From NCBI GenBank assembly GCA_049642065.1, contig JBAROK010000027.1, positions 14,398-78,397 on the forward strand: a stretch of 64,000 nt of DNA, read 5' to 3'. This document shows, piece by piece, positions 1-64,000 of the stretch. The notes below the pieces were generated by a model. It worked only from the letters and a program-made list of their open reading frames with translations, was not told the DNA's origin and ran no database searches. The stretch is from Candidatus Omnitrophota bacterium (GTDB lineage: Bacteria > Omnitrophota > Gorgyraeia > Tantalellales > Tantalellaceae). The translations under genes and the position numbers were made by a program. Each line of letters opens with the position of its first letter. Positions within the stretch are counted from its first letter, which is position 1.

Positions 1-65
1 ATCCCGCCTTCGCCCATAGGCGTGGATATTGCCGCTATAGTATCTTTGTTAGCTATATCCATCAT
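1..65 (-). CDS. mnmE: 5' end (N-terminal ~21 codons) of tRNA modification GTPase MnmE/TrmE; gene continues beyond the window start
   Basis: Reverse complement of 1-65 reads ATGATGGATATAGCTAACAAAGATACTATAGCGGCAATATCCACGCCTATGGGCGAAGGCGGG, giving MMDIANKDTIAAISTPMGEGG. This matches the conserved MnmE N-terminus (DTIxAxATPxGxGG). The start ATGA overlaps the folC stop codon. Confidence 0.5.
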   Translation of the reverse strand, partial: MMDIANKDTIAAISTPMGEGG

Positions 66-1360
66 TTTTTGATCACTAGATCCCTTACTTCTCCAATAAC
101 AAAAAAAGAACCTGTTGCCAGTATAAGATCATTCTTGCCTGCTAAGTGAAACGCCGTTCCGAGCGCTTCAGTTACATCCCGGGTGAGTTTCACCTCTCGG
201 CCCTTGATATATCCCCTGATAAGTTCCGGGTTCAAGGCACGATCCACTCCGGCACGCGTAAGTACTACTTCATCAGCTAAAGGAACAAGCTCATCACAAA
301 CGCTTTTAATATCCTTATCCCGCGAAAGCCCCAGAAGAAGTATTAATTTATCATATCTGAAGATTTGTTCAACAGATTCTTTCAGCTGGCGTGCGCTTGC
401 GCCGTTCTGGGCGCCGTCTATCATTACCATTGGCTCACGAGAAAGAACTTCCATCCTTCCCGGGATAAACGCCTCTTTTATACCCTTCTTAAAATCATCT
501 ACGTTCACTTTATCATCAAGCAACTTCTCGCAGATACCAACCGCGACAGCACAGTTAGCTACCTGAAACTCACCCAGCAACCCTGTCTGGCAGCCGTTAT
601 ATTCATGGGTTTCGCTGCGTAGATCGAACGTACTGCCACCGGTATCCACACTCTTAACACGATACGTTATATCTTCCCCTACCAAAGATAAAGAAACGCC
701 CTTTTCGCTGCATCTAGACCTAACGACATCAAGAACAGTTTCATTTTGAGGCGCGCACACGCAACAGTTTCCCTCTTTGATTATTGCTGCTTTTTCAGCT
801 GCTATTTGTTCGAGTTTGTTGCCCAGAACCTGCATGTGATCATAACTTATCGGGCTTATGCCGCAGACTTTTTCGTCCAGGACGTTAGTGGCGTCAAACC
901 GGCCGCCCATACCCGTTTCAAAAACAGCGTAATCCGCTTTCTTCTCACTGAAATAAACCATGGCGATCAGAGTATACATCTCAAAGAACGTAAGATCTTT
1001 GCCACTACCAGGAAGGCATTCCCGGATATATTCGACGATACCCGCAAGCTCTTCTGTGGATATATTCCTACCGTTAACGCTTACACGTTCTTCCGGGTAG
1101 GTTAAATGCGGCGAAGTGAAGAGGCCCACACAGTATCCGGACGCGGAAAGCACGGAAGAAGTAAACGCCGAGATTGATCCTTTACCTTTCGTACCCGCAA
1201 TATGGATAGATCTGTAATCAAGTTGCGGATCGCCTAGCACTTCCAAAGCCTGGCGCAGTTTATCAAGATCAAAACTTTTCCCTTTGAACTCTTCGGGGCC
1301 CGTTTTTTCGTAATTTACAAGTGACTCCAGGTATTTGAGGGTATCTTCGTAGGTCTGCAT
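62..1360 (-). CDS. folC: Folylpolyglutamate synthase / dihydrofolate synthase (Mur ligase family)
   Basis: 432-aa ORF with the Mur-ligase P-loop HIAGTKGKGS and overall FolC-like sequence. The stop is coupled to the mnmE start. Confidence 0.85.
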   Translation of the reverse strand: MQTYEDTLKYLESLVNYEKTGPEEFKGKSFDLDKLRQALEVLGDPQLDYRSIHIAGTKGKGSISAFTSSVLSASGYCVGLFTSPHLTYPEERVSVNGRNISTEELAGIVEYIRECLPGSGKDLTFFEMYTLIAMVYFSEKKADYAVFETGMGGRFDATNVLDEKVCGISPISYDHMQVLGNKLEQIAAEKAAIIKEGNCCVCAPQNETVLDVVRSRCSEKGVSLSLVGEDITYRVKSVDTGGSTFDLRSETHEYNGCQTGLLGEFQVANCAVAVGICEKLLDDKVNVDDFKKGIKEAFIPGRMEVLSREPMVMIDGAQNGASARQLKESVEQIFRYDKLILLLGLSRDKDIKSVCDELVPLADEVVLTRAGVDRALNPELIRGYIKGREVKLTRDVTEALGTAFHLAGKNDLILATGSFFVIGEVRDLVIKK

Positions 1361-1380
1361 CTAACTAACGTCCGTTGTGA

Positions 1381-2937
1381 CTAATGACGGAAATGACGTT
1401 TTCCGGTAAATATCATGGGAATACCGAGTTTGTTGCACGCATCTATAACTTCTTCGTCGCGTATCGATCCTCCCGGCTGGATCACAGCAGCCACACCGGC
1501 TTTATGGGCTTCTTCGATAGAGTCCGCCATAGGGAAAAAAGCGTCACTGGCCAGGACGGACCCTTTGGCCCTATCCCCGGCTTTACGGATGGCTATAATA
1601 ACCGAATCTACACGTGACATCTGGCCGGCACCTATACCGACCGTCTTGGTCCCTTGGCAAAGTACGATAGCGTTACTTTTAACGAACCCTACGGATTTCC
1701 AGGCAAAGACCATTGAATCGGTAAGGTCTTCTGAAGGTTTATTATCCGTAACGACCTTGATATCGTCTGGCGATAAGCTGACAGTATCTTTATCCTGCAA
1801 CAGGAAACCGCCCATCACTTTCTTGAAATCTTTCCTGTTCTTTGCGGCGTAAGCTGCCAGGTCTTTTTTTAGTACCCTGAGGTTCTTTTTTACTTTGAAT
1901 ACGTCCAGTGCACTGGGATCGTATTCCGGAGCGACTATACATTCCACAAAACTGGCTTCATCAAGTATCTTTTTAGCTAAAGCCGCGTCTATCTTGCCGT
2001 TAAACCCCATGATACTTCCAAACGCGCTCATCCTGTCGCAATCCAAAGCATCCATATAAGCTTCTTCCAGGGTCTTTGCAGAAGCTATCCCGCAAGGATT
2101 ATTGTGTTTAACTATACTCACGGTCGGCTGGTCAAAACTCGCTACCATCTCAAGCGCCGAATCAAGATCCATTATGTTATTGAACGAAAGTTCTTTGCCC
2201 TGGAAAAGCTCAGCTGACTTAATGCCTTCATCTGGCGCCATGCTGCAGCTGTAAAAAGCCGCGGTTTGATGCGGATTCTCGCCATACCTGAGTTCCATAT
2301 CCCTTTTCAAACTGATATCCATAGTGCCGGGAAGTTTATCTTTACCGCTAGAAGAGGCGGCTAAATACCCGTGTATCGCTTTATCATACCCGGAAGTCTT
2401 CTCGAATACCCGTACCGCAAGACTTTTCAAGGTCTCTTCTGTAAGCCCGCCGTCATTCTCCTCAAGCTCTTTAACGACTTTTTCATACTGCTCGGGTGAA
2501 CTTACTACAGCTACGGAACGATAATTCTTGGCCGCGCTACGGAGCATTGAAGGGCCACCGATATCGATATTTTCAATAGCTTCTTCCAGCGTGACATCTG
2601 AGCGGGATATAGTCTCTTCAAACGGATAAAGGTTAACTACGACCATATCTATCATATGTATACCCTGGTCTTTCGCCTGGGCCATATGCTCTTTATTGTC
2701 CCTTAAAGCCAGAAGGCCGCCATGTACTTTCGGGTGAAGCGTTTTTACCCTGCCGTCCATCATTTCAGGATACCCGGTATAGATAGAGATCTCCGTTACC
2801 GGTATGCCAAGAGAATCTATTCTTTTATACGTACCGCCGGTCGAAACTATCTCTACACCCAGCTGATTGAGTTTTTTTACGAATTCGTCGAGTCCTGTCT
2901 TATCGGATACGCTTATTAGCGCTCTTTTTACTTTCAC
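1381..2937 (-). CDS. purH: Bifunctional AICAR transformylase / IMP cyclohydrolase
   Basis: 518 aa. The N-terminal MGS-like domain (ISVSDKTGL...VSTGGT) and C-terminal AICARFT domain are both recognisable. Confidence 0.9.
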   Translation of the reverse strand: MKVKRALISVSDKTGLDEFVKKLNQLGVEIVSTGGTYKRIDSLGIPVTEISIYTGYPEMMDGRVKTLHPKVHGGLLALRDNKEHMAQAKDQGIHMIDMVVVNLYPFEETISRSDVTLEEAIENIDIGGPSMLRSAAKNYRSVAVVSSPEQYEKVVKELEENDGGLTEETLKSLAVRVFEKTSGYDKAIHGYLAASSSGKDKLPGTMDISLKRDMELRYGENPHQTAAFYSCSMAPDEGIKSAELFQGKELSFNNIMDLDSALEMVASFDQPTVSIVKHNNPCGIASAKTLEEAYMDALDCDRMSAFGSIMGFNGKIDAALAKKILDEASFVECIVAPEYDPSALDVFKVKKNLRVLKKDLAAYAAKNRKDFKKVMGGFLLQDKDTVSLSPDDIKVVTDNKPSEDLTDSMVFAWKSVGFVKSNAIVLCQGTKTVGIGAGQMSRVDSVIIAIRKAGDRAKGSVLASDAFFPMADSIEEAHKAGVAAVIQPGGSIRDEEVIDACNKLGIPMIFTGKRHFRH

Positions 2938-2954
2938 GGCTGGTCCGCTCCTTC

Positions 2955-3530
2955 TTATAGCTTCAGCACCCTGTCTTTTAATCTTGTCACTTCGATGTCT
3001 GACTGGATCTTTTCTCTTTCTACACTCAGATTTTCTTTCTTTTCGATAAGAGTAGCTAACCTTTCGTTCCAGGTCTGTATCTCTTCCTGGGTCAAAGCAA
3101 GGTCGTCTTTTTTCTCGATAAGGTCAGTTATCTCGTTTATGTCTTTCTCCAGGTCCCTTATTTCGGAAGATTTTCTTTTAGATTGCCGCTGCATCTCCAT
3201 CAGGTCCCGCTGCAGCTGTCTTTTACTGGGGTCTATCTGGCGTTTTATCTTGTCCACAGAAGAAAGATAATCTTTTTTCTTCTGGGCTCTCTCTTCTTTA
3301 AGCGCGTCTATCTGGTTATCGATCTGCTGCGCTTTGCGCAAGAAAGCGGCTCTCTGGGTCGCGAGCTCCTGGCGCAAAGAATCCCGGTTATCAAGCGTCT
3401 TCTGGAAAGAAGGATCGTACGCAATGATCTTCTTTTCCGAGTCGCCCTGGTCCTTCTGGCAACCCAAAGCTGAAAAAGAGAGCACTAGCACGAAGAACAG
3501 TTTTGATAATTTAAGGGATACAGGTCTCAT
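2955..3530 (-). CDS. Coiled-coil lipoprotein, possibly OmpH/Skp-like periplasmic protein
   Basis: Signal peptide with lipobox (FSALGC), then a highly charged heptad-like K/E/R/Q-rich sequence. The family assignment is tentative. Confidence 0.45.
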   Translation of the reverse strand: MRPVSLKLSKLFFVLVLSFSALGCQKDQGDSEKKIIAYDPSFQKTLDNRDSLRQELATQRAAFLRKAQQIDNQIDALKEERAQKKKDYLSSVDKIKRQIDPSKRQLQRDLMEMQRQSKRKSSEIRDLEKDINEITDLIEKKDDLALTQEEIQTWNERLATLIEKKENLSVEREKIQSDIEVTRLKDRVLKL

Positions 3531-3542
3531 GGTACGTATGAG

Positions 3543-3740
3543 TTATCTACCGCCTTTTAGTTTCAGAACGTCTTTAAGTTCGCTGAAACCCGCAGCAATT
3601 GCGATTATCCCGCCAAAAATAAGTATAATCGGTATTATCCCGCGCAGCACGAATAAGAGTTCATACCACCAGGATATAAATAAAATTACACCCACAACAG
3701 TCACGATAGCCCCGACTAAAAGGCTGAGTAGCTTTCCCAT
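3543..3740 (-). CDS. Small hydrophobic membrane protein (2 TM), hypothetical
   Basis: 65 aa with two predicted TM helices. It sits in the gap between mgtE and the coiled-coil gene, and its only overlapping ORFs (3183..3473+, 3334..3759+) are antisense ORFs treated as spurious. Confidence 0.4.
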   Translation of the reverse strand: MGKLLSLLVGAIVTVVGVILFISWWYELLFVLRGIIPIILIFGGIIAIAAGFSELKDVLKLKGGR

Positions 3741-3822
3741 CCCGTTACCTCCCTTTTAAATATTAAAATATGGGAAATTGAGTATAACACAATTTTTTTT
3801 CAGGTGTCAATTCTTAGCGGCA

Positions 3823-5196
3823 TTACGCCAAAAGATATGTTGCTACGCTCAAATAAATGAATACCCCTATCACATCGTTAAGGGTCGTAATGAGCGGACC
3901 GGACGCTAACGCGGGATCCACTCCTATTTTTTTAAATACTACCGGTATTAGAACGCCTACAAAGTTGGACCATACAACCACCAGAAAGATCGATAGCCCC
4001 ACTATAATACCAACTACGGTGTTATGTTTCCAGAAGTTGGCTAGAACTGAAAGTACCGTCGCGCATACTACACCGAGTACCAACGCTATTTTCAGCTGGC
4101 GCCAGATCTCTTCCCCTACGTGCGGCAGATCGATCCGTCCAAGAGCTATCTCCCTCACAACGACCGTGGATGCCTGGACACCGCTATTTCCCCCGGTAGC
4201 GGTTATTACGGGAATAAACGATACCAACGCTATCATCTCGGCAAGGGTCACTTCAAACATCTGTATGACCAGCCCTGTCACTATACTGCCCAACATACAT
4301 GTGATAAGCCACGGAAGCCTGTTCTGTGTGGCTTTCATCGTGGTTTCCGTACCATGCTCTTCTTCTATGGTACCGGTCATGCGACTTATATCTTCGGCAT
4401 GCTCTTCGTCCATAACGTCAATAATATCGTCAACCGTTATACGGCCGACCAGAACGCCTTTTGAGTCCACTACAGGAAGCGCCGTAAGGTCGTATTTCCT
4501 CATTGTATGAGCGACCCTCTCCTGATCCTCATCTACGAGAGCGGAATGGACATCCTCTTCCATTATGTCTTTTATGAGAGCGCCTTTCCTTGCGGTTAGA
4601 AGTTTCCGTATCGGAACTATGCCACGCAGTTTCATCAGGCTATCCACAACGTAAACGAAAAAGACGTCCTCGTCCATTTCCAGGCTTCTTAAATACCTTA
4701 TGGCGTCCTCAATATCGTTCTCTTCCCCGACATGCACGAACTCGGGGTTCATGACGCGTGCCGCACTGTCTTCGGGATAGCTTAAGATCTCCTCTACCTC
4801 TTCGGCATCTTTCTCTTCCATGAGGTCAAGGATCTCTTCTCTCTCTTTTTCGGGGACTTCTTCGACTATGTCCGCCGCTTCGTCAACAGGCATTGCGTCA
4901 AGAACCCGGGCAAGTCTATCGTTTGCGACCTGCTGCAGTAGCTGCAACCGCGTGTGCGGATCCGTGTCATCAAGCACAACAGCTGCCGATTCAGGGTCAA
5001 GCAGATTGAATATCTTTACCTTATCTTCTACCGGAAATTCGGAAAGGATCTCGGCTACGTCCTCAGGCTCCATATAGGCAAGAAGGGTTTGCATATCCCC
5101 GAGCTTTTCCTCTCCAATAAGAGTTTTAAGCTCGTTGATACGGTCCTCAACGGTCGGAATCTCGTGCTGGTTTTGTTCTTTCATCTTATCTGTCAT
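3823..5196 (-). CDS. mgtE: Magnesium transporter MgtE (MgtE-N domain, tandem CBS domains, C-terminal 5-TM channel domain)
   Basis: 457 aa with an acidic N-terminal domain, a CBS pair and a C-terminal hydrophobic domain that has the conserved MgtE architecture. Confidence 0.85.
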   Translation of the reverse strand: MTDKMKEQNQHEIPTVEDRINELKTLIGEEKLGDMQTLLAYMEPEDVAEILSEFPVEDKVKIFNLLDPESAAVVLDDTDPHTRLQLLQQVANDRLARVLDAMPVDEAADIVEEVPEKEREEILDLMEEKDAEEVEEILSYPEDSAARVMNPEFVHVGEENDIEDAIRYLRSLEMDEDVFFVYVVDSLMKLRGIVPIRKLLTARKGALIKDIMEEDVHSALVDEDQERVAHTMRKYDLTALPVVDSKGVLVGRITVDDIIDVMDEEHAEDISRMTGTIEEEHGTETTMKATQNRLPWLITCMLGSIVTGLVIQMFEVTLAEMIALVSFIPVITATGGNSGVQASTVVVREIALGRIDLPHVGEEIWRQLKIALVLGVVCATVLSVLANFWKHNTVVGIIVGLSIFLVVVWSNFVGVLIPVVFKKIGVDPALASGPLITTLNDVIGVFIYLSVATYLLA

Positions 5197-5304
5197 GATG
5201 ATATCCGTATTTTTATTCTTTGGGGCAAATCGTAATTATATCATTATACGGTTATTCGGTGATATTTCCAAAGTTTTTTATTATATCGAGATATCCGGGA
5301 AATA

Positions 5305-5313
5305 TGATATAAT
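5305..5313 (+). promoter_or_regulatory. Candidate extended -10 element (TGaTATAAT) about 10 nt upstream of the era ATG; would make era mRNA nearly leaderless
   Basis: TGATATAAT lies at 5305-5313 and the era ATG at 5323. No convincing -35 and no SD in between. Confidence 0.25.
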
Positions 5314-5322
5314 CTCTTCACT

Positions 5323-6213
5323 ATGCAGAGATCAGGTTTTGTAGCTATATCCGGACAGCCTAATGTGGGTAAATCCACTATACTGAACGGACTTCTGAAG
5401 GAAAAAGTCGCTATAATCAGCAAGAAACCGGAAACTACCCGGGATAATATACGCGGCATACTTACAGAAGACGATTGCCAGATAGTGTTCGTGGATACTC
5501 CCGGTATCCATAAACCGCATGACCTTCTCGGCAAACTGATGCTTTCCAGGGCCCAATCGACCCTTATGGAATCTGATATGGTCCTTTTTATAACCGAGAA
5601 GAACTTCGCGTTTAACTCTGAAGACGAGCTTATACTAAAACGCCTGCCGAAACCTGAAGAAGACAAAAAAGTCATACTTATTATCAACAAAGTGGACAAG
5701 GTGAAAGACAAAAAACTGCTTCTTCCCCTTATAAATAAAGCCACAAAAATGTATCCTTTTGATGAGGTCGTGCCTATGTGCGCCCTTAAACAGGCTGATC
5801 TTGATAGATTGCTTAAGCTGGTAAAATCCTATATACCTGAAGGGCCTTTTCTTTATCCAGAAGAGCAGCTTACCGATAAAAGCGAACAGTTCACGATACA
5901 GGAGATTATCAGAGAAAAGATACTGACCAACACTTACCAGGAAGTTCCCCATGCGGTTGCCGTAGTGATAGACGAGATGTCCGAAGAAGATAAACTCATC
6001 AAGATATACGCTACCATATACGTCGAACGTACCTCACAAAGGTCTATCATTATCGGTAAAGCAGGCTCTATGATAAAAACAATAGGCGAACTTGCCCGAC
6101 CTGAAATAGAAGAGCTCCTCTCAAAACACGTACATCTTGACCTGTGGGTAAAAGTATTCGATAACTGGAAGAAAGATCCGCACGGCCTTAAAGAACTCGG
6201 CTATTCCGATTAA
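5323..6213 (+). CDS. era: GTPase Era (GTP-binding domain plus KH domain)
   Basis: G1 motif GQPNVGKST, G3 DTPG, G4 NKVD, and a C-terminal KH domain. The gene is divergent from mgtE. Confidence 0.9.
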   Translation: MQRSGFVAISGQPNVGKSTILNGLLKEKVAIISKKPETTRDNIRGILTEDDCQIVFVDTPGIHKPHDLLGKLMLSRAQSTLMESDMVLFITEKNFAFNSEDELILKRLPKPEEDKKVILIINKVDKVKDKKLLLPLINKATKMYPFDEVVPMCALKQADLDRLLKLVKSYIPEGPFLYPEEQLTDKSEQFTIQEIIREKILTNTYQEVPHAVAVVIDEMSEEDKLIKIYATIYVERTSQRSIIIGKAGSMIKTIGELARPEIEELLSKHVHLDLWVKVFDNWKKDPHGLKELGYSD

Positions 6214-6833
6214 ATGTGTATATCACGTTTAACGAGATCTTTGCGGAACTGTTCGGGAGTGGTGAACTGAAAAGCGCAGATACCCATGACCCGGGCCGCC
6301 TCTATAAGATCCATCCTGTCATCGGTATAGATCGTATCACGAGGAATGCTGCCTGCCACACGCATCGCTTCAGTAAATATCTTTGTATTCGGTTTCTGGC
6401 ACCCCATCTCATGCGAGACTACGTGCCCGTCCAATAGATCAAGTATCTTGTATTCCTGTTTTATAAACTCGTAGTGAGACTCGTTGGTATTCGATATCAA
6501 TACCAGTTTTATGTCCGGGTATTTTTCTTTAAGCACGCCGATGATATCGTTCATCTCCGGGAACGGATAGAATATACTGTTCCATATCTGGTAAAACTCG
6601 CCGAACTTTATGTCCATCTTAAACTCTCGGCGTGTCTTATTGTAGAACTGGGACGAGGTAAGTTTTCCTTCCATGTACCTGTTCATGTTATCTGATTCCA
6701 TGAAATAATCTACTACCGCACCTTCTTTCACTTTCCCGTAAGAAGCGTACGCTTTCTCAAGTTTTACAGCGTCCACGCCGACAATGACGTTACCGAGATC
6801 AAAAAGTATGGCTTTGACGTTCTTTTTACTCAT
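6210..6833 (-). CDS. HAD-superfamily hydrolase
   Basis: Motif I FDLGNV and the C-terminal DD motif typical of HAD phosphatases. Confidence 0.7.
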   Translation of the reverse strand: MSKKNVKAILFDLGNVIVGVDAVKLEKAYASYGKVKEGAVVDYFMESDNMNRYMEGKLTSSQFYNKTRREFKMDIKFGEFYQIWNSIFYPFPEMNDIIGVLKEKYPDIKLVLISNTNESHYEFIKQEYKILDLLDGHVVSHEMGCQKPNTKIFTEAMRVAGSIPRDTIYTDDRMDLIEAARVMGICAFQFTTPEQFRKDLVKRDIHI

Positions 6834-7242
6834 ATATGTTCAGCCCTTTTTCCAGCAAATCTTTCGACCCTTTATACTCGATAGTATCCAGTGCCTCTTC
6901 CGGAGCGAACCACCTGCCCTCTTCGATCTCCTGCGTCTGTATGTTAAGTGGTTCATCAGCCGTCTCTTCTACAAGAAAGATATGCACTGTTTTAAAGATC
7001 TCTTCTCCGGCCAAGGTGTAATAATATTCCTGTTTCCCTAGAAGGGACAGGATCTTGATTTGTTTAAGTCCTGTCTCTTCGGATATTTCCCGAAGAGCCG
7101 TCTCCTCGGGCGTTTCCCCTTCTTCTACATGCCCTTTCGGCCAGGTCCAGTGCCCGTAACTATCTTTTACAAGAAGCACCTTTAAAAGAGATCCTTCTCT
7201 TTTTATTATAACACCGCCTGCAGCAAAATGTCTTTTAGCCAT
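6826..7242 (-). CDS. NUDIX hydrolase
   Basis: Nudix box GHVEEGETPEETALREISEETGL. Confidence 0.75.
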   Translation of the reverse strand: MAKRHFAAGGVIIKREGSLLKVLLVKDSYGHWTWPKGHVEEGETPEETALREISEETGLKQIKILSLLGKQEYYYTLAGEEIFKTVHIFLVEETADEPLNIQTQEIEEGRWFAPEEALDTIEYKGSKDLLEKGLNIYE

Positions 7243-7256
7243 ATAAAACCCGCCTT

Positions 7257-9323
7257 CTATAGATCAATAATGGTCTCACCGGAAGAGTCTTCGTATTCGA
7301 AATTTTTGGTGTTTTCGAGGTCGTAGCTTCCGCCCACGGAAGAAGAATCGACTTCCCATACCTCGTAATCAGATGACGACAGCTCCTCAAGGAACCTGCT
7401 GCGCCGGGCTACAACAGTACCCATCTGGTAATCATACCGTGTTATCGGATGTATAAGATACAGATATTTCCTTGCTCTTGTAGAAGCTACATAAAAAAGC
7501 CGGCGTTCTTCTTCCATCTCGTTGTCTTCCGAGATAGCCTTAGGATGCGGGAACTGTCCCTCACAGAGCCCGATGATCATTACAGTTTCCCATTCAAGCC
7601 CTTTCGCCTGGTGTATGGTCGAAAGCACCAGGTGTTCATCTTCCTCGGCTGAAGTGGCTACCGTTTCGCCACGGAAACTTTCCCTAAGAGTTATATCGTT
7701 CAAAAAATCGTTTGTCGAGGTATAATCATGCGAAAAGTTTATAAGTTCATGTATATCGTCTACCCTGTCTTTAGCGTTCTCATAATTAGCCAGCATGTGA
7801 GTTTCGTAACCCGCATCCAGTATCATACTGATCATTTCACCCGGTACTTGCCCGGCACCTTCGGAAGTGATAGCTTCAAGTATCTTTTTGAACCTGGCGT
7901 ATCCCGTTTGCGCCCTCTTAGGTATAATGTCGGCTATATTTTTACGGGCGAATTCCGCTAAAGAGATATCGCTTCTACGAAAATGTTCGTATATCTTCTC
8001 CGCGTAGCCCGGCCCGATACCCGGACATAGCGTCAGAACACGCATCCAGGCGATCTCGTCTATGGGATTCGCCGTGATCTTCATGTAAGCCAACACATCC
8101 TTTATATGCGCCTGCTCAAAGAACCGTATCCCGCCACGCACGATATAAGGAATCCCGCGTTTTACAAGTTCCATCTGCAGTTCCGCCGACTGGTAATGTG
8201 CCCGGAAAAGTACCGCCATATCCTTAAGTTCGGTACCTTCTTCACGCATCTCAAGCACTCTTTGCGCAATAAACCGCGCCTGAGAGTAAAGGTCTTTCAC
8301 CTCAACAAGGGCGGGTTTTTCCAGTGAAGGGTTCATCGCTTTTAACGTTTTTTCGAACTGGTTCTCGTTGTTCTTCAAAGAATCGTTCGCAAGATCCAGT
8401 ATCTCCGGAGTAGAACGGTAATTGGTCTCAAGTTTGTATATCTTAGAAGAATCGAATTTCTTGGGAAAGTTGAGTATGTTCTCTACACGCGCCCCTCGGA
8501 ATGAATATATAGATTGCGCGTCGTCACCCACTACAAGAACGTTTTTATGGTGCTCTGCCAGGATGTCAACTATATCGGCCTGCAGGAAGTTCGTATCCTG
8601 ATACTCATCGACCATTATATACTGGAACTGTTCGGAGAACCTTTTGCGGGCAGACGGTACGCTCTCAAGCAACCATTTCCATTTCGACAGAAGATCATCG
8701 TAATCCATGTTGCTCGATTCTTTCTTCTTGGTGTTATAGAGCTGCTTGATACCTTCTATCTCCTTGGAAAACTTCTCAAAATACGGATATTTTTCATCAA
8801 GCACACTGCTTACGCTTGCTTTGGTATTCGCTGCGAAACTTATTATCGACTGGATAACGGAAGGTTTCGGGAACCGCTCTTCTTTTGCCCGGGATCCTAT
8901 CTTTTTCATGCACGCTTTGATAAGGTCTTTAGAATCGTGCTGGTCAAGTATCCCGAAATCTCTCTTGTAACCCATATCGGGCGCGTACATGCGCAGTGAC
9001 CTGTTGCCCACATGATGAAAAGTCCCGCTCCAGAGCCCTTTCGGCTTGTACTTTAAAAGCATTTCCGTACGGTCCTGCATCTCCCGTGCGGCCTTGTTGG
9101 TAAAGGTCATCAGAAGTATGTTCTTGGGCGGGACGCCGCGTTCCAACAGATACGCGAGCCGGTAAATAAGTGTACGCGTTTTGCCGCTACCGGCACCGGC
9201 AAGGACAAGACACGGTCCTTCCGCGCCAGTTACCACCTCGTACTGCTGCTGGTTAAGGTTACCCTTAAAATCAATATGTGTTTCGACCCGTCCGGTGGGT
9301 TCATGCAAAATATACTTTTTCAT
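7257..9323 (-). CDS. ATP-dependent DNA helicase, UvrD/PcrA/Rep family (SF1)
   Basis: Walker A GAGSGKT, a UvrD-helicase N-terminal domain and C-terminal motifs. 688 aa. Confidence 0.85.
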   Translation of the reverse strand: MKKYILHEPTGRVETHIDFKGNLNQQQYEVVTGAEGPCLVLAGAGSGKTRTLIYRLAYLLERGVPPKNILLMTFTNKAAREMQDRTEMLLKYKPKGLWSGTFHHVGNRSLRMYAPDMGYKRDFGILDQHDSKDLIKACMKKIGSRAKEERFPKPSVIQSIISFAANTKASVSSVLDEKYPYFEKFSKEIEGIKQLYNTKKKESSNMDYDDLLSKWKWLLESVPSARKRFSEQFQYIMVDEYQDTNFLQADIVDILAEHHKNVLVVGDDAQSIYSFRGARVENILNFPKKFDSSKIYKLETNYRSTPEILDLANDSLKNNENQFEKTLKAMNPSLEKPALVEVKDLYSQARFIAQRVLEMREEGTELKDMAVLFRAHYQSAELQMELVKRGIPYIVRGGIRFFEQAHIKDVLAYMKITANPIDEIAWMRVLTLCPGIGPGYAEKIYEHFRRSDISLAEFARKNIADIIPKRAQTGYARFKKILEAITSEGAGQVPGEMISMILDAGYETHMLANYENAKDRVDDIHELINFSHDYTSTNDFLNDITLRESFRGETVATSAEEDEHLVLSTIHQAKGLEWETVMIIGLCEGQFPHPKAISEDNEMEEERRLFYVASTRARKYLYLIHPITRYDYQMGTVVARRSRFLEELSSSDYEVWEVDSSSVGGSYDLENTKNFEYEDSSGETIIDL

Positions 9324-9389
9324 GATTCGGGTATTATAGCGTAAGAGGTCCTTAAAATCAAATCGGCTTGAATATCGCGTTTTGGCAAG

Positions 9390-9842
9390 TTACGGCTTGT
9401 TGAACTGGCCGGCTATCTTGGGACGCGTAAAAAAATAGATGATTGAAAGTTCGAATAACGTAATGAAAGCGGTGATAAATACCGCGTAAGTATATACCGT
9501 CCCGCTCATCTCCGGAGAAACGCCGGATTGTTCTGTTAGCATGAATTCTTTGAAATTCGCCATTACGGTCTTATTCAGAAAAAATCCGGAGATAACACTG
9601 ACCGTGGTAAGACCCAGTACCAGCTTCCTGGCCCAGTTTTCAAGCCTCAAGAGCCGGGTACCGCAATAAACCGCGCAAATGCCGTAGAGGATGGTAAATA
9701 GATATATCGCAAAAATAAGTGCCGGCGCCAGTGGTTTGAACATTAAAGAGAACTGCTTATACCCGCCTACTCCTAACAGGTTGTATATCCCGAACGCGAT
9801 AATAGCTATACCGTATATCTTTACGCCCTTACTTCTTTCCAT
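9390..9842 (-). CDS. Hypothetical 4-TM membrane protein
   Basis: 150-aa hydrophobic ORF with a weak SD (AAGAGGTG) upstream. Confidence 0.4.
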   Translation of the reverse strand: MERSKGVKIYGIAIIAFGIYNLLGVGGYKQFSLMFKPLAPALIFAIYLFTILYGICAVYCGTRLLRLENWARKLVLGLTTVSVISGFFLNKTVMANFKEFMLTEQSGVSPEMSGTVYTYAVFITAFITLFELSIIYFFTRPKIAGQFNKP

Positions 9843-9863
9843 CCAATATCACCAGCACCTCTT

Positions 9864-12320
9864 TTAACATTCAATATTCCATATCTCTTTCGCGTATTCG
9901 GCGACTGTCCTGTCGCTTGAGAACTTCCCGGAATTAGCCGCGTTTAATATGGATTTCTTTGTCCATCCTTCGGTATCCAGGTAAGCCTGCGATACTTTCT
10001 CCTGTGTTAAAAGATAATCCTCAAAATCCGCCAGTACCATGTACACATCATGCCATATAAGGGAATCGTAGATCGGTTTGAATATACCCGCCTCGAACTG
10101 CGAGAAGAAATCTTCCCGGATCAAGCGCATTGCCTCTTCCAAAAGCGGGTTCTTACGCAGGTATTCTCTCGGTTTGTATCCCTTCGCCCTTAAGTTCAGT
10201 ATTTCATGCGCTTTAAGGCCGAAAATAAAAATGTTATCAAGCCCCACCTCTTCGGCTATCTCGATATTCGCGCCGTCCCAGGTGCCAATAGTCACCGCTC
10301 CGTTAAGCATGAACTTCATATTACCCGTACCTGAAGCTTCCCTTCCGGCAGTGGATATCTGTTCCGAAAGGTCGCTGGCGGGAAATATCCTTTCAGCTAC
10401 GCTCACCCCGTAATTCTCTAAAAACACCACTTTTAACTTATCCCTTACATCGGGATCTTTGTTGATGACATCTGCTATATTGTTGATGAACTTGATTATA
10501 AGTTTGGCCATCGCGTATCCCGGAGCTGCCTTACCCGCTACAATAGCTGTCCTGGGCACTATATCAACTTTTGGATCGTTCTTTATGTTTATGTATTGAG
10601 TAATAAGATATAACGCGAATAAAAGCTGCCTTTTATATTCATGTATCCTTTTTATCTGTACATCGAATACAGAATCAGGGTTGATAATAAGTCCTGTCTT
10701 GTCCTTAACGTATCCCGCGAAATTGATCTTGTTTTGTTTTTTTACGTTACGCCACTTATCCTTAAAACCCTGGTCTTCTGCAAAAGGCGCTAGCTCTTTT
10801 AGCTGCGCAAGATCGGTTATCCAGCCGTCACCAACAGTATCGGTTATAAGTGCAGACTGGTCCGGATTGGCTTTTAACAGCCACCTGCGTTGCGTAATAC
10901 CGTTCGTCTTCGAATTGAACCTAAAAGGAAAAAACTCGTAGAAATCCTTGAAAACAGTCGACTCTAAAAGTTCCGTATGCAGCTTTGATACGCCGTTCAC
11001 CGAATGGCTTCCGACTATAGCCAGATGGCTCATCCTTACCTTTTTCTCGGGCCCTTCTTCTATGATAGACATGCGCCTGAGCCTGTCATGGTCATGCGGG
11101 TAATGTTTCGATACTTCACCCAGAAACCGCATGTTTATCTCGTATATCAGCTCCATATGTCTCGGCAGGAGTTTAGCAAGCAGAGGTACCGGCCAGCGTT
11201 CAAGCGCTTCAGGCATTATAGTATGGTTCGTGTAAGCGAATGTGTTCACGGTAATGTTCCATGCCGACGCCCAATCCAGTTCCTCTTCGTCTATCAGTAT
11301 TCGCATCAGTTCCACTATCGCTATCGCCGGATGCGTATCGTTTAACTGGATAGCGACTTTTTCCGGGAAGATATTAAAATCGGAATTATGCATTTTAAAC
11401 CTGCGTATTATGTCCTGCATAGATGCCGACGTGAAGAAATATTCCTGTTTCAACCTGAGCTCAAGGCCTTTATACACGCTATCGCTCGGGTAAAGTACAC
11501 GGGATATGTTCTCGGAAATGATCTTGTCCTCGCAGGCGCGGATATAGTCGCCGGTATTAAAATATTCAAAATCGAACTCGTCCGTACTCTTCGCGGACCA
11601 AAGCCTGAGGTTATTGACCACACTGTTCTTATGCCCCGGTACAGGAGTATCGTACGCTATAGCTAAAACGTCCCGCGTATTGACCCAATCAACACAGAAC
11701 TTACCGTTTTTGTTCACGCGTTTGACGGTCTTGCCATAAAAATGCACTTTAAGAGTAAATTCGGGCCGTTCGAATTCCCAGGGGTTGCCTAGTTTCAGCC
11801 ATTCGTCGGGGAACTCTACCTGATACCCGTTGATGATTTTCTGGTTGAATATCCCATAATCATACCGGATACCATACCCGGTCGCGGGTATGCTGAGAGT
11901 GGCCATAGAATCCAGAAAACATGCCGCAAGACGGCCGAGACCGCCGTTACCCAGCCCGGGATCTATCTCCTGCTCGTAAAGGTCCTCAAGACTGTAGCCA
12001 AGTTCCTCCATGGCCTTCTTGCTCTCCTGTTGCAGGCCAAGATTGAGAACGTTATTGCCCAGAAGCCGGCCGGTAAGGAACTCAAGCGAAAGATAATATA
12101 CCCTTTTACAGTTCTCGTCATGGTACCTTTGCTGTGTAAGTATCCACCGTTCGATAAGCCGATCCCTTATAGCCATGGCCATCGACATGAAATTATCATA
12201 ATCGGTGGCCGTATAAAGGTCTTTAGCCAGCGAATACCTGCGGTTATGCATAAAAGCGTTTTTCAGGCTTTCTACTACCGCATCCTGTTCGGCTTTTTCA
12301 GCAGCTTTCTTATCGCTCAT
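9864..12320 (-). CDS. glgP: Glycogen/alpha-glucan phosphorylase (GT35)
   Basis: 818 aa with the pyridoxal-phosphate site EASGTGNMKFMLNGA and conserved GT35 blocks. Confidence 0.9.
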   Translation of the reverse strand: MSDKKAAEKAEQDAVVESLKNAFMHNRRYSLAKDLYTATDYDNFMSMAMAIRDRLIERWILTQQRYHDENCKRVYYLSLEFLTGRLLGNNVLNLGLQQESKKAMEELGYSLEDLYEQEIDPGLGNGGLGRLAACFLDSMATLSIPATGYGIRYDYGIFNQKIINGYQVEFPDEWLKLGNPWEFERPEFTLKVHFYGKTVKRVNKNGKFCVDWVNTRDVLAIAYDTPVPGHKNSVVNNLRLWSAKSTDEFDFEYFNTGDYIRACEDKIISENISRVLYPSDSVYKGLELRLKQEYFFTSASMQDIIRRFKMHNSDFNIFPEKVAIQLNDTHPAIAIVELMRILIDEEELDWASAWNITVNTFAYTNHTIMPEALERWPVPLLAKLLPRHMELIYEINMRFLGEVSKHYPHDHDRLRRMSIIEEGPEKKVRMSHLAIVGSHSVNGVSKLHTELLESTVFKDFYEFFPFRFNSKTNGITQRRWLLKANPDQSALITDTVGDGWITDLAQLKELAPFAEDQGFKDKWRNVKKQNKINFAGYVKDKTGLIINPDSVFDVQIKRIHEYKRQLLFALYLITQYINIKNDPKVDIVPRTAIVAGKAAPGYAMAKLIIKFINNIADVINKDPDVRDKLKVVFLENYGVSVAERIFPASDLSEQISTAGREASGTGNMKFMLNGAVTIGTWDGANIEIAEEVGLDNIFIFGLKAHEILNLRAKGYKPREYLRKNPLLEEAMRLIREDFFSQFEAGIFKPIYDSLIWHDVYMVLADFEDYLLTQEKVSQAYLDTEGWTKKSILNAANSGKFSSDRTVAEYAKEIWNIEC

Positions 12321-12421
12321 ATATGTCCTTTTTTATCAAGCAGATAACAGAAAACAGAGGTCACGGGGCGAAACGCCTCGAGAGAGCTCTGCTTTCTGTT
12401 ATCAACATCATGATCCTTACT

Positions 12422-13345
12422 TTATACTCCAAGAAGACCAAGAACGTCTTTGATCTTCGCCGTAGCAACACACACGACCGTATCGGCTCCACCGTAATAA
12501 ACGAAAAGTTCGTCCCCTATCTTAACCGCGCCGCAACTGAACGTAACGTTCGGAACGACGCCGTTTTTTTCGTAATCGGTTTCGGGTTCCAGGAAAGGCT
12601 TATCGTACCGTGCTATTACCTTACCGGGATCTTCCAAGTCCAGAAGCGCAAGACCCAGACGATACTGCATCTGCTTATTCACACCGTGGTATATGAGTAT
12701 CCATCCCTTATCGGTCTTTATCGGAGGCGCTCCTCCACCGATCTTGAAGTATTCCCACTCGAACTTCGGGCTCATAAATATCTTCTGGTTTTCCCAGGTC
12801 ACCATATCATCGGAATACGCTATCCACATATGCGGCGGTATCCTGTGCACGAACACGTATTTACCTTTCACCTTCTCGGGGAACAGGAACGAGTTCTTGT
12901 TGTCGACCATATAAAACGGATATTCTCTTTTGCTCCAGTTCCATTTCTTATTGAGAAAATCGTCCACAGAAATGGATGCGATGCCGATCTGTACCCTTTT
13001 AAGCGGGTATACCATACCCATATTCATCCCGTAGGCCGAATAGTTCAGGTATATCCTGTCGTCTATCCTCGTAAGACGCGGATCCTCTATCCCAAGACAT
13101 TCAAGGTCACTGGCCGGGTCCGGAACGAATATAGGATAATCAAGCCTCTCGTCGATATTGAACCCGTCTTTACTTGAAGCGTACCCTATCCTGGAAACGC
13201 CCATCTTAGATCCCTGGGCCCTGTACAGGATGTGCACCTTGCCGCCTTCGTAAATAGCCGCGCAATTATACACCATAATGGATTCCCACGGGCTATTTTC
13301 CAGTGGCGACAGTATCGGATTACCTTTGTATCTTTTTAGTACCAT
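12422..13345 (-). CDS. Glycoside hydrolase family 130 protein (beta-mannoside phosphorylase-like)
   Basis: N-terminus YKGNPILSP...WE...V(Y)NCAAIY and a five-bladed beta-propeller-like composition typical of GH130. Confidence 0.65.
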   Translation of the reverse strand: MVLKRYKGNPILSPLENSPWESIMVYNCAAIYEGGKVHILYRAQGSKMGVSRIGYASSKDGFNIDERLDYPIFVPDPASDLECLGIEDPRLTRIDDRIYLNYSAYGMNMGMVYPLKRVQIGIASISVDDFLNKKWNWSKREYPFYMVDNKNSFLFPEKVKGKYVFVHRIPPHMWIAYSDDMVTWENQKIFMSPKFEWEYFKIGGGAPPIKTDKGWILIYHGVNKQMQYRLGLALLDLEDPGKVIARYDKPFLEPETDYEKNGVVPNVTFSCGAVKIGDELFVYYGGADTVVCVATAKIKDVLGLLGV

Positions 13346-13363
13346 CTCTTTCTCCTTTCATTA

Positions 13364-14443
13364 TTAACTTTCACGTTCTAAAAGATTCTCAAAAAGTTCC
13401 AAAAACTTTTCCGCGGTCGGTTCAGCGGATTTATCTTCCAAATATTCTTCAATGGCTTTCTGCTGCGCCTGGTATTTCTCGCCTTTTTCAAACACCTCTA
13501 CCAAACACTCTTCCAGTTCATAATAATCACGGTACTTGAACACTTCCCTATTGAAAGGATAAACGAAGTTGGAATCAAGCGCGATTATGGGGCATCCCGA
13601 TCCCATACACTGGAACACGGTGCTGCCGACCACCGCTATAGGCATTGAAGGTTTATTGTATATCATACAATCGGCGGCATAAAGGTATTTGTATAACAGG
13701 TCGTGGTCAGGCGACTTTTCTATTATCTTGAGGTCAAAAGACACTTTTGGTTTTATACGTTTAAAGTCTTCAAGAGATTTTTCCGATTCGGTGACCAGTA
13801 CGAGCATGACGCCGTACTTTTCGTTAAGCCTGTCCAGCACTAAAGCGGTATTAAGCGCGTAATCCGATGCCTGTCCGAAAAGCAGCACTATTTTCTTATC
13901 CTTGGGAAGATCAAGCTCCTTCCTAGCCTTGGCCTGGTCGTATTTTTTCAAAGGAAACGACGGATACGGTATTATGGATATCTTGCCTTCAGGATAAGCG
14001 TCTTCCAGGAACTTGAAATACCTGTCATCAAAACAGACGACGTGGTCCCAATCGAACTTGAAGTATTCGGGTTTTGTGGACAGTGTTCCATCGTGGACGA
14101 TATTGACCGTTTTGGCTTTCTTCTTGATCTGGGGAAAAATATGCAAGAGATTGCCCATAGGCAGCATACCGAGGTCTTCTACGACAAATAAATCAAAATC
14201 AGCTTCCAGTATGGGAGCAGTATCTAGCTCAGGGTTAGGAACGCCATAGACCGTAAAACACCTTGTAACATAATTCTCTTCTTCAGCGGCTTTCTTCGTT
14301 AGAGCCGTACCGTGAAAACTGTGCCTATAAAAAGAAAAAACCTTTAGATCTATTCCTTTTTCTACCCAGGCCCTTCCAATAAGCTCGGCATGGATCGATG
14401 CACCTGAATCAGTGTTCCACGCACCCATTAAGGCGATTTTCAT
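13364..14443 (-). CDS. Putative glycosyltransferase (GT-B fold), family uncertain
   Basis: Two Rossmann-like halves are visible (N-terminal MKIALMGAW...; C-terminal ...PIAVVGSTVFQCMGSGCPIIALD). It lies in an operon with GH130 and glgP. The canonical GT4 EX7E motif is absent. Confidence 0.4.
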   Translation of the reverse strand: MKIALMGAWNTDSGASIHAELIGRAWVEKGIDLKVFSFYRHSFHGTALTKKAAEEENYVTRCFTVYGVPNPELDTAPILEADFDLFVVEDLGMLPMGNLLHIFPQIKKKAKTVNIVHDGTLSTKPEYFKFDWDHVVCFDDRYFKFLEDAYPEGKISIIPYPSFPLKKYDQAKARKELDLPKDKKIVLLFGQASDYALNTALVLDRLNEKYGVMLVLVTESEKSLEDFKRIKPKVSFDLKIIEKSPDHDLLYKYLYAADCMIYNKPSMPIAVVGSTVFQCMGSGCPIIALDSNFVYPFNREVFKYRDYYELEECLVEVFEKGEKYQAQQKAIEEYLEDKSAEPTAEKFLELFENLLERES

Positions 14444-14669
14444 TTATCCCTCCCTTTCAAATAACTATAGCGTCCGGCCTGATGACAGGTATTACGCGCA
14501 TAAAGAAGATTATACTCAATTCTATCCTTCTGTCATTATATCGCTTGACCCGGAGCTGAATTTGAAAAAACCCTTGCGATAAGATATATTATATGTATTA
14601 TATAGTATTACCGCAAGCGTTATAAATGTTTTATATACCCTTTAATATAACGAAAGGACGTAACTTACC

Positions 14670-14683
14670 CCCTTTTAAAAGGG
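14670..14683. promoter_or_regulatory. Perfect 14-nt palindrome CCCTTTTAAAAGGG about 20 nt upstream of the SPS-like gene start, in a divergent intergenic region
   Basis: The palindrome is read directly from the sequence. It could be an operator or a hairpin in the 5' UTR. Confidence 0.2.
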
Positions 14684-14701
14684 TTACCGGACATTTTCAT
14701 A

Positions 14702-15958
14702 ATGAAACCTAAAATTAAACGCATATGCATGCTCACCATCCACGGGTACGTATCAAAAAAGCCTACCCTGGGCAAGACCGATACAGGCGGCCAGGTCACG
14801 TACGTATTGGAACTCTCCAAATCCCTGGCTAAAAAAGGAATCAAAGTCGACATATATACCCGGAAATTCCAGAACCGCAAGACCATAGAGCAGGTGTCCC
14901 GGAACGTACGGATAATACGCATCCCCTGCGGAGGCAAAAAGTTCATCCGCAAAGAGAGCCTTTTCCCCTACTTGGGCACTTTTGTTAGCAACATGGAAAA
15001 GTTCATCAAAAAAGAAAACCTCGAATACGATATATACCATTCACATTATTGGGACGCGGGTTACATAGCCATGAAACTCACCGAAAGACTCGGGTCTTTT
15101 TTCGTGCATACTTTTCATTCACTCGGCGCCTGGAAAAAAGAACATATGGGCGGCGACCCCAAGGAGATGGAAAAGAAATTCAGGTTTAAAGAACGTATTA
15201 AATGCGAAAAACAGATATTCAGGAAAACACGCGCTATCGTGATGACGAGCCCGGACATGATATACAGTTCCAAAAAGTTTTATAATTACACGGAGAAAAA
15301 ACATATAATCATCCCGGCCGGCGTAAACCTCGATATCTTTCATCCTCTTAAAAAGGGAGAAAAAGAAAGAAAAATAGATGTTCCCCAGAACTATATATTC
15401 TGGGTTGGCAGGTTCGATACTAACAAGGGGCTGGATTATCTGTTGCGCGGGTTCGCCGAAGTCGTAACAAAAGCAAAAGATCTTTTTCTGGTGATCGGCG
15501 GCGGATCAAAGAACCCGAAACCCATAGAAAAATCTCTCAGAAAAGAACTTAAAAGGATCATAAAAAAATACGAGCTCAAGAACAGGGTTTTCTTTACGCA
15601 CCATATAAAGGACAAGCTCATACCCTCGTATTACAGAAAAGCCAAGTTCTTTGTCCTGCCTTCAAAATTCGAGCCCTTCGGCATGACGGCCGCCGAAGCT
15701 ATGGCCTGCGGCACCCCGCTTGTAGTCAGTAAACGTGCTGGGATCAGAAGGTACCTCAAAAACGGCGAAAACTGCCTGGTCGTACACGCTTCCAACAAGA
15801 AAGACCTGGGCTGGGCTTACCGTGTGCTCAACAAGAATTCTTCTTTCCGCAGAAAGATCGCCAGGAATGGGCTGAAACTAGCCCGAAGCAAGTTCAGCTG
15901 GACGCATATCTCCGATAAAAGTCTGCACTATTACAATAAGCTTCTCAGAGAAAACTAA
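14702..15958 (+). CDS. Sucrose-phosphate-synthase-like GT4 glycosyltransferase (SPS/MfpsA-type glycosyltransferase domain)
   Basis: N-terminal MLTIHGYV...GKTDTGGQVTYVLEL is the SPS-family signature, and a GT4 C-terminal domain is present (FVLPSKFEPFGMTAAEAMACGTP). Confidence 0.75.
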   Translation: MKPKIKRICMLTIHGYVSKKPTLGKTDTGGQVTYVLELSKSLAKKGIKVDIYTRKFQNRKTIEQVSRNVRIIRIPCGGKKFIRKESLFPYLGTFVSNMEKFIKKENLEYDIYHSHYWDAGYIAMKLTERLGSFFVHTFHSLGAWKKEHMGGDPKEMEKKFRFKERIKCEKQIFRKTRAIVMTSPDMIYSSKKFYNYTEKKHIIIPAGVNLDIFHPLKKGEKERKIDVPQNYIFWVGRFDTNKGLDYLLRGFAEVVTKAKDLFLVIGGGSKNPKPIEKSLRKELKRIIKKYELKNRVFFTHHIKDKLIPSYYRKAKFFVLPSKFEPFGMTAAEAMACGTPLVVSKRAGIRRYLKNGENCLVVHASNKKDLGWAYRVLNKNSSFRRKIARNGLKLARSKFSWTHISDKSLHYYNKLLREN

Positions 15959-15990
15959 AAAACGCGATCATGTCGAAGTCGTAGGAATAA

Positions 15991-16026
15991 AAAAAGTCCG
16001 GGATTAGTCCCGGACTTTTAGTTTTG
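15991..16026. terminator. Bidirectional rho-independent terminator between the convergent SPS-like gene and the histone-like gene
   Basis: Sequence AAAAAGTCCGGGATTAGTCCCGGACTTTTAGTTTT. Perfect 9-bp stem, 4-nt loop, A-run upstream and T-run downstream. Confidence 0.6.
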
Positions 16027-16042
16027 AATTTCTTGCTAAATA

Positions 16043-16321
16043 TCACTTCTTTTTAGCAGGTTTCTTCGCCACCGTTTTCTTCGCCGCAGGTTTGGCGGCT
16101 TTTTTTACGGTCTTTTTAGCGGCTGGTTTAGCAGTTTTTTTAGTACCTTTTTTCTTAGCGACTTCTTTCACAAGGTCCCGAATATCAACAATGGTCATAC
16201 GGCGGAACTTCTCTTCGGGAATACCTGCTGCCAATAACCTTCTCTTCTGCGATAAAATTCTCTGATTTTTCTTAGCACCGGTTTTTTTGGGACGAGTGCG
16301 ATAATTTTTTCTTGGTTTCAT
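16043..16321 (-). CDS. Lysine/alanine-rich basic protein, histone H1-like nucleoid protein
   Basis: 92 aa. The C-terminus contains KKTAKPAAKKTVKKAAKPAAKKTVAKKPAKKK repeats and the N-terminus is basic. Confidence 0.55.
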   Translation of the reverse strand: MKPRKNYRTRPKKTGAKKNQRILSQKRRLLAAGIPEEKFRRMTIVDIRDLVKEVAKKKGTKKTAKPAAKKTVKKAAKPAAKKTVAKKPAKKK

Positions 16322-16388
16322 GTCCTGTCTCTCCTTAATTTATATCTTATTTGATATCTCTAAACTCTGAGCTCTGTATTATACACGA

Positions 16389-17813
16389 TTACTCAGCGTT
16401 TTCAACCCCTTTTATTCCTATATCCAGTATGAATATATCATCTCTGGACTTGCCTGACTGGTACCTGTCGACATTTTTTAAAAGCGCCCGGTTGAACTCT
16501 TCTGCCGGCAGGTCCCGGTTCTTTGCAAGGAACTCTTCAAGCCTTTCGCCGCCATACTGCACACCTTCTTTATCTACCGTCTCGATCAATCCGTCGGTAA
16601 AAAGCAGTATCCTGTCACCTTTTTCCACTTTGACTTTAGTCTCATACAAACCATTATCTTCAAGCGGTATACCCAAAAGACTTGCCTGGGCTTTAAGCGG
16701 GACTATCTCATCTTCTTTGGAATGATATACATACTGGGGCGGATGGCCGTAATTGGAATACTTAAGGCACATCTCGTTCAGGTCCACAAGACCGCAAAAA
16801 GCGCTGAGATACATCTCCGTGCCCGCGAAATCCTGTTCTATAAAACTGTTCAAGTCCCTAAGCAGGACCCCGGGACCTTCCCCTTCCTGCACAAGCCTTT
16901 CAAATTCGGCATGTATCCTGTTCACCAATAGAGCCGCCGATACGCCATGACCGGTAACATCGCATATGATAAAGATAAATTTGTTGTTATCGAGGAACTT
17001 GTATTTTGCGTAATCCCCGCCCATATAATAGACCGGCAGGTAGCTTACAGCTATATCCACTTTAGGGGACTTCATAGACTCCGGTACAAGCGTCTTATGG
17101 ATACGTGTGGCAAGCTCAAGTTCTTTGCTCATCTGGTCGCTTTGTTCTTCCACTTCCTTGAAAAGCACAAAGTTCTCTATATCCCTGGCCGTTTCTTTCA
17201 TCCGCACAACAATGCATAGAGAAAAAGCCATCATAAGAAAGATAAGACCGTCGAGATATTGATTAAGACCAAAAGATACTATATCCGTCCCAGTCAGATG
17301 TTTCACGTAGAGAAAGGTCGCCGAATACGCGATAACATGCATCAGGCCTATAATAATGATCTCTATAGGTTTCCAAGGTATCGTAACGGATACGAGAAAT
17401 ATAGTGAAAACAAAAATGGAAGCGGATATTACAGGGGCATCTCCATAGACCATGCCTAGTTTCACAAGCACCACAAGGATCAAAGCCGTAAATAAATAAG
17501 CGTTGACCTTGGCTATTAAAAGCGACTTCGTCTTCCAATTAAAGTAAAGGATGATACTCGCTGCTATAAAAAGGACACCTCCTAGAATAATATCTAAGGT
17601 TATCACTGTATCCGGATATATGATAAGACTGCTTATAACAGCGGAAAAATACAGGATGATGGCTAAAGCGCAAAAAAGATTAACCCTGCTCTTTATGAGA
17701 CGCGTCTGCTCAAATATGAAACCGGCAACATATTTTTCGGGAATATCTTTTATGGATTTGAATTTGCCAGGCTTGTGCTGGTCGTCTTTTTCCTGTTTGA
17801 ATGGCCAAGTCAT
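16389..17813 (-). CDS. Membrane-anchored PP2C-type serine phosphatase (SpoIIE/RsbU family) with an N-terminal multi-TM sensor domain
   Basis: The C-terminal PPM domain carries DVTGHGVSAALLV and a terminal DG...TDG motif, and 6 or more N-terminal TM helices are predicted. The start was placed at MTWPF (17813) rather than the ORF-track TTG at 17951, because a promoter-like element for the divergent EamA gene lies at 17882-17911. Confidence 0.65.
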   Translation of the reverse strand: MTWPFKQEKDDQHKPGKFKSIKDIPEKYVAGFIFEQTRLIKSRVNLFCALAIILYFSAVISSLIIYPDTVITLDIILGGVLFIAASIILYFNWKTKSLLIAKVNAYLFTALILVVLVKLGMVYGDAPVISASIFVFTIFLVSVTIPWKPIEIIIIGLMHVIAYSATFLYVKHLTGTDIVSFGLNQYLDGLIFLMMAFSLCIVVRMKETARDIENFVLFKEVEEQSDQMSKELELATRIHKTLVPESMKSPKVDIAVSYLPVYYMGGDYAKYKFLDNNKFIFIICDVTGHGVSAALLVNRIHAEFERLVQEGEGPGVLLRDLNSFIEQDFAGTEMYLSAFCGLVDLNEMCLKYSNYGHPPQYVYHSKEDEIVPLKAQASLLGIPLEDNGLYETKVKVEKGDRILLFTDGLIETVDKEGVQYGGERLEEFLAKNRDLPAEEFNRALLKNVDRYQSGKSRDDIFILDIGIKGVENAE

Positions 17814-17881
17814 ATTACGAAAATAACATATAACTAACGACCCTTCAAGCCTTTTTGTTCTTCGGCATTTAAACCCGAGTG

Positions 17882-17911
17882 TTGACTTAGCACCTGTTAT
17901 CGAATTATACT
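17882..17911 (+). promoter_or_regulatory. Sigma70-like promoter for the EamA transporter gene
   Basis: TTGACT (17882-17887), a 17/18-nt spacer, then TTATAC/TATACT (17905-17911). The element lies about 30 nt upstream of the ATG at 17943. Confidence 0.35.
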
Positions 17912-17942
17912 GTAATAAAACATCCTGAAAAGGCATCACTAA

Positions 17943-18842
17943 ATGGATCAATTGAATTTAAGTTATACTGTTATCGGATGTATCGCCGCTTTAATATCTT
18001 CAGCCGCCTGGGCTTTTGATCCGATCTTATTCAAGAAACTTGGTGAAAAGGTTTCTCCGATCGCCATGAATCTCGGCAGAGGTCTTTTCGGAATAGTGTA
18101 CCTGGGCATACTTCTTCTTTTCTTCGGCATGGAACCTATCCCCGGCCGTGCTTTCTTTTTCCTCGGCATAAGCGGTATCCTGGGCATAGCACTAGGCGAT
18201 ACTTTCTTCCTGATGGGTCTGGTCCGGCTGGGACCGCGCCTATCCGTTCTTATGGAAACTCTCTGCCCGGCGTTAACGGTGCTCCTGGCGGTCCTTTTCC
18301 TCAAGGAAAGACCTTCACTACAGGTATGGGCAGGCATAGTCCTTACCATAGGGGGCGTTAAATGGGTCCTATGGGAAAGAGCTCCCCGCGAAAGACTTAA
18401 AGGAAACTGGCGCTCTGGCATAAAGTTCGGCATTCTTTCTGTGACATGCACATCTGTCGGTATAATCTTCGCTAAGATCGGCCTGGCACAGGCTTCGCCT
18501 ATCGAAGCAACGATAGTGAAACTTCTTTTCGGAAGTCTGGGCCTGTTGATGTGGGGACTCGTGGGGTTCAAGATAAAAAAATGGATATCCCCTTTTAAAG
18601 ACACTAAATTGATAGTGAAATTGTCTTATGCTGTTTTTGTGGCTATCGGTATAGGGTTGCTTTTCTCTGTAATAGCGCTTAAATACACTAACGCCTCAAT
18701 AGCCGTATCCTTGAATTCAACCAGCCCTCTTTTTGTTATGCCGATGGTGGCTTTAATGTTCAAAGAAAAAATATCGCTTAGATCGATCTTGGGTGCATTA
18801 GTAGCAGTTCTTGGAATAATCTTGATTTTCCTGTATAGTTAA
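17943..18842 (+). CDS. EamA/DMT-family transporter (10 TM)
   Basis: 299 aa with two duplicated 5-TM EamA halves. Confidence 0.75.
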   Translation: MDQLNLSYTVIGCIAALISSAAWAFDPILFKKLGEKVSPIAMNLGRGLFGIVYLGILLLFFGMEPIPGRAFFFLGISGILGIALGDTFFLMGLVRLGPRLSVLMETLCPALTVLLAVLFLKERPSLQVWAGIVLTIGGVKWVLWERAPRERLKGNWRSGIKFGILSVTCTSVGIIFAKIGLAQASPIEATIVKLLFGSLGLLMWGLVGFKIKKWISPFKDTKLIVKLSYAVFVAIGIGLLFSVIALKYTNASIAVSLNSTSPLFVMPMVALMFKEKISLRSILGALVAVLGIILIFLYS

Positions 18843-18858
18843 GTATATTTCTATTAAT

Positions 18859-20286
18859 ATGGCAAAAAATAGACGAGAGATCATAAAAGCTGCGGAAGAA
18901 AGAGTCGAGGATTTTCGCAGGTTCCAGAAAGAAGGACTTATCTGCCTTGATGGGGACTTCTTCCCTTCCGTGCATTATCCCCCCATCACAATGTATCCGC
19001 CAATAAGCGAAGAAACGCTGTTCAATGGGTACGAAAACCCTCCTGATGGATTGTTCGATCTGTACGCGCATCTTCCCTTCTGTATACAACATTGCACGTT
19101 CTGCCACTACCCCGTCAAGATCGGAGAACTTACCGAAGAAAAAGACCGTTATCTTGACGCTCTTGAAAAAGAGATGAATATTTATATGGACCGTCTCGGT
19201 CTTGATAAGATAAAAGCTCGGTCCATACTTATCGGTGGCGGTACGCCGACTTACCTAAGCCCGGCACAACTTGAAAGGTTCTTGAAATTCTTCACTTCCA
19301 GGCTTGACACGAGTTCTCTTACCCAATTTACTTATGATGTTGATCCCCCTACGCTGCTCGGCCCCGAAGGCGCCCAGCGGCTTAAAATTATGCGGGATTA
19401 CGGTGTGGATCGGCTCACCATAGGAGTACAGTCACTTGATGATAATACCCTGGAAATAATGAACCGTCCTCATACCGCCAAGGAAGCGTTAGACTCCATA
19501 GAGGCATCCAGAAAAGCGGGTTTCACTAACAACATAGAATTTATTTTCGGTTATGCCGGCCAGACCCCGGACAACTGGGCTGATGTAATGGAAAAAGTCG
19601 TCAAACTGGACACCGAAGAAGTGCAGCTATACCGTCTCAAGATCATACCCTACGGTGATTTTGAGGGCCCTATCCAGAAAAAATATATTTCTGAGCCCGG
19701 GACTTTTCCTTCGCCGGAAGAGGCGATCAAGATGAAACAGATAGCAATATCCATCCTGAACGAGAACGGGTATACCGAGAACCTTCGAAGAGTTTTTACT
19801 AAAAAAGCTGAAGATTATTCTCATTATGCGGATAACCAGTGCTGTAAACTGCGCGATGAAATAGGTTTTGGGCTTACCGCGTTCAGCAGCTTACGTGACC
19901 GGTTTGGCCTTAACACCCAGAATTTCAAAGAATATTACGATGCTATCGAAAAAGGCAAGCTTCCGTTAAATCGTGGTCTCGTGAGGACAAAAGACGATCA
20001 GATGAGGTGGGCTTTGGTGCTTTCCTTGAAAAACCGGGAAGTGTATAAAAAACTCTATGAACTGAGAACAGGGACTTCTCTTGAGACGGTTTTCCGTAAG
20101 AAAATAGAAAAACTGAAAGATGCCGGCTTATTATACGAAGATGATAAGATCCTGAAGTTAACTACTCTCGGTGCTTTTTTCGCTGACGAAGTCTGCGAAC
20201 AGTTCCACCACCCCGACTATATGCCTTTCCCGAAAGATGCTTACGCGCACGGGAAACTTTACCCCTACGACGACCCCGAACCCTAA
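18859..20286 (+). CDS. Radical SAM protein, HemN/HemW-like (coproporphyrinogen dehydrogenase-like) with an N-terminal extension
   Basis: CX3CX2C motif CIQHCTFC, a GGGTP motif and a HemN-C-like C-terminal domain. Confidence 0.7.
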   Translation: MAKNRREIIKAAEERVEDFRRFQKEGLICLDGDFFPSVHYPPITMYPPISEETLFNGYENPPDGLFDLYAHLPFCIQHCTFCHYPVKIGELTEEKDRYLDALEKEMNIYMDRLGLDKIKARSILIGGGTPTYLSPAQLERFLKFFTSRLDTSSLTQFTYDVDPPTLLGPEGAQRLKIMRDYGVDRLTIGVQSLDDNTLEIMNRPHTAKEALDSIEASRKAGFTNNIEFIFGYAGQTPDNWADVMEKVVKLDTEEVQLYRLKIIPYGDFEGPIQKKYISEPGTFPSPEEAIKMKQIAISILNENGYTENLRRVFTKKAEDYSHYADNQCCKLRDEIGFGLTAFSSLRDRFGLNTQNFKEYYDAIEKGKLPLNRGLVRTKDDQMRWALVLSLKNREVYKKLYELRTGTSLETVFRKKIEKLKDAGLLYEDDKILKLTTLGAFFADEVCEQFHHPDYMPFPKDAYAHGKLYPYDDPEP

Positions 20287-21725
20287 GGTAATATTTCTAT
20301 TGTTACAGGATTTGACCTTACGATCTCAATGATAGGCTCTCCGCCTTCTATTGAGGTCATCGTCCTTCTGGCAATGATAAGCTTATATTTACCGGGTATG
20401 GTATCGAAACAATAGAGCGTGGCTCCCGACGGGCTCGTTACAGCAGTAAACCCTGCTCCGTCATAGAGCATCTTACCGGTACGCGGATCCTCCCACGTTC
20501 GTTTCTGTATCTTCCACTTCGTCTGCGTTCCGACCGGTTCGGCGAAAAACTTCTTTCCTTCTGTCTCTTCGGCAAAATATATCTGAGTTACCGGGATCCC
20601 GTCTTCATGGGTTATTTCCGGTATGACACTAATACTAAAGACCCTTCCCGTTTTTTGACGTTCCCCGGCATCTAGGGGGCTGTCTTTGAGCCAAAACCTT
20701 TCGCCGTCTTCGGGCAAGTTCCTATAATCAGCTTTTATCTTGATAGTATCGCCGACACGATACGTTTCTTTGTCAGACGAAATGACAATACCGGGCTGCG
20801 TTGTCTTATCTTCCGGTTTCTCAAAAACAAGAAAGAACATCTCATTCGCATAAAACATCTTAACCTTCTCGGACATTGACTTATAAGCTTCTAGTTTCTC
20901 GAATTCCTGAACATCCATAGCGTGCTCTTTATCGGAGTATATTTTATGATCTTCTTTCAGTTTAAACCCCATATCTTCATAATTTTTCTTAACCAGCGCT
21001 ACGTCTTTCGCAGCAACAAAAGGCTGCAGTTCCCCTAAAGTCCTGGTATAAAAATCATTTTTCCTGATAATCTCCGAATCGAACATATCTATCACAATAA
21101 GTTTACCGCCCGGTTTAAGAGCCCTGTAAATACTTTTGACCAGCCTGCGCGATATTCGCATCATTGTGACTTTCTGTGAATACTCATTAAAACTCTCTGA
21201 CTCTACGTCTTCCGCTTCAGCAAGCAGTATTCCCATCTGGCAAAGGAAAACAGCGTCGAGCGTATTAGACGGCATGCCTATATCATCTTCAAGAGACCGC
21301 ATCATCCTCACGTTAGCGTAGGGATTCTCACCCGTGTTGGCGATACGGCGAGCGAAATAGTCATTAAGATCCGGGTAATAATCGCTATCTACGTCGATCG
21401 CGTAGACTTTACCTTCCTTCCCTACCGCCTGGGCAAGATGAAACGTCCAGTACCCCGGTCCCGGCCCCACATCGGCCACGACATCTCCGGTTTTCAATTT
21501 CATAAGTTTTATAGCTTCATCGGGATAATACAAAAGGTCCCTCTCCGGCAGCACCATGCTTTCCCAGGGAAAATCGGGATCTCCGTAGGACTTTTCCTCA
21601 TCCACAGCGTTCGCTGAGACGCTTAAAAACGTGAATACCAGCGCAATAAAGCATATTTTAAGAAAAAGGTGTTTACCTGTATAAACTATCGATCTCATGC
21701 CATCCTCCTTGAAAAAATTATACAT
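20283..21725 (-). CDS. Secreted class I SAM-dependent methyltransferase with a C-terminal ~230-aa domain of unknown function
   Basis: N-terminal signal peptide, MTase motif I VADVGPGPGYW, a post-motif acidic residue, and a beta-rich C-terminal extension. Confidence 0.55.
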   Translation of the reverse strand: MYNFFKEDGMRSIVYTGKHLFLKICFIALVFTFLSVSANAVDEEKSYGDPDFPWESMVLPERDLLYYPDEAIKLMKLKTGDVVADVGPGPGYWTFHLAQAVGKEGKVYAIDVDSDYYPDLNDYFARRIANTGENPYANVRMMRSLEDDIGMPSNTLDAVFLCQMGILLAEAEDVESESFNEYSQKVTMMRISRRLVKSIYRALKPGGKLIVIDMFDSEIIRKNDFYTRTLGELQPFVAAKDVALVKKNYEDMGFKLKEDHKIYSDKEHAMDVQEFEKLEAYKSMSEKVKMFYANEMFFLVFEKPEDKTTQPGIVISSDKETYRVGDTIKIKADYRNLPEDGERFWLKDSPLDAGERQKTGRVFSISVIPEITHEDGIPVTQIYFAEETEGKKFFAEPVGTQTKWKIQKRTWEDPRTGKMLYDGAGFTAVTSPSGATLYCFDTIPGKYKLIIARRTMTSIEGGEPIIEIVRSNPVTIEILP

Positions 21726-21819
21726 TCTTCCTATTATGTAGATGATATACTATATAGCTTATATATACAACACAGAATTTATATTGCTGTCGGGCAATAG
21801 TTATGATAGATTAATTCGC

Positions 21820-22872
21820 ATGTTTAAACAACTTAAGAAAGATATAGATAAAGGGTTGAAAGACCTTGCCGCGGAACTAAAGGCCGAGCTACCCCACAGT
21901 CTTCTCTATAAAGGGATCAAAGATTTTATCCTTAGAGACGGCAAAAGGATACGCCCTATCCTTTTCCTGCTCGGATACAAGGGATACACAAAACGCACAG
22001 GTATCTCCCATAAAAAACTTATCAGAAGCTCTCTCTCTACGGAGCTTCTGCACGACTTCCTTTTGATACATGATGACGTTATTGACAATTCTGATCTTAG
22101 GCGCGGCAAACCTACACTGCATCGCCTGTTCAACAGTGAACTCGGGAAACCTGCCAGAGATAAACTCGGACCGAACTTAAGTATTGTTGCAGGAGACATA
22201 ATTTTTGCGTTAGCTACAGATGCCCTCTTGTCGCTCGATGAATCCGCCGCACGCAAAGAAAAAGCTCTACTAAAGTTCACCGAAGCAGCCCGCAATACGG
22301 GTATCGGAGAATTTCTTGATGTTATCGACAACATCAAGAAAATAGAAAAGATCAAGAAAAAGGACGTTTTTCTTACTTATACATTAAAAACAGCGAAATA
22401 CACTTTTGAAGCGCCGCTGGTCATGGGCGCTATATTGGCAGGCGCTTCGAAACGCGAACAGGAAAAACTCTCAAGGATGGGTATCGCTTTAGGTCAGGCT
22501 TTCCAGATATATGATGATTTGCTTGACGTGTTTTCAACGAGCAAAAAAATAGGTAAACCCGTGCTTTCGGACCTTAACGAATCCAAGAAAACCCTTCTAG
22601 TATGGAGAGCTTATACAACTCTTAAGGGTAAAGACAAAAAGGCCCTTAAACAGCTCCTGGAAAAGGACAAGAAAACCTACCCGGACCTCTTAAAGTTCAG
22701 GAAACTGATAAAACTTTCCGGGGCTGACAGGTATTGCATAGACAAAACCCTCTCCCTTCTTCTTGAAGCCGGATCTATATGTTCCAGTCTCACTATGCGG
22801 GGTAGATCCAAAAAAACCTTAAGGCAGTTTATCCGGGATTTTTATTCAAAGACCGTTACTTTAAAACAATAA
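21820..22872 (+). CDS. Polyprenyl diphosphate synthase (trans-isoprenyl diphosphate synthase family)
   Basis: First aspartate-rich motif LIHDDVIDNSDLRRGKPT and second motif FQIYDDLLD. The start was set at the first ATG (MFKQLKK) inside a longer ORF-track frame. Confidence 0.8.
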   Translation: MFKQLKKDIDKGLKDLAAELKAELPHSLLYKGIKDFILRDGKRIRPILFLLGYKGYTKRTGISHKKLIRSSLSTELLHDFLLIHDDVIDNSDLRRGKPTLHRLFNSELGKPARDKLGPNLSIVAGDIIFALATDALLSLDESAARKEKALLKFTEAARNTGIGEFLDVIDNIKKIEKIKKKDVFLTYTLKTAKYTFEAPLVMGAILAGASKREQEKLSRMGIALGQAFQIYDDLLDVFSTSKKIGKPVLSDLNESKKTLLVWRAYTTLKGKDKKALKQLLEKDKKTYPDLLKFRKLIKLSGADRYCIDKTLSLLLEAGSICSSLTMRGRSKKTLRQFIRDFYSKTVTLKQ

Positions 22873-22894
22873 ACACCGTTACCCAAGAGTCACT

Positions 22895-23743
22895 ATGGAA
22901 ATAAATATAGCAAAAAGTTCAGGTTTCTGTTTCGGCGTAAGGCGTGCTATAGATATGAGCCTTGATCTTGCTCGAAGAAAAAAACCGGTCTATATACTTG
23001 GGGATATAGTTCATAACGATTTTGTCGTGCAGAGGCTGGCTGAAAAAGGCATTAAAAAAATCAGCCGTATAAGAAAGCCCAGCAAAAATTCTGTCCTTAT
23101 CGTAAGAGCGCATGGCGCGCCTAAAAAAACGTTTACCAGCGCCAAAAGATCCGGGTTCAAGGTAGTCGACGCTACCTGCCCTATGGTAAAAGATATATAC
23201 AAGATCGGCAGGAAACTGGAAAAAACGAATAAGATCATCATAATCGGTGATGCCGGCCATGATGAAGTCAAAGGGATAGCCGGGCAGCTAAAGAAAAAAC
23301 CCGTGATCATCGAATCGTCCCGTACTCTATCGATAAAAAAGTTGGCGCGTGTCAAAAAAGCTGCGGTAATAACCCAATCCACTCAGACCATTGACAATAT
23401 AAATAGCATAATGAAAAAACTTGAAGAGATCATCCCGATAGTTGAACTTCACAATACTACCTGCCGGACTACTATAGTTAAACAGCAGGAGATCAAGTCA
23501 CTGCCTGATAAGAACGACGTTATCCTGATCGTTGGTTCCCGCTCAAGCGCTAATACGAAAAGGCTTTATCAGATAGCAAGGAAAATAAAGAAAAAGACGT
23601 ATTGGATAGCCTCAGAAAAAGATATCAAAACAAGCTGGTTCAAAAACGCTAAAAAGGTCGGGATAATGGCCGGTGCTTCTACCCCGGATGAGATCATCCG
23701 GGGTATAGTCAAAAAACTCAAAAAAATCGACAGCAAAAAATAA
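22895..23743 (+). CDS. ispH: 4-hydroxy-3-methylbut-2-enyl diphosphate reductase
   Basis: MEINIAKSSGFCFGVRRAIDMS, conserved Cys residues of the LytB/IspH fold, 282 aa. Confidence 0.9.
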   Translation: MEINIAKSSGFCFGVRRAIDMSLDLARRKKPVYILGDIVHNDFVVQRLAEKGIKKISRIRKPSKNSVLIVRAHGAPKKTFTSAKRSGFKVVDATCPMVKDIYKIGRKLEKTNKIIIIGDAGHDEVKGIAGQLKKKPVIIESSRTLSIKKLARVKKAAVITQSTQTIDNINSIMKKLEEIIPIVELHNTTCRTTIVKQQEIKSLPDKNDVILIVGSRSSANTKRLYQIARKIKKKTYWIASEKDIKTSWFKNAKKVGIMAGASTPDEIIRGIVKKLKKIDSKK

Positions 23744-23748
23744 CCAAC

Positions 23749-24306
23749 ATGTACCTATTAATAGACAACTACGACTCGTTCACTTATAACATCTACCAGG
23801 CTTTCGCCGAACAGGGCAAGAGCCTCCTAGTAAAAAGAAACGACCAGATCGATATAAACGAGATCGAAGCCTTGCGTCCCGACAAAATAATCATATCTCC
23901 GGGCCCTAAAACACCCGAAGAAGCCGGAATATCTAACGAGATAATAAAAAAGTTTGCAGGCAATATCCCCATACTGGGAATATGCCTGGGCCATCAGTGT
24001 ATAGTTCAAGCTTTTGGCGGGAAGATCTCCCGCGTGCCAAAAATAGTGCATGGAAAAACTTCGACTATCCATCACGACGGGAAAGGCGTTTTCAGGGGTA
24101 TACCTACTCCCTTCCTGGGAGCACGCTATCATTCGCTTGAAACAGTTGATATACCGGCGTGCCTGGAGATCACCGCACGCACCGAAGACGATGTCGTTAT
24201 GGGCGTCCGGCATATTGAGCTTGCCGTAGAAGGAGTGCAGTTCCATCCGGAATCGTTCCTTACGGAAAACGGCCGGGATATGATAATAAACTTTATAGAA
24301 ACGTAA
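23749..24306 (+). CDS. pabA: Glutamine amidotransferase subunit of aminodeoxychorismate/anthranilate synthase (class I GATase)
   Basis: MYLLIDNYDSFTYNIYQ, catalytic GICLGHQ and the HPES motif. Confidence 0.75.
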   Translation: MYLLIDNYDSFTYNIYQAFAEQGKSLLVKRNDQIDINEIEALRPDKIIISPGPKTPEEAGISNEIIKKFAGNIPILGICLGHQCIVQAFGGKISRVPKIVHGKTSTIHHDGKGVFRGIPTPFLGARYHSLETVDIPACLEITARTEDDVVMGVRHIELAVEGVQFHPESFLTENGRDMIINFIET

Positions 24307-24308
24307 AA

Positions 24309-25727
24309 ATGGAAAAATACTTACCAAAAATAAACAGATCGCCCGTTATTGAAAAGGTTAAACTGACCTCTTCGATAGAATCAGTGTTCGGTTGTTTCTC
24401 GGAACTAGCCGATGCAGCCTTTCTGAACAGTTCGTTAGAAACAGATGCGGGCAGGTATTCTTTCATAGGCATAGATCCCTTTCTTACATTGCGGGGCAAA
24501 GGGAAAGAACTCCAGATGAACTTTAACGGTCATACTTTTCTCTCTAAAGAAGACCCTTTTAAATGTCTTGAATCTATCATTAGAACATACAAGGTAGATA
24601 ACCCTACTTCCCTGCCCTTTATCTCCGGCGGGATCGGGTACCTTTCCTATGACCTTAAGGATGCTATAGAAACCCTTCCGCAAAAAGCAAAAGACGACCT
24701 AAAGTTGCCCGATATTTACTTCGCGTTCTACAGAACGCTCTTTATCCACGATAAAAAGGATCCCGGACATCTATATATATCGATCACTACTGATGGTTCC
24801 GATACTTCACGCTCTATCAGTGAATATAAAAAGATCATAGAGAATATACCTGAAGTGCATAACGCTTTTGAAACGCCTGAATCCTATACTCCCGAACTCC
24901 GGCCGGAAATATCTAAAACGGATTACATGGATTCTGTAAAAAAAGTCCTGGATTATATACGTGCCGGCGATATTTACCAGGTATGCCTGTCACAACGGTT
25001 TCGAGCTGGATGGCCTTTTGCCCCCTACGAGCTATATCGCAAACTTAATGATATCAACCCGGCGCCCTTTAGCGCTTATTTAAATTTTAATGACGGTAAA
25101 ATCATCTCTTCATCGCCTGAAAGATTCCTTCATGTGGCAGATAACATTATTGAAACTCGGCCGATGAAAGGTACGCGACCCAGAAGCGCAGAAGCCGATA
25201 AAGATGCCGCACTGAAGGAACAGCTGCGAACAAGCATTAAGGACGACGCGGAATTATCAATGATAGTGGACCTTGAAAGAAACGATCTGGGCAAGGTTTC
25301 AGTTCCCGGTTCTGTAGAGGTCGTGGAACATAGAAGACTGGAGACCTACCCCACCGTATTCCAGACCATATCCATAGTCAAAGGAACCATCGAAAGAGAT
25401 ACCAGTATGATCGATGTCATCAAAGCGTCCTTCCCGGGCGGTTCTATTACCGGATGCCCCAAAATACGCGCTATGAAAATAATAGACGAACTTGAACCGA
25501 CCACAAGAAGCGCGTATACCGGATCCATAGGATACCTTAGCTTTCATGAGACAATGGACCTCAATATAGCTATACGCACAATGATCATCAAAGAAAATGA
25601 CGTTTATTTCCAGGTAGGTGGCGGTATAGTGGCTGATTCAGATCCCTCGGAAGAATACGAAGAAACTATTCATAAAGCACGTGCGATGATGGAGAGTCTT
25701 AAAGCTTGCGAGATGAGACTTGTTTAG
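24309..25727 (+). CDS. pabB: Aminodeoxychorismate synthase component I (chorismate-binding enzyme; could alternatively be TrpE)
   Basis: Chorismate-binding domain with PGGSITGCPK and SAYTGSIGY motifs. It is translationally coupled to pabA, there are no other trp genes nearby, and folC is present in the window. Confidence 0.7.
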   Translation: MEKYLPKINRSPVIEKVKLTSSIESVFGCFSELADAAFLNSSLETDAGRYSFIGIDPFLTLRGKGKELQMNFNGHTFLSKEDPFKCLESIIRTYKVDNPTSLPFISGGIGYLSYDLKDAIETLPQKAKDDLKLPDIYFAFYRTLFIHDKKDPGHLYISITTDGSDTSRSISEYKKIIENIPEVHNAFETPESYTPELRPEISKTDYMDSVKKVLDYIRAGDIYQVCLSQRFRAGWPFAPYELYRKLNDINPAPFSAYLNFNDGKIISSSPERFLHVADNIIETRPMKGTRPRSAEADKDAALKEQLRTSIKDDAELSMIVDLERNDLGKVSVPGSVEVVEHRRLETYPTVFQTISIVKGTIERDTSMIDVIKASFPGGSITGCPKIRAMKIIDELEPTTRSAYTGSIGYLSFHETMDLNIAIRTMIIKENDVYFQVGGGIVADSDPSEEYEETIHKARAMMESLKACEMRLV

Positions 25728-28700
25728 GCTCTGGCCAGCATGGTTCTTATGCTGTCCATAAGTTCTCTGAGTTCATTTTTGTCGAATTCTGTTGCGTTAG
25801 GTATGAGTCTTATTACCATTAGGCCCTTATCTTTGCCGAAAAGCATAGCGTAATCCTCAGCGGAAAGATCGGCACTAGAGACAACGTTCGGTATCATCTG
25901 GTAATGTTTCTTCAGGGTTGCCTCGTCCCAGTTAAGATACTTACCAACAGCAAAAAGCATTATTTCCAAAAGCGGCAGGTATGCAGATCCGGAAAACTCG
26001 TTATCGTCTACAGCAGCTATTGTAGCCTGCCCTTCAAGACCTTGATAATACTTGGTATTCTCACTTCTTGTTATTACGATGAGGTTCTCCGGGGCGACTT
26101 TACCTTTTGAGGGATCGGTGATATTTGCTACACGGCGGGCAAGTGTGCCTCCTTCACCTTTGATTATCTCAAGGTTCTTGAAAAACCTCTCAAGATCGTC
26201 ATTATTACCTTCGATCGTAGGCAGAACCTTTATGAGTTTTCTTAAAAGGGCATTGATCTCCCCTTCTCCGAGTTCAAGGTCAAGAGCAAGAACTACTTTA
26301 CCGTTTTTCTTCGAAGCAGCTATCAGGGCGTTCACTAAACAAGGGATCGCTTTCCCGGCGTTTGCCAATATTTTCGCGGCTTCTTCCGGCTCTTCCCCGG
26401 TTTGTATCTTCTTCTTGGTAATTGCGGCATTATCAGCGGAACTCTGGTCAAGTGTCTTTGGGGTATTTACCGGTACTTTGAAACCTTCTGAATCGATATA
26501 TTTGATAGGTATGGTTATTTCTTCTTGCGGTTTTTTCTTTTCGCTGTCGTCTTCCCCTATCGCAGCAGCAGCGTATTTGGTTTCTTCGGAATAGTTAGGA
26601 TTGCTAGTTTTCATGCTGTCAATAGCCTCTTTATTGACGTTCTCGTGACGCAACATTCCAAATGCATAGAATATCACCGAGAAAAGGAATACGGCTATGA
26701 CCAGAGCGGTCGTAGGCCATTCCGCACATACCATATGGTTCAATCCGTTACCAAAAACTGTCACAACGATATAGTTGAATATGCTGACCTCTAAAGGAGC
26801 TTTGAATGCGTACCGGAGTTTTCCCCATATCCCTATTTCTTTAGGTGCATCCTTTATGTTAGGTATATGCATTGCAACGAATAGACTGTATACAGCACCC
26901 ATGGTGATCATAACCCATCCTATACCCATTACCCCGGCGGCCATAAGAGATGATAAGATACCAAAAGGTATAAGCGTAAATACACGTTCTTCTGCTCTTG
27001 GGGCCGTTTCCAGCGCATACATCCAGAAAGGAGTATCTGGATCTACCAGTTTCTTCATGAGCTTTAAAGCTCCAGGAGCTTCGGGACCAAAAGTATAGGG
27101 AGCACGGCCCGGTAAAATCGGCGCATTCTTAAGGACTTCCTTATTAATGTTTTCGTGACGTATCTGCGCAAACGCATAGGCTATGACAGTTAAGAAGAAC
27201 ACTGCCGCCACTAAAGCTTCTCCCGGCCATTGTGTCCGGGCTCCGTGTCCTAGAGTACTGCTAAAAACAGAAGTCACTATAAAATTGAACGCTACAATAG
27301 AGAACGGCGCCTTGAAAGCATATATAAGTTTTTCCCATAACCCTGATCCTTCCGGAGCTTTCCAGATATTTAGTGTGTGAAGTACCACAAATAGCGTGTA
27401 TACCGCGGCCATACCTATTATGGCCCAGGTTACCCCTATTGTCCCGGTAGCTATCAGTGTTGCAAATATTACGAACGGTGCGAGGGTAAATACGCGTTCT
27501 TCCACTCTTGGGGCTGTATCACGTGCGTATTCCCAGAAAGAACTGTCCGGATCCACTATTCTCTTGATAAAGTACAGCGCGGCTGAACCTTCTTTTCCGC
27601 CAGTGCTCTTCTTTTCGTCATGCTTGTCGCCTTTAATCGTCTTTTTCTGTCCTGCCTTCCAGAGAAGTTCCTGCGTCAGTTTCCGTCTGAGCTTGTTTAT
27701 CTCTTCAAACCTTTTTCTGTCTTCATGCGTTAACTCTTTTACGCCCAGCATCTCTTCCGGAAGTATTTCCTCTATGGGCTTACGCGCCTTCATCTCTTCT
27801 TCTCTTAGATGAAGCGAGATCCTGTATTTCTCAACAGCGGAGTCCCATTTCTTTATGTAATGTTCAACGATACCGTACGCAAGGTAATATTCCTTTACCT
27901 TGCAGTCCCCTTCCGGGAGAAGTTCTATGGCTTTTGCGAACGCTTCTTCAGCGGAGGAGTAATGATGCCAGAAAAATTCCGCACGACCAAGAGCATAATA
28001 ATCAGAAGCTTCAACGCTTCCGCTCATTTCCTTGCTGTTAACATCATCCCTGATGATCAAAAGTATCAGATATTGCCTTACCTTTAAGAAAGTTGTCGGG
28101 GCTATATCGCAGTATTCCGAGATAAGTTCGTTTACTGCGAGCATCTCTTTCCTGCTCTCTTCGCCGGTGGAACGGGATGCTACTCTCTGTGAAACTTCCT
28201 GAGCTATTTCCTGGAGAGCCTTTGCAAGTTCCTCATATTCTTCATCAACCCAGTTCTTAAGCTTCTTTACCTCCAGCTGCAAGCTGAAACCCCATTCTAA
28301 TTCCTTTAGGATACTGAATACTATGGGACGCAATTCTTCTTTCACCTTAGAAATATCTCCGGTATGGTCGCTGGCATCCAGTCTGAAGATAGCGTCTAGA
28401 ACGTTACGCGTATCCAGTCTAGCTTCGGGCTTGGCTTTTTCATCATCCCCATCTTTCTTTTTGCCATCTTCATCTTTACTCTTGTCGGCTTCCTTTTGGA
28501 AGCCAAACATGAGTTTGATTATCTTCATTATGTACTGCAAAAGATCAAAAGAGATATGTACTGCTCTATAAGCATATTTCATGGCTTTTATAGCGTCTTC
28601 ACGTTTTTGAGGATCGTCAAGGTCATCTTCCGCCTTAGCTCCTTTTTCTTCTTTACCCTCCGTTTTGCTTTTTTGGGCTTGCGGAACGCCGCGAGTCTGC

Positions 28701-30760
28701 ATCTTAGCATGTTTTCTGTATATTACAAGTCTGGCGATAATTATAAGAGCTAATGAAAGCCCGAACCACGGTATAGGCAGGAACATCGACAGCGCAACAG
28801 AGACCGCTACTGCAACTCCTATAGTAAACAAAAAGTTTTTCCAGCCACTCCAGTGTTTGATAAGAAGTACAGCAAAAAGCGTAATAGGCAGTACCATGGC
28901 TATACCCACGGTAACAATATTAACAGGAAGCACGAGATAGAATATTCCGGATAAGGCTAGAGCGGCCCCAAAAGTGAAAAATATGGATTTCCAGTTAATA
29001 AGGCGCAGCTTTTCACGCAATGATAATTTGTATCTTATCGGTGCTTCTTTCTTATCCTTTATCTTTTCCTCCGGCCTGGCGGTGTCTGATCTTTCTGGCG
29101 CTTCTATTCTATCTTCATCTTTCTGGGAAGCAAAGACAGGCTCTTTTACTATGTCTATTATCCCGTACAGTTTATCAATAACGGCCCTGATATGCTCATC
29201 CTCTTTAAGTAAGCCCGCGCCGGAATTCTGGTTCATAAAAGTTTCATGCTTTTTAAGTAATTCTCGGATAACTTCTTTTAGCTTCTCCATCTCCTGCGGC
29301 GGAAAATTGCTATCGAGGTCTTTTTTACCGATTATTTTCTCAGCCTTACTCCATATCATTTCCATCTCCCATATCCAGCTGAGCCTGGCAAACACAAACT
29401 GGTATTCTTCCTGCAAAGCACGTAAAGTTTTCATAGCGCTTTTGCGTCCGCCCGGGACAAGGCGCGATTGCTTGAGCGTATATTGCCTTCTTATCCATTC
29501 AAAATATTGTTTGTACAGCGTGAAAAAATGTGATGCTTGCTGCGGGCCGTCTTTCTCCATAAAATCCCGCTGCTTGAATTCGTCTAATTTCTCTTCGACC
29601 TTCATGCTATCGGTAACCTCTTCCGAGAAAGAAGCACATTTATCCCATATGACCTTTTTCAGCACCAGTGACAGTTCACCATCCCTGTGACCAGGTTCTC
29701 TGTCACCTTCCATGGCCTCATAGTTCTCCGGAAACAGCTTAGCTTGTATGGCTCTTGACCTTTCGTGCCCGAAATACGGACAGATCATTTCGTGGAGCAG
29801 ATACTCATGCAATAAAGATTCATCCCTTTCAACAGAGTCAAGCACTTGTGCGGAAAGACCTATCGTACCCGGATACCTTTCGCCTAATTTCATGAATACA
29901 GTATCCGTTAATCCTCCCCTGCGAGTTAATCCGGTCAAGGGTTTTCCAGACTGTGCCATAGTATTGAATCCCAGAAGCCAGCTGCGCGCCATAGTTGGAT
30001 TTTCTTCATCAAGCAAAACTACCGAATTAAACTCCAGCAAGTCACAGGAAGAAGAGTTTTCTATCGCCGCTTGCAGTTTTGATCTCGTCCATTCATCTAT
30101 CTTTGATTTTTCTATTTTCCTTGATAACCTTTTCTGTATACCCGGCATACGAATCCTGACCGAGCTTCTTACCTTTTCCGGAGGCGTGGGATCATTTACA
30201 AGCGCTTCATAGAGTTTAACGGCATCATCCTGATTCGCTACTCTTGATACAAACCCGCGATCAGCCGGACGTCTCAGCACTACCTGCCGGTGTAAGTATT
30301 CGCCTATTTCTTTATTTTCAAGCACCTCACAAGAAAAACCCGGATCGTTGGATCCGGGTATTTTAGGATTATAATATCTTATTCTGCAGGGGCCGAAATC
30401 AATAATGACCTCGCCAGAAGCTTCTGACCCTGCTACTTCAGGCCATTGCCTCAAGAAGCCTGCCGGTATTTCATGAGTGCTTTTTACCTGCTCAAGGGCT
30501 TCCGCTGCGCAGCCTTTCATGCTGAACAGGTTTCTGTTATCTGGATCTTCTTCGAATGTAGCAAGTGAATCTGTAAGATATCGGGTAAGTGAGTGCAAAA
30601 AACTATCGTCTTGTTTAGCGGGATCAAAAAAGGTTTGAGGCTGAAGATGTGTTCTATGAACCATATCAGGATTAGCCCATACTACACCCTGCCAGACCAA
30701 CAAGATGCTCAACATAAAGGCTACTAATTTTATGGATTTTCTCTTAGATAATTCCCACAT
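25724..30760 (-). CDS. Giant secreted/membrane protein (1678 aa), paralogue of the 41730-45611 gene. Modules: signal peptide with a conserved N-terminal module, a 4-TM block, a TPR-like segment, a tandemly duplicated ~140-aa 4-TM module, and a conserved C-terminal ~190-aa module.
   Basis: The N-terminal 150 aa and C-terminal 190 aa align residue by residue with the 1293-aa protein (for example WQGVVWA.PD, ESDPDNRNLF, GPCxIRYYN; and LALDLE(L/I)GEGEIN...IRTMLARA). The TPR-like sequence is SDYYALGRAEFFWHHYSSAEEAFAKAIELLPE. Confidence 0.7.
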   Translation of the reverse strand: MWELSKRKSIKLVAFMLSILLVWQGVVWANPDMVHRTHLQPQTFFDPAKQDDSFLHSLTRYLTDSLATFEEDPDNRNLFSMKGCAAEALEQVKSTHEIPAGFLRQWPEVAGSEASGEVIIDFGPCRIRYYNPKIPGSNDPGFSCEVLENKEIGEYLHRQVVLRRPADRGFVSRVANQDDAVKLYEALVNDPTPPEKVRSSVRIRMPGIQKRLSRKIEKSKIDEWTRSKLQAAIENSSSCDLLEFNSVVLLDEENPTMARSWLLGFNTMAQSGKPLTGLTRRGGLTDTVFMKLGERYPGTIGLSAQVLDSVERDESLLHEYLLHEMICPYFGHERSRAIQAKLFPENYEAMEGDREPGHRDGELSLVLKKVIWDKCASFSEEVTDSMKVEEKLDEFKQRDFMEKDGPQQASHFFTLYKQYFEWIRRQYTLKQSRLVPGGRKSAMKTLRALQEEYQFVFARLSWIWEMEMIWSKAEKIIGKKDLDSNFPPQEMEKLKEVIRELLKKHETFMNQNSGAGLLKEDEHIRAVIDKLYGIIDIVKEPVFASQKDEDRIEAPERSDTARPEEKIKDKKEAPIRYKLSLREKLRLINWKSIFFTFGAALALSGIFYLVLPVNIVTVGIAMVLPITLFAVLLIKHWSGWKNFLFTIGVAVAVSVALSMFLPIPWFGLSLALIIIARLVIYRKHAKMQTRGVPQAQKSKTEGKEEKGAKAEDDLDDPQKREDAIKAMKYAYRAVHISFDLLQYIMKIIKLMFGFQKEADKSKDEDGKKKDGDDEKAKPEARLDTRNVLDAIFRLDASDHTGDISKVKEELRPIVFSILKELEWGFSLQLEVKKLKNWVDEEYEELAKALQEIAQEVSQRVASRSTGEESRKEMLAVNELISEYCDIAPTTFLKVRQYLILLIIRDDVNSKEMSGSVEASDYYALGRAEFFWHHYSSAEEAFAKAIELLPEGDCKVKEYYLAYGIVEHYIKKWDSAVEKYRISLHLREEEMKARKPIEEILPEEMLGVKELTHEDRKRFEEINKLRRKLTQELLWKAGQKKTIKGDKHDEKKSTGGKEGSAALYFIKRIVDPDSSFWEYARDTAPRVEERVFTLAPFVIFATLIATGTIGVTWAIIGMAAVYTLFVVLHTLNIWKAPEGSGLWEKLIYAFKAPFSIVAFNFIVTSVFSSTLGHGARTQWPGEALVAAVFFLTVIAYAFAQIRHENINKEVLKNAPILPGRAPYTFGPEAPGALKLMKKLVDPDTPFWMYALETAPRAEERVFTLIPFGILSSLMAAGVMGIGWVMITMGAVYSLFVAMHIPNIKDAPKEIGIWGKLRYAFKAPLEVSIFNYIVVTVFGNGLNHMVCAEWPTTALVIAVFLFSVIFYAFGMLRHENVNKEAIDSMKTSNPNYSEETKYAAAAIGEDDSEKKKPQEEITIPIKYIDSEGFKVPVNTPKTLDQSSADNAAITKKKIQTGEEPEEAAKILANAGKAIPCLVNALIAASKKNGKVVLALDLELGEGEINALLRKLIKVLPTIEGNNDDLERFFKNLEIIKGEGGTLARRVANITDPSKGKVAPENLIVITRSENTKYYQGLEGQATIAAVDDNEFSGSAYLPLLEIMLFAVGKYLNWDEATLKKHYQMIPNVVSSADLSAEDYAMLFGKDKGLMVIRLIPNATEFDKNELRELMDSIRTMLARA
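26627..27565 (-). repeat. Intragenic tandem duplication encoding two ~140-aa multi-TM modules inside the 1678-aa gene
   Basis: Module 1 (aa ~1066-1207) reads IKRIVDPDSSFWEYARDTAPRVEERVFTLAPF...RHENINKEV. Module 2 (aa ~1236-1378) reads MKKLVDPDTPFWMYALETAPRAEERVFTLIPF...RHENVNKEA. Matching motifs appear in the same order in both, and the ends align (RHENINKEV / RHENVNKEA). Confidence 0.6.
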
Positions 30761-31016
30761 ATCTACACAAATACACCTACCCCTCGTCGGCTTTTTTTAG
30801 CTTTAACAAAGTGGCTGTATTACACTTTTTGATTTCTTAACTTAAGCTGTCATGAAAGATAATAACATTAAATATAAGTATAATCAACCCTTATATCTAG
30901 CTTTTTTGATTTTAACGACGTGGGCTTAGAGTTTTGCGGATAATTACGGAGGTATAATTGGATGAATTATTGCTATAAGTGAACTAAAAGAAAAGATTTA
31001 CATCATATATAAAAAT

Positions 31017-31046
31017 ATAGGGGTAGATATATTAGTCTACCCCTAT
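31017..31046 (-). terminator. Hairpin terminator immediately downstream of the 3486-aa gene stop
   Basis: ATAGGGGTAGA-tatattag-TCTACCCCTAT. An 11-bp perfect stem located 29 nt after the stop, followed on the minus strand by a T/A-rich tract. Confidence 0.5.
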
Positions 31047-31074
31047 CAATAATAAATATATATTCCTGTATATA

Positions 31075-34000
31075 TTACAGCGATACTGCTACCGCTTCCT
31101 GCATCATCTGCCAGTCACGGATCTCTTCGTAATCCACTGCCCGTATCTTTAGGAATAATCTATCAAGTAAAGTATTCAAGTCGTTCACTCCAGCTAACTG
31201 CTCCGCTATCTCTGCGCCTGATATCCGCGTCAAAAGATCCTTGATGTAATCAAGTCCCATGCGTTTGGCATCAGGATTAGTAGAATTCAAGCAAAAAGCT
31301 ATCTGTCTTGCCAATACAAAACGGACTGCTATGTCCGGGGGCCTCATCCCACCAGTCTCGGGATTAATCCCATCCGTGTAAGCGTCTTTAACGAATGTGA
31401 TCCGTTCTTTATCCCTGTATTCTTTAAACTCATCGGTCGTATCTACAGTATCCACCATCTCCAGCCCTTTCATCTGAGGCGTATAAGAAACTATCCTTCC
31501 GCCTTCAGGGAGTGTCCGATTAGCGTTATCAAGAGCCTTCTTGTATTCTTTAGCTGTAGCTTGCATGTTTCCAGGCATGATCTTGAATGTTATTATCTGC
31601 TGGTTATCCGGCTTAATACCGAACTTGGCCTTCACTTCTGAATTCATGTCACGTACACCTCTTTCAACGGTCTGGAAAGCGGCATGGTCTTCAAGATTAT
31701 ACACAACTCCTACTACTATCCTTACAGGATCACTTCTTCTTTCTATTTCTTCACCAGCTGCTACTGCGACCACTTGGCGAGCTTCTACATTATCACCTAT
31801 AGCAGCTCCTTCCGGTGCTCCGGCAACTATCTCCGCCGCCTCGCCCGGAGTTACAGCAGCTTCTGTAAGCAGAGCCAGTTGATATTCTTTTGCTTTCATG
31901 TTAATAAAATTCCTTAACTTATTCTTGAGCGTATTCCTGCCAAAGATCTTACCCTGGATAGAATTCTCCCTGTCAGTTTTTCCGTATATCTCCCCATGAC
32001 TGTAATCCATTTCGTACATTTCGTGAAAGATAAACTCGGCAAGTTCAATTGGATCAAGTGTTTCTACAAGTTCAGCCGATAGCCCTATTTTACCGGTCAC
32101 TTCAGGCGCAAGGAGAGCATCATCTCCCATACTGAACCCAAGAAGATAATTCTCTTCGCCTTCAACTTTCGTATTAAAAAGATACATATTATCTATAATG
32201 CTTGATCTTAACTCCCCCTTATCTTCATCGCTCATGTCAACCGTCCCTACCATATTCTGTACCATCGTCATTATTCCAGGATCGTCATCCGGCAGGCCGC
32301 CGCTTCTCATCTTATCGAACAATTTATCGAATGCCGAATCTATTTTGTTCCTGAGCGATTTATTCATAGCGACCTGATCCCCGACAAGGCTTTTAAGATC
32401 ATCCATTGTGCGAACGTTATCCATGAATTCGCCTAAAGCCCCATTACTCACCAAGGCAGGTTTAATAGCACGTACAGCAGTACGTGCAGCGGCTGGACTA
32501 AGATTGTCCCGTAATCTTGCTATTTCTCCTTCGAGTTCAGAAATAGCCTTTGCTACTGGATCTACATATCCGACAGTGTATTTCGTGTACGGTTGTTCGC
32601 GTTCTCTCAAGAGAACAAGATGCGCTTTTAGTATTCTGACATCCATCGCCGTATACTGCTTCTCTTTACCCTTCTTTAGCGCCGTCATCCTTTCCGTTTT
32701 GGTAGCATCAGGTCCCGTAGCAATATTTAAATATTCACGCAGCATTTTCAATATCTCATCTTTATCGGTGACAAGATCCACAAGAGGTTTCGCAAGCACC
32801 GTCTCTTGATGCCCATACTGAGTGAGATCTACGATTCTCTCTCTCACAGCATTCAGTACCCGCTTGCCGTTATCGACGGCATCTTTATTTATGCCACCCA
32901 GTTCAGCAGTAGGATCTTGTATCCCGGCGTCCGCCATAGCCATTTTAATGGTCTTCTTTCCAGCCACAGTTTTTCTGAATTTGTCGTATTCTTGCATTGC
33001 GGTCTTATCTACATGCTCTTCCAGTTTACTCTGCCAATCTTTTGGCATGCCGAACTGGCCTTTCTTTAACTGAGCGTCCATCTGCTGTTCCGTAAGCTGT
33101 ATAGCCCTAAGCACCAGCGGAAGATTAGAATTAAGAAAATCAAGACCTTCGCCCCTATAGACCTGGAATCCATATCCTCCATCCGCTTCGCTCTTTTCAA
33201 GGTCACCAAGTATTGTTACAACTTGGTCTGGCGTCATCTTTAGAACGGTACGGTCCACTCTTGCCATATCACTATTCAAAAAGGAAAATACCTGTGGGGT
33301 ATTGGTGGCCACGTTCACTGCCATCCGCCTTAATGTCGTAACCCCCATATTGTTCTTAAGTGTCTTATACCCGTATCGCTCGCTCTTCATCTCATCCAGA
33401 ATTTCAGACTCCTGTTCCTCATTAAGACCCCATCTTTCAAGTCTCGTTTGTTCCATCTTTAATGCACCATGCGCTGTATTTATTGCATCAGCGTTTTCTG
33501 GCGCAGCCGCCAGCCGGGCATCCTTTATTATTTCTAACGCTTCCTCTATAGTCCCCGCTTTCTTAAAAGCCATTTCTAACAGCGTAGTCTTCGATGAGGT
33601 AAGCGTAAGATAATCCGTCTTAAGCCCATATTTATCTACAATCTCTTTCCTCTCCTCTATAGTTGCCGGATTGCTTATCATGAGATTCACGGGTGCTTTA
33701 TCACTATAGATATCTACACCCCAGTTCACGAGCCTATCTATAAACACCTTTAATGCTTCAAAGCCTGCTTCACCTTGATAGCCACTAAAAGGTTTTATAT
33801 CACGGCCCGTCAATGACTGGACCGCCTCTTCTGTAGAAGTAGACCCAATAATAAAAGCTCTTTTTCTTGCGGCTCTCATTTGGAGTTCATCACTGGTTTT
33901 TGTAAGCATATCCAACCCGGTACCGGTGGTAAATATATCGTAACCAAGCGCTCTGTCGGTTAGCCGCGCGCGCGTTTTAAGCTCATCTAGCTCCACAGCC

Positions 34001-37000
34001 ATAAGTTGTTTGCCCAGAGTTGACTCTGGCTCTACCTGAAGAGCCTTGAGAATAGTTCCAACATCCTTAGCATTCTGTATATGGTCTCGCCTTAAATCAT
34101 CGAACTGGCTTATCCTTTCCTGCACATCAAAATACTGTTTTTCCAAATCTGAAGCGTCTTCTCTAACTCCAAGCATATCCAGAGCGCTCTTCTCCCTGAG
34201 CACTGCGTTCTTCAATACTATATCTGCCGGAATAGGCATTGTCCTGCTTAGCCCGTCTCGGTTCAATTCTCCACCTTCTTCTATAGCAATCTGGACAACA
34301 TTACTTGATGCATCAAGCATCCTGCGCGCACGGGCAGCTTCATCAAAATATTCTTTCTTCCGATTTTCTACTTCGCTTCTAAGGTCGCGCACAAATTCAT
34401 CTTCTTTACTCGTATAATTCATAAGGTCTTTTTTCATGTCTGTAGTAGTAGCTTGATCCCTGTGTGCTGCGTCGGTTATCCTGCTTCTAACGTTTTCTAC
34501 ACTATTAGTACCGGTAAAATACTGATGTGCTTCATTTAACTTACCCATATCCCCGGTTTCCTTATAATTATCAAAAGCGCCTTTAGCGCTATCAAACATT
34601 TGCTGCATGATCGCCATATCTACCATATGAAGAAGCACCGGGTTATCAAAATCTATCATTTCAGGCCTGTCTGCGGCCATATTTATTAAAGCATCTTGAA
34701 TAGGTTTAGCGTATGGAGCATCGGACTCTTTTTGAGCCAGTTCCTGTGACCGCATCCTCTCATAAAGCACACGCGCCCCTTCGGTTAATTGCGCATATTC
34801 CTCATCCAAAAGCGTCTCTATAGGAAGGGTATACCTTCTGTATGCTGCCCAGTTCTCCGCTGCAAGGTCATTTTCTATCAAAGATCCAGCGAATTCTTCT
34901 GCAAACTTTATCAATGCTATTTCCGCATTGGCCTTCTCAATCTCGTACTGAAATCTGGAAATTTTATCAGTACCCAGAAAATCTGAAGCGGGAAAACGCG
35001 AGAGATAAATAAGTCCTTTTGTTCTTGCCTGCTGAAAAGTACCACGATCTGCCATTATCAAACGACCGTATACATGATCCTTGCCTAATGCTTTATCCAT
35101 CCAGTAATATAATCCCAGCACCCTGAACAACCTATCCTGTAATATCGGAGAAGCCGCTTTGGCCTCCGCGAGCATATCTGCTACCATCGTAAGCCATGCT
35201 CTCTCTTTGTCGGCAGTTCGCATCCTCGCCAGGGTTCCCTCTATTTGGACTTTTAATTTTCTGGCCCGTTCCGCCATGACCATGTCTAGCACTCTTTCAA
35301 ATACTTTTTTGGATTTTGCCAACACGATGGGCTTGCGCCATGGCTGAAACTTTAAATTTCCCCATTGTCCGTACCATGGACCTGGCGCTTTCTCGTTTCC
35401 CTCTAAGGCCCACGCCAGTCTATCTACACGGCGTACCACATCTCTATGTCTCTGGTAGACATCTTCTACGGCCTTGTCTGCCGCATCCAGATTCTTTATG
35501 GTATCAATGTCCGCCCCCAGAAACTCCATTTGTCCCGCTGTGTTTCTGTATCTATTTCCTGCTATATCAGATAGTTGTCGTTCAAGATATTCCAGCTCAC
35601 CGTCATTCATCTCCTCTAATGATCTTACTCTTTTTAAGTTACTGCGCGCGGTCGCGGGGCTTTCTGTCGCAATAGCGTTAATAACTGACTTTGCGGCTTC
35701 AACTTCTTCTGGTGTGGCAGGTGGCAATTTGTTTACGGCTATTGCATAGGAATACGCTTCTCCCAGCGTGATAGTGGGTCTTGCTGGAACAATCTCGGGT
35801 TCAAGTAGCCCTTCTTCTCGAGCCGCGGCACGTTTAAGTTCATTCACCTGATCCAGCGATATAACATCCGTAAATCTGCTCACAACTTCTACCGGACCAC
35901 CCAAATTATCCGAAAGATCCTTCATTTCATGATCACTAAGCCCAAAATATAATTTAACGACGTCCAATATATCTTTGTCGCTCTGATATGCACCCATCAA
36001 AGCGAACGTTTCTCTTCGAGCCCTTATCAAAGAATTTACCAGGCCTGCAACATTATTGGCCTGCCGCGTGTTAACCTGAATAGGCTCGACTATTTCCATG
36101 ACAAGCCCTTCTCTTGTTATTTTATCGCCAGCTTTTACTGTGTCTGATTTTTTGCCGTAAGGTTCGGCTGTTATTTTCCTTATATGTTTATCCGCAAGTT
36201 CATCCCCGAACAATGCTTTATATTCCGCGTCCGAATAACCTCTTTCCTGCACTACTGTCATTGTGACATCAGTTATTTTTTCGCCATCCGTTGCTAGGTC
36301 GAACCTGGTTGATTCACCGCGGAATGCTCCGGCATTATATGCGGCTATGCTCATTCCCGCTGTCATGATGTTAAGATCGTTGATAACAGTATATTTATAT
36401 GTGTCTGCTTCGGTTTGTGTTATCTCTTCTATTTGCGCGGCCCTATCGATATTCTCTATCATCTGGTCCCTTATACCTTCAATAAGCTTAGCGTAAAGTC
36501 CTTTGTTGAGCTTACCTCCTATCGTACATAATTCCGATAATTCGTGAAGTTTGCCGAGCAGACCATTGTTAGCAGTTACCCTGGTAAAAGCGTCCATGAA
36601 TTTCTCGGCCGCTGCTGTGTTGTCAGCTATTTCTGTCATCGTCATGACCGCCTGTTCTGGATTAGAAAAATCTATATCCTGGTAATCATGGTATGCGATA
36701 TTATTGACTATTCTTGACTTACCATCCGCTCCAAACAATCCTCTCACGAGGGGATCCAGTGTATCCGAGTCCAGGTATTTTGTAGCTGCCGCTCCATGTC
36801 CCGCTTTTAAATCATCCACATCACCGAATATCCCCAATCCAGCATTAGCATTCCTTATGTTACCGGCCATAGTGTCATGCATCATAAGAGCTACCCTGGA
36901 TTCGAGTAAAAGCTCTGGTGTAATGAACCTGGAATTATATTCATCCTGACTGATCTTACCATCCCTCCGCGCCATCGCTAATGCCCCGTTATAGTTTGCG

Positions 37001-40000
37001 GCCATAGCCTCAACCTTATCTGAATTTATAATAGCGTGTATAGCGCCGTTTGATCCCCTCAATCTGTTACCTCCGGATCCATACGCCATTTTTACTTTAA
37101 CAGGATTGCCTTTTTCATCCAGTTTCACGTCCCCTGCCTCATCGGTTACCGTAACCTCTGCTACTCCTCCCTTCTGAGCAACATATGTATTTAATGAAAA
37201 ACTCAATAGATCAACGAACTGGCGCGCATCCGTTTCCTCAAGTGCCTTGGGATTATTAGATTCCCGGTCCCACATACGGCTCTGGAGATAAAGATCTATC
37301 ATTCTCTCAAGTGAGGCTTTAATTATATCCCCTTCGTCATTTATCGAACGATCATACCGCAAGAGTCCTCTTGTATTATATATATTCAGGATCCCGTCGA
37401 TCGTCGTAGATAATGCGTTTTTAAAGGATTCTAAGTTTCGTTTTCTCTCTGATTCGCGATCTAAAACTTCTCTGTCTCGCCTCACTGCTTCAGCCACGGC
37501 TCTATCAAATCCTATAGTGAACATTCCCAGTTTTCCCTGCAGGTCTTCCAGTTCGTTACTATTAGTCATCTGTACGTTGACAAGCGAATTTAATGTTTTG
37601 AAATCCAATTTGCCTGTTTCTGCCCCAACTCGTAAAAGAGTCGCATCAGTTATCTTGCCTGCATCCACGCTAAAAGATACTAATTCTTTCTCTTCATCCA
37701 TAAGATCTTTAAGGATCGGGATTACAGACTTGCGGTAAGATGCCCCCAATGTATCCATCATCTCATCGAAGGTCGCTGTACCCTTGTTCATAAGGTCTTC
37801 TACCTTAGCAATACCCCTGTCTCTCGCTTGCCTATCTCTATCATCTCTTATTTTTATCTTTTTGGCGGCGGCCAGAGCTTCAACAAGCAAGTCACTTAGA
37901 TCCCTGCCCGTTGGCACCTTGTTAACACTCACTATTCCCGCGTCTATAAGATCTTTAAGCGCGCTGGCCTGATCTCGCCCTATAGGACCTACCACATCGT
38001 ATCTTGCTCCAATATCCACACGCTGTTTCTTCTCCTCGCGATCGCCTACAACTTCATCAACCGCAGCAAAAAACTTATCCCGAAGATCTCGTCTCCCTTC
38101 AAAAACCCTGTTAAGCGTCTCTTCTGACATAACCATTACCCGCATGGGAGAATCCGCTACCACGTCGGCATTTCTTCTTGTCTTGTGTATCAAGGCTATC
38201 TCTCCAATAAGCTGGCCGCGACCATTGTCCGTGCTAAAAACCGTTTTTGTGCCGGCTTCACCTATGAGCGGATAATCCACTCTATACCCTCCCGAAAGAA
38301 CAAAATACGCAGATCTGTCATTAGGATCTCCTGCGTTTATAAAAGTTTCTCCTTCCTGAAAATATGTAACTCCAAGATTATTCTTCATGCTTTCAATTAA
38401 TTTAGTTTGGTCTTCTTCGGATAGTGCTGCAAAAAAATCATGCAGATCGGTACCTTCTACCATGAAAGCGCTGCGAATTATCTCAGCGCTGCCTGCGGTG
38501 CTCATTGCGCCTACACGTGGCCCTTCCTTAGCGAACAATAATCGTGCCTGCTCCGGGCTCAGTTTCTGATTACGCATCATCATTTGAGCAGCCTCAGTTA
38601 TATTCTGAGCTATGTCAGTTTTACCCGACAAGAGATTCCTTCTTACCCTTTGAAACGCTATTGCAAGGTTGGACGCTTGCGCGGGATCTAATTGTCCCGC
38701 TAGTACAGCCAGTACAGCGCTATTTCCCGCAAGTTCCGCAGTAAACTCAGCATTATTGAGCCTGGTAATTATATAATTCCTTAAAGCCTGATCTGCATCC
38801 GAGAAGAAATCCCCTATATCACTAAACCTTTCCGCTTTCCCAAATCCAAGTGCTTCTAACTCATCACGCAACTGTTCATAAAATACTAGAAGGCTCGTAA
38901 GGTTTTCGACAACTTTACTCGTTTTCTCCCCTTTATCTATGTTACCCAGCAAAGCACCCCTAAAACCGTTCTGTGCAAAAGTAATCGGCGAATAATTAGT
39001 GGGACCAAGCATGAAATTATTGAGAAGTTGACATGTGTGTCTGGCACCTCGCCCTAAGTCATCTATACTCTTCTTGTCCGTTCGCTCAGCGCCCAGGTTA
39101 ATATTTCTTACCATTCTTTCTATGGTTTCATTCATTTTGTTTACAAGAACACCCGCTTCCGGACTGGCGGGGGCAGTATAATCCCTATCCACCTCAAGTC
39201 TTTGAGCCTCGGTCATTCCCCAAACCGCCGCGGTAACGACTTCCCCGACATCATTTCTCTTTTTCAGTGGAGTTTTACCTTCAAGAAGCTTATCTCGCCT
39301 GTTGTTACGTTTATAAGCTTCTTCTACCTCTTTGGACAGAAAATGGTCACCATAGATACCTCCCACTATCTCGTGTAGTATTGTGGCACGACCCTCTTTT
39401 GTGATCTTACCGTCCGGACCAATGAATTTAGCGTTTATACGTATACCATACCCTCCCGGCGTGCCGTCGAAATCTACACCTTCAACAGTACGTACAAGAG
39501 ATTCGTCTGTAATGAAACTCTTCCCTGTAAGACCTTTTACTATTGTTGACACATCGTCATCAGGCGGCACACCCATAGCTTCCATAAACGGAAGAAGGTC
39601 GTTATTTATGATTTCATCGATCTCAGGGATATCCTGGAAAGCGTCAGGGTTTTCTTCGTTTAATTTTTCCATTTGAGCGTCTGTTTCACGCTCATGCACC
39701 TTGTGCAGGAGTGCCCTTATCGGCTCTACCGTAACGGGGCCCGTCTTCCAGCGGATAACGATAGAATCGCCTTTTTTCTCTATCGCATCCACTGCATTTC
39801 CTTCTGGTATCGCTTTCTGGTTTTCCGCAACGATCAATACGGCCGCCTTGAAAGCATCTATACTCCTTCGGTCCCAAACATCCTCCCCTAAAGAAGAAAG
39901 ATAACTGGCTATTTGTATCAGAGACGCCGGTGCCAGCATCTCATACATGATTTCGTACATCCCGAACCTTTTCCCTTCCAATAAATCAAAATACGGACAT

Positions 40001-47653: not shown

Positions 47654-48118
47654 TTACCCTTTCAATTGTCTCTTTTTCTCATTAAGGATCGTTTTTAATT
47701 CTTCGATCGTCTTAAGAGTTTCAACACCTTCTATATCCCATGTCCCGAACCCGTATACCGGTATCCTGGCATTTAAAGCGAAGCCTATTTCTGACAGCGT
47801 ACCGTATTTACCGGGAAGTGCTACCACCATATCCGGAGTCCCGGCCACCAACGTGTTCCTAGAATACCCCATACCTGTCGCAATAGCAATATCAACGTAC
47901 GCGTTCGCAGCCTCTTTATCTTCTCCAGGGATTATCCCAACAGTAAGACCATTGGATTTTTTAGCGCCCCTGCAAGCAGCTTCCATTATACCGGCCAACC
48001 CTCCGCAAATCAGAACAGCACCTTCTTCGGCTACTACAGAACCTATATCTTCAGCCAGTTTAGCGGCACTATCATCGCATTCATGCCCACCTATAACAGA
48101 AACCAGAAATTTCCTCAT
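47654..48118 (-). CDS. TIGR00725 / SLOG (LOG-like Rossmann) family protein
   Basis: SVIGGHEC...LICGGLAGIMEAACRGA...GIIPG pattern. Confidence 0.6.
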   Translation of the reverse strand: MRKFLVSVIGGHECDDSAAKLAEDIGSVVAEEGAVLICGGLAGIMEAACRGAKKSNGLTVGIIPGEDKEAANAYVDIAIATGMGYSRNTLVAGTPDMVVALPGKYGTLSEIGFALNARIPVYGFGTWDIEGVETLKTIEELKTILNEKKRQLKG

Positions 48119-48134
48119 TCTTATAGCTCCCTTT

Positions 48135-48941
48135 TTATATGCCGTTTTTCCTTAAAAAGTTGTCCACCCCTGCTATGAATTCTGCTTCGTAATCGAACAC
48201 AGCTTCATTATGCCCTCCACGCATAGCATGGAATTCTTTAGGTTGAGCAGCGTTCTCAAAAAGCTTTTCTCCATGTGTAAAGGGAACGATCTCATCTTCT
48301 GTGCTATGAATTATAAGTTTCGGGATGTGTATACTATCGACCTTTGAATAAGCGTCAAATTCCTGGGTAATGAACAGTTTTGCAGGCAAAAAAGGATATA
48401 TCTCTTTAGCCATATCTCGAGTAGAAGTAAAAGCACTGTTTGTGATCAAAAGCTTCGGTTCGGTATTTGAGGCAAGATCTACCGCCACCGCCCCACCGAT
48501 AGACTGACCATATACAATAATCGCATTTTTATCTATATCTTCTCGGTTTATAAGATAATTATAAGCCCCACCAGCATCGAGATACATCCCCTTCTCCGAA
48601 GGCCGCCCATGGCTTTTGCCATAACCACGGTAATCAAATATGAACACGTTCAGTCCCATATCGTGGAATATCCTGATAATATGCAGGCGATGGCTTATAT
48701 TTCCAGCATTTCCATGACATATCAGTATTGTACCTCTTGCTGATCCGCTAGCTGGAATAAACCAGGCGTTCAAATCGGTTCCGTCCGATGCCTTAAAAGT
48801 AACGTCCTCGTAAACCAACCCTATCGAATCCGGTGTAGCATCAATATGCCTGGACGGGAAAAATATATTGTTTTTTTCAAACCATCTCAAATAAAGAAAA
48901 AGTAACGCGATTATCGCAATGATAATAATTATGTAATTCAT
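48135..48941 (-). CDS. Alpha/beta-hydrolase (membrane-anchored) with GxSxG nucleophile elbow
   Basis: N-terminal TM helix (MNYIIIIIAIIALLFLYL) and the GQSIGG motif. The start was set at the internal ATG so that the gene does not overlap the OsmC gene. Confidence 0.7.
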   Translation of the reverse strand: MNYIIIIIAIIALLFLYLRWFEKNNIFFPSRHIDATPDSIGLVYEDVTFKASDGTDLNAWFIPASGSARGTILICHGNAGNISHRLHIIRIFHDMGLNVFIFDYRGYGKSHGRPSEKGMYLDAGGAYNYLINREDIDKNAIIVYGQSIGGAVAVDLASNTEPKLLITNSAFTSTRDMAKEIYPFLPAKLFITQEFDAYSKVDSIHIPKLIIHSTEDEIVPFTHGEKLFENAAQPKEFHAMRGGHNEAVFDYEAEFIAGVDNFLRKNGI

Positions 48942-48996
48942 GGTTTTCCTGATTAATAATTGTATGTTTTCCACCCTTAAATCCAATAGACCGTAT

Positions 48997-49392
48997 TTAT
49001 TGTTCAATGATTTCGATTGGCATCTCAGGGCTCTCATGAAGAGTGTGGTGCAACACACATTGTTCCATAGCAGCTATAAGAGCTTTTTTTCTTGGACCCA
49101 ATTCAGCGTTAGGAACTGATACTGTGAAATTTATATTTTCTATTCTTTTTTTATCTTCAGAAAAAGCCGCCTGGATCTTCATTGCAAAGTCTTCGGGGTC
49201 CATTTTCGCGGTCTCCAAATATCTTACACCAAAAAGCGCCATACATGCACCCAAAGAAGCCACAAAAAGCTCTGATGCTGTAGGCGCGGAGTCATCGCCA
49301 CCCCCCCTTTGAGGTAAATCAGTTAAAATCTCATGGCCCCCGCTACTTACCTTGAAGCTTCTCTTGCCAGAATACTCTAAATTCATTTCCAT
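48997..49392 (-). CDS. OsmC/Ohr-family peroxiredoxin-like protein
   Basis: 131 aa with the conserved OsmC Cys pair (…ASLGACMA… and a C-terminal Cys). Confidence 0.7.
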   Translation of the reverse strand: MEMNLEYSGKRSFKVSSGGHEILTDLPQRGGGDDSAPTASELFVASLGACMALFGVRYLETAKMDPEDFAMKIQAAFSEDKKRIENINFTVSVPNAELGPRKKALIAAMEQCVLHHTLHESPEMPIEIIEQ

Positions 49393-49464
49393 AATCTCTT
49401 CACCCTTTCATTAACATACAACCAAGTTTTGCACTTACCCGTACGTTTATTATATAATAAAGCC

Positions 49465-50301
49465 ATGAACGCTCAAACATTCTTTTCAGTTATAATCCCG
49501 ACTTTTAACAGGAGGGGTTTCCTCAAAAAGGCCGTGGACTCAGTTCTCGGACAAACCTTCACTGGCTTTAAACTTATAATAGTTGATGACGGTTCTACTG
49601 ATGGTACGGGTGAACTCATCAAGAGCTATAACGACCCGCGGATAGAATATACCTATCAGGATAATACAGGGGTATCTTCCGCCCGCAATAAGGGCCTCAG
49701 TATGGCTACCGGGGGTTTTGTAGCTTTCCTCGATTCTGATGACTTCTGGGTTCCTGAAAAACTCGAGAAATCAGCTGAACATATACAACTTTTTCCCGAT
49801 ATAAGCATCTTTCATACCGAGGAAGTCTGGTACCGTGACGGAAAGCTCCTAAATCAGAAGAAAAAACACAAGAAACCTTCTGGATTTGTTTACACAAATG
49901 CTCTTCCTTTATGCTGCATAAGTATATCAACTGCGGTCATTAAAAAAGATGTGTTCGAATCAGTCGGTTCTTTCGATGAGGATATGGAAGCGTGTGAAGA
50001 TTATGATTTCTGGTTAAGGGCTACCCAGAAATACGAAGTAAAACTGATCCCTGAGGACCTCACCATAAAGGATGGCGGTAGGGCTGATCAGCTCTCTTCA
50101 AGCGTCTGGGGGCTTGATCGTTTCAGGATAAGATCTCTGGAAAAGATGCTTAATTCCGGTACGTTGGATCCTGAATATAGGAATGCTACGTTGAAAGAAC
50201 TGCGCGAAAAATGCCGTGTATTCGCGGAAGGATCCAGAAAACGCGGAAAATCCGAAATAGCGAAATATTATAAAGCCCTACCGGAGAAATATACTCCTTA
50301 A
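49465..50301 (+). CDS. Family 2 glycosyltransferase (GT-A)
   Basis: FSVIIPTFNR...IIVDDGSTDGT, the DSDD (DxD) motif, and a C-terminal region typical of GT2. Confidence 0.75.
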   Translation: MNAQTFFSVIIPTFNRRGFLKKAVDSVLGQTFTGFKLIIVDDGSTDGTGELIKSYNDPRIEYTYQDNTGVSSARNKGLSMATGGFVAFLDSDDFWVPEKLEKSAEHIQLFPDISIFHTEEVWYRDGKLLNQKKKHKKPSGFVYTNALPLCCISISTAVIKKDVFESVGSFDEDMEACEDYDFWLRATQKYEVKLIPEDLTIKDGGRADQLSSSVWGLDRFRIRSLEKMLNSGTLDPEYRNATLKELREKCRVFAEGSRKRGKSEIAKYYKALPEKYTP

Positions 50302-51377
50302 CCTTCTTTCGAGACTTTCAATGGCCCGGATCCAGGATTCCAATCAAGCGTCCTTATAGGATATGGTATCACTATCCCTTCTTCGTTATAACGCTTATGG
50401 AGGCGTTTGATGAACTCATGTTTTATTCTGTATCCATCAACGATTTCCCTTGCCCGCAGAACCACCGTAAAATCTATACTGAAATCGTTGAAAGTATGAT
50501 AACGAATAAAAGGTTCCCACTCAGCAACCCCGCCTTCTACTTCGTTGAGAGCATCCTTCGCTACTTCTATAGTTACTTTTTCGACCTGGTCAAGGTCAGA
50601 GTCATAGTGCACCCCTACCTGAAGTAGTATAGATATCTCAGTCTCCGGATAATAATAGTTAAGTACTTTTGAATTGACCAGAACATTATTGGGTATAATA
50701 ACAGTGTTGTTCGGAAGCATACGTATCCAAGTTGATCGCCAACCTATCTTCTGGACGTATCCTTTCTCTCCCGAATCCAGTTTGATGAACTGCCCTACCG
50801 ATATTGGTTTATCGATGACAAGCTGTATACCGGAAAAGAAGTTTTCAAGTGTCGGCTGAAGCGCAAGGGCTATCGCTAGTGAACCTATCCCCAACGAAGC
50901 AAGTATAGGTGTTATGGATATACCAAAACTGTCCAGGAGGATCAAAAGCCCTAATCCTATAACAATGCCTCTTACAACGATGCTTACGACACCCCTGGAA
51001 TCCCTAAGCGGTTTAATATAGTGAGCATAATAGTTAATAAATCCGGAGATAAGCCTGTCAAAGAATATTATGACAGCAAGGATAGTTGTGGCCTTAAATG
51101 TAACATCCACCCACTTGAGAAGATCACCTTCTAACCCAAGCTGAAAAATATTCTCAAGCACAAACATACCGCTTACAAAAATAAAAAGCGTAAGTGGAAG
51201 GTCCGAGGCATGGATTATGATATCGTCTATTTTCGTCTTAGTTTTATTCGTAAATTTTCTTACTGTAGTGAAAATTATTTTTTTGATGATCAAAAGTACG
51301 GTTACCCATACTAGAAAGAAAACTGGTATATATATCGAAGCGGATATATCCAATCCTAAGATATTAAGATCTGCCAT
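50298..51377 (-). CDS. Mechanosensitive ion channel, MscS family
   Basis: 3 TM helices, then the conserved MscS beta-domain (PISVGQFIKLDSGEKGYVQKIGWRSTWIRMLPNNTVIIPN). Confidence 0.8.
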   Translation of the reverse strand: MADLNILGLDISASIYIPVFFLVWVTVLLIIKKIIFTTVRKFTNKTKTKIDDIIIHASDLPLTLFIFVSGMFVLENIFQLGLEGDLLKWVDVTFKATTILAVIIFFDRLISGFINYYAHYIKPLRDSRGVVSIVVRGIVIGLGLLILLDSFGISITPILASLGIGSLAIALALQPTLENFFSGIQLVIDKPISVGQFIKLDSGEKGYVQKIGWRSTWIRMLPNNTVIIPNNVLVNSKVLNYYYPETEISILLQVGVHYDSDLDQVEKVTIEVAKDALNEVEGGVAEWEPFIRYHTFNDFSIDFTVVLRAREIVDGYRIKHEFIKRLHKRYNEEGIVIPYPIRTLDWNPGSGPLKVSKEG

Positions 51378-51440
51378 GTGTTTAATCCTTTACGGAAAAA
51401 AGGGCAAAGATAATTCTTTGCCCTCTCGCGTATATTACGT

Positions 51441-52424
51441 TTACGCTTTACCGGCGCTGCCAAGAACGTTCTCGTTCTTATGCTTATACATCTTGATAAG
51501 CTCTTCTCTAGCCGGACCTAGATATTTTCTTGGATCGAATTCTGACGGTTTTGTAGCTAAGACTTCACGTATTTTAGCAGTCATGGCTAGTCTTCCGTCT
51601 GAATCAATATTAATCTTACATACAGCTGACTCCGCTGCTTTTCTCAGCTGGTCTTCCGGCACGCCACATGCGTTTTCTAACTTACCGCCATATTTATTGA
51701 TCATGTCCACGTATTCTGGAACAACAGAACTTGCCCCATGAAGCACTATCGGGAAGCCCGGCAACCTTTTTTCTACTTCTTCGAGTATATCGAACCTGAG
51801 AGGTGGCACTTCTTCCCCTGGCCCAAGCTTAAATTTATAAGCGCCATGGGAGGTGCCAATGGATATGGCAAGGCTATCTACTCCAGTTTTTTCAACGAAC
51901 TCCTCGACCTCTTCCGGTTTGGTATAGTGTGATACTTCATGTTGCACATCGTCCTCTATGCCAGCGAGCACACCGAGCTCACCTTCCACCGAAACGCCAT
52001 GCTGATGAGCATACTCTACTACTTTCTTCGTAAGGGCAATATTATCCTCAAAAGAATGGGACGACCCGTCTATCATAACGGACGAAAAACCTGATTCTAC
52101 ACAAGATACGCAAAGTTCATAGGTGTCCCCATGATCAAGATGGAGCGCTACCGGTATTTTTGCGCCAGCAGCTTTTATGACCTCCATTGAACCCCAAGCT
52201 ATATACTTTAAAAGAACCTCGTTCGCATACTGTCTGGCTCCTGAAGAAACCTGCAAAATAACCGGAGACTTTGTCTCTATACAGGCCGTAATGATAGCCT
52301 GTATCTGCTCCATATTATTAAAATTGTAACCGGGAACAGCGTATTTACCGTCAATGGCCTTTACATACATATCTTTGGTAGGCGTTAACCCAAGATCTCT
52401 GTAGCTGTGTATAGTCTTTTCCAT
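51441..52424 (-). CDS. fba: Class II fructose-1,6-bisphosphate aldolase
   Basis: YAVPGYNFNNMEQ, an HLDHG Zn-binding site and the GTSHGAYKF motif. Confidence 0.9.
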   Translation of the reverse strand: MEKTIHSYRDLGLTPTKDMYVKAIDGKYAVPGYNFNNMEQIQAIITACIETKSPVILQVSSGARQYANEVLLKYIAWGSMEVIKAAGAKIPVALHLDHGDTYELCVSCVESGFSSVMIDGSSHSFEDNIALTKKVVEYAHQHGVSVEGELGVLAGIEDDVQHEVSHYTKPEEVEEFVEKTGVDSLAISIGTSHGAYKFKLGPGEEVPPLRFDILEEVEKRLPGFPIVLHGASSVVPEYVDMINKYGGKLENACGVPEDQLRKAAESAVCKINIDSDGRLAMTAKIREVLATKPSEFDPRKYLGPAREELIKMYKHKNENVLGSAGKA

Positions 52425-52619
52425 GTTGTCCTTTCCTTTCTTTTGTCGTTATGAACCGAACTGTCTTGTTTATAGTAAGTTAAGAAAATATTTTATCAAG
52501 TTTCCGCTACAATACAAGCTAAAAATGGGTGTAGACGCCTCTTTAGATAAATCAGCCGTCCAGTATCCAGCGATACACACATAACATCTTCAGGATAAAT
52601 AACTTATGGGAAGAGATTC

Positions 52620-52976
52620 CTAGCTGCCTGACCTTATCATAGTCAATATCATCTTGAACTTTTCTGGGGCTTTCAAGGAATGAGGCTTATCTGCCGGCAT
52701 TATGATCATTTGGCCCGCACTGATATTATACTGCTGGCTAGCTATATTTATCTCCGCATTACCGTCAATTACCTGCACCATCGCGTCGAAGGGTGCTGTA
52801 TGTTCGCTCAGACCCTGCCCTTCATCAAAGGCAAACAGTGTTACTGTGCCTTCCCCCTTGTCAATCAACGTTCTGCTAACCACAGCACCATCCTGATAAT
52901 CGATAAGCGCCTTTAAATCCAGTGTTTTAGATAAGAGCTCTTTTGCGCTACCGCCTGAATTCTTTATGTCCGACAT
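52620..52976 (-). CDS. Cupin-domain protein
   Basis: 118 aa with a small beta-barrel pattern (G.G..EHTAPFDAMVQVIDG...PADKPH). Confidence 0.5.
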   Translation of the reverse strand: MSDIKNSGGSAKELLSKTLDLKALIDYQDGAVVSRTLIDKGEGTVTLFAFDEGQGLSEHTAPFDAMVQVIDGNAEINIASQQYNISAGQMIIMPADKPHSLKAPEKFKMILTMIRSGS

Positions 52977-52989
52977 TTTTATTTCCTTC

Positions 52990-53421
52990 TCAGCTTTTCT
53001 TTTTTAAGTCAAAATTATGCCCGCTTTTCAGTAAGGACGCTATGGTCACTGATTTCATTTCACGGATAACGTTTCGTTCCATATCATCTATCTTCTTTTT
53101 AAGATAACAGGTTCTTATAAACGGACATGTTTTACCTTTGAAGAGATGCTCGCTAAGCTGGAAAGGTCCTTGGAATATTTCTACCAGGTCAAACACCGTC
53201 ACCCTTTCAGGCTTTACAGTCAGTGTGAATCCGCCGCCGCGTCCTTTATAAGATTTCAAGAGCCCTTTTTTATTCAGCTCTTGAAGTATCTTTCTTAAAA
53301 AAGGTCTTTGCATGGCAAGCTTATCGGTCAGGTCGCGTACGGAAAGCTCCGTTTTTTCCGAACCTGCGATACAACAAAGCGCCCGTATAGCGTAATCTGT
53401 ATCCCTTGTTATGAGCTTCAT
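52990..53421 (-). CDS. Rrf2-family transcriptional regulator (IscR/NsrR-like)
   Basis: MKLITRDTDYAIRALCCIA..., a winged helix, and a C-terminal Cys cluster compatible with Fe-S binding. Confidence 0.8.
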   Translation of the reverse strand: MKLITRDTDYAIRALCCIAGSEKTELSVRDLTDKLAMQRPFLRKILQELNKKGLLKSYKGRGGGFTLTVKPERVTVFDLVEIFQGPFQLSEHLFKGKTCPFIRTCYLKKKIDDMERNVIREMKSVTIASLLKSGHNFDLKKKS

Positions 53422-53445
53422 ATACCTGGCCTTCTATTCTTAGGG

Positions 53446-53874
53446 CTACCTGCGTCGCTTGCCGCCCACTTTATCTATCTCTCGGGAAACCATGCTCATG
53501 CTGCCATCTTCACCTATTTCAGCATAAAAGATAACCCTCATCTGCTCGCCGTTATCCAAGTCCCTGAATATGGCGCTTGAATAATAATATTCCTTTTCTT
53601 CGCCTTCAACCGTGACACTAGTTGTATTGATATCACTATTGAATTTCAAGATGTACAATCTCCTCATCTTATTTATACTGGGGTCATCTACAGCAACATA
53701 TCCTTTTGCTTTCTGTTCCGCAACAACCTGGTCCCTGATGAACTTCCGTACGTCCTGAGGCATAACACTTCCAGCTTCTTGGGGGTGATACAGCCGGTAA
53801 TCGATAGCAAACGCGCCTTTTAAGAACATCACTGCCATTATCGCGACGATTATAAAGAAAATTATCTTTCTCAT
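53446..53874 (-). CDS. Secreted hypothetical protein
   Basis: Signal peptide MRKIIFFIIVAIMAVMFLKGAFA. The start was placed at the internal ATG to avoid an overlap with ogg. Confidence 0.4.
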   Translation of the reverse strand: MRKIIFFIIVAIMAVMFLKGAFAIDYRLYHPQEAGSVMPQDVRKFIRDQVVAEQKAKGYVAVDDPSINKMRRLYILKFNSDINTTSVTVEGEEKEYYYSSAIFRDLDNGEQMRVIFYAEIGEDGSMSMVSREIDKVGGKRRR

Positions 53875-53887
53875 GTGTTTCCCTTCC

Positions 53888-54520
53888 CTATTTGAATATC
53901 TCACCGGTTTCAGATGACCAGAACAATAGGTCCAGCTCATCCATAGGGATACCGATTTTTTTCGCAAACCCTTTAAGTTTGTTTTCAAGCTCAAGATACA
54001 CGGATCTGGAAATATTCTTAGGAACGCTTTCTATAACCCCGTACCTAACCATATTCCTAAGTATATGCACGTCCAGTATCGCCAGATGCTGGCCAAACCC
54101 TATATTCCTCAAGAAATGGCTGGCTTCTTTATACCCTATTCCTTTTACGTTACGCACAAGCCAGTCGCGAGTGCCAGGTATATCGTTAGTATCAATTTTT
54201 TCCTTTATCCTGATAGAGCCGCCTGAATTGAAAAGGCCTCTCGTCTCGAAGATGTATTTCGCCTTGTTATTCGGGAAACGCACTGCCGTAAGACCCACTC
54301 TTATCTGGCTCCTAGTACCCTTAAAAAGAACACCCTTTTTTTCTAAACCGGAAACTGCCTTATCACAATATACTGCTTTGGATTGCGGGGTACATATACA
54401 GAAACAAAGCTCACTGAAAACTTTCTTATCCGGCTTCTCCCAAACCTTTTTAAATTCTTTAAGTCTTGCCTTTATTTTACGTTTTTTACGGCTGTGGTTT
54501 TCAGTCAATTCTCGCATCAT
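53888..54520 (-). CDS. ogg: N-glycosylase/DNA lyase, Ogg-type 8-oxoguanine DNA glycosylase (HhH-GPD)
   Basis: HhH motif with catalytic Lys (VKGIGYKEASHFLRNIG) and a downstream Asp. The ~210-aa length matches Thermotoga-type Ogg. Confidence 0.7.
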   Translation of the reverse strand: MMRELTENHSRKKRKIKARLKEFKKVWEKPDKKVFSELCFCICTPQSKAVYCDKAVSGLEKKGVLFKGTRSQIRVGLTAVRFPNNKAKYIFETRGLFNSGGSIRIKEKIDTNDIPGTRDWLVRNVKGIGYKEASHFLRNIGFGQHLAILDVHILRNMVRYGVIESVPKNISRSVYLELENKLKGFAKKIGIPMDELDLLFWSSETGEIFK

Positions 54521-54705
54521 GACACATATTCGATGAGTTTCTTGGCAATATTAATGTGGCATTCCTCTTCATCTCTTATGGAAATAAGCTGTTTCTTTAT
54601 CTCTTCATCATCTACCTGTTCAATATAATGATCGTAGAAATGCTTGGCTCTCTCTTCATATCCCAAAATCTCTTTAAATTCTTTAAGTAGTATCTCAGTA
54701 TTCAT
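54517..54705 (-). CDS. Small hypothetical protein (possible ferritin-like helix pair)
   Basis: ORF with a plausible SD. Contains E..H-rich helices (EERAKHFYDHYIEQ...EECH). Confidence 0.3.
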   Translation of the reverse strand: MNTEILLKEFKEILGYEERAKHFYDHYIEQVDDEEIKKQLISIRDEEECHINIAKKLIEYVS

Positions 54706-54937
54706 CCCTGGAGTCCTTTTCAACTTTTAGCACCATGTTTTCAATTGTCTCTCTATGCCGGGACGAGTCACGATGAAGTTTTGCGAGCATTTTCTCGATC
54801 TCTTTGCGTCTGGACTCTTCCATCCCCTCTGTATTGGCAACAAGCGCTTTGGCAAAATTCGCAAAAACTGTTACCATGCCTTCTTCAACATATATCAGCT
54901 CATGCAATCCCGCAAGAAGCCTCTCTTTAGATATCAT
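54695..54937 (-). CDS. Small hypothetical protein (possible ferritin-like helix pair)
   Basis: 80-aa ORF ending 7 nt before the downstream small gene start, placed between trxB and ogg. Confidence 0.3.
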   Translation of the reverse strand: MISKERLLAGLHELIYVEEGMVTVFANFAKALVANTEGMEESRRKEIEKMLAKLHRDSSRHRETIENMVLKVEKDSRDEY

Positions 54938-54940
54938 GGA

Positions 54941-55864
54941 TCACCAATCCCCTTCTTCTGTCTTGGAAATATAAGCGAAAGTACCGAGAGCAGCTTTAGC
55001 TCCTTCGCCTGCCGCGATTATTATCTGTTTTTCAGGAACATCTGTAACGTCTCCAGCGGCAAAAATTCCAGGTATATTTGTTTGGTTATATGAATCAACT
55101 ATTATTTCTCCGCGCTCGTTTCTTTCCAGGGGTTCTGCGAATGAAGAGTTGGGAATAAGACCGATCTCAACGAATATACCCTGAACCGGGATCTCCCGCT
55201 CGCTACCGTCCTCGCTGATCTTTATCTTTTCTACAAAAACATCACCCTGGATTCCGGTCACCTGAGCGTTATTGATCACCGTAACGTTATCGCTTGCTGA
55301 AACTTTTTCGCGCATTATGGCGTCTCCTCCGAGTTCAGGAGTGATGTTTATAATGAATACTTTTCGGGCTATTTTCATAAGCTGAAGTGCTGCGTCAAGC
55401 GCCGAATTACCGCCACCTATAATGGCCACTTCCTTGCCAGCAAATAATGGGCCGTCACAAGTTGCACAATAAGTAAGTCCTTTATTCCTGAATTTGGCTT
55501 CGTCTCGGATATTGAGTTCTTTTGACCTTTTACCAGAAGCTATGATAACCGTTTTGGACCTGTATTCATCTTTTTCGGTGGAAACAACACATACATTACC
55601 GTCTATATCAATGTGGGTGGCTTTTTCGCCTTCCTTGACGGCAATGCCGTATTTCTTCATGTGTTCTTCGAACTTTGAGGATAACTCTACCCCCGTCACA
55701 AATTGATATCCGGTATAGTTCTCTATATCCCCACTCCATGCTGCTTGTCCCCCGATATCGTCAGTAATCACAAGAAGATCCATTTTCTTCCGGGCAGCAT
55801 ACACAGAAGCAGTAATCCCTGCCGGACCAGCACCTATTATGATAACATCATATAGTTTTCCCAT
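54941..55864 (-). CDS. trxB: Thioredoxin reductase
   Basis: FAD motif GAGPAG, redox-active CATCDG, and an NADPH motif GGGNSA. Confidence 0.9.
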   Translation of the reverse strand: MGKLYDVIIIGAGPAGITASVYAARKKMDLLVITDDIGGQAAWSGDIENYTGYQFVTGVELSSKFEEHMKKYGIAVKEGEKATHIDIDGNVCVVSTEKDEYRSKTVIIASGKRSKELNIRDEAKFRNKGLTYCATCDGPLFAGKEVAIIGGGNSALDAALQLMKIARKVFIINITPELGGDAIMREKVSASDNVTVINNAQVTGIQGDVFVEKIKISEDGSEREIPVQGIFVEIGLIPNSSFAEPLERNERGEIIVDSYNQTNIPGIFAAGDVTDVPEKQIIIAAGEGAKAALGTFAYISKTEEGDW

Positions 55865-55883
55865 TATTTGTCACTCATGGCTG

Positions 55884-56120
55884 TTAAAGTCCGAGAGCTG
55901 ATGATATCTTATCTTTATCAAAACCAACCACGATCTCGCCTTCAATATCAATAACGGGAACTCCCATCTGTCCGGATTTTTCAACCATCTCCTGGGCTTT
56001 CGCTTGGTCCGTCGAAACATCAATACTCTCGAACTCGATACTATTATCCTGGAGATATTGTTTAGCCTTCATACAGAACGGACAGGTCGGCGTGCTGTAA
56101 ACTACGACTTTTTTGCTCAT
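55884..56120 (-). CDS. Glutaredoxin-like protein (thioredoxin fold, CPFC active site; YruB/NrdH-like)
   Basis: 78 aa with the motif VYSTPTCPFCMKAK. Confidence 0.7.
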   Translation of the reverse strand: MSKKVVVYSTPTCPFCMKAKQYLQDNSIEFESIDVSTDQAKAQEMVEKSGQMGVPVIDIEGEIVVGFDKDKISSALGL

Positions 56121-56139
56121 GCGTTTCTCCTTTTACTGA

Positions 56140-56616
56140 TTACAGCTCTTTTTTGAACTCAGTCAGCTTTCTCAGATGTTCCTGCTCCTGATCAATAAGA
56201 TCTTGCAGAACTTTATGTTCCCGTTCGAGCACTACCTTCTTCATCCCTTCATAAAAGATGATAGAATCTTTTTCGAACTTTATGGCCAATTCTATTGCTT
56301 CCATATCGCTCTCCGTGCTCTGGGCAACATCTTTACCGGTATGTTCCTGAGTGAACACGTGTTCACTTGCCAATGCGTTCATATAAGCGAAATATTCGCC
56401 TGGATACGCATCAACCGGTTTATACTCATGTACGGAAGCCAGAATATTCTGGAACGCCGTTATGTGTTTTTCTTCTTCACCGGCTAGGTATTCGAATATC
56501 TTCTTAGCCTTAGGGTCTTTTGACCTAGCGGCTACTTCATTATAGAATTCCTTGCCGTTTTTCTCTATCTGGATACCGATTTCTACTATTTCGCTTCCTG
56601 CGAATACGTTTCCCAT
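56140..56616 (-). CDS. Rubrerythrin-family ferritin-like diiron protein lacking the rubredoxin domain (erythrin-like)
   Basis: Two ExxH motifs (GEEEKH, QEQEHL) in a four-helix-bundle-like sequence. A strong SD (AAGGAGG) precedes the chosen ATG. Confidence 0.6.
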   Translation of the reverse strand: MGNVFAGSEIVEIGIQIEKNGKEFYNEVAARSKDPKAKKIFEYLAGEEEKHITAFQNILASVHEYKPVDAYPGEYFAYMNALASEHVFTQEHTGKDVAQSTESDMEAIELAIKFEKDSIIFYEGMKKVVLEREHKVLQDLIDQEQEHLRKLTEFKKEL

Positions 56617-56655
56617 TTTGCCTCCTTCTCTAAACACAACTGACTATCTTCATCC

Positions 56656-57234
56656 TCAATAATTCTCGCAGAGCACCTCATAATACGCCTGCGGATGAGC
56701 ACATGCCGGACATTCTGCAGGAGCTTCAGCTCCCTCATGGACGTATCCACAATTACGGCATTTCCACTTGACCGGACTGTCTTTCCTGAAGACCTTACCG
56801 TTCTTTACATTGTCCAGCAACTTTATGTACCTTTTTTCATGTTCTATTTCAACTTCAGCTATTTCCCTGTACTGTTTCGCTATTTCAGGGAATCCTTCTT
56901 CGTCGGCTATTTTCGCCGCGGTGGGATACAAGACTTCCCATTCTTCATGCTCTCCACCGGCAGCTGCGGCAAGGTTCTCGGCTGTTGTACCTATAACGCC
57001 CGCAGGGTAGGATGCGGTTATTTCTGTCATACCCCCCTCCAGGAGTTTAAAAAACCTTTTGGCGTGTTCTTTTTCATTCTCGGCCGTTTCCAGAAATATC
57101 CCCTCAATCTGCATGTAGCCTTCCTTCTTTGCAACCCCTGCGAAATAAGTATAACGATTCCTCGCCTGTGACTCACCCGCAAATGAAGCAAGAAGATTTT
57201 TTTCTGTCTGTGTTCCTTTTACACTCTTAGCCAT
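56656..57234 (-). CDS. rbr: Rubrerythrin
   Basis: N-terminal diiron ferritin-like domain (LLASFAGESQARNRYTYFA) plus a C-terminal rubredoxin-like CxxC...CxxC (CRNCGY...CPACAHP). Confidence 0.9.
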   Translation of the reverse strand: MAKSVKGTQTEKNLLASFAGESQARNRYTYFAGVAKKEGYMQIEGIFLETAENEKEHAKRFFKLLEGGMTEITASYPAGVIGTTAENLAAAAGGEHEEWEVLYPTAAKIADEEGFPEIAKQYREIAEVEIEHEKRYIKLLDNVKNGKVFRKDSPVKWKCRNCGYVHEGAEAPAECPACAHPQAYYEVLCENY

Positions 57235-57256
57235 GTCTTTCTCCTTTCAGTTATTA

Positions 57257-57676
57257 CTATGCTTTCCACAGCATGTGAACTGTGCAAAATTCCCTAACTT
57301 CAACGATATCATTTCTAGAAATGCAGCAGAAATGGGCTTCCGGTTTATCTCCCGGTTTTAGTTCTGCTTTTAAGACCTTGTCTTTTGTAAGTACTTCTAT
57401 GAACTTTATGTAATGTTTCTCTTCCATAGGGTGTTCGACACTGCCGACTTTGACTTTTATGCAAACATCCTCTTCCCCACAAGAGTCACACGAACATTCA
57501 ACTTTACCTGTTTCTTCAGTAACAGGCACATGTTTCTCCTGGCCCTGGTCTTCTGTTTTAGCCTCGAGCTTTACCATCGGCTGATCACAACAAACAAGAG
57601 ACGGAGCTCCTTCATTAACGATCTCTATCACGTTCCCGCATACTTCACAACGATATATTTCTCTTAACTGTGTCAT
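57257..57676 (-). CDS. dfx: Desulfoferrodoxin (class I superoxide reductase)
   Basis: N-terminal desulforedoxin CxxC...CC (CEVCGN...VCC) plus a C-terminal neelaredoxin domain with an E..H...H.C.H-type centre II. Confidence 0.85.
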   Translation of the reverse strand: MTQLREIYRCEVCGNVIEIVNEGAPSLVCCDQPMVKLEAKTEDQGQEKHVPVTEETGKVECSCDSCGEEDVCIKVKVGSVEHPMEEKHYIKFIEVLTKDKVLKAELKPGDKPEAHFCCISRNDIVEVREFCTVHMLWKA

Positions 57677-58836
57677 TCTATCCCCCCCTTCACCTTATTC
57701 TTGATCTCTTCAAGAGTTTTATCATCCGGCACGTATTGCACTTTAACCGACTCGGCAACATCAAACCCGGCGTCTTTCAAAATAGTCTCTATCTGCGGTA
57801 TGCTCTGCCCACCCCACCCATAAGAACCGAACGCAAGACCCTTCCTGTTCTTTGGCGCAAGACCCTTCATATACGTTAAAAAAGCCGCCACTGTCGGGAG
57901 CATCCCGTTATTCAAAGTGGGCGACCCTACACATATGTATTTCGCATCCAAAACTTGCATCATGACATTAGAAATATGTTCATTCTTAAGATCCATCGGC
58001 CTTACAGGCACACCTTTCTCTTCAAATGCGCAATATATGGCTTCTGCGATCTTCTCTGTAGAATGCCACATAGAATCGTAGATAATCACCGCTTTTTCCT
58101 TTGTCTTGTTGGCGGACCATTCCCCGTAAAGACCGATTATCTCCTTTAAATATTTCCGCCAGATAATACCATGACTAGGTGCTATCATATCGATATCCAG
58201 TCCGGAAACCGCTTCCAAAGCCTTCTGCACCTGTGATCCGAAAGGCAGCACTATGTTGGCATAGTACTTAGCGGCTTCTTCTTTTAATACATCCCAGCCG
58301 AGTTCATCTTCAAACCTCTCAGGAGACGCTATATGCTGGCCAAAAGCGTCGTTTGGAAGTAGCAGTTTTTCTTCCGGGATATACGTTACCATTGAATCCG
58401 GCCAATGCACCATCTGCGTAAGAACAAAGCTAATCGTTCTTTTTCCAATATTGACGGAGTCCCCGGTATCAACTACCTGCATTTTCCAATCAGCATTGTA
58501 ATGTTTTTTCAGGCCTTTCTCGCCGTTAGGTGAGGTTATAACAGTGGCATCCTTGCAGAGCTCCATCATGCGCGGCAAGCATCCCGAATGGTCCATTTCT
58601 ACGTGGTTGGAAACAACATAATCTATCTTTGACGGGTCAATGACAGACTTTATCCGCTTGAGCATCTCATCAAAAAAATAGTGCTTAACTGTATCCACAA
58701 GCACGATTTTCTCATCGATTATTAGATAAGCGTTATACGTGGTGCCTCTCTCAGTGCTGTATCCGTGGAAATTCTTTAAGGTCCAGTCTATACCGCCAAC
58801 CCAGTAAATGCCTTTTTTTATTTCGACAGCTTTCAT
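57673..58836 (-). CDS. fprA: Flavodiiron protein (rubredoxin:oxygen/NO oxidoreductase; metallo-beta-lactamase plus flavodoxin domains)
   Basis: YWVGGIDWTLKNFHG..., HxExDH-type diiron site (HVEMDHSG), and a C-terminal flavodoxin-like domain. Confidence 0.85.
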   Translation of the reverse strand: MKAVEIKKGIYWVGGIDWTLKNFHGYSTERGTTYNAYLIIDEKIVLVDTVKHYFFDEMLKRIKSVIDPSKIDYVVSNHVEMDHSGCLPRMMELCKDATVITSPNGEKGLKKHYNADWKMQVVDTGDSVNIGKRTISFVLTQMVHWPDSMVTYIPEEKLLLPNDAFGQHIASPERFEDELGWDVLKEEAAKYYANIVLPFGSQVQKALEAVSGLDIDMIAPSHGIIWRKYLKEIIGLYGEWSANKTKEKAVIIYDSMWHSTEKIAEAIYCAFEEKGVPVRPMDLKNEHISNVMMQVLDAKYICVGSPTLNNGMLPTVAAFLTYMKGLAPKNRKGLAFGSYGWGGQSIPQIETILKDAGFDVAESVKVQYVPDDKTLEEIKNKVKGGIE

Positions 58837-58853
58837 CTGTTCCCGAATCTTCC

Positions 58854-59369
58854 TTAATCCGCTGCAGCGGCAGGCGGGGTGAATACTCTCTGCGACAGCT
58901 CTTTATCGACCATGAGAAGGCCGTTGCCGTCTTTGCCTATGAGTTTTAATTTTTGTACAAGTTCCTCAGCGTTAGCTTCTTCTTCTACCTGCTCAGTAAC
59001 GAACCACTGGAGGAATATCTCAGTCGCATGGTCATTCTCGTCTTTCGCCTGGTTAACAAGACCATTAATAAGTGCTGTAACTTTCTTTTCATGTTCCAGC
59101 GTCTTTTCAAAAAGATCCAATACAGAAGAAAAACTCTGCGGTGGTTCCTCTATCGCCTCAAGCATTACTCTTGCACCTTGCTGGGTCACATAATCATAGA
59201 TCTTCTGCGCATGAGAAAGCTCTTCCTGTACCTGCACCGTAAACCAATTGGCAATACCATTAAGACCTTTTTCGGTAGCATAAGATGCCATCCCCAGGTA
59301 AAAATACGCTGAGTATGTTTCCCTGTTAACCTGACGATTAAGGCTTTTTATCATCTTTTCGCTTATCAT
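58854..59369 (-). CDS. ftn: Ferritin (non-haem bacterial ferritin)
   Basis: Ferroxidase-centre residues (E..Y...E..H...E...Q). The start was set at the ATG preceded by GGAGAGG. Confidence 0.8.
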   Translation of the reverse strand: MISEKMIKSLNRQVNRETYSAYFYLGMASYATEKGLNGIANWFTVQVQEELSHAQKIYDYVTQQGARVMLEAIEEPPQSFSSVLDLFEKTLEHEKKVTALINGLVNQAKDENDHATEIFLQWFVTEQVEEEANAEELVQKLKLIGKDGNGLLMVDKELSQRVFTPPAAAAD

Positions 59370-59379
59370 AACCTCTCCC

Positions 59380-59517
59380 TTAAGCTTTCTCAAACTGATC
59401 TTTTCCCACACCACATTCAGGGCATGTCCAATCCTCCGGCAGATCCTCAAATGCTACATCGTTATTTTCGGCTGGATCGTAAATATACCCGCAAACCTTA
59501 CATATATATTTTTCCAT
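59380..59517 (-). CDS. rd: Rubredoxin (45 aa), not present in the supplied ORF track
   Basis: Manual translation of the minus strand gives [45 protein letters not shown]. It has the canonical CxxCG...CPxCG rubredoxin motifs and an SD (AAAGGGG) upstream. Confidence 0.8.
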
Positions 59518-59654
59518 GATATGACCCCTTTCTTCATTACCCCTTTAAAAGATATGAAATAACTCCCTTTATTCTATGCCAATTCCCTTGTTCTTTCTAC
59601 TGGTATTTTTATTATTAATAGGATATCTGGCTAGTCCTTTATCTCTTCCTGATT

Positions 59655-59693
59655 AGCCCCGCACCGGCAACAATTCCCTACCAATGCGGGGCT
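59655..59693 (-). promoter_or_regulatory. Stable stem-loop (9-bp GC-rich stem, 21-nt loop) in the leader between a short upstream ORF and the rubredoxin gene
   Basis: AGCCCCGCA-(21 nt)-TGCGGGGCT. No adjacent U-run, so it is not a classical intrinsic terminator. Confidence 0.3.
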
Positions 59694-59723
59694 TTAAGGA
59701 TTATACCTTCGGGCAGTTTACCG

Positions 59724-59801
59724 TCATACCTGGGACCTGGTACAGCAGCCTTCTTTACAGTGCGCCACGGGGCGCAGTCTATATCTGATTGTAATGTCCA
59801 T
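59724..59801 (-). CDS. Candidate 25-aa leader/small peptide ORF with a near-perfect SD
   Basis: AAGGAGGTGCAT-ATG then MDITIRYRLRPVAHCKEGCCTRSQV*. It contains an internal GC hairpin TGCGCC-ccgt-GGCGCA. Confidence 0.3.
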   Translation of the reverse strand: MDITIRYRLRPVAHCKEGCCTRSQV

Positions 59802-59842
59802 ATGCACCTCCTTACGTATTTGATAAAATATTCTTCCCTCAT

Positions 59843-60082
59843 TTATAATGATACCATTTTAGTATCATTTGTCAAGGAAAAAATAGACCTTTTGTCCTTG
59901 GACGGGTTGCACAGGTTGTCCTTCTCATGTGCCGCCCTACCACAGTTCTTGCAGAAATACCGGGAATCCTTGACAAGCTCTTTTATCCTAGCTAGATCCC
60001 TGTCTATTATTATCTGGCAAAGATGGTTCCTGGCATGACATTGTTTGGAGCCCTTGCAGCTATGCAGGTATTTAACGGACAT
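59843..60082 (-). CDS. Small Cys/His-rich protein (putative metal-binding / zinc-ribbon-like)
   Basis: 79 aa with an SD (GGAGG) 5 nt before the ATG. Two C...C-H clusters (CKGSKQCHARNHLC; CKNCGRAAHEKDNLC). Confidence 0.45.
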   Translation of the reverse strand: MSVKYLHSCKGSKQCHARNHLCQIIIDRDLARIKELVKDSRYFCKNCGRAAHEKDNLCNPSKDKRSIFSLTNDTKMVSL

Positions 60083-60092
60083 ATCTATCCTC

Positions 60093-60602
60093 CTACAAAA
60101 GTTCTTTTATCCGACTTTCGAAAAACTCTTTATCCCTGTACCCTACCGCTTTTTCAACGATACGGCCCTCTCTGTCTATTATAAAAGTAGTAGGTATGCC
60201 TCGTATTCCACCGTAAACGTTAGCTACATTCTGGTCCCCGATAACAACCGGATAAGTAACGCCCATTTCCTTTATGAATGGTTTAACAACTCCAACCCCG
60301 CCTCGGTCTAGGGCCACGCCGACTATCACAATCCCTTTTGCCTTGTATTGCCTGTAAAGCGCCTCGAAGTGAGGTATCTCCATCCGGCAAGGCGGACACC
60401 ATGTCGCCCAAAAGTCCAGTATAACAACACTACCTTTCGTGTCTGACATCTTGAACGGTTTGCCGTCTAGATCGTTTAGTGTGAAGTCTGCTGCTACCGA
60501 AGAACCGCCTACCGCAGAAGATTGGTCGCACGATAAAAGCCCCGCCGTAATGAATAGTAATAGTGTTAGTGTAAGGATAAAAAAACGTTTTTTTATTTTC
60601 AC
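60093..60602 (-). CDS. TlpA/ResA-like thiol:disulfide oxidoreductase (thioredoxin family), secreted or anchored
   Basis: Signal peptide, then WATWCPPCRME. Confidence 0.8.
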   Translation of the reverse strand: MKIKKRFFILTLTLLLFITAGLLSCDQSSAVGGSSVAADFTLNDLDGKPFKMSDTKGSVVILDFWATWCPPCRMEIPHFEALYRQYKAKGIVIVGVALDRGGVGVVKPFIKEMGVTYPVVIGDQNVANVYGGIRGIPTTFIIDREGRIVEKAVGYRDKEFFESRIKELL

Positions 60603-60617
60603 AACATCCTCCTCGTC

Positions 60618-61346
60618 TTATTTTGAGAAAATATAAAAAGATTCTGGTACAAATTTTAGCAGTACTCCCAAATTACCGAAAAACATCAAACATCCTATCG
60701 CTATAAGGAATACTCCTGCTATTATTTCACCCGCGCGGATGAACTTTCTGTACCGTTCGAAGAAACGCATGAAAGCACCAACAGCAAAACCCGTTATGAT
60801 GAAAGGTATCCCAAGCCCCAAAGAATAGACCAAAAGAAGAAGCACCCCTCTTAAAAGTGTCTCTTGCGTAGCAGCAAGCGCCAGGATCCCCGCCAGGATG
60901 GGTCCGATGCAAGGCGTCCACCCGAAACCAAAGGCCATTCCTACAAGAAAAGCCGTTACTAGACCGGGAGAAGATCGCTTTACTTCAAGCTTCTTCTGAT
61001 AATTGAGCCACCCTATCTTGAATAGACCCACTAGATGCAACCCCAGCAGCACAATAATAACACCGGCTACTTTAGTCAATATATGAAGGTGTTCAGAGAG
61101 TAGTTTTCCGATAAATGTAGCCGATGCGCCAAGAGCCGTGAACACAACGGAAAACCCTATAACGAAGAATATTGATACAAAACCAGCTTTGAGGAAGACT
61201 TTCTTCTGTTGAGCGCCCTTCCTTAACTCTTCAAGGGAGATACCAGAGAGAAACGAGATATATCCCGGCACAAGCGGTAGAACGCAGGGAGACAAAAATG
61301 AAAGGATGCCCGCAAAAAAAGCTATCCCAAAAGAAACGTTCTCCAT
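60618..61346 (-). CDS. ccdA: Cytochrome c-type biogenesis protein CcdA (DsbD-like transmembrane thiol-disulfide transporter)
   Basis: 242 aa with 6 or more TM helices and two conserved Cys residues in TM1 and TM4 (SPCVLPL; TPCIGP). Confidence 0.85.
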   Translation of the reverse strand: MENVSFGIAFFAGILSFLSPCVLPLVPGYISFLSGISLEELRKGAQQKKVFLKAGFVSIFFVIGFSVVFTALGASATFIGKLLSEHLHILTKVAGVIIVLLGLHLVGLFKIGWLNYQKKLEVKRSSPGLVTAFLVGMAFGFGWTPCIGPILAGILALAATQETLLRGVLLLLVYSLGLGIPFIITGFAVGAFMRFFERYRKFIRAGEIIAGVFLIAIGCLMFFGNLGVLLKFVPESFYIFSK

Positions 61347-61400
61347 ATCTATCCCTTTCTTTTGTTTATGCTATAACTTCTATTATGATACCATGTGAGT

Positions 61401-61441
61401 GGCAATTTGCAAAAAAAATCGCCCGGGGCATTAAATCCCGG
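61401..61441. terminator. Rho-independent (bidirectional) terminator between gdhA and ccdA
   Basis: AAAAAAAATCGCCCGGG-gcattaaat-CCCGGGCGATTTTT. A 10-bp perfect stem flanked by an A8 run and a T5 run. Confidence 0.6.
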
Positions 61442-61472
61442 GCGATTTTTAATTCTGCCAGACCTTTTTAGG

Positions 61473-62985
<1,513 letters not shown>

Positions 62986-63068
62986 TTGTTCTTATCTTTG
63001 TAATTATCGCAGATGTTAGTCGGTTACGTCAAGTAAAAAATGATATTAACCCGAATTAACGAGTTTTT

Positions 63069-63452
63069 TTACTCTTCTTCTGCCTTTTTCTGCCTCATAG
63101 CCTCTATCTTGGGGAACAGGAAATCCTTCAGAAACTCTATTCTGAAAGGTTTGGGTATGAAACCATCTGCCCCAAGGCTCTTGGCCTTCATGATGTTCTC
63201 TTCGCTATCGTACCCGCTGAACATTAATACAGGCAGGTCCGGGTTCTCTTTCTTTATCTTCTCAAGAAGCGGAAAACTCGTCTCTTCCCTCAGATTGATA
63301 TCAAGCAGGACAAGATCATAGCTCGGATTATACATCTCCATGCCGGTTTTCAGGTCATAAGCAACGTCAACCTCAAAACCTTTCTTTTCGAAGAACCTGG
63401 CAATAACATCTGCTACCATCTTTTCATCTTCTACTAAAAATATCTTCTTCAT
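63069..63452 (-). CDS. Stand-alone response-regulator receiver (CheY-like) protein
   Basis: Receiver motifs: acidic pair (LVEDE), phospho-acceptor Asp (VLLDINL), a T/S residue and Lys (FSGY...KP). SD AAGGAGG. Confidence 0.8.
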   Translation of the reverse strand: MKKIFLVEDEKMVADVIARFFEKKGFEVDVAYDLKTGMEMYNPSYDLVLLDINLREETSFPLLEKIKKENPDLPVLMFSGYDSEENIMKAKSLGADGFIPKPFRIEFLKDFLFPKIEAMRQKKAEEE

Positions 63453-63489
63453 ACCCCTGACCTCCTTACAACTCAAATCGTCTGGATCT

Positions 63490-63515
63490 AGATATGAACT
63501 TACAAGTTCATATCT
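63490..63515. promoter_or_regulatory. Perfect 12-bp-arm palindrome AGATATGAACTT-ac-AAGTTCATATCT about 40-65 nt upstream of the response-regulator start; candidate operator
   Basis: Read directly from the sequence. An A8/T8 run lies beside it. Confidence 0.4.
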
Positions 63516-63559
63516 TACATCTATTTTTTTTGAAAATCAACGGCCCTGCACAGCCAGGC

Positions 63560-63982
63560 TTATTTTACCTCTTCTCCGGACAGGTGCAGCAAAAGTTTTT
63601 TCGTGGTTTGGGCTCCTACAACACCATCCACCTTAAGACCGTTCTCTTCCTGGAACTCCTTTATTGCCCGCATAGACTGTTTGCCTAGCTTGCCATCAAT
63701 CGCACCGTAATAATAACCAGCGTTCTTTAACGCTGTCTGTATCTCCTTCTTTGACAGGGTGACTTTAGCCTCGCTGGGCGCTGCGGATGAAGTCCGTTTC
63801 GGTTCAATGTTAGTCGTGTACCCTGTGGCTTCATCTCCGGCCAACCGGTCCTCTAGAACTGTCTGCCTGTCTTCAACGGACGAGACCCGTTTGTCCAGAC
63901 TTTTCACTCCTTTTGATTCAAACATAGCACAACCCGCAAGTGGTAAAGTCAGCAAAAGAAGAAATACTGCCGCTTTTTTCAT
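63560..63982 (-). CDS. Lipoprotein with a C-terminal peptidoglycan-binding domain (PG_binding_1)
   Basis: Lipobox LAGC. C-terminal sequence LKNAGYYYGAIDGKLGKQSMRAIKEFQEENGLKVDGVVGAQT. Confidence 0.7.
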   Translation of the reverse strand: MKKAAVFLLLLTLPLAGCAMFESKGVKSLDKRVSSVEDRQTVLEDRLAGDEATGYTTNIEPKRTSSAAPSEAKVTLSKKEIQTALKNAGYYYGAIDGKLGKQSMRAIKEFQEENGLKVDGVVGAQTTKKLLLHLSGEEVK

Positions 63983-64000
63983 TTTCCCTCCCAGAATTAC

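Follow-up and report, generated by a model that had tools for sequence, protein, structure and literature searches.

A 3486-residue protein from an Omnitrophota bacterium (gene G) carries, about 1000 residues from its N-terminus, what is virtually certain to be a cyclic-nucleotide-binding (CNB) domain. The explanation we lean towards is that G is a Sec-exported modular protein of a large Omnitrophota-type family, whose cargo in this case includes a nucleotide-gated switch. The constant parts of the family's proteins are a predicted cleavable signal peptide, an N-module of ~560-760 aa and a C-module of ~240 aa with a conserved C-terminal motif, enclosing a lineage-specific middle that in the ortholog group of G begins with a canonical CNB domain. 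This domain would bind a cyclic mononucleotide (cAMP or cGMP, possibly a cyclic pyrimidine), and binding would shift its C-terminal helices, by analogy with PKA-R, Epac and mycobacterial Pat; the shift would in turn release or activate the adjoining domains (residues ~1200-3200), which are strongly conserved and unrecognisable. By signal-peptide and charge rules the mature protein, with its CNB domain, would lie beyond the cytoplasmic membrane; its site of action would be the periplasm, the cell surface or a host or prey cell with which the bacterium is in contact, rather than the producer's cytoplasm.

The gene and its neighbourhood

Gene G lies in a window of 64 kb, the whole stretch of DNA that was analysed (Table 1). 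A preliminary description had reported a 3486-aa open reading frame with a CAP-family signature at nucleotides 38086-38448; the reading frame is borne out, and those nucleotides, on the minus strand, do encode residues 1030-1150. The strings that it quoted all occur in the protein: HIQDAH spans residues 85-90, VVTGGFHTENL spans 477-487, and FINAGDP, YFVLSGGYRV and GRGQLIGEIALIHKTRRNADVVADSP lie within residues 1065-1130. An identical protein (P0001) is encoded on an 84.7-kb ENA contig, full-length orthologs with 60-63% identity (P0002-P0004) come from three other assemblies, and the gene neighbourhood is the same in the ortholog-bearing assemblies, with synteny kept in three genomes, which together rule out an assembly artefact. 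Conserved synteny and a terminator-like hairpin suggest a real, expressed-looking gene. No internal repeats were found in the 3486-aa protein.

Neighbours U and D resemble each other at both ends, with 40% identity over the first 200 aa and 59% over the last 229, and U matches no Pfam family. Despite similar-looking motifs, homology between the tail of the G family and that of U and D was not demonstrated (hhalign probability 1.7%). No nucleotide cyclase is encoded within the window, and no secretion system adjoins gene G, whose surroundings are housekeeping genes.

Table 1. Features of gene G and its neighbours, in window coordinates.
Feature	Coordinates	Strand	Basis
Gene G, 3486-aa modular protein (signal peptide, N-module, CNB-containing cargo, C-module)	31075..41535	-	ORF list and translation; identical protein P0001, orthologs P0002-P0004
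Predicted Sec-type signal peptide, residues 1-35: n-region RHKMAKK, h-region LMSIFVIFAFFANFVV, c-region TDAWA, cut before I36	41431..41535	-	Manual rules
Family-defining N-module core, residues ~36-590	39766..41430	-	Common to 119/119 homologs; conservation map; AF2 pLDDT 77
N-module extension, residues ~600-800, GGxGIxIN ... HE(I/V)xGxxxGDH motif, in about a third of homologs	39136..39738	-	Coverage histogram, invariant columns, motif listing
CNB domain, residues ~1034-1157 (Pfam match 1058-1146 = nt 38098-38364)	38065..38436	-	PF00027, PDB CNB matches, PADLOC PycTIR CNB portion
Phosphate-binding cassette GEIALIHKTRRNADVVA, residues 1111-1127, including Glu1112 and Arg1121	38155..38205	-	Alignment to GELALIYGTPRAATV of PKA RI-alpha
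Most conserved cargo part, residues ~1400-1800, 67-81% identity among orthologs, candidate output domain	36136..37338	-	Sliding identity
Small conserved domain YLLGF...IGLSAxL...HEx7H...QGKIFG, residues ~3118-3212	31900..32184	-	Also in neighbour D, residues ~270-345
Family-defining C-module, residues ~3230-3486, always at extreme C-terminus	31078..31848	-	34 homolog HSPs end at last residue
C-terminal 25-aa motif LKIRAVDYEEIRDWQMMQEAVAVSL-COOH	31078..31152	-	C-termini of 120 homologs; sole occurrence in window
Terminator-like hairpin, 11-bp stem and T-run, 29 nt past stop codon of G	31017..31046	-	One such hairpin, against 0.4 expected from shuffled sequence
Neighbour D, 1678 aa, signal peptide VVWA|NP, several TM segments	25724..30760	-	Pfam, blastp, synteny
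Neighbour U, 1293 aa, signal peptide VVWA|SP, internal TM segments, paralog of D at both ends	41730..45611	-	Syntenic with G in three genomes

A CNB domain with an intact phosphate-binding cassette

The Pfam family PF00027 (cNMP_binding) matches residues 1058-1146 of the full-length protein over profile positions 3-87 of 89 (E 1.6e-10), its 41.3 bits exceeding the gathering score of 27.5 bits, and the isolated CNB fragment reaches 46.9 bits (E 2.7e-12). A phmmer search of the PDB matched 51 CNB domain chains, with PKA RII-beta at the top (E 8.7e-8), and a profile built from the CNB domains of four orthologs matched CNB-B of PKG I at profile positions 15-130 of 134 (E 8.3e-9). The similarity to PKA-R, PKG and HCN extends along the entire domain and takes in the G-E-x-A-L...R-x-A cassette, an N-terminal helical lead-in and the C-terminal helices. 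The CAP-family signature of the preliminary description is that of a CAP/PKA-type domain.

In the cassette of such domains the Glu contacts the ribose 2'-OH and the Arg the cyclic phosphate. The cassette of G, GEIALIHKTRRNAD, aligns with GELALIYGTPRAAT of RI-alpha, and both residues are present, Glu1112 corresponding to Glu200 and Arg1121 to Arg209. These two residues are invariant in the four orthologs, as is the wider pattern G-E-I-x-L-x-H-x-T-R-R-N-A, and the linker flanking the domain (residues 801-1000) is merely 22-41% identical among them. Purifying selection acts on the cassette, which is intact in G. Characterised CNB domains generally have Ala, Ser or Thr after the cassette Arg and Thr, Ser or Asn at +3; unlike PKA-R, PKG and HCN, G has Asn at the first of these positions and Asp at the second, and its domain lies ~1000 residues into a 3486-aa protein with a signal peptide. 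Judged from the domain's sequence, we consider the binding of a cyclic nucleotide an even bet.

Because the domain is of CAP/PKA type with an intact phosphate-binding cassette, the earlier suggestion that the giant protein is ligand-regulated is a reasonable one. A regulated enzyme, as that suggestion went on to say, can only be inferred, because no output domain is identifiable in the cargo. Searches of the PDB with the whole protein and a six-ortholog profile, of NCBIfam, and of Pfam with six fragments at E<=10, returned the CNB domain alone, and about 2000 further residues of G besides the N- and C-modules have no known match. Residues ~1400-1800 match nothing in Pfam or the PDB; part of this region, residues 1500-1800, has an HD-like look that those domain searches did not bear out. 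The small conserved domain is an invariant block in the orthologs and is shared with neighbour D (blastp of G against D, E 0.001; D against P0075, E 1e-24). The two regions of G that carry an HE motif did not prove homologous to each other (hhalign probability <1%).

Within the family the CNB domain is confined to one ortholog group (4 of 200 sampled members). A homolog search started from the CNB fragment by itself gave no match, not even to the parent protein, which the database contains. A metagenome scan with the single sequence found no CNB orthologs, and one with the ortholog alignment returned a single match, unrelated, at 36% identity. The preliminary description called the placement unusual, which is fair for bacteria, but the NCBI and JGI pipelines already name orthologs of G cyclic-nucleotide-binding proteins. 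The domain alone is ordinary and known to annotation pipelines; it is the setting that is notable.

Two constant ends and a large family

The membership of G in the family defined by signal peptide, N-module and C-module is close to certain: the N-module follows directly on the signal peptide and the C-module motif stands at the C-terminal end. Residues 1-~550 are common to 119 of 119 homologs, and the last ~240 are common to 34, ending exactly at the C-terminus. Members combine a signal peptide, an N-module of ~560-760 aa, variable cargo and a C-module of ~240 aa. In a representative library, 8857 clusters at 50% identity match the N-module at E<=1e-3, a number that falls to 5275 when E<=1e-30 is required, and the N-module of these matches always starts 30-90 residues from the N-terminus. 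Species-representative genomes hold 432 family loci, and all 80 of the loci listed belong to Omnitrophota or "uncultured Planctomycetia" MAGs. Copies occur several per genome, often in tandem, and are expanded in small genomes such as the 1.43-Mb chromosome CP070780.1.

The core of the N-module is an alpha/beta unit with the invariant motifs HxQDAHCN (85-92), NLEGG (116-120) and TGGFH (479-483), interrupted by a helical insert of ~290 aa (173-464). It was in this region that the preliminary description had suspected a TraB/GumN/Tiki-like hydrolase. The TIKI/TraB group is defined by paired GxxH motifs together with a conserved acidic residue. The N-module is like TIKI, TraB, GumN and ChaN in its alpha/beta core, in the His motif HIQDAH that ends an early strand, in the late GGFH and in the variable insert between them; the second motif, T-G-G-F-H, is invariant and fits GxxH, and the first, H-x-Q-D-A-H, differs from it. 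It is unlike them in giving no significant profile, PDB-sequence or Foldseek match. Pfam on the whole of G returned no TraB or Tiki-family match at E<=1; among 12 N-module homologs there was one sub-threshold match to PF04187 (ChaN/Tiki superfamily; E 0.052); 22 cores from which the 290-aa insert had been deleted gave no TraB/Tiki match at E<=5; N-module profiles matched no PDB sequence; and Foldseek of the AF2 model (pLDDT 77) against the PDB found nothing at E<=0.001. These results lend no support to the identification (PF01963, PF04187 and relatives), and of the original suggestion the resemblance of GGFH to GxxH is all that remains.

For the C-module, AF2 gives a four-stranded parallel alpha/beta domain with a helical tail (pLDDT 76, pTM 0.76). 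Foldseek found nothing for it at E<=0.001, the best match being PTS EIIA-Man (probability 0.84, E 0.076), and the modelled domain is treated here as resembling a generic flavodoxin-like alpha/beta fold. About 100 of 120 homologs carry the C-terminal motif, for which the consensus is L[RK]I[RK]P[IV]D[YF]xEIxDWxxAQxAVxxSL.

Elsewhere in the family the cargo includes Pkinase, HATPase_c, Metallophos, PPDK/PEP-utilizers, M48 with ABC1, SpoIIE, GNAT, radical SAM and TPR/HEAT domains. The paralog kinases keep HxDxKxxN and DFG, and several have no TM segment between signal peptide and kinase; kinases need ATP. As judged from these searches the family is very large and undescribed, and its N- and C-modules are without recognised relatives. 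No mention of the two modules, or of cNMP_binding, was found in West-Roberts et al. 2023 (doi 10.1101/2023.11.21.568195) or Nielsen & Lui 2026 (doi 10.64898/2026.06.07.730766).

On which side of the membrane?

Signal peptides were judged by hand on three features, namely a positive n-region, an h-region of 7-17 aa and small residues at -3/-1. At the N-terminus of G the n-region is positive (KK), the h-region is 16 aa long and an AXA site follows (DAWA|IE), in keeping by these manual rules with a Sec (SPase I) signal peptide. The N-terminal hydrophobic segment noted earlier does exist; it spans residues 18-36 (Kyte-Doolittle 2.04), and the protein has no other. There is no further TM segment, and a cryptic one after the N-core was rejected (median KD 1.09, Hessa sum +7.8). 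Across the family, a hydrophobic core is found in 181 of 187 N-termini and an AXA-like site in 145, the mean net charge being +3.3 in the n-region and -1.6 in the 20 residues after the core.

The CNB domain is predicted to lie outside the cytoplasm because the Sec-type signal peptide is the only hydrophobic segment and no second TM segment follows; from these signal-peptide and charge rules we think it probable, with some reserve, that the bulk of G lies beyond the cytoplasmic membrane. The hand rules run against the membrane-anchored, cytoplasmically oriented protein of the preliminary description, and the predicted position of the CNB domain is the one that it had itself named as counting against its proposal. 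The charges of paralogs with TM hairpins favour that proposal: their short loops are poor in K and R and their outer flanks are net positive in 72 versus 19 pairs, which by the positive-inside rule would place the big soluble domains in the cytoplasm, opposite to the signal-peptide reading. TM-parity topology of the paralogs favours neither side. Domains that bind cNMPs are normally cytoplasmic sensors, and an exported one would have no obvious supply of ligand, because cyclic nucleotides are cytoplasmic messengers. The lack of a nucleotide cyclase in the 64-kb window and the ATP-requiring kinases of the paralogs likewise speak against export.

Competing explanations

Were the bulk of G cytoplasmic and the protein held by an N-terminal membrane anchor, it might be a cAMP/cGMP-regulated enzyme with a TraB/GumN/Tiki-like N-terminal hydrolase, an idea that draws on the intact CNB domain, the typically cytoplasm-type, cofactor-dependent cargo of the family, the net positive hairpin flanks of paralogs, the weak PF04187 match in one of 12 homologs and the likeness of GGFH to GxxH. 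We regard it as unlikely, given that the family charges, short h-region and conserved AXA site predict an N-in/C-out orientation or cleavage, that no second TM segment returns the chain to the cytoplasm, and that Pfam, spliced-core Pfam, PDB profile and Foldseek searches all lack a significant TraB/Tiki/ChaN match. The CNB fold might instead serve another ligand, either a cyclic pyrimidine of the sort that Pycsar effectors bind or a non-nucleotide like those of some CRP/FNR proteins, or be a ligand-free protein-protein module in a structural or periplasmic protein. The match to the CNB portion of PycTIR in PADLOC (E 3.1e-8), the unusual Asn and Asp of the cassette, the predicted extracytoplasmic location and the lack of a cyclase in the window are consistent with this; the strictly conserved Glu and Arg are the signature of cyclic-phosphate binding, the top PDB matches are cAMP/cGMP binders, and neither a TIR/TM effector nor a PycC-like cyclase accompanies the domain, so this too seems improbable to us.

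A further alternative is that the family would consist of secreted multi-domain effectors delivered to host or prey, with the N- and C-modules serving secretion, anchoring or translocation. A signal peptide joined to cargo that is sensible only where ATP, SAM or cNMP is present, constant ends around a swappable middle and big paralog expansions in small genomes (CP070780.1) would all suit such a role, and dependence on a host or a predatory life has been inferred for Omnitrophota (Seymour et al. 2023, PMC10066038). Against it stand the housekeeping context of gene G, with no secretion system beside it, the failure of Foldseek to reveal a translocation domain in either module and the membrane-resident look of hairpin-bearing paralogs. 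We consider such a role quite unlikely, and the same low credence goes to the notion, modelled on host-factor-activated toxins, that the CNB domain senses the cyclic nucleotide of the target cell as an activation cue. It would be a long shot, too, to propose that the thousands of proteins with signal peptide, N-module and C-module form an unrecognised exported cargo-swapping effector system, in which the constant ends would mediate export and delivery, the cargo would act in host or prey and G would be switched on by its victim's cyclic nucleotide.

Relation to known systems and significance

In mycobacterial Pat and similar bacterial CNB-enzyme fusions the domain is likewise fused in cis as an allosteric switch, and NCBIfam NF058543 matches the CNB part of G at E 8e-4, far below its cut-off; Pat, however, is a small cytoplasmic two-domain enzyme, whereas G has an export signal and no recognisable GNAT or catalytic domain. 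The Pycsar effectors PycTIR and PycTM, which bind cCMP/cUMP, share with G only the CNB portion of PycTIR; G lacks a TIR or TM effector, an adjacent pyrimidine cyclase and a defence-island context, and its membership among these effectors was rejected, as was membership in any defence system, PADLOC yielding domain-level matches only. MARTX toxins are exported proteins of several kaa in which conserved N- and C-terminal regions enclose a variable effector array whose activity a small molecule from the target cell switches; they are exported by type I secretion, with no Sec signal, and carry glycine-rich repeats and a cysteine protease domain. The likeness to G is architectural only, an analogy, since type I secretion, glycine-rich repeats and cysteine protease are absent from G.

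With the giant and long proteins of the same phylum G shares a signal peptide and/or TM segments, a patchwork of signalling and metabolic Pfam domains set in long unannotated stretches, and cytoplasm-type domains predicted outside the cell, as West-Roberts et al. 2023 also noted. Giants of the Archaeovorin/dockerin type have at least 30,000 aa, numerous TM regions and a divergent SecA DEAD domain or dockerins (West-Roberts et al. 2023), and G, with 3486 aa, one hydrophobic segment and no such Pfam match, was rejected as one of them. The long proteins catalogued by Nielsen & Lui 2026 (at least 10 kaa) mostly bear a signal peptide and/or TM segments, 9-13% having a signal peptide only, and contain signalling or metabolic Pfams. 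At 3.5 kaa G falls below the cut-offs of those studies; it has a signal peptide only and is without SecA-DEAD, C39, dockerin or TSP3 domains.

What is notable in G is the setting, a cytoplasmic second-messenger sensor behind an export signal in one branch of a family of >8000 clusters. If the export prediction is true, these nanobacteria put nucleotide sensors, kinases and ATPases beyond the cytoplasm, a placement directly relevant to the ways in which host-dependent or predatory Omnitrophota affect other cells. If it is false, the signal peptides and topologies predicted for long proteins of Omnitrophota would be systematically misleading, and current interpretations lean on them. Either way, a CNB-bearing protein of 3.5 kaa is small enough for tractable experiments on the family.

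A Cyclic-Nucleotide-Binding Domain Deep within a Giant Protein

The gene for the giant modular protein G is a 10,461-nt open reading frame encoding 3486 amino acids, and the strings quoted from it in the preliminary description, which placed a cyclic-nucleotide-binding (CNB) domain at residues 1030–1150, are all present. That claim is borne out by Pfam, PDB and ortholog-profile matches. PF00027 (cNMP_binding) is the sole significant Pfam-A family in the whole protein, covering residues 1058–1146 and profile positions 3–87 of 89 (E 1.6e-10; 41.3 bits, above the gathering score of 27.5), and the excised CNB fragment reaches 46.9 bits. A phmmer search of PDB sequences matched 51 CNB domain chains (PKA RI/RII, PKG, HCN; best E 8.7e-8), and a four-ortholog profile matched CNB-B of PKG I at E 8.3e-9 over profile positions 15–130 of 134. 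The match is thus confirmed as lying far beyond chance.

Residues 1111–1124 of G, GEIALIHKTRRNAD, align with GELALIYGTPRAAT of PKA RI-alpha, an alignment that puts Glu1112 and Arg1121 at the positions that contact the ribose 2′-OH and the cyclic phosphate in characterised domains such as PKA-R. The PF00027 alignment and cassette residues were checked: this Glu and Arg are invariant among orthologs, the pattern G-E-I-x-L-x-H-x-T-R-R-N-A is unchanged in four of four, and identity in the upstream linker (residues 801–1000) is only 22–41%. G thus carries a canonical CNB domain in which the residues that contact the ligand are conserved. The Toxoplasma protein PCR12 (PDB 9ya0_MA; 2736 aa) has a CNB domain at residues 1763–1852, so there is eukaryotic precedent for such a domain deep within a very long protein.

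Constant Ends and a Variable Middle

Homology searches with G returned a protein of identical sequence, encoded on an 84.7-kb ENA contig, three full-length orthologs that are 60–63% identical to it, each with PF00027 (JGI calls one a “CRP-like cAMP-binding protein”, and NCBI labels another as cyclic-nucleotide-binding), and more than 370 further homologs of 1.9–6 kaa, nearly all from Omnitrophota MAGs, with query coverage of just 13–27%. Mapping of the matched segments explains this pattern: residues 1 to ~550 are common to 119 of 119 homologs and residues 600–800 to about one third, while the middle is common to orthologs only. At the BLAST level the last ~240 residues are matched in 34 homologs, always up to the homolog’s final residue, and the C-terminal motif L[RK]I[RK]P[IV]D[YF]xEIxDWxxAQxAVxxSL-COOH is recognisable in ~100 of 120 proteins. 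Two homologs, P0005 and P0006, match residues 1900–3486 and are without the CNB domain. By its sequence G is therefore a member of a family built as signal peptide, N-module, cargo and C-module.

The family is large. A profile of the N-module, which among matches always starts 30–90 residues from the N-terminus, finds 8857 clusters at E ≤ 1e-3 and 5275 at E ≤ 1e-30, counted as 50%-identity representatives. Scanning a single genome for each GTDB species gave 432 confirmed loci, and the 80 listed are all from Omnitrophota or “uncultured Planctomycetia” MAGs. There are several loci per genome, at least two in a complete 1.43-Mb chromosome, and they are often in tandem, which indicates local paralog expansion. 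Tandem genes on one contig include L005/L057, L007/L059, L018/L047, L022/L071 and L027/L054, in Omnitrophota genomes of ~1–2 Mb. Precomputed Pfam assignments reveal very diverse cargo: Pkinase, ABC1, HATPase_c, Metallophos, PPDK_N/PEP-utilizers, Peptidase_M48, SpoIIE, GNAT, radical SAM, methyltransferases, HD and TPR/HEAT. Since a CNB-domain HMM and a cassette regular expression found only the four orthologs among 200 family sequences, the cNMP domain is a rare cargo.

Neither constant module has a significant relative in Pfam, PDB sequences (by profile), the PDB by Foldseek, or NCBIfam. The N-module (AF2 model; 12-sequence alignment, pLDDT 77) has an alpha/beta core with invariant HxQDAHCN, NLEGG and TGGFH, split by a ~290-residue helical insert and followed by a small separate domain with GGxGIxIN...HEx8H. 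The predicted C-module (28 sequences, pLDDT 76, pTM 0.76) consists of an alpha/beta domain with four parallel strands and, after it, helices; its best Foldseek match, PTS EIIA-Man (probability 0.84), is non-significant at E 0.076. A TraB/GumN/Tiki-like N-terminus had also been suggested. G’s GGFH fits the GxxH motif of that group, and QDAHxN is loosely like its GExH-type first motif. The kinship is unsupported beyond this motif resemblance: G has no TraB/Tiki-family Pfam match at E ≤ 1, PF04187 (ChaN, Tiki superfamily) matched one of 12 homologs at E 0.052, Foldseek with the N-module model was negative against the PDB, and 22 homolog cores from which the insert had been removed in silico, sparing profiles a gap to bridge, gave no TraB, ChaN or Tiki match at E ≤ 5 and none in the PDB.

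Residues ~1160–3230 of the cargo have no recognisable family in profiles against the PDB or in Pfam fragment searches. In the best-conserved stretch the motifs GAIHAI, ALMMHDTMAGN, GHGAAATKY and AYHDY recall HD-type phosphohydrolases, yet profile and PDB searches of it found no match. A small HEx7H domain is common to G, its downstream neighbour D and a few other family members (D against P0075, E 1e-24); it has no Pfam match, hhalign shows no kinship to the HEx8H region at G 694–731, and a role as a minimal metallopeptidase-like or processing motif is conceivable.

Genomic Neighbourhood

Features of the window, with forward-strand coordinates
Feature	Position	Strand	Description
G	31075–41535	-	3486 aa
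CNB domain of G	38086–38448	-	residues 1030–1150
Best-conserved cargo stretch	36136–37338	-	G residues 1400–1800; 67–81% identity among orthologs
HEx7H small domain	31900–32184 (G); ~29720–29950 (D residues 270–345)	-	[YW]LLGF...IGLSAxxL...HEx7H...Q[GA]K[IL]F
U	41730–45611	-	1293 aa; signal peptide VVWA/SP; internal TM segments; no Pfam family
D	25724–30760	-	1678 aa; signal peptide VVWA/NP; internal TM segments; no Pfam family
Block upstream of U-G-D	45794–49058; L001 2492–5767; L002 2606–5774 (other genomes)	- (window)	alpha/beta hydrolase, SLOG/LOG-like, PAP2 phosphatase, B12-binding radical SAM
Terminator-like hairpin	31017–31046	-	11-bp stem and T-run, directly 3′ of G
Promoter-like hexamers	30859–30899		ahead of D
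Oxidative-stress cluster, anaerobe-typical	54941–61346	-	thioredoxin-reductase-like flavoprotein, two rubrerythrins, desulfoferrodoxin, flavodiiron protein (ODP + flavodoxin), ferritin, AhpC/thioredoxin-fold protein, DsbD-like membrane protein
SpoIIE-type phosphatase	16389–17951	-	520 aa; signalling/envelope
Response-regulator receiver	63069–63476	-	stand-alone; signalling/envelope
Peptidoglycan-binding-domain protein	63560–63982	-	small; signalling/envelope
ORFs without Pfam family	2955–3530, 5244–5744, 9390–9842, 13364–14443, 53446–53994 (-)		150–359 aa (E ≤ 1e-4 or 1e-5)
Ogg-like gene	53888–54520		

G is flanked by U and D, whose paralogy is confined to their two ends (40% identity over the N-terminal 200 aa, 59% over the C-terminal 229 aa), with differing middles and a common tail, V[IL]RLIP[DN]A..[FL]...ELR..M..I[RK].MLARA. 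They form a second pair with constant ends and a variable middle, and a homolog search gave three matches only. Their tail looks similar to that of the G family, yet homology is unsupported by hhalign (probability 1.7%). Two other genomes keep the order alpha/beta hydrolase, SLOG/LOG-like, PAP2, B12-radical SAM, U, G, D and then a convergent anthranilate synthase. Given the strong terminator-like hairpin directly after G and the promoter-like hexamers that precede D, these two are probably transcribed separately; the U–G interval yielded no terminator. The SLOG/LOG-like gene matches PF18306 (LDcluster4) and, weakly, the SLOG domains of PADLOC PsyrA/ShosA, and as SLOG domains are nucleotide-related, a functional tie to the CNB domain is conceivable. 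The remainder of the window holds housekeeping and oxidative-stress genes. The start of the ORF at 53446–53994 may be miscalled, as ~100 nt of it overlap the beginning of the Ogg-like gene.

Which Side of the Membrane?

The sole hydrophobic segment of G, residues 18–36 (Kyte-Doolittle 2.04), is preceded by RHKMAKK and followed by TDAWA/IELVPEP, a predicted signal peptide of textbook n/h/c layout, AXA site included, and the protein’s single export-type signal. This pattern characterises the family: among 187 N-complete members, the hydrophobic core is present in 181 and an AXA-like site, often DAWA itself, in 145, and mean net charge is +3.3 in the n-region versus -1.6 in the 20 residues past the core. 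The N-core ends in a conserved semi-hydrophobic stretch that is not TM-like (median KD 1.09; Hessa sum +7.8 kcal/mol). By signal-peptide rules, mature G, including its CNB domain, is therefore predicted to lie on the far side of the cytoplasmic membrane.

The cytoplasmic orientation first proposed is the reverse of this, and a topology that places the domain outside the cell had been named there as refuting the proposal. In favour of the cytoplasmic orientation, paralog kinases have intact catalytic motifs and no TM segment between kinase and signal peptide. Moreover, among 107 pairs of TM hairpins in paralogs (P0019–P0117), loops are often 7 aa and K/R-poor, and 72 pairs versus 19 have net-positive outer flanks, so that the positive-inside rule implies cytoplasmic large soluble domains, in conflict with the signal-peptide-based topology. 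The two lines of evidence conflict; we consider the first-proposed cytoplasmic model unlikely. Published longer Omnitrophota proteins pose the same puzzle: 94% bear signal peptides and/or TM segments, 9–13% signal peptides only, with signalling and metabolic Pfams (Nielsen & Lui, doi 10.64898/2026.06.07.730766), and glycolytic domains were predicted extracellular, “quite possibly” via an overlooked TM (West-Roberts et al., doi 10.1101/2023.11.21.568195).

A Possible Nucleotide-Gated Switch

In PKA-R, Epac and Pat the CNB domain is an allosteric switch, and by analogy that of G would bind a cyclic mononucleotide and, once bound, act on adjoining cargo domains. If G is exported, the site of the switch would be the periplasm, the surface or a contacted cell. 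We hold this composite, an exported G with a cyclic-nucleotide-gated switch on its cargo, to be slightly favoured; its weight overlaps with those of the other readings, which are compatible with one another. A CNB fold serving a ligand other than cAMP/cGMP, or a ligand-free role, seems unlikely, the contact residues being conserved. PADLOC matched PycTIR, a Pycsar effector, at E 3.1e-8, and a cyclic pyrimidine may be the ligand; a Pycsar system itself was ruled out, as the match is limited to the CNB part, with neither a TIR nor a cyclase. Delivery of G into a host, a special case of the export reading, is a rather long shot. The 64-kb window holds neither a secretion system nor a nucleotide cyclase.

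CNB domains, long mosaic Omnitrophota proteins and pipeline labels on the orthologs were already known. Three points are new relative to the literature found: a CNB domain placed behind a predicted export signal, a family delimited by constant N- and C-modules and its C-terminal motif, and that family’s size. That the family forms a system of effectors with swapped cargo, one member of which is gated by a host nucleotide, is doubtful, and if true would be of high interest.
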